Source: Candidatus Poribacteria bacterium
GTDB lineage: Bacteria; Poribacteria; WGA-4E; PCPOR2b
Assembly: GCA_965208325.1 (NCBI GenBank)
Contig: OZ242326.1
Coordinates: forward strand, 2,655,363 to 2,719,362
Length of the DNA: 64,000 bases
Reading direction: 5' to 3'
Shown: positions 1 to 64,000 of the stretch, piece by piece
How the letters are laid out: the number at the start of each line of letters is the position of its first letter
Numbering within the stretch: the stretch's first letter is position 1
Made by a program: the position numbers and the translations under genes
Notes under the pieces: generated by a model
Told to the model about the DNA's origin: nothing
Database searches by the model: none
Seen by the model: the letters and a program-made list of their open reading frames with translations, nothing else

Positions 1-1972
1 AGGTGGAATAACAGCCATTCAGTATTCGCCCGACGGCACGCGGCTTGCTGCCGCTGGCAGCGTCGGTATTTGGCTTTATGACACGGCGACGTATCAAGAG
101 GTCAACCTGCTTCCCGGGCATACTGGTTCAATCCTTAGCGTTGCCTTCAGTCCCAATGGACACACCGTCGCGAGTGGGACTGGGACTTTTGACAAAACCG
201 TCCGTCTGTGGGACGCCGATACCGGAATGCACCTTCGCACGCTTGAGGGGCATACGAGTTGGGTTGGTAGTGTCGCCTACAGTCCTGATGGACGTACCAT
301 TGCTAGTGGGAGCTACGACAATTCCATCCGTCTGTGGGACGCCGATACCGGAATGCACCTTCGCACGCTTGAGGGGCATACGAGTTGGGTTGGTAGTGTC
401 GCCTACAGTCTTGATGGACGTACCATTGCTAGCGGAAGCGGCGACAACACCATCCGTCTGTGGGACGCCGATACCGGAAAGCACCTTCTAACGCTTGAGG
501 GGCATACGGAATTGGTCTCCAGCGTTGCCTACAGTCCTGATGGACGTACCATTGCTAGCGGAAGCGGCGACAACACCATCCGTCTGTGGGACGCCGATAC
601 GGGAGAAGCCCTGCGAATCCTTGAGGAGCATACGAGTTCGGTTCATAGTGTTGCGTACAGTCCCGATGGACTCACCATTGTTAGCGGGAGCGGAGACAGT
701 ACCATTCGTCTGTGGAACGTGCATTCCGGAAAACTCGCACGAACGCTCAATGGGCACAAGGATGTGGTCTTTAGTGTGGCGTACAGTCCCGATGGACTCA
801 CCATTGCTAGCGGGAGTTGGGACAATTCCATTCGATTGTGGGACTCCGATACCGGAAACCCCGTACAAACAATCGAGTTTGAGGGGCATGCGAATGCGGT
901 CGTTAGCGTTGTGTACAGTCCCGACGGACGTATCATTGCTAGCGGTAGTGCGGACGTTACTATCCGATTGTGGGACGCCGATACCGGAGAACCCCTACGT
1001 ACGCGCGCCTGGCCTTGGAGCACGGTCTCTAGCGTCGCGTACAGTCCTAACGGACAAACCATCGCAATTGGGAACCACGACAAATCCGTTCGTCTGTGGA
1101 CCATCGGTGCTGGAGAGCTCCGCCCCCCGCGAATTCTCAATGGGCATAGGAATTGGGTCTCTAGCGTTGTGTTCAGTCCCGATGGACGCACACTCGCCAG
1201 CGGGAGTTGGGACCATACCGTCCGGCTGTGGCGCGTAGGAACGGGAAAACACCTGCGCACGCTCGAGGGACATACGAGTTGGGTTCGTAGTGTTGCCTAC
1301 AGTCCTGATGGACTCACCATTGTTAGCGGGAGCGGGGACAATACCGTCCGGCTGTGGAACGCGCGTACGGGAAAACACGTGCGAACACTCAATGGGCATA
1401 CGGGTGCGGTCCTTAGTGTTACGTACAGTCCTGACGGACGTACCATTGCTAGCGGGAGCGATGACGGTACCATCAGACTGTGGGGTACCATTCCTGGAAA
1501 ACACCCGCAAACGCTCAAGGGACATACGAGTTGGGTACATAGCGTAGCGTTCAGTCCCAATGGACGTATACTCGCCAGTGGTAGTGGGGACGGCACCGTA
1601 TTGCTGTGGGAAGTTGCATCTTCAATTCAATTAGCGATGGAACCCATGGGAAAACATTTGACGCCCCTGGGAAAGATAAAACGGACAGCGTTGCTGCAGA
1701 ATTTTCCGAACCCGTTCAACCCGGAAACCTGGATACCGTATCAGTTGGCAGACGATGCAGTGGTTACCTTGAGCATCTACGACCAGAGCGGTCATATCGT
1801 TCGCAGGTTGGACATTGGGCATCAAAAATCGGGAGTCTACAGAGACAAAGCCAGCGCAGCGTATTGGGATGGCCGTAACCAACACGGTGAACCTGTCACA
1901 AGCGGCACGTATTACTATCAATTTCGCACGGGAGATTACACCGCGTTGCGGCGGATGGTGATTGTCAAATAG
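1..1972 (+). CDS. WD40-repeat beta-propeller protein with T9SS type-A / FlgD-Ig-like C-terminal sorting domain (5'-truncated by window edge)
   Basis: Frame 2 is open from nt 2, and the ORF-track Met at 227 is internal. More than 13 WD repeats follow the scaffold GHTSWVxSVAYSPDGRTIASGSxDNTIRLWDADTG. The C-terminus reads KRTALLQNFPNPFNPETWIPYQL...YYYQFRTGDYTALRRMVIVK, typical of Por_Secre_tail/FlgD-Ig domains. It is a paralog of the genes at 52155, 54503 and 56888. Confidence 0.85.
   Translation, partial: GGITAIQYSPDGTRLAAAGSVGIWLYDTATYQEVNLLPGHTGSILSVAFSPNGHTVASGTGTFDKTVRLWDADTGMHLRTLEGHTSWVGSVAYSPDGRTIASGSYDNSIRLWDADTGMHLRTLEGHTSWVGSVAYSLDGRTIASGSGDNTIRLWDADTGKHLLTLEGHTELVSSVAYSPDGRTIASGSGDNTIRLWDADTGEALRILEEHTSSVHSVAYSPDGLTIVSGSGDSTIRLWNVHSGKLARTLNGHKDVVFSVAYSPDGLTIASGSWDNSIRLWDSDTGNPVQTIEFEGHANAVVSVVYSPDGRIIASGSADVTIRLWDADTGEPLRTRAWPWSTVSSVAYSPNGQTIAIGNHDKSVRLWTIGAGELRPPRILNGHRNWVSSVVFSPDGRTLASGSWDHTVRLWRVGTGKHLRTLEGHTSWVRSVAYSPDGLTIVSGSGDNTVRLWNARTGKHVRTLNGHTGAVLSVTYSPDGRTIASGSDDGTIRLWGTIPGKHPQTLKGHTSWVHSVAFSPNGRILASGSGDGTVLLWEVASSIQLAMEPMGKHLTPLGKIKRTALLQNFPNPFNPETWIPYQLADDAVVTLSIYDQSGHIVRRLDIGHQKSGVYRDKASAAYWDGRNQHGEPVTSGTYYYQFRTGDYTALRRMVIVK
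206..709 (+). repeat. Intragenic tandem 126-bp repeats (one WD40 blade each); copies 206-331 and 332-457 are essentially identical at the nucleotide level
   Basis: The string ctgtgggacgccgataccgg recurs at 206, 332, 458 and 584, giving a period of 126 nt. The stretch tgggacgccgataccggaatgcaccttcgcacgcttgaggggcatacgagttgggttggtagtgtcgcctacagtc occurs twice exactly. Confidence 0.9.
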
Positions 1973-2065
1973 TATAAAATGACCAGATGATGGCTGGAAT
2001 GCTGATGTTTATTGACTTGCAGCCATCACGAATGAGCAGGTTGCATCGGCTGAGTTAACGTATCC
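1968..2065 (+). repeat. Approximately 95-bp conserved element with internal hairpin (TGATGGCTG / CAGCCATCA); second copy at 63588-63684
   Basis: About 88% nucleotide identity between 1968-2065 and 63588-63684. Each copy lies immediately 3' of a secreted/OM protein gene. A 9-10 bp stem flanks a loop of about 27 nt. Confidence 0.8.
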
Positions 2066-2125
2066 TTCGAAACGTTGACGCGCTTGGACATCAGCCTAAC
2101 GAAATCATATCAATATGGTCGCCGC

Positions 2126-2755
2126 CTAGTTATCCTGCCCAACGTCGTCCAGTGAATCTAATTCTAATTTGTCCTCAAGATCGGTTCTGATTTCGTCCAA
2201 CAAGGGACCAACAACTGCCGCGTTTAGCGCCGCATCTGGATTCTTCTCATGATTGTCGTTTGTCAAGATATTTTCCAAACCGTAGTCGTCAATTCCAATC
2301 GCATATTCCGGAAATAGGTTTGTCACAGGATCTTCAGTCGCTGTTATGTCATGTAAGATTTGATATTCCTGGGAATCGGCTGGCTCACTTGCCGTGTCTT
2401 GGGCAGAATTACCAAAATCCCTTCGCAAAATTTCCATCATCGGTGTTTCACCCTTGTCCATACCCATACCTGTATGGCGGCGCGGCAATGTCGGTTTCAT
2501 TTGCAGCGAGCGCCGGTTCTTCGCGTCGTTAGCGTCTAAAAATTCACCTTGTTTACCTATCACAATGATTCGTTGAATTTCCGACGAATCCGGACCAAAT
2601 ATCCAACCCACCATCCATTGAATTGAAGCAGCGATGGAACTGAGTACCGGATGCAAGTTGCCGATTGCATCAATCTGGAGCAATCCCAACGCTAGCAACA
2701 TACCCAGAGCGATTATACTGATTAATTTTAGGTTTAACCGCTTCATATCATGCAC
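2126..2755 (-). CDS. hypothetical membrane-anchored protein with acidic C-terminal region
   Basis: 209-aa ORF with an N-terminal TM helix (LISIIALGMLLALGLL) and a D/E-rich tail. No recognisable motif. Confidence 0.5.
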   Translation of the reverse strand: MHDMKRLNLKLISIIALGMLLALGLLQIDAIGNLHPVLSSIAASIQWMVGWIFGPDSSEIQRIIVIGKQGEFLDANDAKNRRSLQMKPTLPRRHTGMGMDKGETPMMEILRRDFGNSAQDTASEPADSQEYQILHDITATEDPVTNLFPEYAIGIDDYGLENILTNDNHEKNPDAALNAAVVGPLLDEIRTDLEDKLELDSLDDVGQDN

Positions 2756-2849
2756 CTCCTTACAACACGGAAACCAAAACAGTCCGATTCTTCGGGAAAG
2801 ACTTAAACGCCAATTTGGAACATTTTACCATTACCTCCAAAGACACGCA

Positions 2850-4547
2850 CTAGAGAAGCGTAGGCTTTGAATTTTGAGGCATACGAATTTCCTCGACAAG
2901 TTCCTGAATCGCCCTCGGCGGTGCAGGCGTCGCGAAAGAGACGATACCCGCAACCAAGAAATTCAGCACCATGCCGAGCGCTCCGATCCCCTCGGGCGAA
3001 ATGCCCAACCACCAGTGTTCCGCAGTGTTGTGTTCCGGTTGAATGAACTTAAAGTAAATTATGTATGTTGCGGTAAAGGTGATGCCAACAATCATTCCGC
3101 TGACAGCACCGTATTTGTTCATACGCTTTGAAAATATCCCCATGGTGATAGCGGGGAAGAATGACGCCGCAGCCAACCCAAATGCGAAAGCCACTACTTG
3201 CGCGACGAAGCCCGGCGGATTCATACCGAAGAACCCTGCAATACACACCGCGACTCCTGCGGCAATGCGCGCCACCATCAACTCCCCTTTCTCGCTGATG
3301 GTTGGAATGAGTTCTTTTCTCAATAGGTCGTGCGCGATTGCTGTAGAGATTACGAGTAACAGCCCAGCCGCTGTCGAGAGTGCAGCCGCCAGTCCGCCCG
3401 CGGCAACAAGGCCAACAATCCAGTTCGGGAGCTTGGCAATTTCGGGATTCGCAAGCACCATGATGTCTCGGTCAATGGTAAGTTCGTTTGCGACATCCGA
3501 TTTCGGGCCGCGGTATTGAATGATTCCGTCGCCGTTCTTGTCATCGAATCGGATTAGCCCAGTCTTTTCCCATTTTTTAAACCAGTCCGGCGTGTCTTCA
3601 TAGTTCGTATTGGACATCGTAGTAAGCAGATTAGTTCGTGCAAATGCGGCTACAGCAGGAGCGGTCGTATAAAGAATCGCAATGAACAACAACGCCCATC
3701 CAGCCGAACTGCGCGCGGCGGCAACGCGCGGCACCGTATAAAAACGTACGATAACATGCGGCAAGCCCGCGGTGCCAATCATCAATGCGGCGGTGATAAA
3801 GAAGACATCAATTTTAGCCTTTCGTCCATCAGTATATGTGTCGAAGCCGAGTTCACGGCTCAATCCATTCAGTTTGTCTAGTAGGTATTCACCTGAACCG
3901 TCAGCCAGCGTCCCGCCGAATCCGAATTGAGGAACAATAGTCCCTGTCATCAGAAGGGAAATAAAAATCGCCGGGACAAGGTAAGCGAAAATCAACACAC
4001 AATATTGCGCGACCTGCGTGTAGGTAATACCCTTCATTCCGCCCAACACGGCGTAAAAGAAGACGATGCCCATGCCGACAAGCACGCCCACGTTGACATC
4101 GACGTTCAGAAACCGTGAAAAGACAATGCCGACGCCGCGCATCTGTCCCGCGACATATGTAAACGACACGAATATTGCACAGATAATGGCAACAAATCGC
4201 GCAGTTTGCGAGTAATAACGGTCGCCAACAAAGTCCGGAACGGTGAATTTGCCAAACTTTCGCAAATAGGGAGCCAAGAGCAGCGCGAGCAAGACATACC
4301 CGCCGGTCCATCCCATCAGGTAAACGGCGCCGTCACGTCCCATGAACGAGATGAGCCCAGCCATTGAAATGAACGATGCGGCGCTCATCCAGTCCGCAGC
4401 GGTCGCCATGCCGTTCAGCACCGGGCGCACATTGCTGCCCGCGACGTAGAATTCGCCGGTGGAACTGGCTTTCGACCAGATCGCCACACCGATGTAGAGT
4501 GCAAACGAAAGACCAACCATTACAAACGTCCAAGCCTGCACGTTCAT
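2850..4547 (-). CDS. actP: sodium:solute symporter family transporter, cation/acetate symporter ActP-like
   Basis: Multi-TM protein with SSS-family hallmarks and ActP-like N-terminus MNVQAWTFVMVGLSFALYIGVAIWSKASSTGEFYVAG. The start is adjusted to the Met at 4545-4547. It is translationally coupled to the upstream DUF4212 gene. Confidence 0.85.
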   Translation of the reverse strand: MNVQAWTFVMVGLSFALYIGVAIWSKASSTGEFYVAGSNVRPVLNGMATAADWMSAASFISMAGLISFMGRDGAVYLMGWTGGYVLLALLLAPYLRKFGKFTVPDFVGDRYYSQTARFVAIICAIFVSFTYVAGQMRGVGIVFSRFLNVDVNVGVLVGMGIVFFYAVLGGMKGITYTQVAQYCVLIFAYLVPAIFISLLMTGTIVPQFGFGGTLADGSGEYLLDKLNGLSRELGFDTYTDGRKAKIDVFFITAALMIGTAGLPHVIVRFYTVPRVAAARSSAGWALLFIAILYTTAPAVAAFARTNLLTTMSNTNYEDTPDWFKKWEKTGLIRFDDKNGDGIIQYRGPKSDVANELTIDRDIMVLANPEIAKLPNWIVGLVAAGGLAAALSTAAGLLLVISTAIAHDLLRKELIPTISEKGELMVARIAAGVAVCIAGFFGMNPPGFVAQVVAFAFGLAAASFFPAITMGIFSKRMNKYGAVSGMIVGITFTATYIIYFKFIQPEHNTAEHWWLGISPEGIGALGMVLNFLVAGIVSFATPAPPRAIQELVEEIRMPQNSKPTLL

Positions 4548-4549
4548 GC

Positions 4550-4819
4550 CTACTCCCGATTGCTTTCGTCCACACCGTGCTTTTTGTCGAGGCGATTCAT
4601 CAGATAAACATAGATGAAAATCAGTACCACAAATACGTAAATCGACCCCTGTTGAGCCACCCAAAATCCGAGGCGAAAACCACCAATCTTGATTCTATCC
4701 AGAACGTCAACAAATAGGATCGAGCAGCCGAACGACACAATGAACCACGCAGAAAGCAAAATACCCAAGTATTGTAAGTTTTTCCGCCAATACGAACGTC
4801 TTTTGTCATTCGCCGCCAT
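4550..4819 (-). CDS. DUF4212-family small membrane protein (accessory subunit commonly paired with ActP-type symporters)
   Basis: 89 aa with two TM helices. Its stop abuts the actP start, as in the conserved DUF4212-SSS gene pair. Confidence 0.7.
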   Translation of the reverse strand: MAANDKRRSYWRKNLQYLGILLSAWFIVSFGCSILFVDVLDRIKIGGFRLGFWVAQQGSIYVFVVLIFIYVYLMNRLDKKHGVDESNRE

Positions 4820-5142
4820 GGCATTCCTTTATGAAATTCGATATGTGCAACCTGAAGGAGATAAAAAAAGATAATATAAATTGTATCACGGCATGGCGAG
4901 GTTATCAACCGTGAAAGGGTTGTGCAGCTTCGGCAAAGAAGTCTACACACGGAATAACGCTAACCAAAAACAACGTGGTAACCGCAGTTTCAAATTTAAA
5001 ATGTAAAGAGGAAGCGCCGTATATCCGCACCGCCTTCTCGCCAATTGACCCTTTTCTTTCAACCAACTCATCTCCCTTTAAACACGCGATTAATACAAGC
5101 GTAGACACACATTCGTTGAAATTGTCCCTTCAAACCTCATAT

Positions 5143-5158
5143 TGGCACAATCAGTGCA
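5143..5158 (+). promoter_or_regulatory. candidate sigma-54 (-24/-12) promoter TGGCAC-N5-GTGCA
   Basis: GG and GC elements are spaced as in the consensus TGGCACG-N4-TTGCW, with one mismatch in the -12 element (G for T). It lies 230 bp upstream of the sigma-54 EBP gene. Confidence 0.3.
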
Positions 5159-5224
5159 TCTCGGTTAAATCAAAACTCCTATCGTGACCAATGTGCGCCA
5201 AAAATGCGTACCCAAAAAAAATAT

Positions 5225-5254
5225 TTGACATCTGCGCGAGATTTGTGGTAGGAT
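5225..5254 (+). promoter_or_regulatory. candidate sigma-70-type promoter (TTGACA - 18 nt - TGgTAGGAT extended -10)
   Basis: TTGACA at 5225-5230 and TG-n-TAGGAT at 5246-5254. Spacer is 18 nt. Confidence 0.3.
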
Positions 5255-5385
5255 AAAAAAGATGTAGTATTCGCGCAGGTTGTGGACTTTAAATTCGCTT
5301 CAGCACTCTGCATAAATAGCGGCGGCGGCATTGGTTCCTATCTATTGATTGTCACTATTCCTCTCCTCCGAATTGGAGGGAACTG

Positions 5386-6810
5386 ATGAATTCAACCCAT
5401 TTTCCACGCTGTCCGATTTTGCTGGTAGACAACTCACAACAGTGCTTGACTGATACGAATCTTGCGCTGCATGCGGAAGGTCTTGATCGTGTCCTCCATT
5501 GTCAAGACAGCGGTAGAGTCATGTCCGTCCTATCGCAAAAGGACTTCTCAGTTGTGGTCATGGATTTGCAGATGCCAGGCTTGTCGGGTCGGAGTCTACT
5601 TGAACTGATTGTTACGAATTTCCCTAACCTTCCCGTAATCGTTCTCACCGCGCTGAACAAAGTCCAAACCGTGGTAGAGTGCATGAAAGCTGGCGCATAC
5701 GATTACATGGTCAAACCTGTGGACGGTGCCCGTCTCGCGGCAATCATTCGGCGCGGATTAGAATTCTACACACGGGAAGACCTAAATTGGCTGCCCTCGG
5801 ACACACTCGAACATCCCGACGCATTCTCTGACATTGTTACACACGACCAGGGAATGTACAAAATTTTTCAGTATATCGAGTCAATTGCCCAAACCGCCTG
5901 GTCAGTGCTGATTACGGGCGAAACCGGAGTTGGCAAGGAACTGATTGCGTCGGCACTTCACAATCTAAGCGGGCGAAAGGGTGCTTTTGTCCGGGTCAAT
6001 GTGGCGGGACTCGACGACCAGCTATTCTCCGATACGCTTTTCGGTCACAAACGTGGGGCATTTACCGGCGCGGATTCAGATCGAAATGGGTTAATCGAAC
6101 AAGCGTCACATGGCACGCTCTTTCTTGATGAAATCGGAGACCTGCACCTGGAGTCACAAATCAAACTGCTGCGCTTTCTAGAAGAAGGAACGTACTATCG
6201 GCTTGGCGATGAATTCGAGACAACGAGCAGCACCAGGACGTTAGTTGCGACCAATCGCGAGATTCAACATCTAAAGAATGCCGAATACTTTCGTACCGAC
6301 CTCTACCACCGGTTGATAACCCACCAAATTCACCTGCCGCCGCTTCGCGAGCGATTGGAGGATGTCCCAATGCTGGTTGCCTATTTTCTCGAAAGTGCGG
6401 CTAAAGAAATGGACAAGAAAACACCCGCCGTCACTAAAGAACTTTTTGACCTACTTGGAACGCACAGTTTTCCAGGAAATATCAGAGAGCTTCAGGGAAT
6501 GGTAAAAAATGCCGTTAGTCAGCACAAAGAGGGTGCGCTCTCCACGAATTCTTTTCGCCAAGAGATTGAGGAGCAAAGTATTGAGGCACACGAGGACACA
6601 ATACTTCAAGTAAGGGCGCTTGGAGTGTCGGCGCTACCCATACTCCCTAATTTGAATGAAGCTTTGAAAGAAACGGAACAACTGTTCATTTGCGAAGCCC
6701 TCAAGCGTGCCAATGGGAACCAGTCGATTGCGGCTAAACTCTTGGGTTTATCGAAATCTGCGCTGCACAAGCGCATAAGCCGCACACGAAGGTCTTCGGA
6801 CGATGCATAA
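5386..6810 (+). CDS. sigma-54-dependent two-component response regulator (NtrC/AtoC family enhancer-binding protein)
   Basis: REC domain (D at LVDNSQQ...VVMDLQMPG), AAA+ Walker A GETGVGKE, the sigma-54 contact motif GAFTGA, and a C-terminal Fis-type HTH (IAAKLLGLSKSALHKRI). Confidence 0.9.
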   Translation: MNSTHFPRCPILLVDNSQQCLTDTNLALHAEGLDRVLHCQDSGRVMSVLSQKDFSVVVMDLQMPGLSGRSLLELIVTNFPNLPVIVLTALNKVQTVVECMKAGAYDYMVKPVDGARLAAIIRRGLEFYTREDLNWLPSDTLEHPDAFSDIVTHDQGMYKIFQYIESIAQTAWSVLITGETGVGKELIASALHNLSGRKGAFVRVNVAGLDDQLFSDTLFGHKRGAFTGADSDRNGLIEQASHGTLFLDEIGDLHLESQIKLLRFLEEGTYYRLGDEFETTSSTRTLVATNREIQHLKNAEYFRTDLYHRLITHQIHLPPLRERLEDVPMLVAYFLESAAKEMDKKTPAVTKELFDLLGTHSFPGNIRELQGMVKNAVSQHKEGALSTNSFRQEIEEQSIEAHEDTILQVRALGVSALPILPNLNEALKETEQLFICEALKRANGNQSIAAKLLGLSKSALHKRISRTRRSSDDA

Positions 6811-7220
6811 CACGGCATTGGCTTTTCCCACCCGCCCGCTCTAATCTGTATCAACCCTCTCCTTCCACGCGCGATCACGCCTTCTAAAGGCGACGACATT
6901 TGGGCTATCTGTGGACATTTTGGCTACAACCCCCAAAAACCCGTGTCTAACAAGGCTTTCCACGCTTCTTAACCCCAATTTTCCCGAATCGTGTGGACAA
7001 ATTGTCGTTCCGCTTTCCATTTCGCGTCAGGACGATGGCGCGCCAGGGCGCGCCAGTCTGAAAAAAATTTAAATGCCCGAATCCCTTGGTACATCAGGGT
7101 TTCTGAGTCAAAACCGAGTCTAAATTTGGGTATAATTTTAGCTTTGGCATAGAAATTGCTCATACAATGCCCAAAGTATCTTGATTTGGAACGCGGAGAT
7201 TCGCTTCAAGGGAGGCGGTA

Positions 7221-9257
7221 TTGATGAATTTTGGGGTGTCGCGCATCTCACTTAGCGTCATTTCCTTCGTTTTGCTTGGGTGCTTGTTCTCGTTTACGCA
7301 AACCACTTCCGAGGCGTCCGATGCCTTTACGCTCATCTATGCCGGTGAAGAAGGTGGGCAGTTTGGACTGCACGGATGCGGAACCGAGCAAGTCGGCGGA
7401 CTTTCCCGACGCCAGACCGTTATACAATCCTTGCGTGAAAAACACGTCGACCCGCTGAATCTACACACCGGAAACCTCCTCGACCCGACCGACCCGAACA
7501 GCGAACTCATCTGCCAAATCGCCCTCGAAGCCTTGAGTACGATGAATTACGACTCAGTCTGCCTCGGTCCGAGTGAGTTGTGTTCCCGGATTGACTCGCT
7601 CTCCGCCATCTACGCTAATCATCCGGATGTGCCGGTTGTTTGCACGAATATAGTCGGCGCGCAATTCCCGCGCACGTTTGAAGTCGTCGAAGCGGGGCAG
7701 AGAAAAGTCGCCGTGGTTGGTCTGATATCGAAATCGTATGAGTTGGAAATTTCCGCCTACAATCCGGGTGTCACTCTCACCCATCCAACGGAAGCGCTAG
7801 AGACTTTGGGAGAAGAAATCACGCGTCAAAGTGATTTTGTCGTGGGCGTGTTTCACGGATCAGAAGCAGAAGCGCGTGAACTTGCAGAGCGATTCTCATG
7901 GCTATCCGTTCTCGTCCTCGCCCAGAACGAAGCCTCTGAATCGGATTCGGCGGCACCGATTGTTGTGGGCGGCACAACCATTGTCACCAACCCTGCTAAA
8001 GGAGAAGCGGTTGGTGTTCTGGACATTGGACTCGACGCGGATCGGGAACAAGTAGTGTCGAGGAAGAATCAGCGCGTTGCGGTCTCGGAAGGAATTGCGC
8101 CCGACGCCGACCTTGAAGCCCTGCTAGCACTTTACGATTCACTTGCGGAAGATGTCGAATTTGACGGCCAAGAGCCTGTACCTGATGACCGTGCCATCTA
8201 TATCACCTACTTTCACAAACGGGGCTGCCAGAAGTGCGTTAGAGCCAGCGAGATTTTGAAACGACTCAAAACCGAATACCCGCAGATTGTCGTCGAAAAA
8301 CGCTACGCTAAAGCCGACCAACAACTGCTTGAGGCGATGGGGGCGCTCTATAACGTGCCGCAAGTCAAACGGCTCACCACGCCAGCGGTGTTCATAGGAG
8401 ATGCGTATCTCTTGGATGAATTTAATGAGGCACAACTGGAGGAGATTGTCGGAACATACCTCGCAACGGGGGTCGCGTCTTGGATATCCGAGGCGGAAGC
8501 CAACACCGATGCGGCGGAATCCGATATCGTCAAGCGCTTTAGCGCGTTCGGAACATTGGCTGTTGCGGGCGCGGGGTTGCTCGACGGCATTAACCCGTGC
8601 GCCTTTGCCACGATTGTGTTCTTCATCTCCTATCTTACTCTCGTCGGACGCTCGCGCAAAGAAATGCTCGTCGCCGGCGGCGCATTCGCCGCAGCGGTGT
8701 TTGTAACCTACCTGCTATTGGGTGTGGGACTGCTCAAGTTTCTCTCGTTCCTTAACGAGTTCTCCGTCGTTGCCAAGTGTGTCTACCTAGGCGCTGCGAT
8801 TGGAACATTCACGCTAGCGTTCCTTAGCCTTTATGACGCTATCAAAGCCAAACAGGGCAAGGTGAAGGAGATTTCGTTGCAGTTGCCAAAATCGCTGAAG
8901 CAGCGCATCCACAGAGTCATCCGCGAACAGACACGGACATCGAGCGTTATCATCGGCGCGTTGGTCATCGGGTTCGCGATTTCTGCCCTTGAGTTGGTCT
9001 GTACCGGTCAAGTGTACCTGCCCACGATTACGTTTGTGATGGGCGTTGAGAGCATGCGCGTTAATGCCTTATCGTACCTGATTCTGTATAATCTGATGTT
9101 CATCACGCCGCTGCTAATAGTATTCGGGTTTGTGTATTGGGGCGCGACTTCGATGCAGTTAGGCGGTGTGCTGCAAAGACATCTGATTTCGGTGAAGGCG
9201 GGGACTGCGGCGTTATTGTTTGGGTTGGGGATTTGGTTGATTCTGGGTGTTATCTGA
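7221..9257 (+). CDS. three-domain membrane thiol:disulfide oxidoreductase: signal peptide + degenerate metallophosphoesterase/5'-nucleotidase-like domain + glutaredoxin/thioredoxin-like CxxC domain + DsbD/CcdA-type transmembrane domain
   Basis: CQKC motif in a Grx-like segment (YITYFHKRGCQKCV...VFIGDAYL). C-terminal 6-8 TM region with NPCAFA and LVCTGQVYLP Cys motifs typical of the CcdA/DsbD_2 family. The N-terminal domain resembles 5'-nucleotidase, but the GNHE metal-site is replaced by GPSE. Confidence 0.7.
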   Translation: MMNFGVSRISLSVISFVLLGCLFSFTQTTSEASDAFTLIYAGEEGGQFGLHGCGTEQVGGLSRRQTVIQSLREKHVDPLNLHTGNLLDPTDPNSELICQIALEALSTMNYDSVCLGPSELCSRIDSLSAIYANHPDVPVVCTNIVGAQFPRTFEVVEAGQRKVAVVGLISKSYELEISAYNPGVTLTHPTEALETLGEEITRQSDFVVGVFHGSEAEARELAERFSWLSVLVLAQNEASESDSAAPIVVGGTTIVTNPAKGEAVGVLDIGLDADREQVVSRKNQRVAVSEGIAPDADLEALLALYDSLAEDVEFDGQEPVPDDRAIYITYFHKRGCQKCVRASEILKRLKTEYPQIVVEKRYAKADQQLLEAMGALYNVPQVKRLTTPAVFIGDAYLLDEFNEAQLEEIVGTYLATGVASWISEAEANTDAAESDIVKRFSAFGTLAVAGAGLLDGINPCAFATIVFFISYLTLVGRSRKEMLVAGGAFAAAVFVTYLLLGVGLLKFLSFLNEFSVVAKCVYLGAAIGTFTLAFLSLYDAIKAKQGKVKEISLQLPKSLKQRIHRVIREQTRTSSVIIGALVIGFAISALELVCTGQVYLPTITFVMGVESMRVNALSYLILYNLMFITPLLIVFGFVYWGATSMQLGGVLQRHLISVKAGTAALLFGLGIWLILGVI

Positions 9258-9283
9258 TTTCCCATTCGTGAAAAATCTTACTT

Positions 9284-10279
9284 ATGATACGACGGAAAAC
9301 ATTTTTGGGGCTATCCACTTTAGGAATATTGGCGTTGGTTGTTGCATCTCTTTTATTCCACGGGAATCTAGCAAAATACTCGCAGCCGAGAATTGAATTT
9401 GAAGAAGAGTCATGGGACTTTGGAACCCTAGCCGTGGGCGAAAAAGTTTTCCATAATTTCAAATTTCGGAATTCAGGGGATGCAACGCTTCAAATTAACA
9501 AGATTGACAGTTCATGTGCTTGTGCCGCCACGCTGTTGTCTTCTACAACATTGAAGCCGCAAGAAACTGGAGAGCTAAAGGTTGAGTTTAAGCAACTCAC
9601 GCCGAAAAACGTTCCGAGAACTGTTAAAATCTATTCAACAGATTCCTCAACACCCGTGAAAACCCTTACAATAAGAGCCAATGTCGTCCAACCCTACGAT
9701 GTCAACCCGCCACTTTTGTATTTCGACGCGAGCGGTACAAGAGAGTTGGAGATTTTTTCTGCTGCGGATTTAAACCTAGAATTGACACAAGTAGACACGT
9801 CGACAGAATACTTGGCTGCTATGATTGGAGCGCCTGAAATCGTGCATGCCAAAGTAAGGTTCCCAGTAAAGGTCAGATTTTTTGCGTCCACCTTAATACA
9901 GAGCTTAGATGAGCAGATTACTATACGTACAAACAGGAACGTGGCCCCAATTATTATTCCCGTGCGCGTTCGAATGAGTAAAAACATCAGCCTTCATCCT
10001 AACAAGCTTTTTTTCGGCGCAGTTTCGAAAGGCAAAAAAGTTGTCCGATCGGCAATAATTTCGGTGCCCAACAGTGATACCGATATTGAACGCATTGAAT
10101 ACAGGTCCCAAGCAATCTTAACGAATTTGGTGAAAGAACGGGAAAAGAAGATTGTGGTTGAAGTTGAATTGCGTCCAGATGCCCCCTTGGGGCGTTTTAT
10201 GGAACAGATAAGTATTCATACTAACGATTCAAATACGCCGCGGTTGGAACTAGCGGCGTATGGCATAATCTTGCCTTAA
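9284..10279 (+). CDS. DUF1573 domain-containing secreted/membrane-anchored protein
   Basis: Signal-anchor, then WDFGTLAVGEKVFHNFKFRNSGDATLQINKIDSSCACAA, the DUF1573 signature (F.F.N.G...L.I..SCGC-like). A second repeat follows. Confidence 0.7.
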   Translation: MIRRKTFLGLSTLGILALVVASLLFHGNLAKYSQPRIEFEEESWDFGTLAVGEKVFHNFKFRNSGDATLQINKIDSSCACAATLLSSTTLKPQETGELKVEFKQLTPKNVPRTVKIYSTDSSTPVKTLTIRANVVQPYDVNPPLLYFDASGTRELEIFSAADLNLELTQVDTSTEYLAAMIGAPEIVHAKVRFPVKVRFFASTLIQSLDEQITIRTNRNVAPIIIPVRVRMSKNISLHPNKLFFGAVSKGKKVVRSAIISVPNSDTDIERIEYRSQAILTNLVKEREKKIVVEVELRPDAPLGRFMEQISIHTNDSNTPRLELAAYGIILP

Positions 10280-10304
10280 TTCTAATTGTAAAAACGAGCG
10301 CCAT

Positions 10305-11444
10305 TTGATGTTAACGAGCCTTCGCCAGATATATTTTACTTGCGGGTTGATGTTTGTTTGGCTGATTTTGTTGGTCAATCAGTCCTTGACAATAGAGTTT
10401 TCACTTGAGGAAGTTGTAGAGGCTGTGAACTTTTCGAGGATAGTCATTGAAGACGGAGAACTGCAGACTATCTATTTCGAAGCACCGAAGCCAGAGCGTT
10501 CATCGGCGACTAAGTTTGAATTAATTGAAGCCAATGTGGCACAACTGAAAGAAAAATATAAAATGACTAAACACCAAAAAGAGAAAACTCGGATTAAAGA
10601 AGAATTGGATGTTTTTAATCGCAGGATTGAGTATTTAAACAAAGGTCGTGGATATTACGAACAGAGAAATATTGTTTTCAAAGTCAAACAGTACGCCACG
10701 TCCCCAAATCCGTCGAAGGACTTATACGTTCGGATGAATAGCATTGACCGTCACGGCGAATATGAAGGCGATTTAGGCGTTAATAGTTCATATATTGGAT
10801 TGCTGCATCTTCCAGTCCAATACCACAATACAGTAATTAGCGATGGAGAACACACAATTTATCTGTGGGCAGACTGCACAGGAGTGAATTCGGGATTGAT
10901 AGATGAAATGCAGTCTTCTACGGTAATTCAAATACCGTGTCATCTCTGGGGTCGTTCTTATCACAAAATATTGCCGGAAAAGGTAAGTAACTTTAAAAAG
11001 TCACAACTTCATACCTCTGCTGTATATACCATTGAGTTTGAAATGGAACGCGACCTCAGTCAACTTGGTTCCGTCACCGGATTGTCCGCCATTGATAAAG
11101 TGACACAAAAAGTATGGGTTGACCCTCACCAAGGATTTTCCGTTGTCCGATTGGAAGTTCGATATTATTTTCAGGGAAATTTCACAATTGTGCAAGTTTG
11201 TCGCTACGGTCAGTTTCGAGAAATCCACGGAGGAGTCTGGTTTCCAGGCACATTTGAGAATACAACCTATAATCCGTTGGACCCAGAACAGATTACCGGT
11301 ATCTACTCATATAAAATAGAGGAAGCCGATTTGAATGTCGGCATCCCAAGCGCCTTTTTCAATAATGTTGTCCATAATGGCATCCGACTGGGATTATTGA
11401 GCTATTCTCAGGGCGCGCCTTCCGATACAAAAGATGATCAGTGA
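10305..11444 (+). CDS. hypothetical exported protein (signal anchor + coiled-coil + beta-rich domain)
   Basis: 379-aa ORF, N-terminal hydrophobic helix, no diagnostic motif. Confidence 0.5.
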   Translation: MMLTSLRQIYFTCGLMFVWLILLVNQSLTIEFSLEEVVEAVNFSRIVIEDGELQTIYFEAPKPERSSATKFELIEANVAQLKEKYKMTKHQKEKTRIKEELDVFNRRIEYLNKGRGYYEQRNIVFKVKQYATSPNPSKDLYVRMNSIDRHGEYEGDLGVNSSYIGLLHLPVQYHNTVISDGEHTIYLWADCTGVNSGLIDEMQSSTVIQIPCHLWGRSYHKILPEKVSNFKKSQLHTSAVYTIEFEMERDLSQLGSVTGLSAIDKVTQKVWVDPHQGFSVVRLEVRYYFQGNFTIVQVCRYGQFREIHGGVWFPGTFENTTYNPLDPEQITGIYSYKIEEADLNVGIPSAFFNNVVHNGIRLGLLSYSQGAPSDTKDDQ

Positions 11445-11643
11445 ACTTCTAGAGCGCATCAGCAATTTTCACGCGGCACAAACTTGCGCTCTCTCGGAAA
11501 AAGCCTTCTTATTCGCCTTAAGGAGGCATTCCATTTCAACAGGAGGAGGATTGTCATTCTGACTCAATACAATGCTCAACGCTTCGGCGTTATTGATTTG
11601 GTGCGTATGACTTCCTGAGAGAGCGACATTTGTAAGAGAGGAG

Positions 11644-12069
11644 GTGAAAAAATTGAAAAATAAGATGTTGCCATTAATCTGTACACTAACAGTTGTCGCA
11701 TTAGTGGGTGTGGCATACACTGGCTTAATTGCCGATCAGGCAGACTGGACCGCCCAACACGGTGCAGGAGGCTGTACCGTTACAGCTGTTCCGCATTGGC
11801 CGCCAGGTTTCCCACCAAGTTGTGCGAGAAACTGTGATGCGAATGACCAATGTCGCGATACCACATCTACTGGTTTCGATGGGTTCTGCGCGAATGCAGG
11901 CCATTGGACGAATTTCCAGGGTCGTGGCACGGAAGAGACTCATGTCAGGCGTATTAACCGCTATCGTTGTACCCCTGACCACCTAGCAAACGGCGATTGT
12001 GTATGCCGTCAAAGTACATTACTTAATGAGGGGCGTAAGCTGCGGAGGTGCTTACTGACCCCGTGCTAG
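11644..12069 (+). CDS. small cysteine-rich secreted protein (10 Cys in predicted mature part; GG motif after N-terminal hydrophobic leader)
   Basis: 141-aa ORF with a hydrophobic N-terminus. Cys at 44, 60, 64, 70, 82, 109, 119, 121, 133 and 141. Strong RBS agaggagg immediately upstream. Confidence 0.55.
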   Translation: MKKLKNKMLPLICTLTVVALVGVAYTGLIADQADWTAQHGAGGCTVTAVPHWPPGFPPSCARNCDANDQCRDTTSTGFDGFCANAGHWTNFQGRGTEETHVRRINRYRCTPDHLANGDCVCRQSTLLNEGRKLRRCLLTPC

Positions 12070-12234
12070 GGCTATATGCGGTTCATCGTGCGCTCTGGAA
12101 TCGTGGGGTACGTTTACCGTGCCCCACAATACCCTTTACGATCTCTCGCGTAAAATTTATGGCGGTCGCCATGCTGTAAATCGTTGAGGGAAGGTATCAG
12201 TCAATCACATCGAAATTTCTACGGCGAAATTGTT

Positions 12235-13668
12235 ATGAAGAAGGCTCTGTTTCCCATCTCAATACTTTTTGCTTTGACAATCTGCTATTTCGCTGTCCGG
12301 TATCTGGTGTCTTCAACCCCTCAAACTTCCCAGAAGCAGGACCATTTTTTGGGTCCACAAAACAAATTCATAAAAGGGGTAAATGACTGCGGCCCGCAAA
12401 CCTTGCAGATTGTATGCGAACTCTTCGGGGTCAAAGCAACGGTCGAAGAACTAGCACGGCTGGCAGGAACGGATGAAACAGGCACAACCATGGGAGGATT
12501 GTACGAAGCTGCGGAGAAAAAGGGGCTTGCCCCTTTAGGAAAAAAGTTCACAATTCAACGACTTGAAGAATTGAAGCGCCCGGCGATAGCCTTCGTGCGC
12601 AATAACCACTTTGTCGTCGTCGAATCCTTCATTGATGGTAAACTCCGAATACTTGATCCGCCCAATTTGCCGTATAATTTAACACCGCGTGAATTCACAG
12701 ATATATGGTCAGGTCATGCGCTTGTATTCGATCTGGCTCGTAAAGTTGTTTCATCATATAGCAATCCGTCCATTGTATTTGATAGTGCTTATTATCATTT
12801 TGGACGAGTGCCGCAAAATCAGCAGATTTCACACAGTTTCGCGTTTAGAAACAGCGGTGTGAAACCGTTGGATGTTTCCATTGAATCAAGTTCGTGCCAA
12901 TGTGCGGCCGTGTTAATGTCGGAAAGGCTCGTTTCCCCCGGAAAATCCGGGAAAGTCGGGATTACCTATACCCCTAAGAAGTCAAATTCAGAAACTAGGG
13001 TTAAAGAGACAGTGACGCTTCGCACTAACGACCCAAGAAGACACCTTGTGACTTTAACTGTAACAGGGGAAACGTATCCCACCGTTAAGGTAATTCCGCC
13101 CGTCCTAAATTTCAGAGAGCTGACGAAGGGCACCGCGGCAGATAGAAAATTGACCGTGATAAGTCCAAGTGCCAAGGTACTTAAGGTAGAAACAAATTCA
13201 CCTAATATTGTCGGCAGAGTTATCGATCGACCTAATGGGAAAGAAATTAAAACTTACATTTCCGTGTCTATAAAGCCATCAACTCAGCCCTCTGGCGATA
13301 AGTTATTCATTTACACGGATGACATAAACTCACCTAAAATAGAAGTTCCAATTGTGTACGAAATCGCTGCGCCGGTCGTTGTTGCCCCCAAGACGGTCTT
13401 TTTTGGAGTTGTGAATGCGGCAGAAGACAACGTAGTAAATGTCAATATCTCAAAGCGGAATGTGTCGGGAGAGTTGGAGATAAAACATATTGAACGTACA
13501 TCCCCATTCATATCCTTTAAATTGATTACTGCAAAGACCAAAAGCAATTATAATCTTCAGATTTCTATCAGTAGTGAGGCGCCAGCGGGTGCTTTACGAG
13601 ACACCGTTATCGTTCATACGAATCAAACCGAAATTCCAATACCCGTGTACGCTGTTGTAATGAAGTGA
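12235..13668 (+). CDS. membrane-anchored peptidase-C39-like domain protein fused to DUF1573 repeats
   Basis: NDCGPQTLQIV (Cys box), GTTMGGLYEAAEKKGL, NHFVVVES (His box), ILDPPN and FTDIWSGHALVF align with the bacteriocin-processing C39 domain of ComA/LagD. Downstream is FAFRNSGVKPLDVSIESSSCQCAAV, the DUF1573 signature. Confidence 0.75.
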   Translation: MKKALFPISILFALTICYFAVRYLVSSTPQTSQKQDHFLGPQNKFIKGVNDCGPQTLQIVCELFGVKATVEELARLAGTDETGTTMGGLYEAAEKKGLAPLGKKFTIQRLEELKRPAIAFVRNNHFVVVESFIDGKLRILDPPNLPYNLTPREFTDIWSGHALVFDLARKVVSSYSNPSIVFDSAYYHFGRVPQNQQISHSFAFRNSGVKPLDVSIESSSCQCAAVLMSERLVSPGKSGKVGITYTPKKSNSETRVKETVTLRTNDPRRHLVTLTVTGETYPTVKVIPPVLNFRELTKGTAADRKLTVISPSAKVLKVETNSPNIVGRVIDRPNGKEIKTYISVSIKPSTQPSGDKLFIYTDDINSPKIEVPIVYEIAAPVVVAPKTVFFGVVNAAEDNVVNVNISKRNVSGELEIKHIERTSPFISFKLITAKTKSNYNLQISISSEAPAGALRDTVIVHTNQTEIPIPVYAVVMK

Positions 13669-13978
13669 CAACCCAGTGCTTTACGTTCAGCGTATGTGAG
13701 AAATTGATTCCGATAGCTTTCGGTTGTCTTTTCGCGTTTTCCCTATCCCATCCCAACAATTGTCCTTGACGGTATAATACGAAATTCTATCCAATCTTGT
13801 AATGGTCATGTAAAATGTAGACATCGGGGACCGCATTGTTCTTTTAATTTCAGCGAAGCAGAATTTGATTGATGAAGCCAAGGTATTTCGTGAAAACTCG
13901 GTTTTTATGACCATTTAATCTATCGAAATCTACTCCATACCCTTTGGATTTCCAAACTCTCATTGATAGGATCAGTCA

Positions 13979-14860
13979 ATGCACGGTAGTAGCACGATGC
14001 GTAAACCATTTGATTGGCTAATACAAATTCTTATGAAATTTGTCACTACGATTAGGTTAACTTTGTCGGTTTTGCTTTCAATCACGTTCGCAACCTGTGC
14101 TTCTGAGAAACCAGCCAGTCTTGATATAGAGATGATTCGTATTCCCGCGGGCGACTTCAAAATGGGAACTTCGCGCACGAATGAAACCGCGGATAGTAGT
14201 CCGCAGCACGTTGTTTTTCTCAATGCGTATCAAATCGGTAAATTTGAAATAACAAATCAGCAATACCACGAATTTATCATGGCGGGTGGATATAGAAAGC
14301 GAGAAGTTTGGACTCCTGAAGGTTGGAAATTTATAGTGCAAAATCAGATTGTTGCCCCCGCCGCCTGGAATCTGTTCGGATTTAACCACCCGAGTCAGCC
14401 TGCAGTTGGGATGTCTTGGCACGAAGCAGCCGCTTTTGCAAAATGGGCGGGAAAACGTCTGCCTACAGAAGCAGAATGGGAAAAAGCCGCCAGGGGAACC
14501 GACGGTAGAGCCTACCCCTGGGGGGAAGACATAAGTGTCACCGCTGTGTTTTACAACGCTTTGGTTCGACCGCAAACAGTTGGTAGTCACCCGGAGGGGA
14601 AAAGTCCCTTTGGACTTTACGATGTTGCCGGAAACGTATGGGAATGGGTACAAGATTGGTATGACCCAAATATTTATGAAAGAAGTTCATACGACAACTT
14701 AAATGGCCCCGTTCAAGGCGACCGCAAAGTAATGCGTGGGGGTGGCTGGGATTCAAATAGACGCCATTTGCAGTGTACCTACCGCCAGCGTGAAAAACCA
14801 ACGTGGCGGCGTCTGAACACCGGTTTTCGCGTGGCGGAAAACATCAATGAAGTGCGTTGA
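13979..14860 (+). CDS. formylglycine-generating enzyme (FGE-sulfatase/SUMF1) family protein
   Basis: MIRIPAGDFKMG, WHEAAAFAKWAGKRLPTEAEWEKAARGTDGR, GLYDVAGNVWEW and RGGGWDS motifs of PF03781. Alternative start possible at 13997. Confidence 0.85.
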   Translation: MHGSSTMRKPFDWLIQILMKFVTTIRLTLSVLLSITFATCASEKPASLDIEMIRIPAGDFKMGTSRTNETADSSPQHVVFLNAYQIGKFEITNQQYHEFIMAGGYRKREVWTPEGWKFIVQNQIVAPAAWNLFGFNHPSQPAVGMSWHEAAAFAKWAGKRLPTEAEWEKAARGTDGRAYPWGEDISVTAVFYNALVRPQTVGSHPEGKSPFGLYDVAGNVWEWVQDWYDPNIYERSSYDNLNGPVQGDRKVMRGGGWDSNRRHLQCTYRQREKPTWRRLNTGFRVAENINEVR

Positions 14861-14956
14861 AAAAGCGACGGCAATTCATTTTGGTGACAGTTGGGAAGCA
14901 GGTCGAAAATGGAATACTGACTGCTCACTCGTGACTAGATTGGACAGGAGACATTC

Positions 14957-16831
14957 ATGAGGCTGCTTAAAGGCAATACTAAGGGAAGCTTAATTCTTAT
15001 CACGATTGTAATGGCACTGATTACCCTTGCACCCCGTGTATCCTCGCTTCATTCTGACTGGACTTCTAGCGATGAAGATCGGTGGATTGCCAGGTCTTTT
15101 CGCTTTTTGACGGCGCTGCATAGAGGCGATTTTGACGAGACGCTGAGTGCGTATCATCCGGGGGTAACGACAATGTGGACGGGTGCAGCGACCCTTTGGC
15201 TAAAATACCGACATCTATTATTCATGTTCGACGATGGAAAGAAGCAGATGGATAGTGAACGCGCGCTATCGCTTATCTCGGTTGAAAACCTTCAAAGGAC
15301 ACGGTTGGGCATAGCGATTCTTACAACTATTACAATTCTGATAGGATTTCACCTTATTCGCAAACTTCTTGGCTTGAAGATAGCCATTGTTTCGTCTTTG
15401 CTGATTGCATTCGATCCGACCTACTTAATGGAGACGAGAAGGATTCATGTTGATGCCCTGATGACGGGCTTTTTGGTGCAATCAATCTTATCCCTCATCA
15501 TCTACATGGAAACGCCGCGTAAGCGCGGTTATCTCCTATTCTCAGGGCTGAGTTTTGGGCTAGCCTGCCTTTCAAAGACCCCTGCAATGATTTTAATCTT
15601 TTATTTACCGCTTTTGTTTGTCCTTTATTATGGAATTCAAATCGCGGATGGGAACTCAGTCAGCCGGAGGGATTTCGCTAAACTCCTTTTTAGCCTATTG
15701 GCTTGGGCGGGCACAGCTTGTTTAACTTTCGTCGGGCTCTGGCCCGCTCTATGGATTGCCGAAATCAGGGTTGGGGGAGTTACGTTGCCACTCTTTATTG
15801 TAGCTATTCCATTGCTTATTGTGATAACTACTTGGAGTTTTACCCGGCTTGCCAATCCGTCATCCAAAATTTCGTCATTTGTAGATGCCACAATCGAAGA
15901 CCTTCGGCGGCTAATCATGGCGCTGCTATCCCTGGCTGGTATATGTCTTTTGCTAATAGTCGTGTTGATGAATGCGGGTAGCGTTATTCCGGAACTTCGC
16001 AGGGCGCTTGCAAATCCGCATGATTTTCCACAGGTATTTATGGGAAACGTGGTATTCAGTCCCGGCATGCTCTACTATCCGATAATGTTAACTATATATG
16101 CTACCCCGTTAGTTTTGCTTTCGTTCGTAGTTGGAATCTTTATTGTTTGGGGAAGGCGGGATCAGATAAAAAACTCAAAATCGCTTAGAGTTTTCTTGAA
16201 CTTCGTAATATTCGTGATTTTATACACTGTTTGTATGTCATTAGGCGCAAAAAAGTTGAGTCGATATATCTTGCCTGTCTACCCAATACTCGATATTTTA
16301 GCAGCAATCGGTTTGTGCGCCCTTGTAAAAGCGTTGGTGCGACATGTAGAATCACCTTCCGTCAAGAGGAGGTATAATCCTCTCTTAGGCAAAATGGGAA
16401 AAGCTATGGTCTCTTATCTGATTCTGCCTACAATTGTATTATACCAAATCTTATCAACAATTTCTCTACACCCCCACTATGGAAGCTATTATAATCCGCT
16501 TTTGCCAAACCAATATATTAGAAAAGCGACCATAATGGGTAGGGGAGTCGGAATAGAAGAGGCGGCCAATTATCTCAATCAGATTAGCGATGAACGGAAC
16601 ATAGTATTACGCGCATCTTCCATCGGCCGTAGCACTTTACGCCATTACTTTAATGGAAGGATTCAACCTCTTGATGCTTTGCTAGCGGCCAATTTGGCTG
16701 TTTACGATTTTATATATGTGCATGATGTCCAAATTGGTTCAGTCGAAGAAAGACTCTATTCGGACCGTGTGCCAGAATACACAGTGACGGTTAATAATAT
16801 TGACTACGTAAAATTATACAAGGCATACTGA
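14957..16831 (+). CDS. GT-C fold glycosyltransferase, GT39/ArnT/PMT-like (polyprenol-phosphate-sugar dependent)
   Basis: Over 12 TM helices with an N-terminal periplasmic-loop DE motif (SSDEDRWIARSFRF). The overall topology matches the ArnT/PMT_2 family. Confidence 0.6.
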   Translation: MRLLKGNTKGSLILITIVMALITLAPRVSSLHSDWTSSDEDRWIARSFRFLTALHRGDFDETLSAYHPGVTTMWTGAATLWLKYRHLLFMFDDGKKQMDSERALSLISVENLQRTRLGIAILTTITILIGFHLIRKLLGLKIAIVSSLLIAFDPTYLMETRRIHVDALMTGFLVQSILSLIIYMETPRKRGYLLFSGLSFGLACLSKTPAMILIFYLPLLFVLYYGIQIADGNSVSRRDFAKLLFSLLAWAGTACLTFVGLWPALWIAEIRVGGVTLPLFIVAIPLLIVITTWSFTRLANPSSKISSFVDATIEDLRRLIMALLSLAGICLLLIVVLMNAGSVIPELRRALANPHDFPQVFMGNVVFSPGMLYYPIMLTIYATPLVLLSFVVGIFIVWGRRDQIKNSKSLRVFLNFVIFVILYTVCMSLGAKKLSRYILPVYPILDILAAIGLCALVKALVRHVESPSVKRRYNPLLGKMGKAMVSYLILPTIVLYQILSTISLHPHYGSYYNPLLPNQYIRKATIMGRGVGIEEAANYLNQISDERNIVLRASSIGRSTLRHYFNGRIQPLDALLAANLAVYDFIYVHDVQIGSVEERLYSDRVPEYTVTVNNIDYVKLYKAY

Positions 16832-16875
16832 AAGGGCAAAATTTGACACATTACATTTTTTGAATCGCTGATTAT

Positions 16876-17060
16876 GGTTTATTCTTGGAGAATGATTCTC
16901 TGATTAGCGGTTCAATAGGGTTACATTTTTATGCAAGGTGTGACATCTGGCTAAATGATTTAACCCTGACGGAGGGCCGATGAACCGGATGGCGATCCTG
17001 GTGTTTTGCAAGTCAGTTCCCTTGCAAAGCATGTTGCGGCAACGTGGGAAAAGCTAAAAG
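16876..17060 (+). pseudogene. degenerate fragment (3' about 60 codons) of the 17924-18676 gene; part of a roughly 1.62 kb tandem duplication
   Basis: Nucleotide similarity of 16880-17060 to 18496-18680. Translation gives SLISGSIGLHFYARCDIWLNDL, then a frameshift, then GVLQV...WEKLKAQK. Confidence 0.75.
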
Positions 17061-17101
17061 CACAGAAATGACCGAATTTCGTTAAGAGGAAGGGTTAATA
17101 T

Positions 17102-17740
17102 ATGAACGTGTCATTGAGTTGTGCAATGATATTGGCAGTGATATTTGCTCTCGCCCTTGGGTGTGGGAACACTGACAACCCCGTTGCGGAAGACATTCAG
17201 GAACCTCCAACTGAGCCTCCACCCCATATCGTAGCGCCAATATTAGGAGAGTGGCATCTTATGGATATTATTTGGTACGTGGACGGAGTGGTTACGAACC
17301 AGAATAATACTACAGGATGGATTTACGGTGCAAACCCGAATATCCTAACATTCGCGCAAGATGGGATTTTCAATCTAACACAAAGATATCCCATACAAGA
17401 GGAATACTTAGAAATCCTTGAATGGAAAGGCAAGGGACATATCCAAGACGTTATAGTCACCTTTCGGGGAAAATATCGCATCAATGCGAATCAACTCTGG
17501 TTAAACCGGGTTGTAACTAGGGTGGAACCAAGGGAAGAAGCGCTCGCATACAGTCCCGAGTTTGGGAACCCCATATTTGTTTATGATTATTGGGCGCATA
17601 CCGATTTGGGCACGCACGGTAATCTACTACATTATTCTCTCGCTGACGATGGCAATCAACTGGAATTGAGAGCGGAAATAGTAAGCAAAAACGTTATGTA
17701 CGCAATGAATTTAATTCATCGCCGGCTAAAAAATGAGTGA
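17102..17740 (+). CDS. hypothetical lipoprotein (lipobox LALGCG)
   Basis: 212 aa with a signal peptide and Cys lipobox. Paralogous to the pseudogene at 18720-19290. Confidence 0.6.
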   Translation: MNVSLSCAMILAVIFALALGCGNTDNPVAEDIQEPPTEPPPHIVAPILGEWHLMDIIWYVDGVVTNQNNTTGWIYGANPNILTFAQDGIFNLTQRYPIQEEYLEILEWKGKGHIQDVIVTFRGKYRINANQLWLNRVVTRVEPREEALAYSPEFGNPIFVYDYWAHTDLGTHGNLLHYSLADDGNQLELRAEIVSKNVMYAMNLIHRRLKNE

Positions 17741-17923
17741 AAAAGGATATAAAACATTTGAGCATTAAAGGACGAACGCGAGCCGTCTGTCTCCACACTC
17801 GCAAAATCTACGTGATTGCGATCGATGTTGACGCCGAGGGGTTTAGTGTCAATTGGGTAAAGAAGAAACCAGGTGCAATCTTTGCATTTCTAGACTGAAA
17901 ATCTAATTGGGAGATGAGGTATT

Positions 17924-18676
17924 ATGCCAATTAAAACTTTCCGATTCATGATTGTATTCTTGGAAATCATTGTTGTGTTTGGACGATTGTGTACGGCGGG
18001 CACGTGGATAGACGATTTCAGTGACCCAACCCTTCGAGATTGGGGGGGCGGATTGTTAAATGACGAGGTTAGAGCAACTGTTGTTGATGGTCAATTTAAT
18101 TTCAGTGGAAAAAAACAAGGAGCAAATCATAGAATGACGAATTGGGAATTAGGGGAAATCCAAGATTTTTCGCTTGAGTTGAAGTTTATGGTTAGAAACG
18201 TCCGAAATCCAATGGATAGCGGTTGGTCGGTTCAATATACCGCCTTTAACGAAAAAACGATGGACTTGGAAGGGATAGCGGACTTTGGGTTTAGATATGC
18301 ACTAGGAGCTAATGTAGAACCTAATGTTGCGTTTGTAACGATTATTTGGCGGTTGCCGGCGAACAATCCACAAATCGGGAAGTTCAAGGAAATAGCCCGC
18401 TTTGCATACGAAAATGAGGTCTGGTACACGTTGAAGATTGAGCGCGAAGTGAACCGATACCATTTTTGGATTGGAAATATTGGTTTAATCACAGAGGATG
18501 ATTCTCTGACTAATGGTTCAATTGGGTTCCACTTTTATGGAAGGTGTAACATCTGGTTAGATGACTTAATTGTGACGGGTCACGATGTGCCCGATGGAGG
18601 GCCCGGCGTTTTGCAAGTCAAAGCCTTAGCAGAGAAATTAACGACTACCTGGGGAAAGCTGAAAGCACGGAACTGA
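17924..18676 (+). CDS. hypothetical secreted jelly-roll-like protein
   Basis: 250 aa with an N-terminal signal. Its 3' end is duplicated as a remnant at 16876-17060. Confidence 0.55.
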   Translation: MPIKTFRFMIVFLEIIVVFGRLCTAGTWIDDFSDPTLRDWGGGLLNDEVRATVVDGQFNFSGKKQGANHRMTNWELGEIQDFSLELKFMVRNVRNPMDSGWSVQYTAFNEKTMDLEGIADFGFRYALGANVEPNVAFVTIIWRLPANNPQIGKFKEIARFAYENEVWYTLKIEREVNRYHFWIGNIGLITEDDSLTNGSIGFHFYGRCNIWLDDLIVTGHDVPDGGPGVLQVKALAEKLTTTWGKLKARN

Positions 18677-18719
18677 CTGAAACCGTTCAGATGAGGAGCG
18701 AACCTAGATGTAATTAACA

Positions 18720-19290
18720 TTGATATGGGCAACGGTATTGGGAATTTTACTTGTTTGCATCGTCAGGGGTGGAAATACAGACAATCCCATTGGAGTAGAT
18801 GAACCGAAATTACTAACCGATACGCCGACGGAAAGCGTCCCCCCAATTCTGGGAAGTCGGCGTTATATGGAGATATTTTGGTTTAGGGATGGAGAAGAAA
18901 TAAACCGGACAGGTGTGAACAGTGCCGGGCGGCTTAGTCGCTGGGTACCGATTATCCTGACATTGGTGTCGGATGGAATTTTTGACGTAGTAAGCAAATA
19001 TCCCATTGGAGAGTCGGTCGCATACAAACCGAAGCTTGAATGGTTGGCTTGAACATGTCCAAGAAACTGTTGATGCCTTCCGTGGTAAATATCACATCAG
19101 CGCGAATGAAATCCGGTTCAACCTAGTTCAACCTAATCGTAACGAGTGTAAAGCCAAAGAAAGCACCGAAATTGATTCAGAATTTGACACTCTGAATTCT
19201 GGTATAATGATGGAGGAGCGCTGGATTATTCCCTCACTGACGGTGGGAATCACCTTGAATTAAGAAGGGGAAAAGGGGAATACAATACAT
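18720..19290 (+). pseudogene. frameshifted paralog of lipoprotein gene 17102-17740
   Basis: GGNTDNPIGVDEP...PPILGSRRYMEIFWFRDG, then FRGKYHISANEIRFNLV and LDYSLTDGGNHLEL appear in three different frames, implying at least 2 frameshifts. Confidence 0.75.
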
Positions 19291-19380
19291 GGTGAAATTC
19301 ATCCATCGTCGATCAGAAGCCGAATAGCATTTCAGTATTTTAGATAGAAACCAAGATTGCACCCGCGATTAAGAATATAC

Positions 19381-20409
19381 ATGGTGAAAGCATCAACGCA
19401 AATCTCTATCATCATTTCTGCGTTCAACGAAGCCCCAACCCTCAAATCTCTTTATCATCAGATTCGAGATGTGATGGGGATAATTGGGGCGCCATACGAG
19501 GTTATCTTCGTTGACGATGGCAGCACGGACGGTTCCTTCGGCATCATGCAGGAGCTTTATCGTCTCCATCAAGACTGGGCGTCCGCGCTGGCAGTTGCCC
19601 CAAGCCGTTCAATTCAAGAATTTGAGGAGAATCAAACCCACGCAACATCCCAAGTTATCGTCATCCAATTTCGACGCAATATGGGCAAGGCGACCGCTTT
19701 GGCAGCGGGGTTTGCGCGTGCAATAGGAAAAATTGTCATTACGATTGACGCCGATTTGCAAGATGACCCAAACGAAATTCCAAACTTGTTGGCAAAAATT
19801 GACGAAGGGTACGATGTTGTATCCGGTTGGAAAACCAATCGTCAAGATTCTTGGTCTAAAGTGTTGCTCTCAAGAATCTTTAATTGGGTGGTCTGTTTGT
19901 GTACGCATCTGGATCTCCACGACATCAACTGTGGATTCAAAGCCTATAGGCGCCGAGTAATTCGGGAACTCTTGGTGTACGGAGATCGACATCGGTTCCT
20001 GCCGATTTTAGCTCACCAACATGGCTTTCGGGTCACAGAAGTGCCCGTGAAACATCAGCGGCGACAGTACGGCAGATCGAAATATGGCTTTGAACGTATA
20101 CCCCGCGGCTTTTTGGATTTGTTGAGCATTCTCTTTCTCAACCGATACTTGAAACGCCCGCTCCACTTCTTTGGGGTACTGGGATTCTTATGCCTGATCA
20201 GCGGCACAGTAATTAACATTTACCTCACCGTATTGTGGTTTGTTCAAGATGGCATTGGGTTTCGTCCCCTGCTCATGTTGGGTATTTTGTTGATGATTTT
20301 AGGGCTGCAGTTTCTTTCCATCGGATTTTTGGGTGAGATGCTTACTAACGCCTTTGAGCGTTTAGATCGTCGCTACCCTATCGAAAGGGTGCTCGAACAA
20401 GAGGAATAA
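19381..20409 (+). CDS. GT2 polyprenol-phosphate glycosyltransferase (DPM1/ArnC/GtrB-like) with C-terminal TM helices
   Basis: ISIIISAFNEAPTL...VIFVDDGSTDGS...NMGKATALAAGFARAIGKIVITIDADLQDDP motifs, with 2-4 C-terminal TM segments. Confidence 0.85.
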   Translation: MVKASTQISIIISAFNEAPTLKSLYHQIRDVMGIIGAPYEVIFVDDGSTDGSFGIMQELYRLHQDWASALAVAPSRSIQEFEENQTHATSQVIVIQFRRNMGKATALAAGFARAIGKIVITIDADLQDDPNEIPNLLAKIDEGYDVVSGWKTNRQDSWSKVLLSRIFNWVVCLCTHLDLHDINCGFKAYRRRVIRELLVYGDRHRFLPILAHQHGFRVTEVPVKHQRRQYGRSKYGFERIPRGFLDLLSILFLNRYLKRPLHFFGVLGFLCLISGTVINIYLTVLWFVQDGIGFRPLLMLGILLMILGLQFLSIGFLGEMLTNAFERLDRRYPIERVLEQEE

Positions 20410-20418
20410 CACGAAAAC

Positions 20419-21393
20419 GTGATTTCCATCATTATCCCGACTTACAATCGAAAAGATGAACTCGAAGACTTACTCCCCTCGCTCAAGAATCAGAAGTGTT
20501 CGATCGCTTTTGAGGTTATTGTTGTGGATGACGGTTCGACGGACGGAACGCGAGAACTACTAAAGAAACTAGCCGAAGACTGGAATGGAAGATTGCGGTT
20601 TTTTGAGCAAAATCATGCTGGACCGGGGGCTGCTAGGAATCTGGGAATCAAACACGCTCAAGGCGATATCTTAGCTTTTACCGATTCAGATTGTATTGCA
20701 CCACGCGGATGGTTGAACAAGCTGACCTCGGTTTTCGACAACCCGCAAGTTGGAGCGGCTGGCGGCCCTGAGTTGGCACCAACCGATGATTGTTTGCCTC
20801 GAAGGTGCCAGAGTTACGTAATGACGGCATTTCTCACCACCGGCGGGCTGCGGGGAAGGAAGGGAAAGAAACTTGGAGTTTATTATCCGCGTGGATTTAA
20901 TATGGCTGTCCGAAAGCACGTCGTTGATGCGGTTGGAGGAGTTCCTAATCGATTCCAAGGGGAAGATATTCTCTTAAGTTTAAAAGTAAAGCAGATGGGT
21001 TACACCCTCGAATATGTGCCGGATGCAGCAGTTTATCATCACAGACGTGCAACGTTGAGCGGTTATTTTAGGCAACTTTACCGAATGGGAAAGGCGAGAG
21101 TCGAATTGGCTTATCTGCACAAATCCTTGTTGGAAGCGGTATACATGTTGCCTGCGCTCGTACTCCTAATTTCCATTTCGCTAAGCGTTGGCGCGTTTTT
21201 CTCTGAAACGCTTTTTAAGATTGCTGCAGGGGGAATGATAATAGCGTTAGTTTTTCTTACTGCCGTCGGTATTGATAGCACAATCCGTCTGAAAACGCTC
21301 AAGGCTTTTGGGATTGTGCCCTTTCTGTTTATCACACAACAGACAGCCTATGGGTTGGGAACCATCGTCGCTGCATTAAGGAAACAAGTATGA
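20419..21393 (+). CDS. GT2 family glycosyltransferase with C-terminal TM helices
   Basis: ISIIIPTYNRKDEL...VIVVDDGSTDGT...FTDSDC (DxD) motifs. Confidence 0.85.
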   Translation: MISIIIPTYNRKDELEDLLPSLKNQKCSIAFEVIVVDDGSTDGTRELLKKLAEDWNGRLRFFEQNHAGPGAARNLGIKHAQGDILAFTDSDCIAPRGWLNKLTSVFDNPQVGAAGGPELAPTDDCLPRRCQSYVMTAFLTTGGLRGRKGKKLGVYYPRGFNMAVRKHVVDAVGGVPNRFQGEDILLSLKVKQMGYTLEYVPDAAVYHHRRATLSGYFRQLYRMGKARVELAYLHKSLLEAVYMLPALVLLISISLSVGAFFSETLFKIAAGGMIIALVFLTAVGIDSTIRLKTLKAFGIVPFLFITQQTAYGLGTIVAALRKQV

Positions 21394-22307
21394 AGAAATT
21401 CTCCTTTCGAAGGGAAATTTTAGAAAACCATAATCGGTTGCAGGGCGGCACCCGCCTTGAGAGGAATTTCGATGTAAAACTCAATAGTGCCGATCCGCTT
21501 GTGAGCATTATTACGATTTGCCTTAACGCCGAAAAGACCATTGAACAATCCATCCAATCAGTAATTAACCAGACCTACAATCCCATCGAACACCTTATTA
21601 TTGATGGCGGCTCAACGGATTGTACCGTGGAAATCCTAAGAAAATACGATAACCGGATTGACTATTGGGTAAGTGAACCTGACGATGGGACCTCCGATGC
21701 GATAAACAAGGGAATACAGTCGAGCCGCGGCCAGCTGATTGGAATATTATGCGCCGATGACTTTTATGAAAGAAACGCAGTGGAAACCATTATCGGAAAG
21801 ATTTCAGCGGCAACACCTAAAATCTATCATGGCGATATAACGCGAATTGATGCCGATACAGGCGAGAAAACCTTCCTGCAAAAGCCGCCCGAAGACTTAG
21901 AAAAGTTGTTCCAAGGCTGTGCCGTAAATATACTCGCTACCTTTGTGGATCGGCGGATTTTCGAAAAACACGGTTTGTTTAGCGGCGACTATAAATTAGC
22001 CAACGACCACGAATTCCTACTGCGGACATTTACAGCGGGTGTGGAGTTCAGATACATCCCAAGGAATATTACCTTCATGCGTGAAGGTGGGAGGAGTCAA
22101 AAGCACTATATCCAGGCTTGCTGGGAATCTTTCAACTTGTCCATCCACTACGGTTGCCCGGTTCCGAAAGCCCTTTTTGTATTTCTCATCACCGTCCTGA
22201 AAAAGGCAGTTGAACGTAGAATTGCGAAGTGGTGTCCCTCTCTACTAAGACGATATGGTAGTTTAAGGTTTCTGTCGCTGAAAAATAGCACGTGGCATGG
22301 CAAATGA
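21390..22307 (+). CDS. GT2 family glycosyltransferase
   Basis: VSIITICLNAEKTIEQSIQSV...IIDGGSTD...ADDFY motifs. Overlaps the previous gene by 4 nt. Confidence 0.8.
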   Translation: MKKFSFRREILENHNRLQGGTRLERNFDVKLNSADPLVSIITICLNAEKTIEQSIQSVINQTYNPIEHLIIDGGSTDCTVEILRKYDNRIDYWVSEPDDGTSDAINKGIQSSRGQLIGILCADDFYERNAVETIIGKISAATPKIYHGDITRIDADTGEKTFLQKPPEDLEKLFQGCAVNILATFVDRRIFEKHGLFSGDYKLANDHEFLLRTFTAGVEFRYIPRNITFMREGGRSQKHYIQACWESFNLSIHYGCPVPKALFVFLITVLKKAVERRIAKWCPSLLRRYGSLRFLSLKNSTWHGK

Positions 22308-22359
22308 GAAGAAGCACTTTTGAATAGTCTCAACCCTCCGATGAAATGAACGCCAATCA

Positions 22360-23295
22360 ATGACACATGTCCTAGTAACTGGCGGCGCCGGCTACATTGG
22401 CGCGGTTCTCTGCGAGCACCTTCTAGCTGAAGGCTACCGGGTAAGCGTCCTCGACAACCTAATGTACCGTCAGGGCAGCCTCTTTCACCTCTGCCTTCAT
22501 CCAGTCTTCGACTTCGTTAAGGGTGATGTCCGAGATGAAGAGCTCATGCGCCGCCTTGTGAAGAAAGCCGATGTGATCATCCCACTTGCAGCGGTCGTCG
22601 GTGCGCCCGCCTGCGATCGAGATCCGTGGCTGGCAAAATCAGTCAATTTGGAAGCAGTGCGGGCGCTAAATCGACTACGATCCTCCCAGCAATTGGTTAT
22701 TTTTCCAACGACTAACAGCGGCTACGGAACGCAGTCCGGCGAGACGTATTGCACTGAAGACACGCCGCTGCAGCCGATTTCGATCTACGGTCAGACAAAG
22801 TTGCACGCGGAGATGGAGATGCTGGACAGCCCCAACAGCATTTCCCTTCGTCTTGCAACAGTCTTCGGTATGTCGCCCCGTATGCGTATCGACTTGCTGG
22901 TGAACCATTTCGTCTATGCAGCGGTTACAGACGGCTATATCGTCATCTTTGAAAAGGATTTCAAGCGCAACTATCTCCACGTCCGCGATGCGGCGGATTG
23001 TTTTATTCACTGCATTGAGAACGCAACGCAGATGGTAGGACGCCCTTACAACGTGGGACTGGACGATGCGAATCTATCAAAGATGGAACTGGCGTTAAAG
23101 ATTAAGGAACACGTACCGAAATTTTATCTTCACTTTTCGGAGGTCGGCAGCGACCCTGACCAGCGCAACTACATCGTTTCCAACCAGCGGTTGCGTGACG
23201 CCGGATTTGAGGCGAAGCGTTCATTGGACGATGGGATAAAAGAGTTGCTGAAAGGGTACCGCATGATGGGACGGGCGCCTTTCAAGAATGCCTAA
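22360..23295 (+). CDS. NAD-dependent epimerase/dehydratase (extended SDR)
   Basis: VLVTGGAGYIG Rossmann motif and YGQTK (YxxxK). Confidence 0.85.
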   Translation: MTHVLVTGGAGYIGAVLCEHLLAEGYRVSVLDNLMYRQGSLFHLCLHPVFDFVKGDVRDEELMRRLVKKADVIIPLAAVVGAPACDRDPWLAKSVNLEAVRALNRLRSSQQLVIFPTTNSGYGTQSGETYCTEDTPLQPISIYGQTKLHAEMEMLDSPNSISLRLATVFGMSPRMRIDLLVNHFVYAAVTDGYIVIFEKDFKRNYLHVRDAADCFIHCIENATQMVGRPYNVGLDDANLSKMELALKIKEHVPKFYLHFSEVGSDPDQRNYIVSNQRLRDAGFEAKRSLDDGIKELLKGYRMMGRAPFKNA

Positions 23296-23313
23296 AAGGG
23301 ATAGAATCCCCTC

Positions 23314-23390
23314 TGACAAGGGGGGGTATCTGAATGTGTGTAAATGTAAATGGTCATATTTTAACGACTGATACCCGATGATAATCAGTA
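23314..23390 (+). repeat. approximately 70-bp direct repeat (copy 1) duplicating the 5' region/start of the GHMP-kinase gene; copy 2 at 23706-23778
   Basis: Copy 1 is gggggggtatctgaatgtgtgtaaatg(taaatg)gtcatattttaacgactgatacccgatgataatcag. Copy 2 is ggggggaatctgaatgtgtgtaaatggtgatattttaaggactgataaccgatgataattag. Confidence 0.85.
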
Positions 23391-23391
23391 T

Positions 23392-23679
23392 TTGTAGGTT
23401 GGGTTAAGCGGAGTAAATGAGAGACGCGAATAATGTCGAGTGGATATCGGTATTTGAATTCGTTCGGTGTTTTTCTAAATGTAGCGAACCCAACGCTTTT
23501 GGATATTGCGGGGCGTTTGGTTTATCGGGCGACGTGTGGTTAAGACTATCGCCTTCGCTATTCGCTCAGTTGATCGTTGGGTTACGCTCCCCACATCGGG
23601 TCTTGGACGTCGTTAGGCTTCCAGAGCGAAACGAAAAATTGTACATCATTTCGTGAAATTCGCTCAACCCAACCTACAA
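23392..23679. mobile_element. MITE-like non-autonomous element with 18-19 bp terminal inverted repeats (TTGTAGGTTGGGTTAAGCG ... GCTCAACCCAACCTACAAG)
   Basis: Imperfect TIRs at 23392-23410 and 23661-23679. Inserted between two copies of a 70-bp direct repeat. Carries an internal copy of the dispersed 40-bp repeat (23544-23576). The only ORF is 79 aa with no similarity. Confidence 0.6.
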
Positions 23680-23765
23680 GAAGCTTGACTTGTGAGTAAT
23701 AGCAAGCCTTATCAGGGGGGAATCTGAATGTGTGTAAATGGTGATATTTTAAGGACTGATAACCG

Positions 23766-24818
23766 ATGATAATTAGCAGAACCCCGTTTCGAATCTCATT
23801 CTTTGGCGGAGGGACAGACTATCCAGCGTGGTACCTGCAACACGGCGGTGCGGTGCTCGCCACTACAATTGACAAATACTGCTATCTCACATGTCGATAC
23901 CTCCCCCCGTTCTTCGAGCATCGTATCCGGATTGTCTATTCCCAGATAGAGAATTGCCAGAGCCTAGACGAGATTCGCCACCCCGCCGTCCGCGAAGGCT
24001 TACGGCATGTGAACCTCGACCGCGGCGTAGAGATTCATCATGATGGAGATTTGCCTGCACGAAGCGGAATTGGGTCTAGCTCCGCCTTCACGGTAGGGCT
24101 TTTGCATGCGCTGTACGCCCTCAAGGGTCAGATGTTAAGCAAGAGCCAACTGGCGGAAGAGAGCATTTATATTGAGCAGGAACAGCTCGAGGAGGCGGTT
24201 GGCTCTCAGGATCAGGTGCTCGCCGCTTATGGTGGGTTAAACCATATCTCTTTTTTTCAAAATGGCGAGTTCTCTATCGTCCCAATCACCGTTCCTCCAG
24301 AGCGTATACAGAATCTAAATTCCCATCTGATGCTGTTCTACACCGGCATCAAACGAACCGCATCGGATATCGCCCGCAGTTACGATATAGAGGGCAAGCA
24401 ACAGCAATTGCACATCATGAAGGATTTTGTGGAGGAAGGATTGCTGATTCTGAACAGCGATTCGGACATTACTGCCTTTGGAGAATTGTTGCACGAAGCA
24501 TGGCAGGTCAAGCGCACATTGAGTCCAACGGTCTCCAATTCACGTGTGGATGAACTTTACAATCGTGCACGTTCAGTGGGCGCCATCGGCGGCAAGCTGA
24601 CGGGTGCTGGCGGTGGCGGATTCATGCTGCTTTTTGTGCCGCCCAACAGACAAGAAGAGGTGAAGGAGACGTTCAGTAATCGAATCCATGTGCCGTTCAG
24701 ATTTGAATCATCTGGCAGCCAGATTATCTTTTTTAATCCCGAAGAGAATTATGCCGCTGAAGCGCAAGCGCGCGCTACAGAACCGATTCAACCTTTTCAA
24801 GAGTTAGGTCATCTTTAG
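23766..24818 (+). CDS. GHMP-family sugar kinase (D-glycero-D-manno-heptose 7-phosphate kinase HddA / fucokinase-like)
   Basis: N-terminal TPFRISFFGGGTDYP, the PARSGIGSSSAFTVGL ATP-binding motif, and GAGGGGF. Confidence 0.8.
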   Translation: MIISRTPFRISFFGGGTDYPAWYLQHGGAVLATTIDKYCYLTCRYLPPFFEHRIRIVYSQIENCQSLDEIRHPAVREGLRHVNLDRGVEIHHDGDLPARSGIGSSSAFTVGLLHALYALKGQMLSKSQLAEESIYIEQEQLEEAVGSQDQVLAAYGGLNHISFFQNGEFSIVPITVPPERIQNLNSHLMLFYTGIKRTASDIARSYDIEGKQQQLHIMKDFVEEGLLILNSDSDITAFGELLHEAWQVKRTLSPTVSNSRVDELYNRARSVGAIGGKLTGAGGGGFMLLFVPPNRQEEVKETFSNRIHVPFRFESSGSQIIFFNPEENYAAEAQARATEPIQPFQELGHL

Positions 24819-24890
24819 AAGGAATGGACGGATACAGAGTAAACATCCCGCCGCTGTCCATACATTGTAAGTGGTAAAGGAGAGACTTCA

Positions 24891-25898
24891 TTGAGCGAAA
24901 CTCGGACCATTCGCCGCGTCCTAATTACCGGAATTAGGGGTTCTGGCGGCAGTTACTTGGCGGAGTATATCGCCGCTAATCACCCAGATGTTGAAGTCCA
25001 CGGCATCTCCCGATGGCACAGCACTTCAACCGATAACCTTTCTGCCATCAAAGAACGAGTGACCCTCCATGAAGCCGACCTGATGGATTTTAGCTCGGTT
25101 TTGGCGGTATTGCAGGATTGTCAACCGGACGCCATCTTTCACCTAGCGGCGCACGCCAACGTGCGAACGTCATTTACGACACCAAACGCAGTTTTGAGCA
25201 ACAATGTATTGGGCACCAGCAATCTTTTCGAAGCGGTGAGGATGGCGCGGCTCGATCCTATTATTCAGTTGTGCAGTAGTTCAGAGGTATACGGTCTAGT
25301 GGATTCTGAGTCGGTGCCAATCACGGAAGATACGCCGTTGCGGCCGGTTAGTCCTTATGCGGTTTCGAAGGTAGCTCAAGATTTGTTGGGTTGGACCTAT
25401 TTCATCAGTTACAACATGCGCATTATACGCACGCGCATGTTCACCTATCTGAATCCGCGTCGCACCGACCTGTTTGCGACTGCATTTGCAAAGCAGGTTG
25501 CTTGGATTGAACGCGGGCTTCAGAAGGAACTGGTGCATGGCAACCTAGATTCGGTCCGCACCATCATTGATGCGCGGGATGCCATGCGGGCATATTGGGA
25601 AGCGATTTTGCGCTGCAAACCCGGCGAAGTCTACAACATTGGGGGCCCCACTTCTATGACGGTTGGCGAGTTTCTGGAACGTCTAGTTGTTTTGAGTGAC
25701 GTACCGATTCCAAGACGATGTGCGCCGCACTTGCTTCGACCGGCAGATGTGACGCTTCAAATTCCTTGCGTCGATAAATTTGTGCGGGAAACCGGATGGC
25801 AACCTGTACACACCTTTGAGGAAAGCCTTACGGAAATGCTCGCGTTTTGGCGGTGGGAAGCGGACAAGGCTGCGCACCAGGCTTCAGGAATGGGATAA
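24891..25898 (+). CDS. GDP-sugar 4,6-dehydratase (GMD/Rmd family)
   Basis: LITGIRGSGGSYLAEY, EVHGISR, SSSEVYG and PYAVSK (YxxxK) align with GDP-mannose 4,6-dehydratase. Confidence 0.8.
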   Translation: MSETRTIRRVLITGIRGSGGSYLAEYIAANHPDVEVHGISRWHSTSTDNLSAIKERVTLHEADLMDFSSVLAVLQDCQPDAIFHLAAHANVRTSFTTPNAVLSNNVLGTSNLFEAVRMARLDPIIQLCSSSEVYGLVDSESVPITEDTPLRPVSPYAVSKVAQDLLGWTYFISYNMRIIRTRMFTYLNPRRTDLFATAFAKQVAWIERGLQKELVHGNLDSVRTIIDARDAMRAYWEAILRCKPGEVYNIGGPTSMTVGEFLERLVVLSDVPIPRRCAPHLLRPADVTLQIPCVDKFVRETGWQPVHTFEESLTEMLAFWRWEADKAAHQASGMG

Positions 25899-25941
25899 CG
25901 ATAGGTATTTCAACAATCAGGAAACTGACGAAGAAAAGACC

Positions 25942-26883
25942 ATGGTTGAGAATTTTTATCGTGCCCTGTACCGAATTCGACGGGTAGAGGAAGAAATCGC
26001 AAGAATTTACCCCGCCGACATAATCAAAAATCCCATCCATCTCTCAATCGGTCAAGAAGCTGTAGCTGTCGGCGTTTGCGAGGCGCTGCAACCGAGCGAC
26101 GTTGTTTTCGGCACCTACAGGAGCCATGCGCTCTACTTGGCGAAAGGCGGGAATTTGAACAAGATGATCGCGGAATTGTTCGGCAAGGTTACGGGATGCG
26201 CCAAGGGGAAGGGCGGGTCAATGCACCTGATTGACACTGCCGCCGGGGCCATGGGCACCTCCGCTGTTGTGGGGACGACCATTCCGCTAGCGGTCGGTTA
26301 TGCCTACGCCTTGAAGTTAGAGGGGAAAGACAGCATTGTTGCCAGCTTTTTCGGGGATGGTGCGGTTGAAGAAGGGGTTTTCCACGAGAGTCTGAACTTT
26401 GCAGCACTCAAGAGCGTGCCTATCCTCTTCATCTGTGAAAATAACGGCTTCGCCATCCATTCGCGTCAATCCGAACGCCAGCCGATGGACAACATCTGCG
26501 AACGTGCGCGCGTTTATGGGATGCCTGCGGAGCGAATTGAGGATAATGACATCTTCGAGATATACGAACGGGTAAAGCGTGCAAGCAGTGAAATTCAAAA
26601 TGGGAGGGAAGGTCCCAGACTCTTCGAGTGTATGACACATCGGTGGAGGGAACATGTGGGACCTAATGAAGACTTCGATGCAGGCTACCGATCCAGAAGC
26701 GAAGCGCAACCTTGGTTTGAAAGTGACCCGCTCAAATCCATCGGCGCGGGCATGGAACCCGTCCGGCGCGGACAAATTGAAGTGGACGTCGAGTCGGAAA
26801 TTTACGAGGCATTCGCATTTGCTGAAAATAGTCCGTTTCCCGATAAACACGAACTCTACACCGATGTGTTCACGGAGGGGTAG
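25942..26883 (+). CDS. thiamine-diphosphate-dependent dehydrogenase E1 component, alpha subunit
   Basis: GQEAVAVG, YRSHA, GKGGSMH, and the TPP-binding motif GDGAVEEGVFHESLNFAA...ICENNGFAI. Start at the Met at 25942. Confidence 0.85.
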   Translation: MVENFYRALYRIRRVEEEIARIYPADIIKNPIHLSIGQEAVAVGVCEALQPSDVVFGTYRSHALYLAKGGNLNKMIAELFGKVTGCAKGKGGSMHLIDTAAGAMGTSAVVGTTIPLAVGYAYALKLEGKDSIVASFFGDGAVEEGVFHESLNFAALKSVPILFICENNGFAIHSRQSERQPMDNICERARVYGMPAERIEDNDIFEIYERVKRASSEIQNGREGPRLFECMTHRWREHVGPNEDFDAGYRSRSEAQPWFESDPLKSIGAGMEPVRRGQIEVDVESEIYEAFAFAENSPFPDKHELYTDVFTEG

Positions 26884-26884
26884 C

Positions 26885-27952
26885 ATGGCGCGTACGTTGA
26901 CATACGCCGAAGCGATTCGAGAAGCCACTAAAAACGAGATGGCGCGAGATTCGTCGGTCATGGTGCTGGGCATCGGTGTCGACGATTTCAATGGTGTTTA
27001 CGGTACCACAACGGGGCTGGTTGAGAAATTCGGAACTGACCGCGTTGTGGATACGCCGCTGTCTGAGGACGCCATGACGGGTGTTGCCATTGGCGCCGCG
27101 CTTGCCGGATTGCGGCCGATTCACGTCCATATCCGCATGGACTTTCTGCTTTTAGCCATGAATCAACTGGTGAACATCGCCGCTAAAAGCCGGTATATGT
27201 ACGGCGGCGCGGTCTGTGTGCCCATCGTGGTTCGTGCCATTATTGGCAGAAGTTGGGGACAAGGGGCGCAGCACTCGCAAGGACTTCACTCATTCTTTAT
27301 GCACGTTCCGGGGCTCAAAGTGGTTGCTCCCAGCACACCCTACGACGCAAAAGGTTGCCTGATTCAGAGTGTCCGGGACGATAATCCGGTGGTGTTTGTC
27401 GAGCACCGCCTGATTCACTATCAGAAAGGGCATGTGCCGGAATCTGACTACACTGTGCCCTTCGGTCAAGCGCGGGTGCTGTCAGAAGGGGGTGACATTA
27501 CACTCGTCGGTATTTCACATATGGCTGCGGAGTGCCTACGTGCTAAACGATACCTCCATGAAATGGGTCTCCGCGCTGAAGTCATAGACCCGGTGTCTTT
27601 AAGCCCCTTAGACATAGATACGATTGTCTCCTCTGTTGAAAAAACCGGGAAACTCCTCGTCGTTGACACCGCCTGGACAACCTGCGGCGCAAGCGCGGAA
27701 ATTATAGTGCAGGTCACAGAGCAGCTAGGCAGTGCAAAAACGGAATGCCGCCGGATGGGATTTGCGCCCGTGACCTGTCCAACCACAAAAAATCTGGAGA
27801 ACCACTTTTACCCGGATGCACAGAAGATAGCAACTGTGGCGTACCGCATGGTTAACGGAGACCGCGCATCTACGGTTGTCGATAGAAATCCCGATTTCTC
27901 AATACCAACTGAGGATTCATCAGAGTCCGTCGAGTTCAGGGGACCTTTCTAA
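26885..27952 (+). CDS. thiamine-diphosphate-dependent dehydrogenase E1 component, beta subunit (transketolase-like C-terminal half)
   Basis: MARTLTYAEAIREA...VMVLGIGVDDFNGVYGTT...DTPLSEDAMTGVAIGAALAGLRP. Start adjacent to the alpha-subunit stop. Confidence 0.85.
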   Translation: MARTLTYAEAIREATKNEMARDSSVMVLGIGVDDFNGVYGTTTGLVEKFGTDRVVDTPLSEDAMTGVAIGAALAGLRPIHVHIRMDFLLLAMNQLVNIAAKSRYMYGGAVCVPIVVRAIIGRSWGQGAQHSQGLHSFFMHVPGLKVVAPSTPYDAKGCLIQSVRDDNPVVFVEHRLIHYQKGHVPESDYTVPFGQARVLSEGGDITLVGISHMAAECLRAKRYLHEMGLRAEVIDPVSLSPLDIDTIVSSVEKTGKLLVVDTAWTTCGASAEIIVQVTEQLGSAKTECRRMGFAPVTCPTTKNLENHFYPDAQKIATVAYRMVNGDRASTVVDRNPDFSIPTEDSSESVEFRGPF

Positions 27953-29127
27953 TGGGAAGACAATACCGGCTTGCCGAACAGACCATTGACGAGGAAGACC
28001 TCCAGGACCTCATCGCGTGGTTAAAGACCAACCCTTGGTTGACCCAGGGAGAAATGGTGCGCGAATTTGAGCGTCTATGGTCAGACTGGCTTGGTGTCAA
28101 GTACGCAACCTTTGTCAATTCCGGCTCTTCCGCCAACCTGTTGATGTACGACGCCGTCTTGTTGTCGGGGAAGTTGCCCAACAAGAAGATTGTCCTCGCC
28201 GCCGTCAGTTGGTCAACCTCCGTTGCACCGGCAATTCAACTCGGCTTTGAGCCGATTTTATGCGAAGCGGACGAAAATACCTTTGGGCTAGATTTGGACT
28301 GTCTGGAACGGCTTTTGAAAGCACATCATCCGGGCGCGGTTCTCATTGTTCATACGCTCGGTGTGCCGAATGACATGGAACCGCTTCTAGCGCTCAAAGA
28401 TCGGTACGGGTTTATCCTGATGGAGGATGCTTGCGCAGCAATTGGATCCTGTTATGACAATCAACCTGTTGGCACCTTCGGGGAGATTAGCACCTTCTCT
28501 TTCTATTACGGTCACCACCTGTCTACAATAGAGGGCGGGATGGTTTGCACGCACGATGAAGCGATTCACGACATTTTGGTTCAGATTCGGAGCCACGGCT
28601 GGGCTAAGGATCTCCCTCCTGAGAAAGCGGAGAAGAGAGCCCGTGAGAACAGCATCATTGCGTTCAATCGCCCATTCACCTTCTACTATCCGGGCTACAA
28701 CCTGAGGTCAACGGATTTGAACGCGCGAATCGGTTTGTCGCAGATGAACAAGATAGATTACGTTGTGAAACGGCGAATCGAAAATCACAACGTCTACCAG
28801 TCGCGGTTTCAAAGCGCAACAGATTTTCATTGCCAACGAAATGACCGTGCAACCATCTGCAGCATTGCCTTCGTGGTTTTGGCTCAATCGCAAGCGCACC
28901 GGGAGAGAATTGCTCACGTCCTTAAAGAATACAAGATTGAGACGAGGCCGCTAGGTGGAGGCAACATGTCACGCCAGCCCTTTTGGGCGAATTGTTATGA
29001 TAGCACCGCTTTTCCCGTTGCTGACCGAATTCACGAGACGGCTTTTCAACTGCCGAATCATCCCAGGCTCAGCCGAGAAGATATCCATTTCATATGCGAC
29101 ACGGTGCTTTCGGTTACAACGGCATAA
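27952..29127 (+). CDS. DegT/DnrJ/EryC1-family PLP enzyme of the sugar 3-dehydratase type (ColD / CDP-6-deoxy-hexulose-3-dehydrase E1-like; catalytic Lys replaced by His)
   Basis: DegT-family fold. The active-site segment reads STFSFYYGHHLSTIEGGMV, with His188/His189 where aminotransferases carry Lys. This is the hallmark of ColD and E1 3-dehydratases. Start overlaps the upstream stop (TAATG). Confidence 0.75.
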   Translation: MGRQYRLAEQTIDEEDLQDLIAWLKTNPWLTQGEMVREFERLWSDWLGVKYATFVNSGSSANLLMYDAVLLSGKLPNKKIVLAAVSWSTSVAPAIQLGFEPILCEADENTFGLDLDCLERLLKAHHPGAVLIVHTLGVPNDMEPLLALKDRYGFILMEDACAAIGSCYDNQPVGTFGEISTFSFYYGHHLSTIEGGMVCTHDEAIHDILVQIRSHGWAKDLPPEKAEKRARENSIIAFNRPFTFYYPGYNLRSTDLNARIGLSQMNKIDYVVKRRIENHNVYQSRFQSATDFHCQRNDRATICSIAFVVLAQSQAHRERIAHVLKEYKIETRPLGGGNMSRQPFWANCYDSTAFPVADRIHETAFQLPNHPRLSREDIHFICDTVLSVTTA

Positions 29128-29342
29128 CACAATAACCACAGGATTTGAGGTAGGTAAGAATATTACCCATTTTTTGATGATGTCCGTCCGACAGAGTATT
29201 GCAGCATCAAACAAATTTAAAAATGTTATATTATTTCACGGTGGGAGGGACATACTTGTCCCGATAATCGGGGCTAGGAAGCCCCTCCCACAGACATAAT
29301 CAATATCTATCTGACGCTGTATTATATAGCTATGACAAAATA

Positions 29343-30866
29343 ATGAAGGATCGAACTATCAAAAACAACGAGCAACTCGATCTAGTATTGGTAAATCCGG
29401 GGAGCCAACGGAAAATCTACCAATCACTCGCATCTACTCTAACCGCTGTTGAACCTCCCGTTTGGGTGGGGCTGCTGGCGACTTTTGTCCGCAATCAAGG
29501 GTTTTCCGTTGCCATCGTTGATGCCAATGCGGAAAACCTAACGCCTGAAGAGACCGCCGAACGAGTCGCCGAGATGAATCCGGTGTTGACAGGGGTCGTT
29601 GTATATGGACACCAACCATCCGCATCGACCCAGAACATGACCGCCGCTGGGGCGATATGCACAGCAGTCAAAAAGCGGTCACCAGCGCTGAAAGTCCTTC
29701 TGGTAGGCGGTCATGCTGCCGCCCTGCCCGAACGAACCCTCAAAGAGGAAACTGCCGACTTTGTTTGCGGCGGGGAAGGGCCCTTCACGGTTATAGAACT
29801 CTTGCAAACGCTCAAATCTGCTCGGAGGGACTATCACATAGTCCGAGGGTTGTGGTATCGGGACAACAATCGTACAATCAAAACAACACCGGCTGCGCCG
29901 CTGGTTAAAGACCTCGACCGTGAAATGCCGTCAATGGCTTGGGACCTTCTACCTATGGAGAAATACCGCGCCCACAACTGGCACTGCTTTGGCGGCCTTG
30001 ACCGAAAACCGTACGCGGCAATCTATACAACTTTGGGATGTCCCTATCATTGCAGTTTCTGCTGCATCCAAGCTCCGTTCAAGAGCGGAGAACAAGCATT
30101 GGGATACAAAACCCGCGTCAACAGCTATCGGTTCTGGCACCCGGATTCCGTCATCGCCCAGATTGACACACTTGTTAAAGATTACGGGGTACGGAACATC
30201 AAAATTGCCGATGAGATGTTCGTGCTCAACCCCAGACATGTGACGGGAATCTGCAACCGGATTATCGAACGTGGATATAACCTGAACATTTGGGCATACG
30301 CCCGAGTGGACACCGTGAAAGCGGAGATGGTGGATGTGCTGAAGCGTGCCGGTTTCAACTGGCTTGCGTTTGGTATAGAGGCTGCCAGCGAGCGCGTGCG
30401 GGACGAAGTGCAGAAAGGGTTTAATCAACAGGACATATACCGGACCCTCGAAGCGGTTAGAGACGCTGGTATCAACGTCATCGGAAATTATATCTTTGGC
30501 TTGCCCGAAGACAATCTGGAATCAATGCAGGCAACTCTAGACCTCGCCCTCGAACTCAATTGTGAGTTCGCCAACTTTTACTGCGCCATGGCGTATCCGG
30601 GTTCCCAACTCTACAACCACGCTTTAGACGCGGGGTGGCCGTTGCCGGCAGAATGGAGCGGCTTTTCTCAACACGCGCCAAACACGCTGCCGCTGCCGAC
30701 GAAGTATCTGTCTGCGTCAGAGGTCTTGCGTTTCCGTGACCACGCTTTTCAAGTGTATTTCAACAGTTCAAAATATCTGGAAATGATTACCGAAAAGTTT
30801 GGTACAGAGACAACAAGTCACATTCGTGAGATGGCGAGTCATAAGCTGGTGCGGCAGTATGCATAG
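29343..30866 (+). CDS. B12-binding-domain radical SAM enzyme (class B radical SAM, probable sugar C-methyltransferase/rearrangement enzyme)
   Basis: N-terminal cobalamin-binding Rossmann-like domain (PPVWVGLLATFVRNQGFSVAIVDANAE) and the radical-SAM Cys box GCPYHCSFCC. Confidence 0.8.
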   Translation: MKDRTIKNNEQLDLVLVNPGSQRKIYQSLASTLTAVEPPVWVGLLATFVRNQGFSVAIVDANAENLTPEETAERVAEMNPVLTGVVVYGHQPSASTQNMTAAGAICTAVKKRSPALKVLLVGGHAAALPERTLKEETADFVCGGEGPFTVIELLQTLKSARRDYHIVRGLWYRDNNRTIKTTPAAPLVKDLDREMPSMAWDLLPMEKYRAHNWHCFGGLDRKPYAAIYTTLGCPYHCSFCCIQAPFKSGEQALGYKTRVNSYRFWHPDSVIAQIDTLVKDYGVRNIKIADEMFVLNPRHVTGICNRIIERGYNLNIWAYARVDTVKAEMVDVLKRAGFNWLAFGIEAASERVRDEVQKGFNQQDIYRTLEAVRDAGINVIGNYIFGLPEDNLESMQATLDLALELNCEFANFYCAMAYPGSQLYNHALDAGWPLPAEWSGFSQHAPNTLPLPTKYLSASEVLRFRDHAFQVYFNSSKYLEMITEKFGTETTSHIREMASHKLVRQYA

Positions 30867-30880
30867 ATGCAGGTGCACGG

Positions 30881-32392
30881 ATGCCTCAAACACTCAAACT
30901 ACATGGCCGCTTGTTGGTCAAAAATACGAGCCTCAATTTCGGGGCGAAGGTGCTGCCCCTTGTTGCAATGGGGGTCACGATTCCGTATGTGATTGAAGGT
31001 TTGGGAACGGCGCGTTACGGGATTTTCACACTCATCTGGGCTGTCATAGGTTATTTCAGCGTCCTTGATTTGGGTTTGGGGAAAGCGACCGCAAAGAAGG
31101 TCGCGGAAGCGATCGGCAGAGGGGAAAGCGCCTCGATTCCGTCTATTGCGTGGACGGCTGTCGTACTTACACTGGGTTTAGGGTTAATTGCAAGCTTCAC
31201 CCTCATGGCGTTCACATCGCTTCTGGTGAACAATGTCTTTCAGGTGGATGCCAACTTGAGCGAAGAGACCCAACAGGTCTTCTACCTTGCTGCGGTCGGT
31301 CTGCTCATCGCACTGGTCAAATCTGCGCTTACCGGGGTGTTGGAGGCGCATCAGCGGTTCGATTTAATCAACCTGGTGGGCGTTCCTTCAAGCTTGCTTT
31401 CCGCGGTTATCCCACCTTTTGTTCTTTATGCAGATGGCGGGCTGCCCGCTATCGTTAGTCTGCTCGTTATCAAAAACGGTTTCGAGCTATTCGTTTTGTC
31501 TTTCCTCTGGTTGAAGGTGTTGCCGTCAGGAGACCGCTTCTTTTCGCTAGATGTGAAAATGAGCCCCGCCCTTTTTTCGTTTGGAGGGTGGTTGACGCTG
31601 CACAACGTCGCGAGTTATATTCTACAATACGTTGAGCGGTTCCTAATTGGCGCGCTCTTGACAATTACAGCGGTCACCTATTACGGCGTTCCTTTCACCC
31701 TCATCAGTGCGTTGACGGTTCTTCCTTCGAGCCTGATGCCTGTCCTCTTTCCCGCTTTTAGCGCCCTTCACCATTCAGATGTCACGAGATTAGAAAATCT
31801 TTTCCGGCGGGCACTGAAATATCTCGTCGTATTGATGGGGCTAGCGGCGACGTTTCTGATGATATTTTCGGAGGAAATCTTGGTATTGTGGATTGGCGAG
31901 GATGGTATCAGAAGCATCAATGTACTTCAGTTCCTCGCTGTGGGATACGTGCTCTCGGTTGTTTCATGGTATTTCAGCACGTTCCTGCAAGGGACGGGCT
32001 ATATTAAAGCGGTGACGGCAATTGCGCTGGCGTTCTTGGCTTTTCAGGTTCCATTCTCATGGGCGTTAATCACGGTGTGGGGAATCGAGGGCGCGGCTTT
32101 GGCGTTCACATTCAGCCGGGCGCTGGTGGTTTTGGTATTCTACTGTACCGCTCGAAGGTTAAATCTGATACATCCTTTGCGGGTGTCCATCGGTAAACTG
32201 GCAAAACTCACCTGCGGGTTTTTGATTATCATTTCAGCAACGGTGTTGCTCAAAATAGTTGTAGGCATACTTCCGTGGTCTATCATTCTGAGCGCCCCTG
32301 TATTCATTGCAAGCACCCTCCTGTTTGGCTGGTATGCCATTCTCACCCATGAGGACAAACGCATGGTGTTGCAGTCGGTAAAGCGAGTCTGA
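30881..32392 (+). CDS. Wzx-type oligosaccharide flippase (MOP/PST family)
   Basis: 503 aa, about 14 TM helices, PST-family N-terminus (NFGAKVLPLVAMGVTIPYVIEGLGTARYGIF). Confidence 0.8.
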   Translation: MPQTLKLHGRLLVKNTSLNFGAKVLPLVAMGVTIPYVIEGLGTARYGIFTLIWAVIGYFSVLDLGLGKATAKKVAEAIGRGESASIPSIAWTAVVLTLGLGLIASFTLMAFTSLLVNNVFQVDANLSEETQQVFYLAAVGLLIALVKSALTGVLEAHQRFDLINLVGVPSSLLSAVIPPFVLYADGGLPAIVSLLVIKNGFELFVLSFLWLKVLPSGDRFFSLDVKMSPALFSFGGWLTLHNVASYILQYVERFLIGALLTITAVTYYGVPFTLISALTVLPSSLMPVLFPAFSALHHSDVTRLENLFRRALKYLVVLMGLAATFLMIFSEEILVLWIGEDGIRSINVLQFLAVGYVLSVVSWYFSTFLQGTGYIKAVTAIALAFLAFQVPFSWALITVWGIEGAALAFTFSRALVVLVFYCTARRLNLIHPLRVSIGKLAKLTCGFLIIISATVLLKIVVGILPWSIILSAPVFIASTLLFGWYAILTHEDKRMVLQSVKRV

Positions 32393-32587
32393 CACATTTC
32401 AAATCTGTTCGCTGAACTGGGACCTGCATTAGACGGGACGGAACTATGGAAAGTATCCCACTTTTACGAAGAAAAGTCCATTCGCCAGGTTGGAAAACAC
32501 CTCTTTTAAGGTAGAGCAAAACATTCAAATACAAATTCCAGCGATGAGAATACTAGGGCGTGTTGACATTTATGTAAAACGGCCTGC

Positions 32588-32787
32588 AATCGTAGGGGAT
32601 CAAGCGACTGAATAGGGAGTGCGATAGTTTTACTTATAGTGTTTATCAGGTTACCTCGCCCATTGACCAACGCGGGCAGGGAACTTCCAACCATACAGAT
32701 TGAGTCGATTTTGGTCAAACAGCCTACAGCAGTCCAAAATCGTATCTGATTCTGACAAAAGGGTTGGGGAACCCAACCCCTACGAAG
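32588..32787. mobile_element. second MITE-like element (about 200 bp) with TIR-like ends related to the 23392-23679 element; its left end coincides with a dispersed 40-bp repeat copy
   Basis: Left end is cgtaggggatcaagcg and right end is gggttggggaacccaacccctacgaag, compared with TIRs ttgtaggttgggttaagcg / caacccaacctacaag. Located between the convergent Wzx and rpe genes. Confidence 0.45.
32591..32630 (-). repeat. dispersed roughly 40-bp intergenic repeat, copy B (consensus AAACTATCGCCCTCGCTATTCGCTCGGTTGATCCCTACGG)
   Basis: The reverse complement aaactatcgcactccctattcagtcgcttgatcccctacg matches copies at 23544 and 34688 (+ orientation) and at 39767 (- orientation). Confidence 0.8.
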
Positions 32788-32893
32788 CGTCATGTGTATG
32801 TGCACCGTTCTTGATTGTCCAGTTGCGATGAAATGTCAACAGAACCTAATTTATTTCAGGTATTCCCGCTTCATTTAATCTTATTGCACCACT

Positions 32894-33565
32894 TCATGCC
32901 GAAGCGGCTTCCCGCAATCCATTTATCGCCTCTTTAACGTTATCGCTGCGGAAAATTGCCGTGCCTGCCACTAAAATTGTTGCCCCGCGGCTTCCCACCA
33001 AACGAGCAGTATCGAACGTGATTCCTCCGTCGACCTCAATCTCAATACTAGTGTTCCGTTCACGAACAAGTTGCTTCAACCGATCCAGTTTTTCGAGGGT
33101 GCCCATCATGAATGATTGACCGCTAAAGCCTGGGTCGACGCTCATAGGCAGAACAAGATCCAAATCGGCAAGGTACGGTTCTACCGAAGATATCGGTGTT
33201 GAAGGACGGAGGGCGATGCCCGCCTGTATCCCACGTGTCTTAATTTGGTCAATCACTTTCTGGATGGGAAAATCAATTTCGATATGAAACGTGATGAACT
33301 CCGCGCCGGCGTCCGCGAATACACCAATGTAATCTTGAGGATGCGTAATCATCAAATGCACATCGAAAGGGAGATTGGTATAGCGCCTGATGGATTTGAT
33401 GAGTTGCGGCCCCATCGTCAAATTGGGAGTAAAATGGCCATCCATAACGTCGAGGTGGATCAGATCGGCGCCCGCCGCAACGATTTTGCTAACTTCCTCA
33501 CCCATCCGGCTGAAATCCGCTGATAGCATTGACGGGGCAATCTTGATTTTTTTTTCGGTCACCAC
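32894..33565 (-). CDS. rpe: ribulose-phosphate 3-epimerase
   Basis: KIAPSMLSADF, HLDVMDGHFTPNLT, and C-terminal GADILVAG-like motifs. Confidence 0.9.
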   Translation of the reverse strand: MVTEKKIKIAPSMLSADFSRMGEEVSKIVAAGADLIHLDVMDGHFTPNLTMGPQLIKSIRRYTNLPFDVHLMITHPQDYIGVFADAGAEFITFHIEIDFPIQKVIDQIKTRGIQAGIALRPSTPISSVEPYLADLDLVLPMSVDPGFSGQSFMMGTLEKLDRLKQLVRERNTSIEIEVDGGITFDTARLVGSRGATILVAGTAIFRSDNVKEAINGLREAASA

Positions 33566-34536
33566 AGTTCTTTCCTCACTACTTCATTATTATCTTCATA
33601 GACAACCATCGTCGCTTCGCCGAGGACTTTATACGGCTGAGAAATCTTAAACCCGGCTTGGTAGCGGCTATCAATCACTTTTTTTCTTCCGCGGTCGTCT
33701 ACCACAAAAATGGTCACCTTTTTCGAAGCGGCAGTCGTCGAGGACACTTCGTGTTTAATGACGACGAATTCCCCTTTTTCCGCCGGCCCTATCGGTGAGC
33801 CGCTAATCACGAGATCAACAACCTGACCCACTGGAATCAGGGTGCCCGCGTCCGGTTGATGGCTGATAATCAACCCTTGATTAATTTCTGCATGCAGCGC
33901 GTAATTTTCTACTCCAATTTTAAGGCTGTGCGATTCAAGTAAATTACGAACTTCATCAAGACCCATACGGCGTAAATCCGGCATACGCAAAATTTTTGGA
34001 CGCGGACCCGAACTTAACAGAAGATTCACTAGAGTTCCGCGCACATGCGCGGCGCCGGCTTGCGGCGTTTGCGCAATCACCGTATTGACTTCAGGATAGC
34101 GGTCCGAATGCACAACCGCAACGCGCCCACGGCGAAATCCGGCGTCTTTGAGGATTCTTTCCCCGTCCTCCAAGGATTGATTGACAACGTCTGGCACTGA
34201 AATACTCTCGTTGCCTACACTCAAAGTCAGTCGAACCGGCTTCTTGCGTTTCACTTTGAAGTCGGCGAGAGGTTCTTGTGCGATTACATGGCCTTCCGGA
34301 ATCACATCGCTCGGTTTCTGCTCAAGCTCCGGATCGAGTTGCAATCCCGCGTTGTAGACCATCTGGATGGCTTGCTGGTGGCTCTGACTTATCAGATTAG
34401 GAACTGCAACCTCGCCGCCCCGAACCAAACTAGGAATAACGACGAACAACAAAACCAATCCAACCATGCAAACAACAATGAGGCTAAAAAAGGCAACTTT
34501 GATAATCGCAAAGAAAACGGCATTTAGGTTCATCAT
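33559..34536 (-). CDS. membrane-anchored PASTA-domain protein (3 PASTA repeats, no kinase domain)
   Basis: N-terminal TM helix followed by three roughly 65-aa PASTA repeats (VPNLISQSHQQAIQMV..., VPDVVNQSLEDGERIL..., MPDLRRMGLDEVRNLL...). Overlaps the rpe start by 7 nt. Confidence 0.75.
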   Translation of the reverse strand: MMNLNAVFFAIIKVAFFSLIVVCMVGLVLLFVVIPSLVRGGEVAVPNLISQSHQQAIQMVYNAGLQLDPELEQKPSDVIPEGHVIAQEPLADFKVKRKKPVRLTLSVGNESISVPDVVNQSLEDGERILKDAGFRRGRVAVVHSDRYPEVNTVIAQTPQAGAAHVRGTLVNLLLSSGPRPKILRMPDLRRMGLDEVRNLLESHSLKIGVENYALHAEINQGLIISHQPDAGTLIPVGQVVDLVISGSPIGPAEKGEFVVIKHEVSSTTAASKKVTIFVVDDRGRKKVIDSRYQAGFKISQPYKVLGEATMVVYEDNNEVVRKELW

Positions 34537-34573
34537 TTTAGTACCATCAAGCGGCCAAACAGAAAGCGTGATA

Positions 34574-34726
34574 GATTTTGAAGTCTATCGCCGTCATTAT
34601 TCGTACCTTTCAGGTTGTACCTGCTCGTCAGTTAGTATTATCACCCTCGTATTCGCTCGGTTGAAATTGTACCTGCTTATCGGTTAAAACTATCGCCCTC
34701 GCTATTCGCTCGGTTGATCCCTACGG
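34574..34726 (+). repeat. tandem array of about 2.8 diverged 53-bp repeats whose last unit is the dispersed 40-bp repeat (copy C, 34688-34726); overlaps the 3' end of fmt
   Basis: Units are gtctatcgccgtcattattcgtacctttcaggttgtacctgctcgtcagttag, tattatcaccctcgtattcgctcggttgaaattgtacctgcttatcggttaaa, and actatcgccctcgctattcgctcggttgatccctacgg. Confidence 0.8.
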
Positions 34727-35661
34727 AAAAATCGATCCCCAGTTTTCAAACGATGACCGTTAATAAAATCGTAACCACGTATTTTTTGTCTGTTTGCAGG
34801 TTGCACACAATCCAGCCGCACTGCTCGGTGTCCTGCAACCACAATGAGCTCCTTATCAGGCGTAATCTGGATTGTACCCGGCGGATTATCTGAGGAATTC
34901 GTACAATCGACAGCAGCGCAGTCGATTATCTTCAAGCGAAGGTTATCCCCCAAATAGGTGTATGCGCTGGGCCAAACAACGGTACCTCGCACTAAATTGC
35001 AGATTTCAGCCGCGGATTTTCGCCAGTCAATCTGCCCAATCTCTTTTGTCAGTCGAGGCGCTTGCGTCGCCTCCGCGTGGTCCTGCGGCGAATGAGGCGG
35101 AGGTACGCCTGATGCGTTTTCCAAAGCTTGAATCAAAAGCGGAGCGGCTAAGCGCGCCAAGCGGTTGGAGAGGGTCGCGGCTGTATCTTGAGGGTCAATT
35201 TTCACCCGCCTTTGCAGGATAATGCCCCCGGTATCCGCCCCTTCATCAAGCAGCATTATGGTAACTCCTGTCTCCGTCTCCCCATTGATTAAAGCCCATT
35301 GAATTGGCGCAGCGCCGCGGTATTTGGGAAGTAGAGACGGATGCGAGTTGATACATCCACAAGGTGGGATAGCTAACACCGATTTGGGCAGCAATTGACC
35401 GAATGCGGCGACTACGATAGCCATCGGCCGGAGGTTTTTCAAAACTCGAATAAACTCTCGATGGCGTACCTTCTCAGGTTGATATACCGGCAAATTATGC
35501 GCAGCGGCAATAATCTTGACGGGCGGCGGCGTGAGCCGCTTGCCTCTGCCGCTGGGTTTATCCGGTTGGGTCACGACACCGACGATATCGAAGTTTTCAG
35601 CGATTAGCTGTTCCAGGCTAGGAATAGCAAATTCGCTCGTCCCCATGAAAACGATTCTCAT
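34702..35661 (-). CDS. fmt: methionyl-tRNA formyltransferase
   Basis: MRIVFMGTSEFA, formyltransferase N-domain, HPSLLPKYRG motif, and C-terminal domain. Confidence 0.9.
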   Translation of the reverse strand: MRIVFMGTSEFAIPSLEQLIAENFDIVGVVTQPDKPSGRGKRLTPPPVKIIAAAHNLPVYQPEKVRHREFIRVLKNLRPMAIVVAAFGQLLPKSVLAIPPCGCINSHPSLLPKYRGAAPIQWALINGETETGVTIMLLDEGADTGGIILQRRVKIDPQDTAATLSNRLARLAAPLLIQALENASGVPPPHSPQDHAEATQAPRLTKEIGQIDWRKSAAEICNLVRGTVVWPSAYTYLGDNLRLKIIDCAAVDCTNSSDNPPGTIQITPDKELIVVAGHRAVRLDCVQPANRQKIRGYDFINGHRLKTGDRFFRRDQPSE

Positions 35662-35669
35662 TTTTCAAT

Positions 35670-35745
35670 AGCGCTGTCCTTTCGCTCAGTCGTCCCTATT
35701 CGGTCGCCTGATCATTTACTATTTGTTCGCTTAATCCTTTCAGGT
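35670..35745 (+). repeat. degenerate copy of the dispersed repeat family in the def-fmt intergenic spacer
   Basis: cctttcgctcagtcgtccctattcggtcgcctgatc and tatttgttcgcttaatcctttcaggttgag resemble the 34574-34726 units. Confidence 0.5.
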
Positions 35746-36227
35746 TGAGTTTCCAGCAACTCCTGATCCTCAAGAATCAATCGGTCAATGAACAGAACCC
35801 CGTCAAGATGATCGATTTCATGCTGTAAGACTCGCGCCATTAACCCGCTCGCTTCAAATTCGACTTCATCCGTGTTCAGAAGCAGGCCCTTAACCGTTAC
35901 ATCCATGGCACGCCTCACAATGCCCCTGTAACCGGGCAAACTCAAGCACCCTTCCTCTCCCAGTTCCTCACCTTCCGCACGCGTAATTACAGGATTAATC
36001 AACGCAATTGGCGGAATTTCAGGGTGATAGTCATTGATGTCGATGGCAATAATCCTATTGGAAACACCAACCTGCGGCGCAGCCAAACCAATGCCTTGAG
36101 CTGACCGCATGGTCTCAAACATATCCTGAACCAATTTAGAAATATTCGCGGAAATCTGTTCGACGGGCGAGGCCTTCTCACGTAAAATGGGTGTGTTTTC
36201 ACCGACCACAATATTCAAAACTGCCAT
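35712..36227 (-). CDS. def: peptide deformylase
   Basis: GIGLAAPQVG, EGCLSLPG, and HEIDHLDG metal-binding motifs. Confidence 0.95.
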   Translation of the reverse strand: MAVLNIVVGENTPILREKASPVEQISANISKLVQDMFETMRSAQGIGLAAPQVGVSNRIIAIDINDYHPEIPPIALINPVITRAEGEELGEEGCLSLPGYRGIVRRAMDVTVKGLLLNTDEVEFEASGLMARVLQHEIDHLDGVLFIDRLILEDQELLETQPERIKRTNSK

Positions 36228-36304
36228 AGCTTGTTATGTAGCATATAAGCAGATAAGCCAATTCCAATTGATTATAGCACTATTGGTTATAATTGGCAAA
36301 ACAG

Positions 36305-36787
36305 CTAAAATCGAATGTGGACCAACGGAACAAAAAGACCCTGCGAATCTTCCAATTCCCATTCGTTCTCACTGACTCTTTCCGGGGTCGGTGCGGAGGG
36401 TGGAGACGTTGGAATGAGCTGCTCGGACAAGTTTTTATCGCGTGTATGAAGCCAATCCCAGAAACCAATGAAGAGTGCGAGTGACGCGGCTGACGCACCC
36501 ATAATTTTAAAGTCCAGGCTGTCAAGGTCAGGCGCAACTTGGTTTTGCCGAATCATTTCAACGCCGCGCACAGCAAGAAAACTGTGAATTGCTGTAAATG
36601 GTAGTGAAACGAGTGTCACAATCTCAAATCGCCGCAATGCGCTCTCTTGATATACTTCTCTTTCTTGGGCTTTGCCCTGTCCTCTGCGCACCGACGCCCT
36701 TTCCCCCGACGAATTTTGAGATTGGCCATAGGAATTCCCTGACGCTAACAACGCAATTATTAGAACAGACAGTAGTTTAGCTTTCAT
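36305..36787 (-). CDS. hypothetical exported protein
   Basis: Signal peptide MKAKLLSVLIIALLASGNSYG. No family motif. C-terminal F. Confidence 0.45.
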   Translation of the reverse strand: MKAKLLSVLIIALLASGNSYGQSQNSSGERASVRRGQGKAQEREVYQESALRRFEIVTLVSLPFTAIHSFLAVRGVEMIRQNQVAPDLDSLDFKIMGASAASLALFIGFWDWLHTRDKNLSEQLIPTSPPSAPTPERVSENEWELEDSQGLFVPLVHIRF

Positions 36788-37286
36788 TTTGTTTGCGATC
36801 ATCGTAATCTCCTCGATGACGAAGCAGGTGAATTATAAGCATTCCCGCCCCGACACAGACTGCCACATCGGCAAGGTTAAATGTTGGCCACCAAAAATTC
36901 GGCAGCAATCGAAACCGAAGGAAATCTGTAACCTCGCCGTGGCGAATTCGATCCAAAAAATTTCCGAGCGCCCCGCCTAGTAGGACGCTGAGGGCAATTC
37001 TCATCCACAAACTGTGCAGGTATTGCTTGTAATAGACAAATATAAAGCCGATAGCAACGATTGTTATTATCGTAAGAATCAAATTTTGCCCGCGCATCAG
37101 TCCGAAGGCAGCACCGGTGTTTGTGGTATAGCTTAGTTCAAATATTCCTTCAATGACAACAATAACCTGTGGATTGCGCGGTACAATGATTTCTTGGACC
37201 AACCATTTGGTCAACTGATCTGCGGCGAGTACGAGAGAGGTAATCCCCAATAACGGAAGAAACAGCTTGATTCTATCTTTCAACAT
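36777..37286 (-). CDS. lspA: lipoprotein signal peptidase (signal peptidase II)
   Basis: NTGAAFG, GGALGNFLDR, and FNLADVAV motifs. Confidence 0.9.
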   Translation of the reverse strand: MLKDRIKLFLPLLGITSLVLAADQLTKWLVQEIIVPRNPQVIVVIEGIFELSYTTNTGAAFGLMRGQNLILTIITIVAIGFIFVYYKQYLHSLWMRIALSVLLGGALGNFLDRIRHGEVTDFLRFRLLPNFWWPTFNLADVAVCVGAGMLIIHLLRHRGDYDDRKQNES

Positions 37287-37358
37287 GGTTAACTTTCCCT
37301 ATGTACCATATTGCTGCGGTTCTAGTTGGTTTGCGCATTAAACGCACCGCGATTAAAA

Positions 37359-37661
37359 TTAACTGCCCCGCATTGCATGAATTGTATCGAGAGTATATGC
37401 CTCATAGGGGGTCTCCAATAGCTCCGCTAACCGGTCAAATTCACTTGCATCTTGCGCTTGTTCGACCATTGCCTCGTGCGATTCAGCGGATTCCCATTCC
37501 TCAATCTCAAATATGTGATGTTTTTGTGTTTGATCTTGAAGCAGTGAAATACGTTTACAACCTGCGTCAAGCAACATAGGTTGTAAATCGGTCAAAAAAT
37601 CCAATAGGGCATCAATTTTGTCCGGCTTAGCTTGGTAACGGACGATAACCGTAACGCTCAT
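37359..37661 (-). CDS. ABM-domain (antibiotic biosynthesis monooxygenase / YgiN-like) protein
   Basis: MSVTVIVRYQAKPDKIDALLDFL...HHIFEIEEWESAESHEAM. Ferredoxin-like ABM fold pattern. Start assigned to the internal Met. Confidence 0.5.
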   Translation of the reverse strand: MSVTVIVRYQAKPDKIDALLDFLTDLQPMLLDAGCKRISLLQDQTQKHHIFEIEEWESAESHEAMVEQAQDASEFDRLAELLETPYEAYTLDTIHAMRGS

Positions 37662-37830
37662 CACGCCTCTCCGTATATGCAGTAGATTGTGCCGTTGGCA
37701 CTTTGGCCGGCAAAAAAACAAAATTCAATCGTGGTGTAACTTTATGTATCCAAGGCACCTGCGTTTCTTCTAATTTTTTTCTTGGTTTAACGGGTCGCGC
37801 AAATCGATAGATCTGAATCAATCCCAAGTA

Positions 37831-38097
37831 TTAAAATGCCGCGTTCACGAAATTTTGTAGTACGGTCAACAGAAGAATTAGAACGATTGGCGAGATGTCG
37901 AATGGGACATTGCCCATTAACGGTCTGAGTAACTGGCGGATTGGATCTAAAAGCGGATCTACCAATTGCCCCGTCGTCCAATAGAATCTCCGAATCGTCA
38001 TATTCGGGTTGCCAATATGCACCAACCAAGACAAAATCACGTTGGCAACCACAATCAGTGTATAGATTCCAATCAATTTGCTCAATATCCAACCCAT
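37831..38097 (-). CDS. yggT: YggT-family membrane protein
   Basis: 88 aa, two TM helices. Sits in the conserved yggS-proC-yggT neighbourhood. Confidence 0.75.
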   Translation of the reverse strand: MGWILSKLIGIYTLIVVANVILSWLVHIGNPNMTIRRFYWTTGQLVDPLLDPIRQLLRPLMGNVPFDISPIVLILLLTVLQNFVNAAF

Positions 38098-38122
38098 ATT
38101 CTCGGTTCCTTGTCGGTAGTTT

Positions 38123-38932
38123 TTATTTCGCTAGTGCCTCTGCACGCTTGGTCGCTGCAATTACCGCATCAGCAACTATTGCCCGCAGGCGTCCACGTTC
38201 CAGTTCGTACAGTCCCGCCGCCGTAGTTCCACCCGGCGTCGTCACAAGGTTTTTCAGCACCGCCGGGTGTTCCTCAGTCTTCTCCAACATCTTGCTCGCC
38301 CCAAGCACCGTTTGCACTGCAAGTTGAAATGCATCCGTTCGGGTTAATCCAACCTGCACGCCAGCGTCCGCAAGCGCTTCAATAAACAGGAAGACAAATG
38401 CAGGTCCGCTGCCGCTTAAACCGGTAACAGCGTTAAGATAGGTGTCGTCCCTGATAAACGATTTGCCCACAGTATCAAAAATAGCCTGTGTTAGCGTAAG
38501 ATGGTCGTCTGTTGCAGCGCTGCCCCCGGCAATGACCGAGACTGCGGCGCCAACAGAAATCGTGATGTTTGGCATCACGCGAACAATTGGTGCGGGAGGA
38601 GAAAAATAGGATTCCAATTTAACTGCAGGGACGCCCGCTGCAATCGAGATTAGCCATTGATGCGCACTAATTGAAGCTGCGATTTCAGGAAAAATTTCTG
38701 GCACATTATTCGGCTTGGCTGCATACAAAATGCAGTCAACGTTCTCAACTAGTTGAGAGACATCCGCGGCGCGGTTAACGCCCAATTCTTCGCACAACTC
38801 ATCTACGGGTGGTTTGTAAATATCCGTAATCCAAATCTGTTCCGGTGGGAGTAAATCGCCCGCAACTCCTCTAACGATTGCACATCCCATGCTACCGACA
38901 CCTATGGTGCCCAATCGAAGTGTCTTATCCAA
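38123..38932 (-). CDS. proC: pyrroline-5-carboxylate reductase
   Basis: LGTIGVGSMGCAIVRG NADP motif and the P5CR C-terminal dimerisation domain (TTPGGTTAAGL). Confidence 0.9.
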   Translation of the reverse strand: MDKTLRLGTIGVGSMGCAIVRGVAGDLLPPEQIWITDIYKPPVDELCEELGVNRAADVSQLVENVDCILYAAKPNNVPEIFPEIAASISAHQWLISIAAGVPAVKLESYFSPPAPIVRVMPNITISVGAAVSVIAGGSAATDDHLTLTQAIFDTVGKSFIRDDTYLNAVTGLSGSGPAFVFLFIEALADAGVQVGLTRTDAFQLAVQTVLGASKMLEKTEEHPAVLKNLVTTPGGTTAAGLYELERGRLRAIVADAVIAATKRAEALAK

Positions 38933-38948
38933 AGCCTATATTCCTTTC

Positions 38949-39638
38949 CTACACCCGTTTGCCGAAAATAGCTGTGCCGATTCGGATAACATTCGCTCCT
39001 TCTTCGACAGCAACTTCAAAATCATGCGTCATACCCATCGAAAGGTAAGCCATGTCAACCCCCTGAAACCGCTGCGATTTAACCTGTTCCTGAAGACGCC
39101 CTAACAATGCAAATGAAGGACGTACCGCATCCACATTCGGTGCAAACGGCCCAATTGTCATAAGTCCTTTGATCCGGACATGTCTATAATCTAGGGCGCT
39201 TTCGATGAAGCTGAGTACCTGTTCCGGCTGAACACCGTACTTACTCGACTCGCCCGATGTGTTGACCTGAACCAACACGTCGGTCTGGCAATTCAAACCA
39301 GCGGATCGGCGATTTATTTCATTAAGGAGACGCAGGCTATCCACCGAGTGAATCAAATCGAAAATTCGTAATGCCGCTTTGACCTTGTTTCTTTGTAAAT
39401 GCCCAACAAAATGCCACTTCACCGGTCGGTCAATCTGGTCATATTTGGTTCTGGCTTCTTGAAGTTGGTTTTCCCCAATCTCCGTAACGCCGGCGTCAAT
39501 CGCTTCTAGAATGAGAGAAGCTGGTTTGGTTTTGGACACGGCGACAAGGCGTACCGCTTCGGGGTCGCGTCCAGCACGATCGGCCGCAGCATCAACTCGG
39601 TCCCGGACTTGCTTTAAATTTTCATGAATGGAAGCCAA
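38949..39638 (-). CDS. yggS: YggS-family pyridoxal-phosphate homeostasis protein
   Basis: LVAVSKTKP (PLP-Lys), GENQLQE, and WHFVGHLQRNK motifs. Confidence 0.9.
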   Translation of the reverse strand: MASIHENLKQVRDRVDAAADRAGRDPEAVRLVAVSKTKPASLILEAIDAGVTEIGENQLQEARTKYDQIDRPVKWHFVGHLQRNKVKAALRIFDLIHSVDSLRLLNEINRRSAGLNCQTDVLVQVNTSGESSKYGVQPEQVLSFIESALDYRHVRIKGLMTIGPFAPNVDAVRPSFALLGRLQEQVKSQRFQGVDMAYLSMGMTHDFEVAVEEGANVIRIGTAIFGKRV

Positions 39639-39766
39639 ACGATCACTATCCCTCCGCCCTGCAATACCTTAATGTTGGCAGTTGAACTTATTCCCACTGC
39701 AATGTTACACCTATTGACACAAGGGTAGATTCAGCGAACAGATAGGAAACATTGACCGGCCCAATA

Positions 39767-39805
39767 GGGAGGGATCAACCGACTGTATAGGGAGGGCGAT
39801 AGTTT
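39767..39805 (-). repeat. dispersed roughly 40-bp intergenic repeat, copy D
   Basis: Reverse complement aaactatcgccctccctatacagtcggttgatccctccct. Confidence 0.75.
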
Positions 39806-39824
39806 CTCTTCCCCATTAACTCAA

Positions 39825-40571
39825 TCATTCAGAGGACGCCTCATCAGGTAGGGAAGGTGGAACATAGAGAATACGTTGACAACTTCCACATCGGATAATT
39901 TGTTCGTTTTTACGAGCCTGCTGTAAGGTCTGAGGCGGAACTCTGAGATGGCAACTGCCGCACGCATTGTCTACAACCAACGAAATCAGCCCTGTGCCTT
40001 GACGTTTGAACCACTCCTGATAACGGTTTATTAAATCGGGATGGATTTTCGGCTGAAAATTAAGACGCTTTTCTTGATAGTCTGCAATTTGTGATTTGAG
40101 GTCATCCGTTTCTTTTTCATATTCGGCTTTCTGCTCATTATTTTTCGCTTGCTCCCCGTCGAACGCCTTTTGTTGTTGATTCAGCTCTTCTTTGAGTTGG
40201 TCTATCAGTAGCATGATTTCTAAAATTTCGTCTTCAATCTCCGCCTCTTTTCCCATGAGAAAACTAATCTCTTGGTCCACCGCCTGATACTCTTTGTTGG
40301 TCTTAACCTCCCGTAATCGTGCCTGAGATTTTCGGCGCTGTTCTTGCTGCATCTCAAGCGCACCCGCTTTTGATCGTTGCTCCTTTTCCGCGTCCGCTAA
40401 CTTTTTCTGCTTTTCTTCCAGTTTCTGCTGATATACGTGAATACTCTCCTCCAACCTTTTTATCTTGTTTGGAACCGACTTCAATTTATCTTGAACCGCC
40501 AGAATTTCGGTGTCGGTCTGCTGCAGTTCAAATAAGAGCGGCAACTGTTCTTGTAAGTTAAAATTAAGCAT
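39825..40571 (-). CDS. coiled-coil C4 zinc-ribbon protein (COG1579 / zf-RING_7-like)
   Basis: Long heptad-repeat region followed by CGSCHLRVPPQ...RCGSCQRIL. Confidence 0.75.
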   Translation of the reverse strand: MLNFNLQEQLPLLFELQQTDTEILAVQDKLKSVPNKIKRLEESIHVYQQKLEEKQKKLADAEKEQRSKAGALEMQQEQRRKSQARLREVKTNKEYQAVDQEISFLMGKEAEIEDEILEIMLLIDQLKEELNQQQKAFDGEQAKNNEQKAEYEKETDDLKSQIADYQEKRLNFQPKIHPDLINRYQEWFKRQGTGLISLVVDNACGSCHLRVPPQTLQQARKNEQIIRCGSCQRILYVPPSLPDEASSE

Positions 40572-41394
40572 AGCTTTCCGGCTCGCTTTCCACGAGAAAA
40601 GCGAGAAAAATTCCCAGCTGGTAGAGTCCAATGAGTGGAATCGCCATCAGAAGCATTGATGCCGGATCTGCTGGCGTCAACATAGCCGACAATACAAAGA
40701 TCCCGAGGAACGCATAGTTGCGTCGTTCTCGAAACCCTTGAGAATTAATCACCCCAATCCATGACAGAAACGCCATGACAATCGGAAGTTCAAACGCGAT
40801 GCCGAACCCGATTAACAAGCGCGTCAGGAAATTCACATACCTGTCCAACTCCCACAAGTTATCATAGTCTTTTAAGAGCTTTGCGGAAAATTCCATTACA
40901 ACTGGCGCCACGATAAAATATGCGAAAATCGCGCCAACCACGAAGAAAAACACGATGACAAAAAACAAGGGAAGTGCATACCTCTTCTCCCGATGTGTCA
41001 ATGCGGGGAAGATAAACGACCAAATCTGGTACAGCACCACCGGCGACGCCATCAGGAAGCCAAAGGTAAAGCTGATTTTGATGTAAGCCATAATGCCTTC
41101 GACAACGCCGCCCTTAATGATCTTCGCGTCAACGGTTGAACCGCTAGCCCTCAGAACAATTGAGAGATACCCAAAGAATGACCCGTCCGGCGCACCAACC
41201 CAATCTATCAATGTTGCCAATGATACGTTGATCGGCATATTCAAAGGCAACGTCAAAATTTTGGCGTAAAAATTATGAAACGTCAGACTAGCCGCCACGG
41301 AAATACCAACCGCAATAGCAGATATGATTATCCGCCGCCGGAGCTCCTCAAGATGCTCCCAGAAGGTCATGGACCTACCGTCGTCAGATGCCAT
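40564..41394 (-). CDS. tatC: twin-arginine translocase subunit TatC
   Basis: MTFWEHLEELRRRII, six TM helices, and LTPADP motif. Confidence 0.9.
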   Translation of the reverse strand: MASDDGRSMTFWEHLEELRRRIIISAIAVGISVAASLTFHNFYAKILTLPLNMPINVSLATLIDWVGAPDGSFFGYLSIVLRASGSTVDAKIIKGGVVEGIMAYIKISFTFGFLMASPVVLYQIWSFIFPALTHREKRYALPLFFVIVFFFVVGAIFAYFIVAPVVMEFSAKLLKDYDNLWELDRYVNFLTRLLIGFGIAFELPIVMAFLSWIGVINSQGFRERRNYAFLGIFVLSAMLTPADPASMLLMAIPLIGLYQLGIFLAFLVESEPESYA

Positions 41395-41406
41395 ACCCTT
41401 TCACCG

Positions 41407-41619
41407 CTAGACCCCTTTATCCGTCCGTTTGGACGAATTTGCATCCTCTTCGTCCATTGATTTAGCCAAATCGTTTTGAATATCTTTTCCAGCACTCTTG
41501 AATTCCCGTATTGCCTTCCCAAGAGAGCGCCCCATCTCCGGCAATCGCTTTGGTCCAAAGATGACAAGGATGGCCAAAAGAATCAAGAGAATTTCCCATC
41601 CACCTAAAGACCCAGGCAT
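41407..41619 (-). CDS. tatA: twin-arginine translocase TatA/E family protein
   Basis: GGWEILLILLAILVIFGPKRLPEMGRSLGKAIREFK. Confidence 0.9.
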   Translation of the reverse strand: MPGSLGGWEILLILLAILVIFGPKRLPEMGRSLGKAIREFKSAGKDIQNDLAKSMDEEDANSSKRTDKGV

Positions 41620-41908
41620 CTGTGATTTCCTCCCAAATAGAGATTATAAAGCAGATTGTTCAAGCAAAATGCAGGAATATTATACTTTAAAAACTGATGA
41701 ATTTCAATCGCTATGTCAAAGATTACCAGAACTGATTTCTTGAAATCCCATTATCTATCCTAAACACATTCCTCAATTCATCCAACTCGCCGGTTACTGA
41801 TCGTGGTCATTTACGCCGCTAAAAAACACTTCTTATCGCGATTCCCGCACTTGATTTCTGTGGAAAAATTACAGGAATTTCTTCAATGGTAATGTAAACG
41901 AGGTTTTT

Positions 41909-42580
41909 TCAGTCGTTGCCCTGAACGGACATTTCAACGAATACGTTACGCGCTACTTCACGGCCCACATGGTGCTCACATCCCTTAATCTTCAGACATA
42001 ACGGCCCATTAAACGGCGCCTTGGCCACAACTTGGACACGGGCACCCGGAATTAGCCCCAATCCGGCAAGGTAACGCAGCATCTCAGGGATGCCATCATT
42101 AACCTGGCGAACCGTGACAAAACTCCCGGCATCGATCTCCGCCAGAATTTCGTAGGAGGTTTCCTTGAGATTACCCTCTTTTGTTGGAATAGTGTGTCCG
42201 TGCGGGTCTATCGTTGGATGGCCCAACGCTTCAGCCATCTTCTCCTCAAACTCCTCAGAGATGACATGTTCCAGCTTATCCGCTTCATGGTGCACCTTAT
42301 CCCAGGTGAACCCCATGATTTCAACCAGATAAAGTTCAAGCAATCGGTGGTGGCGGACAACCTCTTGAGCGATTTTCTCGCCGCCCTCGGTCAACTTAAC
42401 GCCGTGGTAAGAGTTGTGATTGAGCAGTTCCATCGACGCCAACTTTCTAATCATACCAGTCACAGATGCGGCTGAGACGTGCATATGCTGCGCAATGACA
42501 GAGGTAGGCACTTTCTCCTCTTTTCCCTTTTGTAGGAGATAGATTGCCTTTAGATAATCTTCCATCGCATGAGTTATCAT
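41909..42580 (-). CDS. DtxR/IdeR/MntR-family metal-dependent transcriptional repressor with C-terminal FeoA/SH3-like domain
   Basis: MEDYLKAIY, the HTH VSAASVTGMIRKL, and the metal-site residues HHRLLELYL...HHEADKLEH. Confidence 0.85.
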   Translation of the reverse strand: MITHAMEDYLKAIYLLQKGKEEKVPTSVIAQHMHVSAASVTGMIRKLASMELLNHNSYHGVKLTEGGEKIAQEVVRHHRLLELYLVEIMGFTWDKVHHEADKLEHVISEEFEEKMAEALGHPTIDPHGHTIPTKEGNLKETSYEILAEIDAGSFVTVRQVNDGIPEMLRYLAGLGLIPGARVQVVAKAPFNGPLCLKIKGCEHHVGREVARNVFVEMSVQGND

Positions 42581-42612
42581 TCTAAACCATCCAACAGTTC
42601 CAACTGGCCATA

Positions 42613-42630
42613 TTTAGGCATGCCTAAATT
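42613..42630. promoter_or_regulatory. perfect 18-bp palindrome ATTTAGGCATGCCTAAAT: candidate DtxR-family operator (TTAGG half-sites)
   Basis: Lies about 33 bp upstream of the DtxR-family gene start. Resembles the IdeR/DtxR box TTAGGTTAGGCTAACCTAA. Confidence 0.5.
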
Positions 42631-42707
42631 TTAACTGGAATATGGTAATATGTACGAATAAACGCTGTCAAGCCAATTTTTGTCTTTATCGTCAAGAAGG
42701 TGTTTTG

Positions 42708-44786
42708 TCAGTTGACATCATCGGCTGCCGCCGCTTGGTCCTGGTAATTGTCGCGTAGGATGCGCCGCATGACCTTGTTGGAAGCCGTGCGAGGCAGGTC
42801 GTCAACGATGACTACATCATGAATCCTGAAGAGGGGATTGAGATGCTGCCGTATCGCCATACGCAGTGCTGCCTTCAGCGGTTCCCTTTCCATGTCGACG
42901 TTTTCCAGAAGGACGGCGTAAATCACTAGTTGACTAGGCCCCCCGCCTGGAGGCGATACCGCAATGGCTGCGGTTTCCCGTATACCCGCCTCTAAATTGA
43001 GGGTTTGTTCAATTTCCGTCGAACTCACTTTAATCCCCCCAAGATTCATTGTGTCGTCCACTCTGCCGTGAATGCGATAATAGTTCCCCTTCAATCGCTC
43101 AATTTGATCTCCGTGGCGCCGCAGCGGTATATCGCCTTTTTTGGGCGGCATTTTAGGGGTGCCTTCAAAATATACTTGGTGATGGTCTCGGTTTAACAAT
43201 GACGTGGAAAGCCCGACTGACGGCGATATTAGATAGACTTCCCCGTTATTGCAGGGTTGACCGCGCTGGTCAAGAATTAAAAAATCTAATCCCAATGTAG
43301 GTGTCGTAAACGTCGATGGTGCGGCTGGCTGCACCATGGTCCCAGTGATATAGCCGCCGCCAATCTCCGTGCCGCCGCAATACTCGATGACCGGGCGGTA
43401 TCCTGCGAGCGACATCAAAAACAACATGTCTTCAGGGTTTGAACACTCGCCAGTTGAACTGTATGATTTGATGGCTGTCCAGTCAAGCCCTTTCATGCAG
43501 CCGCTATTTTTCCATGTCCTCACAATACTAGGAACCACGCCGAGCACTTTGACGCCGGCATGCTGAACAAACTCACCAAATCCTCTACCCGTTGGGACGC
43601 CATAATACAGCCCAATAGTCGCTCGATTGATTAAACTAGCAAAGATTAACCACGGCCCCATCATCCACCCAATAGACGTTGGCCAAGCTACAACGTCGTT
43701 TGATTGAATGTCCTGATGCAAATGGCCGTCTGCGGCGCATTTGATTGGGGTAGTGTGCGTCCAAGGAATCGCTTTGGGCACGCCAGTTGTCCCCGAGGAG
43801 AATAAAATGTTGGCATGATCGGAGGGTTGACAGGACACAGCATCGAACTCACTATTCTCGCAGAGGAATTCGCCCCAAGTCAAATCGCCGTCCCGCAATT
43901 GAATCGCACAGGATGGCTGCTTGCTCTCACCGGTAAGCACGATTGCTTTTGGAGCATTTGCGGAAACGACTTTGGCATATATTGGCAACTGTTTTTGTGC
44001 ACGGACAATATAATCCTGAGTGAAAACGGCTTTGGCATTTCCGAGTTGCAGGCGGATGGCAATCTCCTCCGGTGCAAAGCTGTCGGCGATGGAGACCACG
44101 GCACACCCGGCTGCGACAATGCCGAGGTAAATTGCCACTGATTCCACCGTCATTGGCATGTTAACTGCAATAGCGTCGCCCGGACAGAATCCGTCGCGCA
44201 CCAGTCCATTGGCGACGCGGTTCGTCAATGAACGAAGCTCCAAATAGGTTACGGTTGAAAGCGCCCCGTCTTCACGTTGGAAGACAATTGCAGGCGCATC
44301 GTCCGGCGCATTGAAACAACTCTCGGTAATATTCAACTGCGCATCTAGAAGCCAATTCGGCGACGTTACACCATCGGACAAACCAACAACTCGGGAGAAC
44401 TTGCGTTTGAATCGAATCCCCAGTCTTTGAATCATGAGTTCCCAGAATTCAGCGCGGTGTTTTACCGACCAATCATGGAGATGTTCATAGGAATTCAGAT
44501 TCAATTCACGCATGGCATGGGCGATATTCGTGGATTCAATCTGGTTTTTTGAAGGGAACCAGGCTGGCGGGGGACCTTGCGCTGCATCCCAATCGGCAAA
44601 GATTGTTTCGTGCAAAAGTCTGTGTAGGGCAAACGGCAGATCCGGGGTGAGTAGTTTCTGCGTAATTTCGGTCCAACAAGCTGGACCGGAAAGTGTAGAT
44701 TTTAACTGATTCACTCGCAGCAGTATATCGGCAGCCGCATTTTCTTCCAGTCCGGTTGCGATTAACTGTTGAAGGGAGAGATCCAT
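42708..44786 (-). CDS. AMP-forming acyl-CoA synthetase (acetyl-/acetoacetyl-CoA synthetase-like)
   Basis: ACS-type N-domain (Y..L...S....FWEL...W), the AMP-binding motif SSGTTGVPK, and YGGTE. Confidence 0.7.
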   Translation of the reverse strand: MDLSLQQLIATGLEENAAADILLRVNQLKSTLSGPACWTEITQKLLTPDLPFALHRLLHETIFADWDAAQGPPPAWFPSKNQIESTNIAHAMRELNLNSYEHLHDWSVKHRAEFWELMIQRLGIRFKRKFSRVVGLSDGVTSPNWLLDAQLNITESCFNAPDDAPAIVFQREDGALSTVTYLELRSLTNRVANGLVRDGFCPGDAIAVNMPMTVESVAIYLGIVAAGCAVVSIADSFAPEEIAIRLQLGNAKAVFTQDYIVRAQKQLPIYAKVVSANAPKAIVLTGESKQPSCAIQLRDGDLTWGEFLCENSEFDAVSCQPSDHANILFSSGTTGVPKAIPWTHTTPIKCAADGHLHQDIQSNDVVAWPTSIGWMMGPWLIFASLINRATIGLYYGVPTGRGFGEFVQHAGVKVLGVVPSIVRTWKNSGCMKGLDWTAIKSYSSTGECSNPEDMLFLMSLAGYRPVIEYCGGTEIGGGYITGTMVQPAAPSTFTTPTLGLDFLILDQRGQPCNNGEVYLISPSVGLSTSLLNRDHHQVYFEGTPKMPPKKGDIPLRRHGDQIERLKGNYYRIHGRVDDTMNLGGIKVSSTEIEQTLNLEAGIRETAAIAVSPPGGGPSQLVIYAVLLENVDMEREPLKAALRMAIRQHLNPLFRIHDVVIVDDLPRTASNKVMRRILRDNYQDQAAAADDVN

Positions 44787-44845
44787 ATCGAATAACTCGG
44801 CTTTAATTAGCCGGAGATGTACCTGACACCGATATCAATACGTCT

Positions 44846-45856
44846 TCAAGGATTGAACTTGATGATTTCGCGGCACCGTGCGGATTTATGCAACGCATCG
44901 CAGATGCGCATGGTATCGACGGCGTCGGTTAGCAAGTCGCGATTAGGCTGCCCCAACTGAACCCACTCCGAAAACCGTTCGATCATCCGCACCTCCTGAA
45001 TGCACGACTTAAACTTGTGTTCTGCGGCTTTGCCCTGAACGTCGTGCACCCAAAATCGGGACGATTCCTCTTTCCAAGGGTCTACAAAATCGTCGCATAT
45101 CAAGGAGGCTCGGGTTCCCGCAATCTCAAACCACATGCGGCTCCCTACGTCGAAACCGCAATCAAACGAAGCCATCCGTTCGTCTCGAAACCAGAGGGTA
45201 CCCGACACATTGAAATCCGTACCCTGGTAATAGCGCGCAGTAGCGAAGACCTGATCAGGGAGATCGCCAAAAGCCCAGAGAATCGCGCGGATACAGTAAT
45301 AACCTAAATCGCCAAGACAGCCGCAGGCAAACTCCTTTTTCAACCGTATGTTATCTTCGGGAATCTTTTCCCAATTGAAAGTGAACGCCGCTGTTACCCG
45401 GCGCATCCGGCCTAAAACACCACTGGCTATGATTTGCTTCATCGCAAAGGTACGTTCGTGGTGAACCCACATGACGCCATCCATCAAATGCACATTGTGC
45501 GTGCGGCACGCAGCCGCCATAGCAGACGCTTCTTCTGCATTTGCGGTAAACGGTTTTTCGCACAGCACGTGTTTGCCGCATTCAGCCGCTTTGATGGTCC
45601 ATTCAGCGTGCATTGATGGCGGCAGGGGAATGTAGACCGCATCTATTTCCGGGTCCTCTAGTAGAGCATCGTAGTTTCCGTAGGCGCGGTCAACTCCATG
45701 CTCTAATGCCCATCCGCGAGCACGTACTTCCGTCCGGCTAGCGATCGCCGCTAATTCAGCGTTTTCTGCCAAGCGTATCGCACGACTCACCTTATCCGCA
45801 ATTCTTGCGGTGCTCAAAATCCCCCAGCGTACCTTCTGCTTCGGTGTAACAGTCAT
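44846..45856 (-). CDS. Gfo/Idh/MocA-family oxidoreductase
   Basis: VRWGILSTARIA Rossmann motif and EKP motif (HVLCEKPF). Confidence 0.85.
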   Translation of the reverse strand: MTVTPKQKVRWGILSTARIADKVSRAIRLAENAELAAIASRTEVRARGWALEHGVDRAYGNYDALLEDPEIDAVYIPLPPSMHAEWTIKAAECGKHVLCEKPFTANAEEASAMAAACRTHNVHLMDGVMWVHHERTFAMKQIIASGVLGRMRRVTAAFTFNWEKIPEDNIRLKKEFACGCLGDLGYYCIRAILWAFGDLPDQVFATARYYQGTDFNVSGTLWFRDERMASFDCGFDVGSRMWFEIAGTRASLICDDFVDPWKEESSRFWVHDVQGKAAEHKFKSCIQEVRMIERFSEWVQLGQPNRDLLTDAVDTMRICDALHKSARCREIIKFNP

Positions 45857-46237
45857 TATTTTACCGTTCTCTGTCTTATTTTAACCCTACCTGCTTGTCC
45901 ACGGGCGCAAAACGCCCTAGAAGATACCATAGCACCCTCAACTAAGAAATTCAAGCAAATACAAGTCGAAAAATGCCTCGTCTTCCGATCTTGAGGTGAA
46001 CCACTTGTCACATACTTTTTTGCTAAAATTGTTTGAATCGCGCCGATGATAAACGCTGACTGCTATTTCTCGCCTGGTCTGAATCTGTGGATTCACCCAG
46101 AGTCATTCCAACCCAACTTACCATCAACTCGGCAATAAAATTAAGTTTTCGGCCGGGCGATTCCTCGCTCCTTTCCACACGCACAACAATTGTAGTACTC
46201 TAAACACCGAATCATCCGCTGAGTACGGTCAAACACG

Positions 46238-47869
46238 TTAACTCACCTTTCCCCTAGCCTCCAACACCTTTGAAACCACGGTTTCTACATCTACTTCATC
46301 GACAAACGGGGATAGGATGAATGATTTCAGTGCCACGATTGGTTCGCCGTATTCGCTTCGCCGATAGCAGTCGGTAGTGGAAATGACAACGCCCCGCCCT
46401 TCCATCGCCTCCGAATGTACGTATTCAAAAATCTTCCGGTTGTAGTCGTTGTGAGACAGCAAGCTGTCGCGATAATTTGCGTCCTCAAATTCCTGCCGCT
46501 TGATTAAAAACGTATCGACGCCAATCGGATAGGTGCGGAAGAGCGTAACCGTGCCGAAGTTATCTCGATTCAGCACGGTTGTGCCTTCATGTCCTTCCAG
46601 ATGTTCCCGCAGGAGTTGCGTCATTTCAACGATGTGTCCGAGGATGACGCGCAATCCTTGCTCGCCAAACAATCGAAAATTGGCGAGGGCAGCGAGAACC
46701 CCTGTCCCGGATCGGGAAGTCTCAAGGGTGAACATTCCGGGGCGATGGTCGCCAAAGTGGTAGAGATACGGCATCTGTTCCGGGTGGCGTGTCACCAATT
46801 CCAAATCTGCTTGATTCTTGACGAGGACGAGACTAGAAATGTAAGGCGCAAAACCGGTTTTGTGAAAGTCGATTCCGACGGAATCCGCCGTGGACAAATG
46901 CCGTATTCGCCGGCATGCCCCCGCCAATGCGCGGATGGTACGTGGACGGAACCCGAGGGGGTTCTTCTCAACGTCATAGTCATTGAACACCGACCATGCC
47001 CACCCAATGACTGCGTCTGCGTGAATGTGCGGCTTGTAATCAAGTTTGAACTCTTTGACAAGCGCGTCGCGTAACGCCGCAATGCTCTGCAAATCGTCCA
47101 ACCCAAACGAATCGGTGGTACCCAATGTCGCAATAATCGCCGCAATTCGATTCCCGTTTTCTAGTACCGTCCGTGCTTGCTGCTCAAGTTGCACGAGATC
47201 GATTTCGTTTTCGACATTGGTCGGGATTGTAATCAGATTGTTCGTTCCGATTCCGAGCCAGCCGACGACGTTAGCGGCACAATAGTGGCCCGCGTCGGAA
47301 ACAAACACAACAGCGTTCTTAGGCACGCCCTTACCTATCGTCTCCGGGCAAGCCTTTTCCAAGCCCAACTTCACGCCATAGAGTGTCGTTCCGGTGCCGC
47401 CAAAGGTAAACATGCCGCTCGACTCTTTAGGGTCATATCCTATCAATTTTGAGGTCATAGCGACCACCTCAACTTCAGCCAATGCAACGAGGCGGCTATA
47501 TTCATCCCAAGCAATATTCGGATTGTACAGGGAAGCGAGGAGCACGCCAATCAGACTGGGAATCGTCGGCGGAGGAATAACGTTTTGCTGCGTACGGGGA
47601 TGCCCAAAGATTGTCATGCCTTGCAAGTAATTCACGAGTTCGGTCGTGACATCCTCAACGGAGGATACTCCATCCGGCAGCCTGGCCTCCTTTGCACGCT
47701 CGAAATTACCGGGAACGACGTTGCCGAGCATCGGCAGTTGCGTTTTCAGTGCATCAACCTGATCTAAGGCGCGCATGATTGAATGTACGAAATACGAATC
47801 ATGGATGGGGTGCGATACCGGCTGAGGAAAAGCGAGCCGGATTTTATCCAAGATTTCGCGGTATGCCAT
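46238..47869 (-). CDS. group II pyridoxal-dependent (amino acid) decarboxylase
   Basis: Fold-type I decarboxylase with the PLP-Lys in SVGIDFHKTG and GGTGTTLYG. Confidence 0.7.
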   Translation of the reverse strand: MAYREILDKIRLAFPQPVSHPIHDSYFVHSIMRALDQVDALKTQLPMLGNVVPGNFERAKEARLPDGVSSVEDVTTELVNYLQGMTIFGHPRTQQNVIPPPTIPSLIGVLLASLYNPNIAWDEYSRLVALAEVEVVAMTSKLIGYDPKESSGMFTFGGTGTTLYGVKLGLEKACPETIGKGVPKNAVVFVSDAGHYCAANVVGWLGIGTNNLITIPTNVENEIDLVQLEQQARTVLENGNRIAAIIATLGTTDSFGLDDLQSIAALRDALVKEFKLDYKPHIHADAVIGWAWSVFNDYDVEKNPLGFRPRTIRALAGACRRIRHLSTADSVGIDFHKTGFAPYISSLVLVKNQADLELVTRHPEQMPYLYHFGDHRPGMFTLETSRSGTGVLAALANFRLFGEQGLRVILGHIVEMTQLLREHLEGHEGTTVLNRDNFGTVTLFRTYPIGVDTFLIKRQEFEDANYRDSLLSHNDYNRKIFEYVHSEAMEGRGVVISTTDCYRRSEYGEPIVALKSFILSPFVDEVDVETVVSKVLEARGKVS

Positions 47870-48140
47870 GTCTATTCTCCGTCTCTATTGCAAATATTGT
47901 CGCCTATTTTACAATCGGCACAACGCCTAGGCTGGTGTCCGGTTCGAGCAAAGTAGAGGATACGTATATAGTGGATCGATAATCTTCGGGCATTATGCAA
48001 ACGAACTGACAACCACAATTCAGCCAAATTGCCACGCTGAAATAATAACACATCCACCGCCAGAAGTCACATTTTGCGCGGCTGGAGCGTAACGCAGTAG
48101 CCGCATCCAATTGACGGAATAGCAGGCTCACCGTGACGGG

Positions 48141-49331
48141 TTAAAATTTCGCTCTAATCTGCACTCGAGTCTTGTGCTGATAAGGATTTGATCCGGAAGC
48201 GATTATCTTTTTAGCAATGAAATATAGCACTTCCACGCCGATATTCTTCTCGACCGGCAAGGCAAATTTCAGTTCATGCCCATGTGTATTCGGGTTAAAT
48301 ATATCGGCGTTGTTATAGTTAGATATCATTGATGCCTGTTCCACCCTAACATAATGGTAGAGCGCACGAAGTTTGTGTAGACGAGGAACGGGGCCAACTC
48401 CGACCTCAAACCAATATGCCGTGTCATTCAAATTCGCCAATCGATTCTGCGCATAAGACGCGAGAAGCCACACCGGCACAGTTTCGATTTCTAGTTCATA
48501 CTTCGCAAGCCCCTCAATTATCCTGAATCCAAACGGATAGACTGAGGTGCCTGTACCCGCGCCTACCCGCGCATTTGTATCCCCGCCGCCCAACCTGCCA
48601 TCTTCAACCGCTTGGGCGATGTTGTCCTCGTTTCGATATTCATAAAGCATGGCACCGAACGACAATCCTTTGAGTTGAAATCCCTTGAAAAACAGTTGCC
48701 CCGCGAAAAGGTTCGTATCCGCTCCGCTCTTTGTCTCCGCGAGAATGAACTGCCCTAGATTTGCCCGCACCTGTGAAATAAATCCTACGTCGTCAATGCG
48801 TAACTGTTGGGCTGCCCCTTCCAACTGCACATCGTTGTGAAAAACCAGCTCAACACGTTCAAACGGGTTGGCAAATTTGCCTATGGCAACCGTAAGGGAC
48901 GAGTGCGGCGAATACCGGAGAAAAAGCCTATCAAGATTGAACCCTTTCTTCGAGAAATAGTCGTCTAGGTCAACATTGCCCGTGGTTGGGTCATCCGTCG
49001 CACCCGTGACCATTCTGAAACCGAGATTCACGCGCGGATGAACTGGAAAGTTGCCGCCCATACGAAAACGTATTCGGTATCGATACCGGCTCGGAGAATC
49101 GTCCTGAAAAATGCTCTCTTGGCGGAATCTTGCATCGGCAAAGAAAAACTCCTGCCAAAGCGGCTGTGCTAGCCGAGACACGTCTTTAACCGTCGGCGAT
49201 CCATTTTTGAGAACCGCCGATTCCTGCACTTTTTGAATCTCAGTTACCGAAATCGTATCGGCAGAGGAGATTTGAAGCAACATAACGGTATTAAATACGA
49301 TAATCCGGGCGTAAACGCCGAGTCTTTTCAT
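48141..49331 (-). CDS. outer-membrane beta-barrel protein (putative porin)
   Basis: Signal peptide, alternating amphipathic beta-strand pattern, and a C-terminal aromatic (…RAKF). Confidence 0.55.
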   Translation of the reverse strand: MKRLGVYARIIVFNTVMLLQISSADTISVTEIQKVQESAVLKNGSPTVKDVSRLAQPLWQEFFFADARFRQESIFQDDSPSRYRYRIRFRMGGNFPVHPRVNLGFRMVTGATDDPTTGNVDLDDYFSKKGFNLDRLFLRYSPHSSLTVAIGKFANPFERVELVFHNDVQLEGAAQQLRIDDVGFISQVRANLGQFILAETKSGADTNLFAGQLFFKGFQLKGLSFGAMLYEYRNEDNIAQAVEDGRLGGGDTNARVGAGTGTSVYPFGFRIIEGLAKYELEIETVPVWLLASYAQNRLANLNDTAYWFEVGVGPVPRLHKLRALYHYVRVEQASMISNYNNADIFNPNTHGHELKFALPVEKNIGVEVLYFIAKKIIASGSNPYQHKTRVQIRAKF

Positions 49332-49465
49332 TGCTGGCTCCGCTGCAAGGTTTGGTGTTCAATGATTTAACGCTACTGTACAGAATTTGGACAGCAAAAA
49401 TCACTCTACACAACAAAATCGGTAGAAACTCTGTGTGTAGAAGTGTTATCCGTTCTAAATCCCAT

Positions 49466-49481
49466 TGGCACGAGGATTGCG
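49466..49481 (+). promoter_or_regulatory. candidate sigma-54 promoter TGGCACG-aggaTTGCG upstream of TonB-dependent receptor
   Basis: Matches TGGCACG-N4-TTGC exactly in the -24 and -12 cores. Lies about 70 nt upstream of the ATG at 49550. Confidence 0.55.
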
Positions 49482-49549
49482 TATGCATAATAACAACGAT
49501 GTCAAAATCTTGCAATCTAAAAAAAAGGTGTTGGGAAGGAGAGTAACTG

Positions 49550-51862
49550 ATGACAATTGGACGAAAACAACTATGGGTAGGATTGAGTTTTTTTCTAATC
49601 AGTATCAATCCCGCATTTTCTACGGTGGACGAGGCGAAAGTGAACCCCATTGAGTTGGAGGAAATCACCGTCATTACCCGCGTCCCAAAAGATACTTTCC
49701 GAACACCGAACTCGATTTCCGTCATTGACCGAACGCAAATCGAACGCATCAACGCCGACATCACGCCCCGAATTCTACGCGAAACCGTCGGAATTTGGGC
49801 GCAGCAGACGACTGCCGGGCAAGGTTCGCCGATGCTGCGCGGCCTCACCGGATATCAAGCTTTTCTTTCTATAGATGGCGTCCGACTCAACAACTCTACC
49901 TTTCGCTCCGGTCCAAATCAGTATTTGGGGACAATAAGCCCAGCTAACCTTGACCGAATTGAAGTGTTGCGGGGCGCTGGGTCAATGCTATACGGCAGCG
50001 GCGCCATGGGCGGTGTCATTAGCATGTTCACTAAAGATGTGATTCTGGACAATGCAACGGATAAATGGAACATCCAGTCCCGCACTTTCGGTCGATTCGC
50101 TTCCGGAACTTCAGAACGGCTAGGTCGCTTTGAGGTAATGGGAAACCGCAGGCGGCTCGGGTTTTCGTTTGGTGCGTCCGCCCGCCGGTTCGGTGATATC
50201 AATTCGGGCAGCGGTTACGACCTGCACTACAAGAACCGTAAATTTGAAATTGTCAGCGAAAAACCGCCGGGCGTTGAAATCTTTGAAGGTCCGCCGAAAG
50301 ATGTGCCGGAGCGTTGGCTGATTGACTCTGAAGCGCCGCTGGATTGGAGCGCATACGACGGCGACGCCAAACTCGCCTACCAACTCACTGACACCAGTGC
50401 GGTAAACGTCGCCTACCAACTCTGGCGTCAACCGAAAACCCCGCGCTACGACAAGATTGCACCGCGCGAGTTCGACGAGTTCTTTTTCGAACCCCAACAC
50501 CGAGATCTTCTTTATGCGACTTACTTGAAAGAACCAGCTAACTCCGAGATAGACCAGTTTCGATTTACCGCCTCTTTTCATCGGCAGAAAGAAGGGCGGA
50601 ACGAACTCTTGCGGGATGCCACGGAAAGGCGAGAGCGGTTTGACAAGGTCAACACGTTTGGTCTGAGTGCACAGGCAACCAATGCATCGCTGCCTAACCA
50701 ACGTATTGTCACAGGCGTCGAATTTTATTTCGATACCCTTTCGAGCCAAACCGTCAAGACCGACGTCACGACCGGCGCTGAGAAGGTAGACAACACAAAA
50801 GGACGCTTTATCGACGGATCTCGCTTCTGGGATGCGAACCTCTACGTTCAAGATGAAATTGAGCTGCACGACCGGCTGGAACTCACGCTCGGCGGGCGAT
50901 TCACCCACTATAATACACAAGCCGACCTTTCGGCGCGTTCCGATCAATTTAGCGACTTTAACGAATCCGGAAACGCATTGACCGGAAGTGCAGGCGTCGT
51001 GATAAGCGTCACGGACGGACTGAACCTCGTCGGCAATTTCGCCACATCGTTCCGTGCGCCTTCGCTGAATGATACCACCGCCGTTGAAGTCACCAACGAA
51101 GGTATAGACTCGCCTTCGCCCGCCCTCAAATCAGAGACTGGGTGGACAGCAGAAACCGGTCTTAAAGCACGCTATTCGCAGTTCATTGGCTCGCTTACCC
51201 TTTTTCACGGCCGCATCGACAATTTGGTCACGCGCGTCCCCGTCGAAGAAGCATATGCAGGACAATCGCTTCCAAGCCTGATTACGGAAATTCAACGCAA
51301 CAATCCAGGCGTTGATGTCTATGTATTCGACAATGTTGATGAAGTGCAGACTCAAGGCATCGAGTTGGCTGGAATGTTCACTATCCGAAACAGTTGGGCG
51401 TTCTACGGTAACACGGCTTACACACGCGGGAAGGTGTTGGTGCTTAACGGTGCCGCGCCTAACCCCGATAATCCTTGGGAAGGACGGATTCGCCGTGAAC
51501 CGCCGCTCAACGGAATGTTCGGTATCCGATGGCACCCGTCAGCTAAGCGGTACTGGGGAGAAATTTTCGTTCGCGGCGCAACCGAACAGCGGCGATTGAA
51601 TCGCAGTGACATACGAGACCCGCGAATCCCAGGCACTACCCGTGATACCGGTGAGGTCGAGTTTGATTCACACGGTGCAGCGGTTGGGCAAGGTTCGGCG
51701 AGTTGGGTCACGCTTAATCTGCGAGGCGGTTATCACCTGACCGATTACAATCGAATGACGGTTGCACTTGAAAACCTGTTGGATGAGCGGTATCGCGAGC
51801 ACGGCTCCGGCATCAACGCACCGGGGTTGAATGTGATTGTCAGTCTAGACAATCGATTCTAA
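49550..51862 (+). CDS. TonB-dependent outer-membrane receptor
   Basis: Signal peptide, plug domain (ISVIDRTQIE...LRGLTGYQAFLSIDGVRLNN...RIEVLRGAGSMLYGSGAMGGVI), a 22-strand barrel, and a C-terminal F. Confidence 0.9.
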   Translation: MTIGRKQLWVGLSFFLISINPAFSTVDEAKVNPIELEEITVITRVPKDTFRTPNSISVIDRTQIERINADITPRILRETVGIWAQQTTAGQGSPMLRGLTGYQAFLSIDGVRLNNSTFRSGPNQYLGTISPANLDRIEVLRGAGSMLYGSGAMGGVISMFTKDVILDNATDKWNIQSRTFGRFASGTSERLGRFEVMGNRRRLGFSFGASARRFGDINSGSGYDLHYKNRKFEIVSEKPPGVEIFEGPPKDVPERWLIDSEAPLDWSAYDGDAKLAYQLTDTSAVNVAYQLWRQPKTPRYDKIAPREFDEFFFEPQHRDLLYATYLKEPANSEIDQFRFTASFHRQKEGRNELLRDATERRERFDKVNTFGLSAQATNASLPNQRIVTGVEFYFDTLSSQTVKTDVTTGAEKVDNTKGRFIDGSRFWDANLYVQDEIELHDRLELTLGGRFTHYNTQADLSARSDQFSDFNESGNALTGSAGVVISVTDGLNLVGNFATSFRAPSLNDTTAVEVTNEGIDSPSPALKSETGWTAETGLKARYSQFIGSLTLFHGRIDNLVTRVPVEEAYAGQSLPSLITEIQRNNPGVDVYVFDNVDEVQTQGIELAGMFTIRNSWAFYGNTAYTRGKVLVLNGAAPNPDNPWEGRIRREPPLNGMFGIRWHPSAKRYWGEIFVRGATEQRRLNRSDIRDPRIPGTTRDTGEVEFDSHGAAVGQGSASWVTLNLRGGYHLTDYNRMTVALENLLDERYREHGSGINAPGLNVIVSLDNRF

Positions 51863-51910
51863 TCGAAGGGAATTTGCTGGAGGTCCAAATGAACCGGAGA
51901 TATCGAAACG

Positions 51911-51957
51911 TGCACAAAACCGAGCAAGCGTACATCTGAATTGCACCGTTTTGTGCA
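51911..51957. promoter_or_regulatory. 10-bp inverted repeat TGCACAAAAC / GTTTTGTGCA in the TBDR-WD40 spacer
   Basis: Perfect arms flanking a 27-nt loop. No U-tract, so it is not a canonical terminator. Confidence 0.3.
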
Positions 51958-52043
51958 ACGGCCGACACACTAAAAAAACACATACTGTTCGTACGGCTGG
52001 ACTTAACGCGCATACCGCGCCGAAATTGAAGTGGCGAATCCGT

Positions 52044-52059
52044 TGGCACGCATTTTGCC
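52044..52059 (+). promoter_or_regulatory. candidate sigma-54 promoter TGGCACG-cattTTGCC upstream of the WD40 gene array
   Basis: Full match to the TGGCACG-N4-TTGC consensus. Lies about 95 nt upstream of the ATG at 52155. Confidence 0.6.
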
Positions 52060-52154
52060 CGTCCATTTAATCACCTCGAAGACACTAATCTAGTTTCGTT
52101 AACTAGAATTCTCAGAAGTGAGTATTCACGTGATGATTAAAGAGGAGAGAGACA

Positions 52155-54401
52155 ATGCAAACTGACAAGCAAAACCAATTCATGAAAATGGCACAATTTG
52201 TAACATTAATACTTCTCGTATTGGTAACGGTCACATTTGCATCAAACAGCTCCGCCCAAGGTTCTCCGCAATGGAGTCTCCCCGATGGCGCTAAAGCCCG
52301 CTTCGGCAAGGGTGAGATAAATGAAATACAGTATTCGCCCGACGGTACACGGCTTGCGGTGGCTAGCGGTATCGGTATTTGGCTCTACGATACGGCGACC
52401 CATCAAGAAGTCGCGCTGCTCGCGGGGAATATGTCCGCCGAAAGCGCTGCGTTCAGTCCGGATGGGCGTACCATTTTAAGCGCAAATGGAGACTCAATCC
52501 GATTCTGGCACGCCGATACTGGCGAATCCATGCGAACCGTTACCGTATCGGATTCGGTCGAAAGCGTTGGGTTCAGTCCCGATGGGCGCGCTATAGTAAG
52601 TAGTGCGAGTTGGGGCGATACCGGTGACGAGGATTGGGGAGATACCATCCGTCTTTGGGACGCCGATACGGGCGAACTTCTACACACGCTCACCGGGCAT
52701 TCTAGTATTGTTGAAATCGTTGCGTTTAGTCCAGATGGACGCACTGTCGCCAGCGGGGGTTGGGATGCTACCGTCCGGATGTGGAACGCTGACACGGGCG
52801 AAATCCTTCAAACCCTCATCGGGCATTTTGGTAGTGTCGATAGCATTGCATTCAGCCCCGATGGTGCAATGCTTGCCAGCGCGGACTTTTTCGACATTCG
52901 GTTGTGGGACATTGCTACAGGCGAACTTCTCCGGACGTTCGAGCCGGAAAGAAGTGGCGTCAATGGCGTCGCATTCAGCCCGGACGGCACAACGCTTGCC
53001 AGTGGGATTTGGGAAGAAATTCATCTGTGGGACACTGCTTCGGGCGAACTCATCCGAACGCTCAACGGACATACGAGTTGGGTCAATAGCGTTGCGTTCA
53101 ATCCTGATGGGCGCACTATCACCAGTCACAGCCGAAACGGCGCCATCCGGATGTGGGACGTTACCTCGGGCAACCACCTCGGAACGCTCAACGGGCATAC
53201 GAGTTCGCTCAGGAGCATCGCGCTCGCCCCTGACGGCGCGACGCTCGCTGGCGGGAGCGATACCGGGACCGTACGGCTGTGGGACATTGCGTCTCGCCAA
53301 CACCTGCGTACACTCACTGGAAACAGCCGTAGTGTCAGTAGCGTCGCTTTCAGCCCAGGTGGCACAACGATCGCTACCGGGAGTGATGACAGTAATGTAC
53401 GGCTGTTAGACATTGCGGATGGGGAACTCCTACGAACACTCAGCGGACATAGCTTGAGTGTCCATAGCGTAGCCTTCAGCCCAGATGGTGACAGAATCGT
53501 TAGCGGAGGTTATGACAGTCGGGCGCGGCTTTGGGACGCTGCCACAGGAAACCACCTGTTCACGTTCGACGAGCATGCGGGTTCTGTCAACACCGTCGCA
53601 TTCCACCCAAATGGGCGCACGGTCGCCAGTGCGGGTAGGGACACCCTCATCCGCCTGTGGGACGCCGCCACGGGCAAGCAATTAAAAACGCTCGAAGGAC
53701 ATACGGGTGCCGTCGGTAACGTCGCTTTCAGTCCTGACGGTGCGATGCTCGCTAGTGGAAGCTGGAGTGAGATTATTCTGTGGGACACAGCATCGGGCGA
53801 ACTACTGCAAATACTCAGCGGGCATACGAGTTCGGCCAGTAGCCTCGCTTTCAGCCCGAATGGCAATACGCTCGCGGGCGGAAGCTCGGAAGAGATTCAC
53901 CTGTGGGACATCGCCACAGGCAACCACCTGCGAACACTCGCCGGGCATGCGAAGTCGGTCAGTAGTGTCGCTTTCAACCATGATGGTGACACTCTCGCGA
54001 GTGCAAGTTCGGACGGCACCGTGCTGCTTTGGGAAATTTCCCCATCAACCGGTGTTGGGATTTCGGTAGAACCTTTGGAAAGCCGCATCACGACGTTGGG
54101 AAACATCAAACGCACGGCGCTGCTGCAGAATTATCCAAATCCGTTCAACCCTGAAACCTGGATGCCATATCAGTTGGAACAAGACGCTTACGTCACCTTA
54201 ACCATCTATGACCAGAGCGGTAATGTCGTCCGCATCCTTGACATTGGACATCAAAAACCGGGAGTCTACCGAGACAAATCAGAAGCGGCGTATTGGGACG
54301 GCCGCAACCAAAACGGAGAACCCGTCACCAGCGGCACGTATTACTACCAACTCCGTGCGGGCGATTACACCGCATTACGGCGGATGGTGATTGTCAAGTA
54401 G
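52155..54401 (+). CDS. secreted WD40-repeat protein with T9SS type-A / FlgD-Ig-like C-terminal sorting domain
   Basis: Signal peptide, EIQYSPDGTRLAVASGIGIWLYDTATHQEV, about 14 WD repeats (…IRLWD…), and C-terminal LLQNYPNPFNPETWMPYQL…YYYQLRAGDYTALRRMVIVK. Confidence 0.85.
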   Translation: MQTDKQNQFMKMAQFVTLILLVLVTVTFASNSSAQGSPQWSLPDGAKARFGKGEINEIQYSPDGTRLAVASGIGIWLYDTATHQEVALLAGNMSAESAAFSPDGRTILSANGDSIRFWHADTGESMRTVTVSDSVESVGFSPDGRAIVSSASWGDTGDEDWGDTIRLWDADTGELLHTLTGHSSIVEIVAFSPDGRTVASGGWDATVRMWNADTGEILQTLIGHFGSVDSIAFSPDGAMLASADFFDIRLWDIATGELLRTFEPERSGVNGVAFSPDGTTLASGIWEEIHLWDTASGELIRTLNGHTSWVNSVAFNPDGRTITSHSRNGAIRMWDVTSGNHLGTLNGHTSSLRSIALAPDGATLAGGSDTGTVRLWDIASRQHLRTLTGNSRSVSSVAFSPGGTTIATGSDDSNVRLLDIADGELLRTLSGHSLSVHSVAFSPDGDRIVSGGYDSRARLWDAATGNHLFTFDEHAGSVNTVAFHPNGRTVASAGRDTLIRLWDAATGKQLKTLEGHTGAVGNVAFSPDGAMLASGSWSEIILWDTASGELLQILSGHTSSASSLAFSPNGNTLAGGSSEEIHLWDIATGNHLRTLAGHAKSVSSVAFNHDGDTLASASSDGTVLLWEISPSTGVGISVEPLESRITTLGNIKRTALLQNYPNPFNPETWMPYQLEQDAYVTLTIYDQSGNVVRILDIGHQKPGVYRDKSEAAYWDGRNQNGEPVTSGTYYYQLRAGDYTALRRMVIVK

Positions 54402-54502
54402 CGGCAAATCGTTGCAGCGATTCCGCGTTATTTTATAACCTCGTTTCTGCAATTACTGAGGACGACGTGATTTACGATACTCAACCATCCAGGGCAACTG
54501 TT

Positions 54503-56779
54503 ATGAAGATAGCGTTGATTTTCAAAATTAGCTTACTGTGCGTTTCCGCTCTTTGTCTGCCGCATAGCCTCGCTCAAAAATCTCCGCAATGGAGCCTGCC
54601 CGAAGGCGCAATAGCTCGCCTTGGAAAGGGTAGGATAAGCGATATACAGTATTCGCCCGACGGCACTCGACTTGCGGTAGCGAGCAGCATCGGTATTTGG
54701 CTCTATGATACGGCGACCCATCAAGAGGTTACACTGCTCGCCCCGCATATTTATGTCGAAAGCGTTGCGTATAGTCCGGATGGGCGCACCATCGCGGGCG
54801 GAAGCAGTGACAACATCATCCGACTGTGGGACGCACATACGGGTGAACAACGGCGAATACTCATCGGACATACGAGTTGGGTCAGGACAGTTGCGTTCAG
54901 CCCTGACGGACGCACACTCGCAAGTGGGAGCAGTGACGACACCGTCCGGCTGTGGGATGCGCTCACGGGAAAACTCCTTCACACACTCACCGGGCATTCG
55001 GACGAAATTCGCAGCGTTGCGTTTAGTCCTGATGGCAACTCGCTCGTAAGCGGGAGCAGCGACAATTCCATCCGTCAGTGGGACTCATTTACGGGCGAAC
55101 ACCGGCGAACACTCACCGGACACACGTCTGGCGTAGTAAGCGTCGTGTTCAGTCCAAATGGGCGTACCATTGCAAGTGCGAGCGGGATCAGTGATGGAGA
55201 CGGCATCCGGCTGTGGAACACCGATACGGGACAACTTCGGAGCACGCTCATCGGACATTCGGGGCGGGTCACGAGCGCCGCGTTTAGTCCCGATGGTGAC
55301 AGAATCGCAAGTACTAGTTGGGACAATACAATCCAACTGTGGGACGCACATACGGGTGAACACCGACGAACACTCACCGGACACACGTCTGGAGTAGTCA
55401 GCGTCGTGTTCAATCCTGATGAACGTACGCTCGCAAGTGGTAGTGGAGACGGTACTATCCGGTTATGGGACATTGAATCGGGAGAATTCCTGCGATCAAT
55501 CCCCGGGCATACGGGTTGGGTCGACACCGTTGAATTCAGTCCCGATGGACAAACGCTCGCAAGTGTGAGTTCGAGCTATATCGTTGAGCACAGTCCAAAC
55601 CGCCGCGCAGGAAGTGGGGGCGGCAACGCAACTATCCGGCTGTGGAACGCCGATACCGGAAAACTCAGGCTATCAATTAACGAGTACAAGAATGGAATTG
55701 ATGACGTTTCGTTTAGTCCCGATGGGCGCACTCTCGCTGGTGTTGGCTGGAACAGTATCCAATTATGGGACACCAACACCGGAGAACTTCTGCGAACACT
55801 CAGGGAGCATGAAGGTTGGGTCAATACTATTGCGTTCAGCCCCAATGGACGCACAATTGCTACTGGAGGGAGTTGGGACAACGTCGTCCGTCTTTGGGAC
55901 GCCGATACCGGAAAACTCCGGCAATCGCTCATCGGACATACCGATTCGGTCACGAGCGTTGCCTTCAGCTCCGACGGACACACGCTCGCAAGTTGTGCGG
56001 GATTAGACAATACCATCCGTATGTGGGACGCCAATGCGGGAAAACTCCTGCGTACGTTCACTGGAACTACCGGTTTGGGAGCGAGCGTTGCCCTAAGTGC
56101 CGATGGAAGCACGCTCGCAAACGCCGGTAATTGGGATGGCACCGTCCTGCTCTGGGATACCGATTCAGGCGAACTCCTACATACCCTCACCGGACATAGA
56201 TTTGACGTCGAAAGCATTGCGTTCAGTCCCGATGGACTCATCCTCGCCAGCGGAGGGAGTTGGGACGACACCATTCGACTGTGGAACATCAAATCGGGGA
56301 AACTCCACCAAACACTCAAAGGCCATGCGATTGGGGTGCGAAGCGTGGCGTTTAGTCCGAATGGACGTACGATGGCTAGCGCCGGTTTGGACGGCACAAT
56401 ACTCCTTTGGGATTTTACTCTCAGCACCTCCGATGACGTTGCGGTTGAGAATTTGCCGCAGCTCACCACGACCCTGGGAAACATCAAACGGACGGCGTTG
56501 CTGCAAAATTACCCGAATCCGTTCAACCCCGAAACCTGGATACCGTATCAGTTGGAAAAGAATTCACTGGTGACCTTGATTATCTACAACCAAAGCGGCC
56601 ATATCGTCCGCACACTTGACATAGGGCATCAAAGTTCGGGAGCTTACCTAGACAAATCAGAAGCGGCGTATTGGGATGGATGCAACCAGAACGGAGAACC
56701 CGTTACCAGCGGCGCGTATTTTTGTCAACTCAGGACGGGTGATTACAGCGCGTTACGGCGAATGTTGATTGTCAAGTAA
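54503..56779 (+). CDS. secreted WD40-repeat protein with T9SS type-A / FlgD-Ig-like C-terminal sorting domain
   Basis: Same architecture as the 52155 gene. Start assigned to the Met at 54503 (MKIALIFKISLLCVSALC signal peptide). Confidence 0.85.
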   Translation: MKIALIFKISLLCVSALCLPHSLAQKSPQWSLPEGAIARLGKGRISDIQYSPDGTRLAVASSIGIWLYDTATHQEVTLLAPHIYVESVAYSPDGRTIAGGSSDNIIRLWDAHTGEQRRILIGHTSWVRTVAFSPDGRTLASGSSDDTVRLWDALTGKLLHTLTGHSDEIRSVAFSPDGNSLVSGSSDNSIRQWDSFTGEHRRTLTGHTSGVVSVVFSPNGRTIASASGISDGDGIRLWNTDTGQLRSTLIGHSGRVTSAAFSPDGDRIASTSWDNTIQLWDAHTGEHRRTLTGHTSGVVSVVFNPDERTLASGSGDGTIRLWDIESGEFLRSIPGHTGWVDTVEFSPDGQTLASVSSSYIVEHSPNRRAGSGGGNATIRLWNADTGKLRLSINEYKNGIDDVSFSPDGRTLAGVGWNSIQLWDTNTGELLRTLREHEGWVNTIAFSPNGRTIATGGSWDNVVRLWDADTGKLRQSLIGHTDSVTSVAFSSDGHTLASCAGLDNTIRMWDANAGKLLRTFTGTTGLGASVALSADGSTLANAGNWDGTVLLWDTDSGELLHTLTGHRFDVESIAFSPDGLILASGGSWDDTIRLWNIKSGKLHQTLKGHAIGVRSVAFSPNGRTMASAGLDGTILLWDFTLSTSDDVAVENLPQLTTTLGNIKRTALLQNYPNPFNPETWIPYQLEKNSLVTLIIYNQSGHIVRTLDIGHQSSGAYLDKSEAAYWDGCNQNGEPVTSGAYFCQLRTGDYSALRRMLIVK

Positions 56780-56887
56780 CTCCACACAATTGAAGCAAGA
56801 AACCAACCGTTTTAAAAAAACTGGACTCTATGGTTACTGCGTGCGGTATGAATCAGATGCGGCACACCAACATGGAGGGTTATTGCA

Positions 56888-59119
56888 ATGAAGTTAGCGG
56901 TATTCTTGATGCTTAGCTCATTGTTCGTTTCAAATCTATCGATTCCGCATAGCTTCGCCCGAGATTTTCCACGATGGGGGCCGCCCGAAGGGGCAATTGC
57001 ACGTATCGGCAAAGGCAGGATAAGTGAAATCCAATATTCGCCCGACGGCACTCGACTCGCGGTCGCAAGCAGTATGGGTATTTGGCTTTACGATACCGCC
57101 GCCCATCAGGAGCTCGCCCTGCTCACCGGGCAAACGCCTGTGACTACCGTGGCATTCAGCCCCAATGGGCACACCATTGCGGGTGGGGGTGAGAACACTA
57201 TCCGTTTGTGGAACGCTGCTTCCGGTAAACACGTACTATCGCTCAACGGGAATACGAAATTGGTCAGGAGCGTTGTATTCAGTCCCGATGGCCGCACAAT
57301 CACAAGTGGAGGTGAGGACAAGAATATCAGTCTGTGGGATGCCGACACAGGAAATCAACTACTTACGCTAAGCGGGCACACTGGCTCGGTCAATAGCATC
57401 GCGTTCAGTCCTGACGGAAAAACACTTGCTAGCGGCAGTAGTGACGGCACTGTCCGTTTCTGGAACACGGATACTGGAAAACACCTGAGAACGATTACCC
57501 AGAATAAATCTGGAGTCGGAATCGTTGCATTCAGTCGCGATGGAAACACACTCGCCAGCGGGGGTAGCTCCATCATCCGCTTGTGGGACGTCAATACCGG
57601 GATTCAGCGGCGAATTCTCACCGGGCATACGTCCGGAGTCGAAAGCGTCGCTTTCGGTCCCGATGGTAACACAATCGCTAGTGGGGACGGTGCCGGCATC
57701 ATCTATCTGCGGGACGCTGATACGGGTAATCGCCGGTTTACGTTCACCGGGCACACAGATTCAGTCACGAGCCTGGCGTTTAGTCCCGATGGAAACACAA
57801 TCGCTAGCGCGAGCGCAGACGGCACAATCCGTCTGTGGGACACCGATTCGGGAAGACACCGGCAGACGCTCACTAGACCGGGCACGGTCAATAGCATTGC
57901 GTTCAGTCCCGATGGTAACACAATCGCTAGTGGGAGCGGGGATAACACCATCCGTCTTTGGAACGCAGATACACGGGATTATCAGCGTACACTCACCGGA
58001 CATTCGGATTGGGTCTATAGCGTAGCCTTCAGTCCCGATGGTAACACAATCGCTAGTGGGAGTTGGGACAATACCATCCGCCTATGGGAGGCGGATACAG
58101 GAAAACACCTGCGTACACTAGACGGGCATAGGGGTTTTGTCAACAGCATCGTATTCAGTCCCAATGGCAAAACACTCGCTAGTGGGAGCGCGGACGATAC
58201 CATCCGTCTGTGGGACACCGAATCGGGAGCACATCAACGTACGCTCATCGGGCATACAGATTGGGTCTACAGCGTCGCGTATAGTCCAGATGGAAACACA
58301 ATCGCTAGTGGAAGCGGCGATGGCACCATCCGTCTTTGGAACGCAGTTACAGGAAAACCGCGACGCACGCTCACCGGACACACGCATTGGGTCTTTTGCG
58401 TCGCCTTTAGCCTAGATGGAAACACAATCGCTAGTGGAAGCGGCGACGATACTATCCGTCTGTGGGACTCAAACACAGGAAATCTTCGACGAACACTTAC
58501 AGGGCATGCACTTCCGGTCGAAAGCGTCGCATTCAGTCCAGATGGAAACACACTCGGTAGTGGAAGTACGGACCATACTATTCGGCTCTGGGACACTGAT
58601 ACTGGCGAACACTTGAGGACACTCACCGGACACACGGCTACGGTCTATGATTGGGTCTTTAGTGTAGCGTTCAGTCCCGACGGCAAAACACTCGCTAGCG
58701 GCGGAAGTTGGACTGGCGATGGAAATCGGGACGGTACCGTGTTGCTGTGGGAATTTCCCGCTTCTAGCGGCGTTGGGGTCGGTGTGAAACCGTTGGCAAA
58801 ACTTACCACGAAACTCGGAAACATCAAACGAACGGCGCTGTTACAGAATTTCCCGAATCCGTTCAATCCCGAAACCTGGATACCGTATCAGTTGGAAAAA
58901 GGTGCTTGGGTCACATTAACCATCTATGACCAGAGCGGTCACATGGTCCGCACCCTAGACATCGGAAATCAAGTTTCAGGAGTGTACCTAGACAAATCAG
59001 ATGCGGCGTATTGGGATGGCCGCAATCAAAACGGAGAACCCGTAACCAGCGGCACGTATTACTATCAACTCCATGCGGGCGATTACGCCGCATTACGGCA
59101 GATGGCGATCGTCAAGTAG
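56888..59119 (+). CDS. secreted WD40-repeat protein with T9SS type-A / FlgD-Ig-like C-terminal sorting domain
   Basis: Same architecture. Contains an uninterrupted run of about 14 WD repeats. Confidence 0.85.
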   Translation: MKLAVFLMLSSLFVSNLSIPHSFARDFPRWGPPEGAIARIGKGRISEIQYSPDGTRLAVASSMGIWLYDTAAHQELALLTGQTPVTTVAFSPNGHTIAGGGENTIRLWNAASGKHVLSLNGNTKLVRSVVFSPDGRTITSGGEDKNISLWDADTGNQLLTLSGHTGSVNSIAFSPDGKTLASGSSDGTVRFWNTDTGKHLRTITQNKSGVGIVAFSRDGNTLASGGSSIIRLWDVNTGIQRRILTGHTSGVESVAFGPDGNTIASGDGAGIIYLRDADTGNRRFTFTGHTDSVTSLAFSPDGNTIASASADGTIRLWDTDSGRHRQTLTRPGTVNSIAFSPDGNTIASGSGDNTIRLWNADTRDYQRTLTGHSDWVYSVAFSPDGNTIASGSWDNTIRLWEADTGKHLRTLDGHRGFVNSIVFSPNGKTLASGSADDTIRLWDTESGAHQRTLIGHTDWVYSVAYSPDGNTIASGSGDGTIRLWNAVTGKPRRTLTGHTHWVFCVAFSLDGNTIASGSGDDTIRLWDSNTGNLRRTLTGHALPVESVAFSPDGNTLGSGSTDHTIRLWDTDTGEHLRTLTGHTATVYDWVFSVAFSPDGKTLASGGSWTGDGNRDGTVLLWEFPASSGVGVGVKPLAKLTTKLGNIKRTALLQNFPNPFNPETWIPYQLEKGAWVTLTIYDQSGHMVRTLDIGNQVSGVYLDKSDAAYWDGRNQNGEPVTSGTYYYQLHAGDYAALRQMAIVK

Positions 59120-59185
59120 GAGAACGACGTGTTCAATGACTATTCTGCGGATTACGTTATTTATGTCGCAGTTTACAGAACTATA

Positions 59186-61405
59186 ATGAAAACAGTCTCC
59201 ACGTTAATTTTCTGTCTGACGTTAACTTCAGTTGTTTTTGCCGAACTTCGGCCCATCGGTTCATTGGGAAAGGGTGAACTCCGGGATATTACCTTCCTGC
59301 CAGATGGGAGAATTCTGCGCGTTCTTTCTAACCGTATTGAGTTAGCCGACCCAAATACTAGGGAAACTATAGGACGATTTGCTGACAGAACAGTGTCTAT
59401 GGGGAATGTCACGGTCAGCAGAGACAGTTTGAGGTTAGCAATTGTACGGACAAAGCGCTCCCCATCGCAAACTGCGATTGAAATATGGGAGTTGGCATCA
59501 CAACGAAAAATCCTTCAACGCACGATCCCGCTGACCCTTTATCACACAGCATTGAGCCCAGATCTAATGGTTTTTGCTGGACACAATGAGGGAATAATTC
59601 GCCTCTGGAGTGTCGAAACGGGCGAATCTCTCGGTGAGGTTAAATGGACGGATCAGCCCAGCTTTGTCCGGTTAGCGTTCAACTCAGATGGGCGGCAACT
59701 ACTCTCCATCAATTCTTATATCTCCCGTGAGCTTCCCGGTGGCGACGACCATTGGGAGACGGCCATAAGCAACTGGGATATTGCTTCTCGTCAACGCTTG
59801 TGGAGCTACACAAGAACTTTTAGGGTAATACGTGCGATATACAGTCCTGATGGTCGTTGGATTGTTATGGCTGACACCAATGATCGGATTCAGTTTTGGG
59901 ACGCGAAGCTAGGGACGCAACAGCTTGTTTTGCACGTCACAGGTAATGCGCAAAAAATGCGATTCAGTCCCGATAGCAAGAGGATTTACATTGCATCCGG
60001 CACAAGCGGTTACCCAAGGCAACCCAATCGGGTAAGCATCTGGGATATCGAAACCGGTGAACAACTCCAGGAATTGGGCGACGAAACACTTGGCATTGAG
60101 GGGCTTACTATTTCGCGCGATGAAACACAAGCAGTGATCTGGTATCACAATGGATTTGTCTCGCTATGGGACATTCAACAACGCCGCCGTCTCGCGCTCC
60201 AAACCGATTACGTTTCTCCGAGTTGGGGATCTGTTACGCCGGATGGGCACTACCTAGTCAGTGGATCGAACGCTGCCCTCATAATCTGGAATCTCCGTAC
60301 ACAATCGCTCCAGGCAACAATCTTCCCCAACGAGTATGTTTTCCGTCATGTTGCGATGTCGCCGCACGGACAGTATTTTGCTGTAGGTCATGACCCATGG
60401 ATAGAAATACGGGAGGCACGCAGCGGTCAAATTCTTTTAAAAGTTCCAAATAATGTTGGATCGACACCCTACGTTTTCAGTAACGACGGGAGGCGGCTTG
60501 CCGTAGGCCAGCATAGCAGTGTAGTCATTTACAATCTTCACAATCCCGATAAACGGGAAGAACTGTTGCCAAAGGAACAAGCTTACATCTCAGAACGTCA
60601 TATCGTTTTCAGCCCGGACGACCGCTATCTGGCAGTATCGGATTGGGACAACGAGGTGCATCTGTGGGAAAATAACATGGACAGATATGTCCATCGCTAT
60701 TCGTGGCAAATTCCGGCATCTCAGATCGACGACATCGAATTTGAGCCGAAACCGACGAATCCTGCGCTAGTTGTTATCGGAAATGGGGATGAGTTACAGG
60801 TGTGGGAACTTGGAGACACCGCCCCGAAGCAATCAATGCGTTTCAATGCCTCCGCTCCAATCCATTTTGTGCACGGCGGTGCTGAGTCTCTCCATCTGCA
60901 AAGGGATTACCTGTTTGTTAATCACGGGGGAAGACTTCAGATTTGGGATTGGGCAATCAAAACACCCGTCACGGCACCTGACATCCCACGCTACTTTGCT
61001 GCAAATCGGGATGGTTCAGTCGTGGTAGCCCGGGATTATGTTTCCGACCAAACGCGAATCTGGAACGTCCGACAACTAATCTTTCCCAAACCGATACTTT
61101 TGGGCGAAGTTAGACGGACAGCGCTCTTGGCAAATTTCCCGAATCCACTCAACCCTGAAACATGGATTCCCTACCAACTTGCAGATTCTGCTAATGTGCA
61201 AATCCATATTTATGATGTTGCGGGGCATCTGGTACGGACGTTAGATTTAGGCACGAAACTCGCGGGGAGTTATCTCTCACGAGAGACTGCGGCCTATTGG
61301 GACGGCCGCAATAATATGGGCGAGGCGGTCGGCAGCGGGGCATACTTCTACACGCTGGAGACCGGTGATTTTCGGACCACGAGACGCGTGACTGTTGTGA
61401 AATAG
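59186..61405 (+). CDS. secreted divergent beta-propeller protein with the same C-terminal sorting domain
   Basis: Signal peptide and irregular beta-propeller repeats. C-terminal RTALLANFPNPLNPETWIPYQL…AYFYTLETGDFRTTRRVTVVK. Confidence 0.75.
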   Translation: MKTVSTLIFCLTLTSVVFAELRPIGSLGKGELRDITFLPDGRILRVLSNRIELADPNTRETIGRFADRTVSMGNVTVSRDSLRLAIVRTKRSPSQTAIEIWELASQRKILQRTIPLTLYHTALSPDLMVFAGHNEGIIRLWSVETGESLGEVKWTDQPSFVRLAFNSDGRQLLSINSYISRELPGGDDHWETAISNWDIASRQRLWSYTRTFRVIRAIYSPDGRWIVMADTNDRIQFWDAKLGTQQLVLHVTGNAQKMRFSPDSKRIYIASGTSGYPRQPNRVSIWDIETGEQLQELGDETLGIEGLTISRDETQAVIWYHNGFVSLWDIQQRRRLALQTDYVSPSWGSVTPDGHYLVSGSNAALIIWNLRTQSLQATIFPNEYVFRHVAMSPHGQYFAVGHDPWIEIREARSGQILLKVPNNVGSTPYVFSNDGRRLAVGQHSSVVIYNLHNPDKREELLPKEQAYISERHIVFSPDDRYLAVSDWDNEVHLWENNMDRYVHRYSWQIPASQIDDIEFEPKPTNPALVVIGNGDELQVWELGDTAPKQSMRFNASAPIHFVHGGAESLHLQRDYLFVNHGGRLQIWDWAIKTPVTAPDIPRYFAANRDGSVVVARDYVSDQTRIWNVRQLIFPKPILLGEVRRTALLANFPNPLNPETWIPYQLADSANVQIHIYDVAGHLVRTLDLGTKLAGSYLSRETAAYWDGRNNMGEAVGSGAYFYTLETGDFRTTRRVTVVK

Positions 61406-61459
61406 GATTGCTCCTCAAATCGCCGCCGCCAATAAACATCAATTGACCTTAATGCCGTT

Positions 61460-63511
61460 ATGTTAAAGCGATACTTTAAGCAGATCGCGCTTGCCGTAAT
61501 CTGCATCAGCAATCCATTGCCGACGGTTTTTCTCGGAAATGCCCTAGGCGATCAGCCCGATTCAGAACTGACCGATGCGAAACCTGTTGAACTCGACGAG
61601 ATTGTCGTGACACCCGGCCGGTTTGCGATTGATGACGAAACGCCGTCAAGGATATCCCTCTCAAAACGGCTCATTGAACGCTTTCCGCTGGTTGATAACG
61701 ACGTGATGCGGGCTGCACATGTTTTCCCGGGGGTCGTTGCAAGCGATTACAGTGCGCGATTCAGCGTGCGAGGCGGCGAAAAGGACGACGTTCTGGTGAG
61801 GTTGGACGGCATGGAGCTCTTCAATCCGTACCACCTGCAAGACTTTGGCGGCGCAGTTTCACTCGTTGGGCTAGATTTAATTCAACGCGTCGAACTGTTG
61901 ATGGGCGGCTTCCCCGTGGAATACGGGGACAAAATGTCTGGCGTGTTCGACATGACAACAAAGTCCAAGAAAATCGACAAGGTTTCCGCGAATTTCGGAG
62001 TTGACCTTATCAATACAACCGCGATGGTGGAAGGCCCCTTATCAGAGAAAGGGTCGTGGCGCCTATCTGCACGCCGCGGCTACGTTGACCTGATTCTTGC
62101 GCTAATCGATCTTGATGAGGACTACAAGCCGCAATATGCTGATGCCTACGCCAAACTTACCTATTCGCCGACACAGACGGACACAATCACTCTAAACGGT
62201 CTATACGGTTGGGACAAGAACCGGATTCGGCAAGAAGACATCGAAAATAACTTAGATTCGAGATATGACAACTTGACCGTTTGGACGCGGTGGCGGCATC
62301 GCTTTGGAAATGCGAACTGGTCAGATGTGTTTGTTTTTGGGGGAAACGCAGCGCAAGACCGGCGCACCGGAGCCGAGGACTTCGATGTACGCTCGTTCGG
62401 TTTCTTCGGAGCCAAAACCGAATTTACAGCCGGATTTCTGGACAAACACCTGTTTCGCAGCGGAATTGAATGGCGCAGGATGACAGCGCAATACGAGTAC
62501 GATGTCCGCGAGCGGCAACCCGGTGTCAATAATTATGCAAGGGTAGTTGCGGACCTAGAAGGCAGCGGCGGCGAACTGAAGGCATACATTCAAGATGAGT
62601 GGCAGCTCCACCCGAAACTCGCGTTCAACTTTGGCGGGCGGTATATATTCCAAGACTATCGCGCTGCGGGTATCCAAAACTACGAATTAGGACCCCGCGC
62701 GGCGCTTGCCGTTCGCCCAACAGAGAAGCTAGTGTTGCGCGGGGCGTGGGGGTTTTATCACCAACCCATCCGTTTGATGAATATCCCTGTCGAGGACGGT
62801 GTTCAGACTGTCGGGCGCGCTGAACAAGCGGTTCATTACATTCTCGGCGGCGAATACCGTCCAAGCGATAATTTCCTGTTCCGTTTGGAGTCGTATTCAA
62901 AAACATTGGACAATCTTGCGGGTCGGCTCAGGGAATTTGGCCGGCAGGCACAGATTTTCACGCCTCCGGAATCCGGGGCGGCAAAAGGGGTAGATATATT
63001 TGTCACGCATGCGGTTTCAAACCGGTTCACGTGGAGCATCGGCTATGCATACACGGTTGCCAAAGAAAGTGCAGGCGGCGAGACATTTTTCCGGCAGTCT
63101 GACCGGCGGCATGCAGTCGCAGTCAGCAGCAGCCATCAACTTTCGCGCGGGCGGCATCTCTATCTGACGTGGCGTTTCCATTCCGGCGAACCGAGAACGC
63201 CGTTGACGCATTCGCTGGTCTCTCTGCCGAAGGGAAACATCGCCTGCGACCGGCAGTTCGAGGCGACGCATTCAGAGCGGATGCCGCCCTATCACAGTCT
63301 CGATTTTCGGTTCACGGATCGGAATCCATACAGCCGGTGGGAACTCACCTGGTATTTCCAAATTTTAAATCTTTACAATCGAACTAACCTTGACCAGTAT
63401 GCTTTCAGTGAGGTGCGAGACGAGGAAACGGGAGCGCTCATCCGATGCGAAATTGATGAAGAGCCGATGCTGCCGATTCTGCCGACATTGGGCGTTATGG
63501 TCGCGTTTTAA
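61460..63511 (+). CDS. TonB-dependent outer-membrane receptor
   Basis: Plug domain (VELDEIVVTPGRF…VLVRLDGMELFNP…GGAVSLVGLD…VELLMGGFPVEYGDKMSGV), barrel, and C-terminal …VMVAF. Confidence 0.85.
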   Translation: MLKRYFKQIALAVICISNPLPTVFLGNALGDQPDSELTDAKPVELDEIVVTPGRFAIDDETPSRISLSKRLIERFPLVDNDVMRAAHVFPGVVASDYSARFSVRGGEKDDVLVRLDGMELFNPYHLQDFGGAVSLVGLDLIQRVELLMGGFPVEYGDKMSGVFDMTTKSKKIDKVSANFGVDLINTTAMVEGPLSEKGSWRLSARRGYVDLILALIDLDEDYKPQYADAYAKLTYSPTQTDTITLNGLYGWDKNRIRQEDIENNLDSRYDNLTVWTRWRHRFGNANWSDVFVFGGNAAQDRRTGAEDFDVRSFGFFGAKTEFTAGFLDKHLFRSGIEWRRMTAQYEYDVRERQPGVNNYARVVADLEGSGGELKAYIQDEWQLHPKLAFNFGGRYIFQDYRAAGIQNYELGPRAALAVRPTEKLVLRGAWGFYHQPIRLMNIPVEDGVQTVGRAEQAVHYILGGEYRPSDNFLFRLESYSKTLDNLAGRLREFGRQAQIFTPPESGAAKGVDIFVTHAVSNRFTWSIGYAYTVAKESAGGETFFRQSDRRHAVAVSSSHQLSRGRHLYLTWRFHSGEPRTPLTHSLVSLPKGNIACDRQFEATHSERMPPYHSLDFRFTDRNPYSRWELTWYFQILNLYNRTNLDQYAFSEVRDEETGALIRCEIDEEPMLPILPTLGVMVAF

Positions 63512-63587
63512 TAATTACTGAATCCAGTTAGATGGGCCCGCAACGGGAAGCAAGTTTTGCTGAATAAAGAGAGTGGATTGTCTTAAA

Positions 63588-63684
63588 ATAGTATCAAATG
63601 ACCAGATGATAGCTGGTATGCTGATGTTTATTGACTTCTAGCCATCACCAATAAGCAAGTTCGGTTTGGCTTAGTTAGCGTATC
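63588..63684 (+). repeat. second copy of the approximately 95-bp hairpin element (first copy 1968-2065)
   Basis: aatagtatcaaatgaccagatgatagctggtatgctgatgtttattgacttctagccatcacc… aligns with 1968-2065. Confidence 0.8.
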
Positions 63685-63807
63685 CATCTAGAATGCCATG
63701 CGACTAGATATATTAGAAAGGATAGCGTATACCAAGTCTAATGTTCAATTACTGTGACTTCTAGCTTCAAAGGCGATTGACTTTTTTAGACGAAAGGAGT
63801 AATAATT

Positions 63808-64000
63808 ATGTGGACTCGTATTATACGCACGGTTTTCTTTTGTATCTTAGTGGGAACGATATGGGCGCAGAAACTCGATTCGCAATTGAAGTGGACGTTA
63901 CTCGATAATGGAATGCAGATGCGCCATGTATATTCGCTCGAAGCGACGGGACATCGGTTGTATGCCGGGACATCATTCGGGATATTCATCTCTTCTGACG
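63808..64000 (+). CDS. exported protein, N-terminal fragment (possible BNR/Ycf48-like beta-propeller); truncated by window end
   Basis: Signal peptide MWTRIIRTVFFCILVGTIWA, then WTLLDNGMQ…VYSLEATGHRLYAGTS. Confidence 0.4.
   Translation, partial: MWTRIIRTVFFCILVGTIWAQKLDSQLKWTLLDNGMQMRHVYSLEATGHRLYAGTSFGIFISSD

Follow-up and report, generated by a model that had tools for sequence, protein, structure and literature searches.

The closest described relatives of the repeat considered here are the REP (repetitive extragenic palindrome) and BIME elements of Escherichia coli, together with the enzyme TnpA-REP (Messing 2012, PMC3479197; Quentin 2018, PMC6006769), and the REPINs of Pseudomonas (Bertels and Rainey 2011, PMC3116915; Bertels 2017, PMC5581495). 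The E. coli units are imperfect hairpins of ∼35–40 nt that lie outside genes and occur in several subtypes, whereas REPINs are inverted doublets with a fixed spacer. Atypical REPs without the consensus GT[AG]G flank the RAYT-like genes of TnpA-Y1 subclass 2.6 and class 3 (Quentin 2018, PMC6006769).

The repeat (here called the 40-mer) was found in a 64,000-nt stretch of DNA (the window) from a Candidatus Poribacteria bacterium (GenBank assembly GCA_965208325.1, contig OZ242326.1, positions 2,655,363–2,719,362). Poribacteria are a sponge-symbiont phylum, and many of their genomes share the 40-mer as a family of short intergenic repeats that form hairpins and are dispersed genome-wide; as a REP/BIME-type element it is of a known kind, newly seen in this phylum. 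The best explanation, to which we assign a probability of about 0.68, is that the 40-mer is a REP-class imperfect-hairpin repeat that has spread as single-stranded DNA, most likely through the action of resident REP-associated tyrosine transposases (RAYTs, HUH/Y1 enzymes).

Copies in the window and their neighboring genes

The window was searched with a 30-nt degenerate pattern (up to three mismatches) and with a profile built from the four strong copies. The pattern has exactly four matches, compared with 0 in 100 shuffles, and the window holds four strong and three decayed copies in all (Table 1). An earlier sequence-only reading had reported all of these and had placed the strong ones 1–3 nt from the bounds given here (each with a profile E value between 4e-12 and 1.4e-10); its names for the neighboring genes agree with Pfam (Wzx-like Polysacc_synt, rpe, a PASTA gene, fmt, def, yggS [Ala_racemase_N] and CT398/Zn_ribbon_9). 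The tandem array that it described is present at 34,615–34,717 (2.0 copies by Tandem Repeats Finder), with a period of 52 nt instead of the proposed 53 bp. No RAYT gene was found in the window.

Table 1. Positions of 40-mer copies and REP-B hairpins in the window
Feature	Position	Strand	Description
REP-B hairpin 1	23394..23494	+	GTAG-GTTGGGTT ... AACCCAAC; 8-bp stem predicted
Copy 1	23541..23580	+	profile E = 9.5e-11; sequence TAAGACTATCGCCTTCGCTATTCGCTCAGTTGATCGTTGG
REP-B hairpin 2	23576..23677	-	inverted relative to hairpin 1; -20.1 kcal/mol, z = -2.9
Copy 2	32593..32632	-	profile E = 1.4e-10; convergent gap between Wzx-like gene and rpe
Third, more decayed unit of 52-nt-period array	34580..34617	+	profile match 34581-34603, E = 0.31
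Second, decayed unit of 52-nt-period array	34634..34667	+	profile match 34639-34664, E = 0.003
Copy 3 (consensus copy of the sequence-only reading)	34685..34724	+	profile E = 4e-12; PASTA-fmt spacer
Degenerate copy, fmt-def spacer	35672..35718	+	profile match 35692-35716, E = 0.007; overlaps def 3' end
Copy 4	39768..39807	-	profile E = 2.5e-11; spacer between yggS and Zn-ribbon (CT398-like) gene

Copies 2 and 3 have GTAG at the hairpin foot (1–2 nt away), and copies 1 and 4 do not. On the plus strand copy 2 reads GTAG (32,592–32,595), GG and then GATCAAGCG...GCGATAGTTTTA, so that a canonical 5' GTAG lies 2 nt from the foot; in copy 3 it is CTAC at 34,721–34,724, which is GTAG on the minus strand, 1 nt from the foot. 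Copy 4 is untagged, and its unit is followed by CCCTCCCTAT. Copy 1 abuts the GTTGGGTT arm of a larger inverted pair of hairpins that encloses it. These belong to a second family, REP-B, of canonical GTAG-tagged REPs, and hairpin 1 is of the type that directly flanks clade-1 RAYT genes (see below) in related genomes. The two hairpins make up a REPIN-like element of ∼285 nt around copy 1 (-49.3 kcal/mol, z = -3.6), which is what had earlier been called a MITE-like element, and the composite of copy 1 and REP-B is also conserved in three related loci (L005, L003 and L102).

Exclusively intergenic placement, as first claimed, does not hold, since copy 3 supplies the C-terminal 8 codons (FRRDQPSE) and the TAG stop (34,702–34,704) of fmt. 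Within the window the copies sit passively in operon spacers, and one copy now forms the fmt 3' end.

Distribution and placement of the family

An exact-pattern scan over 185,579 species genomes found at least 105 stretches and, among the matches listed, all are from Candidatus Poribacteria (14 MAGs). Confinement of the motif to the window, the outcome that would have pointed to local duplication, is therefore not what is seen: the family is dispersed in at least 14 Poribacteria MAGs other than the one studied here. No match was found in a viral collection, and none in 80 unrelated fmt loci. A profile search of the 105 listed 8-kb blocks (840 kb) located 287 copies. The unit is ∼38–40 nt long and has sharp edges; information content is zero beyond about positions -1 to 38, and 285 aligned copies display no conservation outside the ∼40-nt unit. 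Although ORFs of at least 120 amino acids make up 74% of this DNA, 254 of the 287 copies (88%) lie outside them, and the different types of spacer are used in proportion to their length. Orientation is not strongly biased with respect to transcription (58 copies same, 83 opposite), and the copies, spread along six chromosomes, show no replichore pattern. The high copy number, dispersal and extragenic position that characterize REPs are all found here (at least 105 stretches, 14 genomes).

An imperfect hairpin supported by covariation

Four variable pairs (CG/GC/AT; CG/TA/GC; GC/CG/AT; CG/TA) covary between invariant positions and mismatches, and the 40-mer is therefore an imperfect hairpin, a feature that the sequence-only reading had missed. 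Among 127 distinct copies 92.3% of the pairing cells can pair, compared with 76.3 ± 0.8% after shuffling (reached in 0 of 500 shuffles), and there are 172 double-change cells compared with 61.7 ± 5.5; sliding the partners lowers the covariation score from 0.407 to 0.071 or less. The two variable segments of the stem combine in 87 different ways, so that the family is more than a few amplified subfamilies. With four covarying and four invariant pairs, the 40-mer has the form of a REP, a short imperfect palindrome (∼20–40 nt) with stem mismatches. Support for the hairpin comes from covariation and not from energy, and it is thermodynamically weak; as single-stranded DNA the 40-mer gains nothing in folding energy over shuffled sequence (MFE 0 to -2.1 kcal/mol, z = +0.6 to +1.8), and its RNAalifold energy is -0.22 kcal/mol.

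The consensus first given probably shows the reverse complement of the functional strand, and we infer that the latter, 5'-(GTAG)-G-GATCAA-nn-GA-nn-GAATA-nn-GA-nn-GCGATAGT-3', is the active one. Its stem consists of ATC/GAT, two mismatches, 2 bp, a tandem G.A/A.G internal loop, 2 bp and a 5-nt loop. GTAG was scored on the strand opposite that consensus (as CTAC downstream on the consensus strand). It lies 0–2 nt away in 24 of 287 copies and within 14 nt in 70 (∼24%); CTAC is present within 40 nt downstream in 105 copies, compared with 11 for a control tetramer, and CTACAA in 50, where about 3 are expected. The canonical 5' tag thus accompanies only about a quarter of the copies.

RAYT genes

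Association with a RAYT or IS200-like transposase had been proposed as a check, and RAYT genes do adjoin copies of the 40-mer, at distances of 63–245 nt in three genomes. The RAYT at 2576–3118 of locus L084 scores 201.6 bits for NF047646 (cut-off 80) and has E = 3.9e-40 to E. coli TnpA-REP (PDB 4ER8), with which its HUH motif and YIxxNP tyrosine align; it stands between two inverted 40-mer copies, 114 and 127 nt away. The L102 RAYT is 80% identical to it and has a copy 245 nt away on one side, and the L021 RAYT represents a second clade (43% identical; 179.5 bits for NF047646) with copies at 63 and 67 nt, one on each side. By our estimate about 0.2–0.3 RAYT genes would be expected by chance in the 105 listed blocks, which contain these three. 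The nearest relatives of the Poribacteria RAYTs are cyanobacterial RAYTs (57–65% identity).

As an independent ascertainment, RAYT homologues were found by protein and the 40-mer was sought within 2.5 kb of them. It is present at 5 of 11 loci: 3 of 3 clade-1 homologues with 77–86% identity, 2 of 3 clade-2 homologues, and none of five clade-1 homologues with 65–72% identity. This is only modestly above background: judging from the window, ∼18% of genes have a 40-mer in an adjoining spacer (a rough binomial p of ∼0.03 by our estimate). The 5'-flank subtype of the 40-mer follows the RAYT clade, being AAGACTATCGC with clade 1 (5/5) and GGGATYT-CTATCGC with clade 2 (3/3). Other REP families are present at every RAYT gene examined, in several loci closer than any 40-mer: REP-B (GTAG-GTYGGGT) lies beside all clade-1 RAYT genes, and REP-C (GTAG-GGTGCGC) is found in clade-2 loci, though not always immediately adjacent to the gene. 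Because other GTAG-tagged REPs stand beside every RAYT and the 40-mer itself has the tag in only about a quarter of its copies, we can only infer that RAYTs bind its hairpin and move it.

Doublets, arrays and nesting

Of the pairs of neighboring copies in related loci, 121 agree in orientation and 62 are opposed, so that alternation, once suggested as a rule, is not one. Eight head-to-head doublets share a 45–49-nt register, most of them with a TTAACCGRCAGTGAA-type spacer, and, like E. coli BIMEs, they combine arms of two different subtypes; with inverted pairs and a characteristic spacer the arrangement is BIME-like and differs from a strict REPIN. Tandem arrays have periods of 23, 36 and 52 nt. 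In some cases a copy is nested within the loop of a GTAG-tagged REP-B or REP-C hairpin; an outer stem of at least 7 nt surrounds 24 of 287 copies, compared with 12.6 ± 3.2 in the control. The arrangement is not that of a CRISPR array, as the copies lie in both orientations at irregular spacing and the tandem periods leave no spacers.

Taken together, distribution, placement, structure, RAYT association and arrangement support the dispersed REP/BIME-like family first proposed from the window. By analogy with E. coli TnpA-REP, a RAYT would recognize the mismatched hairpin and the 5' guide tetranucleotide, and would then cut nearby and rejoin the strands; such a process would yield isolated units, head-to-head doublets, tandem or partial-tandem arrays, and BIME-like mosaics with other REP types. 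The sequence-only reading had offered a protein-binding site as an alternative. Such a site is compatible with the REP reading and is no rival to it, since the transposase of a REP binds the REP itself.

Alternative explanations

The 40-mer may not itself be a RAYT substrate; within BIME-like mosaics it could serve as an accessory module, either a structured site that a host protein binds or a second-order hitch-hiker in or next to GTAG-tagged REPs. E. coli BIME-1, with its internal IHF-binding L motif, provides an analogue. The elements that stand beside every RAYT examined are the tagged REP-B and REP-C and not the 40-mer, an identical 40-mer core accompanies two RAYT clades whose REP stems are unrelated, its positions and mismatches are invariant in 14 species, and some copies lie inside REP-B or REP-C loops. 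On the other hand, Watson-Crick covariation at four pairs favors a folded single strand over a duplex protein site. Most copies stand alone, with the outer stem present in few of them and about 210 of 287 having no GTAG within 14 nt, and hitch-hiking by itself is therefore insufficient to account for the spread. There are also doublets of the 40-mer only, with their own conserved spacer, and a subset has GTAG right at the foot in the manner of canonical REPs. Such an accessory role is unlikely.

A further reading, likewise rather unlikely, makes the 40-mer a replicator of its own or a recruited structural module superimposed on the REP/RAYT system, a "universal" inner hairpin with invariant non-canonical pairs in at least 14 species. 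Its occurrence with both RAYT clades and its nesting in the loops of unrelated GTAG-tagged REPs are what suggest this; if it were so, the 40-mer, instead of serving one RAYT as its private substrate, would live on REPs as a second-order parasite or accompany them as a partner selected by the host.

Descent from a transposon family other than the RAYTs, for instance as a miniature derivative (MITE or PATE) or end hairpin of a TnpA/TnpB element of the IS200/IS605 type or of an IS with a DDE transposase, is improbable. The subterminal imperfect hairpins of IS200/IS605 resemble it (PMC3479197), and inverted copies bracket an IS630-like DDE_3 transposase in locus L071, but this is a single instance. 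Nothing is conserved beyond ∼40 nt, and there are no terminal inverted repeats or target duplications. A tblastn search with the RAYT (E up to 10) of the 840 kb of repeat-rich loci returned RAYTs only; among ten ORFs bracketed by inverted copies the one Y1 transposase belongs to the RAYT equivalog and scores 27 bits for IS200 (cut-off 55). A MITE derived from a DDE transposon was rejected in particular, as the 285 aligned copies have neither terminal inverted repeats nor a conserved body.

A cis-acting RNA element (an mRNA stabilizer, a processing site or a small RNA in operon spacers) is very improbable. Copies do lie in spacers of co-transcribed housekeeping genes, the structure covaries, and E. 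coli REPs influence mRNA stability (PMC6006769). However, orientation relative to transcription is inconsistent, no type of spacer is preferred, divergent and convergent gaps also hold copies, and the predicted RNA hairpin is very weak. Rfam 15 gave no match at gathering score in the window, and at E up to 1 the sole match in 32,400–40,000 was a chance-level snoRNA elsewhere than on the 40-mer. Finally, local duplication or chance resemblance confined to the region is refuted by the absence of even one match in 100 shuffles, in the viral collection or in the unrelated fmt loci and by the stretches in 14 other genomes, and testing left nothing in its favor.

Comparison with known systems

The preferred reading, a REP-class repeat most likely mobilized by RAYTs, places the 40-mer nearest to the E. 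coli REP/BIME system. The two share a unit of ∼35–40 nt with an imperfect hairpin and conserved stem mismatches, high copy number and extragenic position in both orientations, and several subtypes joined in inverted pairs with specific spacers, like the Y and Z REPs (PMC3479197, PMC6006769); as in E. coli, a RAYT gene lies among the repeats at some loci (that of Poribacteria has E = 4e-40 to the E. coli enzyme, with HUH and Tyr motifs), and a subset of the Poribacteria copies has GTAG at the 5' foot. In contrast to E. coli REPs, the Poribacteria hairpin is much weaker (2+2+3–4 bp, broken by invariant mismatches), GTAG is limited to about 24% of copies, and all the RAYTs examined have other GTAG-tagged families (REP-B, REP-C) alongside. 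REP families are usually specific to one RAYT, whereas the 40-mer core is kept in at least 14 species and with two RAYT clades.

Pseudomonas REPINs are similar in their inverted doublets with fixed spacer, in their association with usually single-copy RAYT genes and in the genome-wide frequency of the flanking repeat (PMC3116915, PMC5581495). However, each Poribacteria doublet joins arms of different subtypes and would form a long hairpin only with mismatches, and many copies stand singly or in direct tandem arrays (23, 36 and 52 nt). The atypical REPs of TnpA-Y1 subclass 2.6 and class 3 likewise lack the consensus GT[AG]G, have weak structure, flank RAYT-like genes and recur in the genome (PMC6006769), but the Poribacteria RAYTs are near the typical REP-associated enzymes (NF047646 equivalog) and not those divergent subclasses. 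With IS200/IS605 hairpins and their miniature derivatives the 40-mer has in common an imperfect hairpin and, in a subset of copies, a putative guide tetranucleotide, recognized there as single-stranded DNA by an HUH/Y1 enzyme; unlike them it has no IS body, left and right end pair or TnpB, and the protein associated with it scores as a RAYT and not as an IS200 TnpA.

Copies of the 40-mer in the window

The sequence-only reading had claimed four good copies of an approximately 40-nt intergenic repeat (the 40-mer), and its 40-nt consensus is an exact match to the window at 34687–34726. When three mismatches are allowed, a degenerate core of 30 nt has exactly four matches in the window and none in 100 dinucleotide-preserving shuffles; chance resemblance is unlikely. 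A profile made from the four copies rescores each of them at E = 4e-12 to 1.4e-10, and it also recovers the degenerate copies that had been claimed. The tandem array reported between the PASTA protein gene and fmt is indeed found by Tandem Repeats Finder, with a period of 52 rather than 53 nt.

Features of the window bearing on the 40-mer (window coordinates)
Feature	Position	Strand	Basis or remark
WD40-repeat paralogue array	1–1900 and 52155–61405		
Inverted pair of REP-B hairpins (GTAG-GTTGGGTT...AACCCAAC)	23394–23677		earlier called a MITE-like element; encloses copy 1
Copy 1, core	23546–23575	+	30-nt core
Wzx-like flippase	30881–32392		Pfam
Copy 2, core	32598–32627	-	30-nt core
rpe	32894–33565		Pfam
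PASTA protein	33559–34536		Pfam
Degenerate copy	34581–34603		four-copy profile
Tandem array	34615–34717		Tandem Repeats Finder
Degenerate copy	34639–34664		four-copy profile
Copy 3, core	34690–34719	+	30-nt core
fmt	34702–35661		Pfam
Degenerate copy	35692–35716		four-copy profile
def	35712–36227		Pfam
yggS	38949–39638		Pfam
Copy 4, core	39773–39802	-	30-nt core
CT398-like Zn-ribbon protein	39825–40631		Pfam

Pfam agrees with the gene names given earlier, but the exclusively intergenic placement that had been proposed fails at copy 3. This copy contains the fmt stop codon TAG (34702–34704) and the last eight fmt codons (FRRDQPSE; repeat-derived span 34702–34726), so the placement of the 40-mer is not strictly intergenic. 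The Pfam C-terminal domain of fmt stops about 15 residues before the repeat-derived codons, and the 3′ end of the gene thus appears to have been remodelled by insertion of the 40-mer. The repeat content of the window as a whole is dominated by the 126-nt repeats of an array of large WD40-repeat paralogues. All of these end in a conserved C-terminal tail (..NPFNPETWIPYQL..), and two that were tested have 11–13 WD40 repeats. With such paralogue arrays and their common tail, the window has a poribacterial look.

Distribution, placement and orientation

The copies are not restricted to the window. An exact-pattern scan with ACTATCGCNNTCNCTATNCNNTCNNTTGATC (23 specified bases) of 185,579 bacterial and archaeal species, each represented by a single genome, in which we estimate that about 0.02 matches would arise by chance, gives at least 105 matching stretches, and among the matches listed all are from Candidatus Poribacteria MAGs (at least 14 assemblies). 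Counted by profile search, the family is dispersed, with 287 copies in 105 Poribacteria blocks of 8 kb (840 kb), none of which is the window. The exact pattern has no match in a collection of 2.9 million viral contigs, and a phage origin is rejected. As a negative control, the 40-mer is absent from all 80 metagenomic fmt/def loci searched for copies in orthologous spacers, the best relatives among them being only 57–58% identical. One block (L058:150–5660) carries 19 copies in 5.6 kb, in both orientations and irregularly spaced; this cluster adjoins a Cas4/PD-(D/E)XK-like ORF (464–1084) and is not a CRISPR array.

Most copies (254 of 287) lie wholly outside ORFs of at least 120 aa in a greedy ORF set that covers 74% of the DNA, and co-directional, divergent and convergent spacers are used in proportion to their length. 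In co-directional spacers 58 copies point in the gene's direction and 83 are opposed, and six chromosomes display no replichore blocks. Taken together, these observations speak against a role as promoter, terminator, strand-specific RNA element or replication-polar motif. A promoter with −35/−10-like hexamers or of the Bacteroidetes type (TAnnTTTG) is also inconsistent with the orientation of the window copies relative to their downstream genes, and the lack of replichore blocks on those six chromosomes speaks against Chi/KOPS-like polarity. Alternating orientation had been read as REP/BIME-like, but in the related loci 121 pairs of neighbouring copies point the same way and 62 point opposite ways, so the +, −, +, − order in the window is incidental.

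Unit boundaries, hairpin and arrays

In 285 aligned copies information is present only at about positions −1 to 38, with none across the 80 nt on either side; the 40-mer is therefore a self-contained unit some 40 nt long and not the end of a longer MITE. On the strand of the original consensus its layout is ..ACT ATCG C XX TC ZC [TATTC] WW TC YY T TGAT C.., where the four variable positions on each side, interspersed with invariant ones, covary as Watson-Crick partners. Among 127 distinct copies, 92.3% of the cells pair (76.3 ± 0.8% when shuffled, and 0 of 500 shuffles reached the observed value), 172 cells are changed on both sides (control 61.7 ± 5.5), and the covariation score is 0.407, as against at most 0.071 with the partners slid by 1–3 columns. 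The two variable stem segments occur in 87 different combinations, so the signal does not come from a few amplified subfamilies. Covariation thus supports an imperfect hairpin, though a weak one: RNAalifold gives −0.22 kcal/mol, and single copies as ssDNA fold no better than shuffles (z = +0.6 to +1.8). Rfam has no match either at the gathering score or with E relaxed to 1, and a known RNA family is rejected; the 40-mer is unlikely to be an RNA element. Read on the other strand, the invariant TC/CT internal loop is a tandem GA/AG, a comparatively stable mismatch pair.

The copies are also combined with one another. Eight head-to-head doublets have a 45–49-nt register, most with a common TTAACCGRCAGTGAA-type spacer, and their arms are two different 40-mer subtypes. 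Direct tandems have periods of 36 and 52 nt, the window's array between the PASTA protein gene and fmt being of the latter kind. Partial tandems with a sharp 23-nt period repeat unit positions 13–35 (CYTCGCTATTCGCTCAGTTGATC; L002:271–340, L098:4481, L080:916 and L033:6036); they could be enzyme-made joints, or the ATCGC and GATC arms, which resemble each other, could have allowed slippage.

RAYT genes near the 40-mer

Association with REP-associated tyrosine (Y1/HUH) transposases, or RAYTs, had been suggested as a check, and RAYT genes do adjoin 40-mers in three blocks. In the first, L084, a Y1 transposase gene (L084:2576–3118) has inverted 40-mers on either side, at 114 and 127 nt. Its product scores 201.6 bits on the NCBIfam REP-associated tyrosine transposase equivalog NF047646, for which the cut-off is 80, but no more than 27 bits on IS200. 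Aligned to E. coli TnpA-REP (PDB 4ER8; E = 3.9e-40), it has both the HUH motif (HLH) and the tyrosine of YIxxNP where they are expected. By tblastn in the repeat-selected blocks, L102 has a RAYT 80% identical to that of L084 with a 40-mer 245 nt upstream (both clade 1), and L021 has one that is only 43% identical (clade 2; 179.5 bits on NF047646), whose ends are 63 and 67 nt away from 40-mers. The 105 blocks contain three intact RAYT genes and one degraded, versus 0.2–0.3 expected by our estimate in random 8-kb blocks of 5–6 Mb genomes. Close homologues of both clades come from Poribacteria; after these the nearest are RAYTs of Cyanobacteria, at about 57–65% identity.

RAYTs are usually single-copy. 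The degraded gene (L084:724–1028) is a second copy in L084, with some 1.5 kb between it and the intact gene, and on one metagenomic Poribacteria contig three RAYT paralogues, all of 193 aa, lie in tandem (L118:1057–3082). The intact L084 gene is also bracketed by an approximately 45-nt direct repeat (TTATGCCATATT..GGACATATAYCAACGAAAACCA; L084:2530–2570 and 3180–3220) that is neither the 40-mer nor REP-B.

Ten ORFs lying between inverted 40-mers were tested: one encodes the L084 RAYT, and the rest are unrelated (Laminin_G_3, PhyH, Cas4-like, IS630-like transposase) or without match. The IS630-like ORFs (HTH_32 + DDE_3; L071:2625–3829) are a single instance, probably an IS inserted into a repeat cluster, and it is unlikely that the 40-mer derives from another type of transposon.

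In the reverse direction, eleven RAYT homologue loci found by protein were scanned for a 40-mer within 2.5 kb. It is present in 3/3 clade 1 loci of 77–86% identity, 0/5 clade 1 loci of 65–72% identity and 2/3 clade 2 loci. These 5/11 are modestly above the roughly 18% of genes that have a copy in a flanking spacer, a background taken from the window (binomial p ~0.03 by our rough estimate). The 5′-flank subtype of the 40-mer changes with the clade of the RAYT: near clade 1 genes it is AAGACTATCGC, near clade 2 genes GGGATYT-CTATCGC.

REP-B, REP-C and the GTAG tag

Two other GTAG-tagged REP hairpin families occur in these loci. REP-B (GTAG-GTYGGGTT ... AACCCRAC) is a canonical family that directly flanks every clade 1 RAYT examined; its stem covaries between genomes, and its tag (GTAGGTYGGGT) has 130 occurrences in the 840 kb of related loci versus 0.8 expected. 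REP-C (tag motif GTAGGGTGCGC) is a short canonical REP, GTAG-GGTGCGC-(ACC)-GCGCACC, present in every clade 2 RAYT locus (L021:2400–3800, L117 and L119) and directly flanking the gene in L021; its loop sometimes contains a 40-mer.

The 40-mer itself is partially tagged. CTAC (GTAG on the opposite strand) lies downstream of the unit in 105/287 copies versus 11/287 for the control tetramer GTAG, and CTACAA in 50/287 versus about 3 expected; 210/287 have no GTAG within 14 nt. The preferred offsets are 0–1, 5 and 10–12 nt. Offsets of 0–2 place GTAG directly at the hairpin foot, as in window copies 2 (GTAG-GG-GATCAA) and 3 (GTAG-G-GATCAA), and offsets of 5 and 12 correspond to 40-mers nested in REP-C or REP-B hairpin loops. 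The REP-B pair around copy 1 folds at −49.3 kcal/mol (z = −3.6), and this composite is kept whole in three other loci. Enclosure of most 40-mers by an outer stem is rejected: an outer stem of at least 7 nt is present in 24/287 (control 12.6 ± 3.2), so nesting is a minority state.

Nature of the family and comparison with known systems

In the best-supported reading, to which we give a probability of about two in three, the 40-mer is a RAYT-linked hairpin element of the REP class and a component of BIME-like mosaics. By analogy with the E. coli system (PMC3479197, PMC6006769, PMC5581495), the RAYT would bind and move it. The main rival, in which the 40-mer would be no RAYT substrate but an accessory to these mosaics or a hitch-hiker in them, is rather improbable. 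The presence of REP-B directly beside every clade 1 RAYT, that of REP-C in all clade 2 RAYT loci and the modest excess of 5/11 over background each weaken the case that the 40-mer is the cognate REP.

The family leaves the known REP mechanism unchanged, and it is a natural test case for the coexistence of one hairpin core with two RAYT clades. With REP-B and REP-C it accounts for much of the repeated intergenic DNA of these uncultured sponge symbionts. The family also warns of likely assembly and annotation pitfalls, such as spurious small ORFs and gene ends built from repeat (as in fmt), and is a source of strain-typing markers.

REP/RAYT systems are well known. Nearly all characterised ones are from Proteobacteria, and surveys have reached Cyanobacteria and a small number of further phyla. 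Automatic annotation already names RAYTs in these Poribacteria MAGs, and we found no description of REPs or REP/RAYT systems in Poribacteria in the literature searched. Three of its traits are mildly unusual: the very weak hairpin, the partial GTAG tagging, and a single core that at least 14 species and both RAYT clades have in common. In IS200/IS605 ends and in E. coli REPs, HUH/Y1 enzymes recognise weak hairpins broken by invariant mismatches, and in the REPs binding is abolished once the mismatch is corrected (PMC3479197). The 40-mer is likewise a weak hairpin interrupted by invariant mismatches, and its doublets pair different subtypes, as do the Y and Z REPs of E. coli BIMEs.

Follow-up and report, generated by a model that had tools for sequence, protein, structure and literature searches.

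The locus described here is best explained as two separate entities, a conserved receptor uptake unit and a lineage-specific insertion of WD40/propeller genes that carries a promoter cassette of its own, and we give this reading a probability of roughly 0.6. It lies in a 64-kb stretch of DNA, analyzed as a whole and hereafter called the window, from Candidatus Poribacteria, a sponge symbiont. In order, the locus comprises the gene of a TonB-dependent receptor (TBDR1), three genes of WD40 proteins with a common C-terminal domain (CTD), the gene of a divergent propeller protein with the same CTD, and the gene of another receptor (TBDR2). A sequence-only reading had regarded it as a module in which WD40 proteins and receptors are co-regulated. 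The components listed by that reading were all recovered (Table 1): two TonB-dependent receptors flanking four signal-peptide propeller genes, three of which encode canonical WD40 proteins with 14 blades each and one a divergent propeller (Pfam, blade HMM); a CTD of ~100 aa common to the four proteins; and a fifth paralog at the left edge of the window that ends in the same domain. The host-associated lifestyle that it had proposed was also borne out. The module itself fails because a single locus, L001, has the layout of the window among the 71 orthologous ones, the contents of the slot between the receptors vary, and the activator-site-like dyads of the two promoters differ.

Table 1. Features of the locus and related features of the window
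Feature	Position	Strand	Evidence
Fifth WD40-CTD paralog, cut by window edge	2..1972	+	At least 13 blades and CTD; translation, blade HMM
NtrC-type sigma-54 activator: receiver, AAA+ with GAFTGA, HTH_8	5386-6810	+	PF00158 184 bits; GAFTGA at residue 224
Putative porin (Porin_5)	48141..49331	-	PF16930 76.5 bits; divergently oriented
P1 upstream activator-site-like dyads	49356..49393	+	Conserved TGTACAGAATTTGGACA 49377-49393; partial copy TGTTCAATGATTTAACG 49356-49372
P1, -24/-12 element TGGCACGAGGATTGC, before TBDR1	49466..49480	+	Perfect consensus
TBDR1, TonB-dependent receptor, 770 aa	49550-51862	+	Plug 75.5 bits, barrel 139.4 bits
P2 activator-site-like dyad TGCACCGTTTTGTGCA	51942..51957	+	TGCACC-N4-GGTGCA type
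P2, -24/-12 element TGGCACGCATTTTGC, before WD-A	52044..52058	+	Perfect consensus
5'-UTR inverted repeat CTAGTTTCGTTAACTAG in WD40 promoter cassette	52090..52106	+	Conserved in alignment
WD-A: signal peptide, 14 WD40 blades, CTD	52155-54401	+	WD40 383 bits; blade HMM
WD-A CTD, last ~100 aa	54099-54398	+	FlgD_ig 45, CHU_C 30.1, PF18962 21.6, TIGR04183 24.1 bits
WD-B: signal peptide, 14 blades, CTD	54503-56779	+	TIGR04183 29.4 bits
WD-C: signal peptide, 14 blades, CTD	56888-59119	+	WD40 496 bits; TIGR04183 22.9 bits
Prop-D: signal peptide, divergent WD40-like beta-propeller, CTD	59186-61405	+	PF00400 54 bits; THOC3-type propeller 118 bits, FlgD_ig 37 bits, TIGR04183 27.8 bits
TBDR2, TonB-dependent receptor, 683 aa	61460-63511	+	Plug 33.1 bits, barrel 49.9 bits

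Both receptors contain the Plug (PF07715) and TonB_dep_Rec_b-barrel (PF00593) domains above the Pfam cut-offs, a TonB-box-like sequence (ELEEITVIT in TBDR1 and ELDEIVVTP in TBDR2), and a C-terminal Phe. TBDR1 has a signal peptide, and TBDR2 is the more divergent of the two. Orthologues of TBDR1 with 57-89% identity exist in 71 loci of Poribacteria (Candidatus Poribacteria or MAGs), in 18 of which TBDR2 is the conserved partner with 79-93% identity. The top NCBIfam match of TBDR1 is TonB-hemin (TIGR01785), but the score of 199.3 bits falls below the cut-off of 316.85, and the assignment of TBDR1 as a TonB-dependent heme/hemoglobin receptor was rejected. TBDR2 gives no match to the TIGR01785 model in NCBIfam, and no SusD-, HasA- or TbpB-like partner was found among the genes of the locus with Pfam and NCBIfam.

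The sequence TGGCAC-N5-TTGC exists exactly twice in the 64 kb, as P1 and P2, which are both intergenic and co-oriented on the + strand and lie 84 nt 5' of the TBDR1 start and 111 nt 5' of the WD-A start, respectively. Shuffled controls contained a mean of 0.22 matches, and only 2 of 100 shuffles reached two. What had been described as near-consensus sigma-54 promoters at TBDR1 and the first WD40 gene are real elements that are perfect in consensus and conserved. They share with NtrC/NifA-type sigma-54 promoters the canonically spaced GG/GC elements, a palindromic dyad ~60-90 nt upstream, and a GAFTGA activator in the genome, and both would be expected to depend on sigma-54 in vivo. In 67 of 70 loci, a P1-type element (TGGYAY-N5-TTGC) stands within 450 nt 5' of the TBDR1 orthologue; the dyad TGTYCA-N5-TGRACA is situated 58-85 nt 5' of the -24 element in 47 of the 70. 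This dyad has 54 matches in 1.54 Mb, nearly all of them at the TBDR1-promoter position. The unit conserved in the 71 orthologous loci is thus composed of TBDR1, its sigma-54 promoter and this dyad, and it includes TBDR2 in close relatives.

The dyad that accompanies P2 is of a different type. TGCACY-N4-KGTGCA was found six times in 1.54 Mb, once each in the window and L001 and twice each in L002 and L003, and all six copies are located ~86-91 nt 5' of a -24/-12 element that precedes a WD40-CTD gene. The form in the window, TGCACC-N4-GGTGCA, presumably resembles the enteric NtrC site, but its spacer is 4 nt long instead of 5 nt. P2 is conserved in L001 (12498) and L002 (12499), and related copies stand before the WD40-CTD genes that are found 3' of TBDR2 in L002 (18050) and L003 (21773). 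Because the dyad at P2 is distinct and the cassette has been copied along with WD40-CTD genes elsewhere, P2 probably answers to a different activator, and the difference between the two dyads makes shared control by one activator unlikely.

The slot between the receptors varies among relatives. TBDR1 and TBDR2 are directly adjacent, 106-309 bp apart, in five close relatives, where the slot is empty, and elsewhere it is filled by PSCyt1/dockerin, Ig or WD40 proteins with the CTD. All slot genes share the strand of the receptors, no terminator is predicted among them, and the PSCyt1-CTD genes of sister genomes, which lack a promoter element, would rely on P1. The left-edge WD40-CTD paralog of the window adjoins no receptor. 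CTD genes make up 12 of 26 slot ORFs and 7 of 982 ORFs elsewhere, although the common descent of the loci inflates this enrichment. The concentration hints at a tie to the receptors, which our preferred explanation treats as incidental.

Comparison with L001 gave dS values of 0.008-0.03 in the flank, 0.18-0.32 in the locus, and ~1 for WD-B and WD-C. The block of high divergence begins with the porin gene (dS 0.18), which is found 5' of TBDR1 in L001-L003 only, among the orthologous loci compared. WD-B and WD-C are 61.5% and 68.5% identical to their L001 counterparts, with dS values of 1.15 and 0.86, respectively, and Prop-D is 89% identical to its orthologue. Because the divergence extends to synonymous sites, recombination or the replacement of paralogs is indicated. 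The genes of the locus are under purifying selection (dN/dS 0.18-0.30).

In the three canonical paralogs, PF00400 scored 383-496 bits over 11-13 repeats, and the match was weaker in Prop-D. The blade HMM detected 14 blades each in WD-A, WD-B and WD-C, one of which is split by an insertion in WD-B; those of WD-A would form two seven-bladed propellers. Identity with WD-A, WD-B and WD-C is 26-29% for Prop-D and 51-56% for the left-edge paralog. An alternative, longer ORF of WD-B begins with TTG at 54293, but the ATG at 54503 was adopted as the start because it agrees with the paralogs. By inspection, the N-termini of all four proteins are Sec-type signal peptides with a hydrophobic core, an A-x-A-type site and no lipobox Cys. 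The gaps between the four genes and TBDR2 are 54-108 bp, and no terminators were predicted between the array genes. The rigid scaffold with variable positions that had been noticed in the WD repeats was confirmed by per-position entropy over the blades, which peaks at positions 4, 8, 9, 11, 20, 27, 29, 37 and 40. The idea of a diversified binder family was not borne out, since the top-face loops gave dN/dS of 0.49-0.55, relaxation was just as strong in the remaining loops, and no value exceeded 1. As judged from these substitution patterns, the loop variability is ordinary WD40 relaxation.

The nature of the CTD bears on the destination of these proteins. The five CTDs of the window share 54-84% identity with that of WD-A and pass the FlgD_ig (PF13860) cut-off of 27 with 39-45 bits (42.2 bits for the left-edge paralog). 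The TIGR04183 scores (Table 1) exceed the cut-off of 23 in three of the four array proteins, with WD-C marginally under it, and the matches extend to the last residues in all four. PF18962 (Por_Secre_tail) gave 19.9-25.0 bits for the five CTDs, below the gathering score of 27, and 28.0 bits for one CTD from a sister genome. The proposal of a T9SS type A/FlgD-Ig kind of domain is therefore supported, by a passing FlgD_ig, a borderline TIGR04183 and a sub-threshold PF18962 match. The AF2 model of the WD-A CTD (pLDDT 92.7) is an Ig-like sandwich, which matches the CTDs of PorU (TMq 0.63), PorZ, NucA, RemA and RgpB, and equally FlgD Ig and C5a peptidase Fn3 domains. The best PDB matches, in both sequence and fold, are FlgD (profile E = 6e-6). 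The domain is always at the extreme C-terminus, with an NYPNPFNP motif and a terminal ...V/I-V-K, which we take to resemble the motifs of T9SS type A CTDs. The same CTD is attached to M36 and Mx peptidases and to LRR-cohesin-dockerin, PSCyt1 and Ig proteins in Poribacteria. A dockerin replaces it in a sister WD40 protein, which fits surface attachment.

Like T9SS type A cargo of Bacteroidota, the array proteins combine a Sec signal with a predicted Ig-like sandwich of ~90 aa that has a basic C-terminal end, and the tag is common to proteases, adhesins and repeat proteins. Unlike that cargo, they come from an organism outside Bacteroidota/FCB, to which reviews confine T9SS, and FlgD_ig scores better than PF18962. 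None of the T9SS structural genes (SprA/Sov, PorV, PorU, PorK/L/M/N) was found within the 64-kb window, and an FGE-sulfatase protein considered as GldK was rejected (91.6 against a cut-off of 350). Single-cell genomes of Poribacteria likewise yielded no Por structural genes, and no T9SS machinery is known in the phylum (PMC3909097). Surface display by the CTD is thus an assumption, since Por machinery was found neither in those genomes nor in the window. Most likely, the CTD would direct the proteins across or onto the outer membrane.

Taken together, these observations suggest the following scheme. TBDR1 would be transcribed from P1 upon activation by an enhancer-binding protein that recognizes TGTYCA-N5-TGRACA ~70 nt upstream. 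TBDR1 and TBDR2 would constitute a conserved poribacterial outer-membrane uptake unit; in close relatives, TBDR2 lies directly 3' of TBDR1 and is probably co-transcribed with it. The four WD40/propeller genes would have been inserted between the receptors and tandemly expanded in this lineage, the first of them importing a cassette composed of the TGCACC-N4-GGTGCA dyad, P2 and a conserved 5' UTR. P2 probably drives WD-A, WD-B, WD-C, Prop-D and, by read-through, TBDR2, an operon extent suggested by the gene spacing and the lack of predicted terminators. The products would be exported by Sec and then taken across or onto the outer membrane by the Ig-like CTD, and the double seven-bladed propellers would serve in the sponge host as protein-binding, "eukaryote-like" surface modules.

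Another possibility is that the CTD proteins of the slot (WD40, PSCyt1 and Ig) capture a ligand and pass it to TBDR1/TBDR2, in the manner of SusD, hemophores or TbpB. The enrichment of CTD genes in the slot, with at least three unrelated cargo types, would accord with such a system, as would the common strand without terminators and the supposed reliance of the sister PSCyt1-CTD genes on P1; the top family of TBDR1, moreover, is that of heme/hemoglobin receptors, while PSCyt1 resembles cytochrome c. As in SusC/SusD, HasR/HasA and TbpA/TbpB, a receptor gene adjoins same-strand genes of putative surface proteins, with an enrichment of secreted or lipoprotein genes next to it. Here, however, the partners have unrelated folds, differ from genome to genome and are sometimes missing, the slot being empty in five genomes that retain the receptor pair. 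The WD40-CTD genes also have their own promoter, whose dyad is of another type, and exist both away from receptors, as the left-edge copy, and after TBDR2 (L002 and L003), while common ancestry inflates the slot enrichment and the TonB-hemin score is far under its cut-off. Ligand capture for the receptors is, for these reasons, an unlikely explanation, though one to be kept in mind. The slot might even be a dedicated cargo site whose receptor barrels are coupled to CTD proteins, by uptake of the captured ligand or, more radically, by exporting or anchoring the CTD proteins in a phylum that lacks a recognizable T9SS, which we consider decidedly doubtful. That three unrelated types of CTD cargo are concentrated in the slot is possible evidence for coupling of that sort.

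The WD40 proteins might instead not be secreted cargo at all: if the CTD were merely a FlgD-like Ig domain, they could remain in the periplasm and serve there as scaffolds, as TolB, BamB and the WD40 part of PorE do. The higher scores of FlgD_ig over the T9SS models, the closeness to FlgD in PDB and the lack of Por machinery in single-cell genomes (PMC3909097) all agree with that idea. It is difficult to reconcile with the extreme C-terminal position and end motifs of the CTD, with the TIGR04183 scores of three proteins, and with the presence of the same tag on extracellular-type cargo such as M36 and Mx peptidases, LRR, cohesin and dockerin proteins; in addition, Pfam revealed neither an N-terminal FlgD domain nor a flagellar context for the array proteins. 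The array proteins were likewise rejected as FlgD hook caps, given that the equivalog models scored 25-49 bits against cut-offs of 230-383 through the Ig part alone and WD40 repeats make up the remainder of each protein. A periplasmic role thus seems quite improbable. A single sigma-54 regulon, in which the NtrC-type activator of the window drives P1 and P2 together, is very improbable. The perfection of both -24/-12 elements and the presence of the activator speak for it, and a GAFTGA activator does mean that sigma-54 regulation exists in the genome. The activator had been tied to the locus, and only its presence in the window stood: it is ~43 kb away beside a sigma-54-like site of its own at 7145, and the dyad scan found neither dyad type nearby. 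Furthermore, the dyads of P1 and P2 differ and are each kept in their own set of loci, and P1 is retained in genomes without WD40 genes at the locus.

The description of the locus as "not a described system" was overstated. Kamke et al. 2014 (PMC3909097) had already reported poribacterial WD40 repeat proteins with a TIGR04183 CTD in the absence of Por machinery. The phylum, the combination of WD40 with a TIGR04183-type CTD, the signal peptides and the question of export are shared with that study, which gives domain counts rather than loci. Because this protein type was described in 2014, the array is a well-resolved, largely ordinary example of it, and the puzzle of a T9SS-like CTD in a phylum without a known T9SS, already on record, is not settled by the window. 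In the literature searched, there was no tandem array, position between receptors, sigma-54 cassette with its own dyad, or variable slot.

Poribacteria are dominant, uncultivated sponge symbionts, and a role in interaction with the host is attributed to their WD40 and other eukaryote-like repeat proteins. To this known class of proteins, the present locus adds regulatory and evolutionary detail, in that WD40-CTD genes travel with a sigma-54 cassette of their own, grow in number and size through tandem and blade duplication, and occupy a recombination-prone slot within a conserved receptor operon. The pair of dyads offers concrete starting points from which two sigma-54 regulons could be delineated in this uncultivated phylum.

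The best reading of the array is that it represents a lineage-specific tandem expansion of eukaryote-like, predicted surface proteins that join WD40 repeats to a common C-terminal domain (CTD) of the T9SS type A/FlgD-Ig kind, and that it possesses its own sigma-54 promoter cassette. As the sequence-only reading described, two TonB-dependent receptors (TBDR1 and TBDR2) bracket four secreted propeller genes and a further paralog lies at the left edge of the window, which was confirmed by the ORF list, Pfam and an HMM made from the repeats. The six genes from TBDR1 to TBDR2 are on one strand. WD-A, WD-B and WD-C, with 14 blades each, score 383-496 bits against PF00400; the canonical paralogs share 51-56% pairwise identity, and the divergent propeller Prop-D is 26-29% identical to them. 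Inspection of the N-termini found Sec-type signal peptides on all propeller proteins of the array. A TTG-start ORF lengthens WD-B at its 5' end (54293-54502) and overlaps the end of WD-A, but the ATG at 54503 is the likelier start because its signal peptide aligns with those of the paralogs. The idea of scattered pseudogenes can be dismissed, given intact ORFs and dN/dS of 0.18-0.30. Because the gaps inside the array are short (54-108 bp) and contain no terminator-like hairpins, and because a separate sigma-70-like promoter precedes the gene downstream of TBDR2, the array plausibly forms a single transcription unit with TBDR2.

Features of the window and of related loci (L, loci of relatives carrying a TBDR1 orthologue)
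Feature	Sequence	Position	Orientation	Remarks
Edge copy	window	2-1972		fifth WD40 paralog, cut by left window edge; at least 13 blades (blade HMM)
Sigma-54-like elements	window	5143-5157; 7145-7159		one mismatch each; flank activator gene
Sigma-54 activator	window	5386-6810		GAFTGA
Repeated TGTGGACA motifs	window	6900-7000		~150-230 nt upstream of 7145
Operon after 7145	window	7221-13668		UshA-like/glutaredoxin-domain protein; two DUF1573 (OS_HP2-like) proteins; C39-peptidase/DUF1573 protein
Surface-glycan biosynthesis cluster	window	19357-32392	+	three GT2 glycosyltransferases, epimerases/dehydratases, GHMP kinase, transketolase-like protein, DegT aminotransferase, B12-radical SAM enzyme, MATE/flippase-like protein
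DtxR/MntR-type metal regulator	window	41909-42580	-	FeoA domain
Porin_5 gene	window	48141-49331	divergent	upstream of TBDR1; ORF list
P1	window	49466	as TBDR1	sigma-54 element before TBDR1
TBDR1	window	49550-51862	co-oriented with array	Pfam Plug + TonB-dependent barrel
P2	window	52044	as WD-A	sigma-54 element before WD-A
Small inverted repeats	window	52090-52106 CTAGTTTCGTTAACTAG; 52122-52133 GTGAGTATTCAC		5' UTR of WD40 cassette
WD-A	window	52155-54401	co-oriented	WD40 (PF00400)
WD-B	window	54503-56779	co-oriented	WD40 (PF00400)
WD-C	window	56888-59119	co-oriented	WD40 (PF00400)
Prop-D	window	59186-61405	co-oriented	PF00400, 54 bits; other propeller models
TBDR2	window	61460-63511	co-oriented with array	Pfam Plug + TonB-dependent barrel
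PSCyt1 protein in slot	L005	15532-17298
PSCyt1 protein in slot	L006	13694-15478
PSCyt1 protein in slot	L016	13348-15048
PSCyt1 protein in slot	L018	20419-22248
PSCyt1 protein in slot	L054	14081-15916
PSCyt1 protein in slot	L071	13414-14865
WD40 double-propeller protein in slot	L005	12522-14591		dockerin end
Cohesin domains on CTD proteins	L008; L010	20391-22235; 15717-19880
Reg_prop protein	L008	5531-9829	-	1432 aa; divergent, upstream of TBDR1

The same best reading places the array in a variable, recombination-prone slot, the interval between the receptors of a conserved, predicted sigma-54-dependent pair. TBDR1 orthologues of 57-89% identity were found at 71 loci, whose named sources are all Candidatus Poribacteria; neither TBDR1 nor Prop-D had an exact match in the contig index. 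The two receptors are a conserved pair in the clade of 76-89% TBDR1 identity, while the content of the slot varies: it is empty in five genomes, with the receptors 106-309 bp apart; in six it holds a small lipoprotein with the planctomycete cytochrome-c-like domain PSCyt1 followed by a PSCyt1-CTD protein, often with dockerin repeats, or an Ig-CTD protein; in L002 and L003 it holds one WD40-CTD gene, with more after TBDR2; and in others it holds BNR/Sortilin, fn3 or unannotated lipoproteins. A more distant clade has neither TBDR2 nor a CTD gene. Only the sister genome L001 (OZ242351.1) matches the layout of the window, and the proposed module of WD40 genes plus receptors is not a conserved one. 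Of the 26 slot ORFs 12 are CTD genes, compared with 7 of the 982 ORFs outside the slot (Fisher P = 2e-16); shared ancestry inflates this enrichment, yet no fewer than three unrelated kinds of cargo contribute to it. That the two receptors are functionally linked to the CTD cargo has a low probability. TBDR1 could not be assigned as a heme receptor, as its score is under the cut-off, but heme/hemoglobin receptors are its best sub-threshold family and, together with PSCyt1 in the slot, make a heme-related role conceivable.

The two near-consensus sigma-54 promoters proposed at the head of the block withstood comparison and are credible on sequence grounds. The window has exactly two copies of TGGCAC-N5-TTGC (0.22 matches on average in shuffled sequence), P1 and P2, both intergenic and oriented as the downstream gene; perfect motif matches within WD40 genes are a coding coincidence, since GAT GGC ACA ACG CTT GCC encodes DGTTLA. 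TGGYAY-N5-TTGC lies upstream of the TBDR1 orthologue in 67 of 70 loci, a median of 97 nt before the start codon, and is preceded in 47 of these loci by the palindrome TGTYCA-N5-TGRACA, whose 54 matches in 1.54 Mb are nearly all at this promoter position. P2 is also conserved ahead of the WD-A orthologue in L001 and in L002, and related copies precede WD40-CTD genes located after TBDR2 in L002 and L003. The P2-type promoters share a conserved 5' UTR and another palindrome, TGCACC-N4-GGTGCA, found six times in 1.54 Mb, each ~90 nt before a P2-type element. The inverted repeats in this 5' UTR have no Rfam match, nor does any part of the window. Scanning metagenomes for the WD-type cassette (dyad, 80-100 nt, then a -24/-12 element) returned 20 loci; all are from outside Poribacteria and lack both WD40 and CTD, so that no further cassettes were gained.

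Co-regulation of receptor and WD40 genes, as originally proposed, is not borne out: the presumed activator sites of P1 and P2 differ, so that a single regulator for both is unlikely. Transcription of the array and TBDR2 would start from P2, with possible read-through from P1. The sigma-54 activator pointed out in the window does exist, but it is encoded 43 kb from the locus, neither dyad lies near it, and the element at 7145 heads a neighboring operon that is probably its own target. A link of this activator to P1 or P2 was therefore rejected.

Diversification of a binder family had also been proposed. Entropy over 47 blades peaks at positions 8, 9, 11, 27 and 29, which we take to be the D-A loop/start of strand a and the B-C turn of the top face, and also at 4, 20, 37 and 40. 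In true orthologue pairs, however, dN/dS is 0.49-0.55 at the top face, 0.48-0.76 in other loops and 0.19-0.25 in the scaffold; the loop values are all below 1, and positive selection on binding loops was rejected. Relaxed loops are a general trait of WD40 proteins, and those of the blades are relaxed in the same way, with no sign of targeted diversification; neither a reverse transcriptase nor other diversification machinery is among the annotated window genes. The variable loop positions stand, and they give no support to a diversified binder. Blades are somewhat more alike within a protein than expected (22 of the 47 have their nearest blade in their own protein; expectation, 11), and the 90% protein identity of adjacent blades E03 and E04 of the edge copy (~236-490) indicates a recent intragenic duplication.

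Locus-wide positive selection likewise fails to explain the divergence from L001, because dS rises together with dN, and dN/dS stays at 0.18-0.30 throughout. The flank at 40940-47891 is 98.6% identical in DNA, and identity falls sharply at 47891-48139 (L001 6953-8591) to ~86% from the porin onward, and lower still in WD-B and WD-C. Correspondingly, dS is 0.008-0.03 in ACS, GFO and PLP decarboxylase, 0.18-0.32 in porin, TBDR1, WD-A, Prop-D and TBDR2, and 1.15 and 0.86 in WD-B and WD-C. Such a pattern points to recombination with an allele that had diverged and to paralog replacement or conversion, and not to local positive selection. An additional gene of L001 lies at the breakpoint and is missing from the window; it encodes a 358-aa outer-membrane protein (Phenol_MetA_deg, His-rich N-terminus). 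The DtxR/MntR-type regulator has a dS of 0.126, several-fold above its immediate neighbors.

The CTD, comprising the last ~100 residues, is 79-84% identical among canonical copies and 54% in Prop-D. Its description as a T9SS/FlgD-Ig tag is partly upheld: scanned alone, CTDs exceed the FlgD_ig cut-off (39.5-45 bits against 27) and two of the five in the window that of CHU_C, and the CTD proteins score around the TIGR04183 cut-off of 23 (24.1, 29.4, 22.9 and 27.8 bits), but PF18962 Por_Secre_tail falls short (19.9-25.0 against 27). A CTD profile matched FlgD chains in the PDB (E = 6e-6) and, weakly, the PorU CTD. The AlphaFold model, built from a 42-sequence alignment, is an Ig-like sandwich (pLDDT 92.7) for which Foldseek returned FlgD, C5a-peptidase Fn3 domains, PorU, PorZ, the RgpB CTD, and the CTDs of NucA and RemA in complex with the T9SS translocon; because all score alike, the modeled fold appears compatible with a T9SS CTD yet does not discriminate. 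The range of proteins that carry the CTD says more: sister genomes also have it on an M36 peptidase with PPC and cohesin domains, an Mx-peptidase/dockerin protein, a 5'-nucleotidase fragment, an LRR-cohesin-dockerin protein, PSCyt1 proteins and an Ig (Big_9/He_PIG) protein, and it is therefore a general putative sorting tag of extracellular-type cargo, not specific to WD40. At least 1973 relatives of it are in the protein database, which informs on abundance but little on taxonomy: the best 120 among the matches listed are all 79-175 aa long and almost without names, and many lie on megabase contigs. They may be standalone CTD-only ORFs or pieces of repeat-rich genes whose calls were split, or their shortness may reflect a bias of the search toward short proteins.

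As for the secretion machinery, a window FGE-sulfatase protein was rejected as PorK/GldK (91.6 bits against 350), and the two-component regulator propeller (Reg_prop) protein, with orthologues at 18 loci in the clade of 76-79% TBDR1 identity, as PorZ (83 against 260). Reviews confine T9SS to Bacteroidota/FCB. The WD40-CTD combination had been described before: the TIGR04183 domain was reported on poribacterial eukaryote-like proteins, "especially WD40 repeats," and the pathway was left open since Por structural genes were not found (Kamke et al. 2014, PMC3909097). Literature searches turned up nothing that brings sigma-54, TonB receptors and WD40 genes together for Poribacteria. This class of protein and the puzzle of its CTD are already known; new detail comes from the promoter cassettes, both dyads and the slot. 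In addition, the WD40 protein of the L005 slot carries a dockerin end in place of the CTD, which, along with cohesin domains on other CTD proteins, suggests that a cohesin-dockerin network may exist on the surface of Poribacteria.

Follow-up and report, generated by a model that had tools for sequence, protein, structure and literature searches.

Whether two short sequences in a 64,000-nt stretch of Candidatus Poribacteria DNA (hereafter the window) are sigma-54 (RpoN) dependent promoters, and which surface proteins they would switch on if they are, is the question raised by this locus. Poribacteria live in abundance as symbionts of sponges and have never been grown in culture. The first element, TGGCACGCATTTTGCC (TGGCACG-CATT-TTGC-C; 52044-52059, + strand; core TGGCACGCATTTTGC, 52044-52058), lies before an array of WD40 genes, and its GC end is 97 nt before the ATG at 52155. 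The second, TGGCACGAGGATTGCG (TGGCACG-AGGA-TTGC-G; 49466-49481, + strand; core TGGCACGAGGATTGC, 49466-49480), lies before a TonB-dependent receptor gene, and its GC end is 70 nt before the ATG at 49550. Sigma-54 polymerase forms a closed complex at a -24 GG and a -12 GC, and the DNA is then opened with ATP by a hexameric AAA+ enhancer-binding protein (EBP); transcription is expected to start about 12 nt downstream of the GC and to require RpoN as well as an EBP that hydrolyses ATP. A preliminary description of this DNA had called both sites textbook examples, and their positions, strand, sequences and 10-nt GG-GC spacing are confirmed here. Every specified base of TGGCACG-N4-TTGC is present at both sites, so that the description holds for all invariant positions; it goes too far only at the final W of TTGCW, where the match is incomplete because the base after TTGC is G (49481) or C (52059), not A or T.

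Both sites are, in our judgement, very probably genuine sigma-54-dependent promoters. The features by which such a promoter can be recognized in a sequence are all found here: the core itself, a noncoding position in the orientation of the following gene, conservation among orthologs, upstream activating sequences (UAS), and an EBP with a GAFTGA motif. In the mechanism that we propose, sigma-54 holoenzyme would form a closed complex on the -24/-12 elements, and an EBP bound to palindromes 70 to 130 bp upstream would loop over and, on receiving its signal, open the DNA through ATP hydrolysis. The receptor gene would be transcribed from a predicted start at about 49492 by way of TGTNCA-N5-TGNACA sites at 49356-49393, and the WD40 array from a predicted start at about 52070 by way of TGCAC-N6-GTGCA sites at 51911-51957. 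Since the two enhancers differ, two activators, and therefore two signals, would be involved.

The comparisons below draw on a one-genome-per-species scan with the receptor protein, which yielded 71 Candidatus Poribacteria loci with flanking DNA of up to 10 kb. Receptor orthologs in these 71 genomes are 57 to 89% identical at the protein level.

Genes downstream of the two elements

The gene behind the receptor element (49550-51862, + strand) encodes a TonB-dependent receptor of 770 aa (receptor 1) with a Plug domain (PF07715, E 6e-21) and a beta-barrel (PF00593, E 4e-40). Its nearest NCBIfam subfamily is that of the heme/hemoglobin receptors, with a score below the cut-off, and Pfam finds only the Plug and the barrel, with no signalling-extension domain. 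The 748-aa product of the first gene of the WD40 array (52155-54401, + strand) carries a signal peptide and, at its C-terminus, a sorting tail of the NYPNPFNP type. Three further WD40 or beta-propeller genes follow on the same strand (54503-56779, 56888-59119 and 59129-61405), the last of which carries a T9SS type A sorting domain, and the series ends with a second TonB-dependent receptor (receptor 2; 61460-63511, + strand), in which PF07715 and PF00593 are matched more weakly than in receptor 1.

None of the three further WD40 genes (54503-61405) is preceded by a sigma-54 motif, and all three are probably transcribed together with the first. A search of the gaps between genes over 52155-63511 gave no sites resembling terminators or sigma-70 promoters above chance. 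The WD40 promoter would probably drive this whole unit of about 11 kb (52155-63511), that is, four secreted WD40/beta-propeller genes and receptor 2. In many related genomes receptor 2 lies directly 3' of receptor 1, and in others WD40/PD40 genes lie between them; given how often the two receptors adjoin, the WD40 array has the look of an insertion specific to one lineage.

The probable WD40 promoter and its cassette

Upstream of the WD40 element lies a dyad, TGCACCGTTTTGTGCA (TGCAC-CGTTTT-GTGCA, of the form TGCAC-N6-GTGCA; 51942-51957, + strand), centred about 95 nt upstream of the GG, and a further copy with one mismatch, TGCACAAAACCGAGCA (51911-51926, + strand), is found 31 nt upstream of it. 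By its sequence, the proximal dyad is presumably the site of a second, NtrC-like activator. It is the single perfect match to TGCAC-N6-GTGCA in the window. Across the 71 loci this dyad marks all five WD40 cassettes, occurring as a pair at every one, and one further sigma-54 motif, TGGCACGTAAATTGC, in the distant locus L048, where UAS and motif stand before an unrelated ORF with a signal peptide. The only other occurrence in these loci, about 400 nt downstream of the receptor gene in L027 and with no sigma-54 motif seen nearby, was set aside as chance. The arms of the dyad are invariant and its spacer is variable. UAS-to-GG distances in the WD40-type modules, as calculated from coordinates, are about 95.5, 98.5 and 103.5 nt, without tight phasing. 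On the other side of the core, the 5' leader of the first WD40 gene (52060-52154, + strand) is conserved and contains an inverted repeat (52066-52078 / 52129-52141) that adjoins the ribosome-binding site. In the WD40 arrays, a sigma-54 motif stands before the first gene of each only.

Orthologs of the first WD40 gene can be found in only the three nearest genomes (L001-L003), and the element is 97 nt before the ATG in each. A search with the full-length WD40 protein returned repeat paralogs (33 to 53% identity) and no orthologs, and it was replaced by tblastn of the non-repeat N-terminus against the loci. Because the upstream region is 85% identical overall among these three close genomes, the comparison of orthologs is weak when taken alone. 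The case for the WD40 promoter comes instead largely from the duplicated copies of the cassette and from its analogy with the receptor promoter. In L003, the orthologous WD40 gene and its upstream region are placed after receptor 2 and not between the receptors; the 280-bp upstream region and the WD40 gene therefore move as one. In addition, L002 and L003 each hold a second, diverged copy of the cassette (L002_b and L003_b) before another WD40 gene of about 740 aa. When the window is compared with these paralogous cassettes, all specified -24/-12 bases are kept and the two upstream dyads (51911-51926 and 51942-51957) retain 81 to 94% identity (81% for the distal one), whereas identity is 40 to 47% in the DNA between the dyads, 59 to 65% in the spacer from dyads to core, and 58 to 59% in the leader.

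The alternative that survives best accepts the receptor promoter and takes the WD40 element to be a relic of the duplicated cassette, with the array expressed mainly by read-through that begins at the receptor promoter, or from an unrecognised housekeeping promoter. Such an arrangement would agree with the lack of any terminator-like site found after the receptor 1 gene, with L003 and L005, where no sigma-54 motif precedes the WD40 gene that directly follows the receptor, and with the derivation of the WD40-site orthologs from three close genomes only. A relic, however, has to be reconciled with -24/-12 bases and UAS arms that were kept while the intervening cassette DNA fell to 40 to 65% identity, with a 97-nt distance to the ATG that was kept in the different context of L003, and with the same module of UAS plus promoter before an unrelated gene in distant L048. 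We therefore consider it unlikely, and favor an active sigma-54 promoter before the WD40 array.

The probable receptor promoter

The receptor element can be followed through the whole comparison set. Of the 71 loci, 67 have TGGCA[CT]-N5-TTGC no more than 400 nt upstream of their receptor ortholog, where the chance expectation per locus is below 0.001 (by arithmetic from the information content of the pattern). In L056, the element lies farther upstream, before an N-terminal gene fragment that an inserted ORF has split from the remainder of the receptor, and in L064 it likewise lies farther upstream, before an extra ORF of 341 aa. L004 has a single-base variant, TGGCGC-N5-TTGC. With L052 left out of the count, as its contig ends 78 nt upstream of the gene, the element is present in 70/70 loci having upstream DNA. 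Its surroundings have diverged: when the promoters are anchored on the motif, positions flanking the core carry 0.1 to 0.5 bits, and in MAFFT alignments the core appears as an island of identity.

A different reading of the same conservation is that something other than sigma-54 binds here, for instance a dimeric repressor on GGCA-N7-TGCC or another alternative sigma factor, and that the upstream palindromes are operators of a sigma-70 promoter. GGCA-N7-TGCC is indeed an inverted repeat in those window sites that read TTGCC and in most of the closer loci, and no rpoN gene was found in the window or the 22-kb loci. Across the 70 receptor promoters, however, the base after TTGC that would complete the palindrome carries 0.1 bits, with A, T, G and C all present, while the asymmetric positions of the sigma-54 consensus (T before GG, CA after GG, and TT before GC) are invariant. 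That this one base varies speaks against a symmetric repressor site and favors the asymmetric sigma-54 consensus. A 10-nt spacing between GG and GC is, moreover, foreign to -35/-10 and ECF-type promoters, and the window contains an EBP gene with a GAFTGA motif that is itself followed by an element of the same type. On the coding strand of the receptor and WD40 intergenic regions, no sigma-70-like promoter or hexamer pair was found with the E. coli consensus, which may not fit Poribacteria. Taken together, these observations make a binder other than sigma-54 very improbable. RNA-based control was considered as well: Rfam gave no match over 49300-52300, with no riboswitch in the leaders, and the receptor and WD40 leaders fold no better than shuffled sequence (z -0.57 for the WD40 leader).

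The presumed receptor enhancer

Alignments reveal a second conserved island upstream of the receptor, TGTTCA-N5-TGAACA. In the window it takes the form of the palindrome TGTACAGAATTTGGACA (TGTACA-GAATT-TGGACA, of the pattern TGTNCA-N5-TGNACA; 49377-49393, + strand), centred 82 nt before the -24 GG, at about -106 from the predicted start; it is the single perfect match to the pattern in the window. This proximal palindrome is presumably, to judge from its sequence, the site of an enhancer-binding protein. A distal and degenerate copy, TGTTCAATGATTTAACG (49356-49372, + strand), is centred 21 nt upstream of it; a second UAS, at 102 to 103 nt from the GG, scores at least 9/10 in L002, L003, L015 and L018. 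At a threshold of at least 9 of the 10 specified bases within 250 nt upstream, TGTNCA-N5-TGNACA is carried by 69/70 receptor promoters (perfectly by 53), compared with a background of 0.023 per 250 nt as measured over the whole sequence set, promoters included.

The distance from palindrome centre to GG is not spread evenly; it takes discrete values of 69 to 72, 81 to 82, 91 to 95 and 102 to 103 nt, in steps of about one helical turn. An EBP that loops to the sigma-54 holoenzyme is expected to depend on the face of the helix at about -95 to -125. By its sequence and placement, the phased receptor palindrome is a typical activator-binding enhancer. Inspection by eye gave no convincing match to an IHF site between UAS and core. 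As for the activator, no EBP gene is conserved beside the receptor: by tblastn of the 71 loci, an EBP lies within 10 kb in L008 and L009 only, so that no cognate receptor activator can be proposed from synteny.

Selectivity of the motif

In the window, the exact motif TGGCACG-N4-TTGC has two matches over both strands, for 0.08 expected, and 1 of 100 shuffles reached two. The relaxed form TGGCA-N6-TTGC has three matches, for 0.78 expected, the third being TGGCATAGAAATTGC at 7145-7159. All three are intergenic, in a window of which 14% is intergenic, and all three have the orientation of the next gene and lie 62 to 97 nt before its start. The preliminary description had held that an abundance of equally good matches in coding regions would mark the sites as chance; inside the coding sequence of the 64-kb window there is no match to TGGCA-N6-TTGC. 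If two mismatches are allowed, the window has 33 matches for 21 expected, an excess to which WD40 codons that yield near-matches may contribute. One of the look-alikes, a one-mismatch match at 34-48, was considered as a fourth promoter and rejected because it is located within a coding WD40 repeat (SPDGTRLA). On a larger scale, over 1.5 Mb of Poribacteria loci, a 10/10 motif stands upstream of 72 of 949 non-WD40 ORFs; about 70 of those 72 are receptor orthologs plus the three window promoters, so that very few remain.

That both matches are functionless and owe their presence in AT-rich intergenic DNA to chance, as might be supposed from a short consensus of only 11 specified bases, from the number of two-mismatch matches and from look-alikes made by WD40 codons, is effectively refuted by conservation, for the strict matches exceed expectation and are all intergenic and co-oriented, the receptor element persists among loci that are far from near-identical copies and is coupled to a phased palindrome, and the WD40 element has survived both duplication and relocation. 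The reading of the two sites as sigma-54 promoters, first offered in the preliminary description, thus gains support from the receptor element and the conserved UAS palindromes, and the inverted repeats that it had named as something to be looked for exist, and are conserved, upstream of both promoters.

Comparison with known systems

The consensus for NtrC sites is TGCACC-N5-GGTGCA. The WD40 UAS resembles such a site, reading TGCACC-N4-GGTGCA in L002 and TGCACC-GTTT-TGTGCA in the window, but the spacer between its hexamers is 4 nt, not the 5 nt of the 17-bp NtrC dyad, in all six modules. The UAS of NifA is TGT-N10-ACA, located about 80 to 110 bp upstream of the -24 element and sensitive to helical phase. 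The receptor UAS is similar in its TGT...ACA form, in its distance upstream of -24 and in its sensitivity to phase, but it reads TGT-N11-ACA, not N10, in all 69 carriers, its half-sites have six bases (TGTTCA), and it has no nif context. In general layout, both promoters are like enteric glnAp2 with NtrC: they have a -24 TGGCAC / -12 TTGC core with 10-nt GG-GC spacing (for the consensus, see PMC3162934), two dyad sites about 70 to 130 bp upstream that are whole helical turns apart (21 and 31 nt here), and an NtrC-family response-regulator EBP in the genome. They differ in their targets, which in Poribacteria are secreted WD40 proteins and TonB receptors and not nitrogen assimilation, and in their host, here an uncultured sponge symbiont.

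TonB-dependent receptors are usually controlled by Fur/DtxR repression, by FecI-type ECF sigma/anti-sigma pairs, or by riboswitches. The poribacterial receptor is like these in that expression of a transporter would be made conditional on a signal; it differs in having a conserved sigma-54 core and enhancer, and would thus be a case of a TonB-dependent receptor under enhancer-dependent control and not under control of the Fur, ECF or riboswitch type. An ECF arrangement, the FecIR system, is described in PMC12655853. Sigma-54 control of TonB receptors had been called unusual in the preliminary description, and our literature search found no sigma-54-dependent TonB receptor; the surprise is nevertheless mild, as tonB itself (COG0810) is a predicted sigma-54 target in Flavobacteriia in a 2025 survey (PMC12316311). 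Cell-envelope and transport functions are, more generally, recurrent predicted targets of sigma-54, which has been called a 'controller of the bacterial exterior' (PMC12316311; PMC3162934). Among the targets described in the consulted passages of these papers there are no TonB receptor genes and no WD40 eukaryote-like proteins. These surveys cover cultured representatives (16 phyla in PMC12316311), and neither PMC12316311 nor PMC3162934 came up in full-text searches on Poribacteria. We found no literature on sigma-54, RpoN or transcriptional control in Poribacteria. Their WD40 proteins with secretion tails of the Por type are a known hallmark and have been catalogued, in a paper that holds nothing on sigma factors or expression (PMC3909097).

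The switch is of a well-known type, and its observation in an uncultured phylum is new. As the mechanism is a textbook one, what the finding adds is annotation and knowledge of the biology of this phylum, and no new principle. The predicted start sites can be looked for in sponge metatranscriptomes, and the two UAS motifs can be used to list regulons and to search for the activators. A wider picture may be entertained tentatively, as a possibility that we would not yet lean on: the secreted 'eukaryote-like' WD40 surface proteins, to which a part in interaction with the sponge host is ascribed, would not be expressed constitutively but would be switched on by a signal through a dedicated NtrC-like activator and sigma-54; their control region, with its two TGCAC-N6-GTGCA sites, -24/-12 element and leader, would act as a portable cassette that is copied and moved with WD40 genes; and a second sigma-54 regulon, defined by TGTTCA-N5-TGAACA, would be built around the phylum-wide TonB receptor. 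If this were true, these uncultured symbionts would rely on sigma-54 as a principal means of reshaping their surface in answer to cues from the host or from nutrients. The phased, phylum-wide receptor promoter and the portable WD40 cassette both offer testable entry points to regulation in Poribacteria.

The enhancer-binding protein and a probable third promoter

The sole EBP gene of the window (5386-6810, + strand) encodes a receiver, a sigma-54 AAA+ domain and a Fis-type HTH. Its GAFTGA motif is intact (...HKRGAFTGADSD...), and the Sigma54_activat domain is matched with E 2e-54. A protein 100% identical to it is encoded on a contig of 4,707,648 bp. True sigma-54 activators are recognized, according to PMC3162934, by an intact GAFTGA motif. 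The window has no second EBP by tblastn and no kinase adjoining the EBP gene, just as had been noted of this NtrC-type response regulator at the outset.

A third -24/-12 element, TGGCATAGAAATTGCT (7145-7160, + strand), which the preliminary description does not mention, lies 335 nt downstream of the EBP gene and before an ORF at 7221-9257. A protein search and contig look-ups yielded three homologous EBP genes, and TGGCA[CT]-N5-TTGC stands about 330 nt downstream of each: in L152 (EBP 78% identical, same synteny), in L153 (66%) and in L154 (63%, with a PAS kinase upstream). Being conserved downstream of homologous EBP genes, the third promoter suggests that the EBP has a cis-linked target of its own. 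Neither TGTNCA-N5-TGNACA nor TGCAC-N6-GTGCA is present upstream of this promoter. The difference between the receptor and WD40 palindromes argues for separate activators, and the absence of both at the third promoter implies three distinct activator specificities. There would then be three regulatory units in one window, made up of core promoter, enhancer and target genes, and the receptor unit is conserved in 70 genomes. A tandem GGCGCGCCAG repeat (7037-7056) was considered as the UAS of the third promoter and rejected, as it is not conserved in the ortholog in L152.

No match to rpoN was found by a domain search of the window or by tblastn of the window and the 22-kb loci with an E. coli RpoN sequence as query, as expected for a gene that does not lie near this locus. 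The genome nevertheless presumably encodes it, to go by the co-occurrence of EBPs and sigma-54 (PMC12316311), by the GAFTGA criterion, and by the distribution of sigma-54, which is almost universal in LPS-bearing diderms (PMC3162934). A metagenome scan with the EBP gave long matches at 33 to 43% identity only, the higher figures belonging to short fragments of the receiver domain. For the EBP paralog cluster P0169 and for the cluster of the window EBP, the longest contig is 4,707,648 bp in both.

Sigma-54 elements beyond the receptor and WD40 promoters

A third sigma-54 -24/-12 element, TGGCATAGAAATTGCT, is located at 7145-7160, 335 nt 3' of the enhancer-binding protein (EBP) gene at 5386-6810. 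It is followed by an ORF (7221-9257) whose 678-aa product is UshA-like at the N terminus, glutaredoxin-like in the middle and membrane-associated in character at the C terminus. The arrangement recurs in related Poribacteria genomes, where counterparts of the element also lie 3' of EBP homologs (three homologous genes, in loci L152, L153 and L154). About 100 nt 5' of the third promoter is a tandem direct repeat, GGCGCGCCAG-GGCGCGCCAG (7037-7056), in which each of the two units is an AscI-type palindrome. This repeat was considered as an enhancer of the third promoter but probably does not serve as one, because the orthologous locus L152 has no conserved copy. The EBP of the window is an orphan, whereas in another Poribacteria genome (L154 1860-4940) a homolog that is 63% identical has a PAS-domain histidine kinase directly 5'. 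Several Poribacteria carry 2-4 paralogs of this EBP per chromosome.

The pairing of an upstream palindrome with a sigma-54 element seen at the WD40 array can also be found in a distant Poribacteria genome. At L048 164-288 (minus strand), TTGCACAAATCCGTGCAG lies ~100 nt 5' of TGGCACGTAAATTGC, and the module is followed by a small ORF whose first segment is hydrophobic and signal-like. This hints that the regulon of the putative activator recognizing TGCAC-N6-GTGCA extends more widely. Care must be taken with any sigma-54 motif scan of WD40-rich genomes, as the codons of WD40 repeats (…SPDGTxLA…, TGGCACAACGCTTGC) match the consensus nearly or fully within coding DNA and are a source of false positives. 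Such look-alikes occur in the window at 34-48 and, for instance, also at 52985 and 53360, as well as at 13300-13800 of L001/L002. The sigma-54 motif is absent from a long co-oriented cluster at 19357-32392, which is probably a surface-polysaccharide locus and encodes glycosyltransferases, sugar epimerases/dehydratases, a DegT aminotransferase, a B12-binding radical SAM enzyme and a polysaccharide flippase.

Genomic context of the WD40 array and the receptor

The four-gene WD40 array (52155-61405) is flanked by two TonB-receptor genes. Its placement was compared with loci L007, L009, L010, L013 and L015; the receptor genes adjoin each other in several relatives, hence the array has the appearance of a lineage-specific insertion between them. 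In other relatives, a WD40 or a PD40 (TolB-like) propeller gene fills the equivalent position. In the first WD40 gene of the array, the 5' leader (52060-52154) is more conserved than the DNA 5' of the promoter and contains an inverted repeat (52066-52078/52129-52141) abutting the ribosome-binding site. An Rfam search of this leader gave no match, and it folds no better than shuffled sequence.

In L056 (8136-9974), an inserted 372-aa ORF on the opposite strand, perhaps a mobile element, seems to interrupt the receptor ortholog; the N-terminal receptor fragment is still preceded by its sigma-54 promoter and upstream palindrome (UAS). The genes 5' of the receptor in the window, on the minus strand (41909-49331), include a GFO/IDH/MocA oxidoreductase, an acyl-CoA synthetase, a DtxR-family metal repressor with a FeoA domain, a PLP-dependent decarboxylase weakly similar to diaminobutyrate/aspartate decarboxylases, and a putative porin. 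Judging from these neighbors, the receptor context may be metal- or siderophore-related. The porin start codon lies only ~45-60 nt from the proximal receptor UAS.
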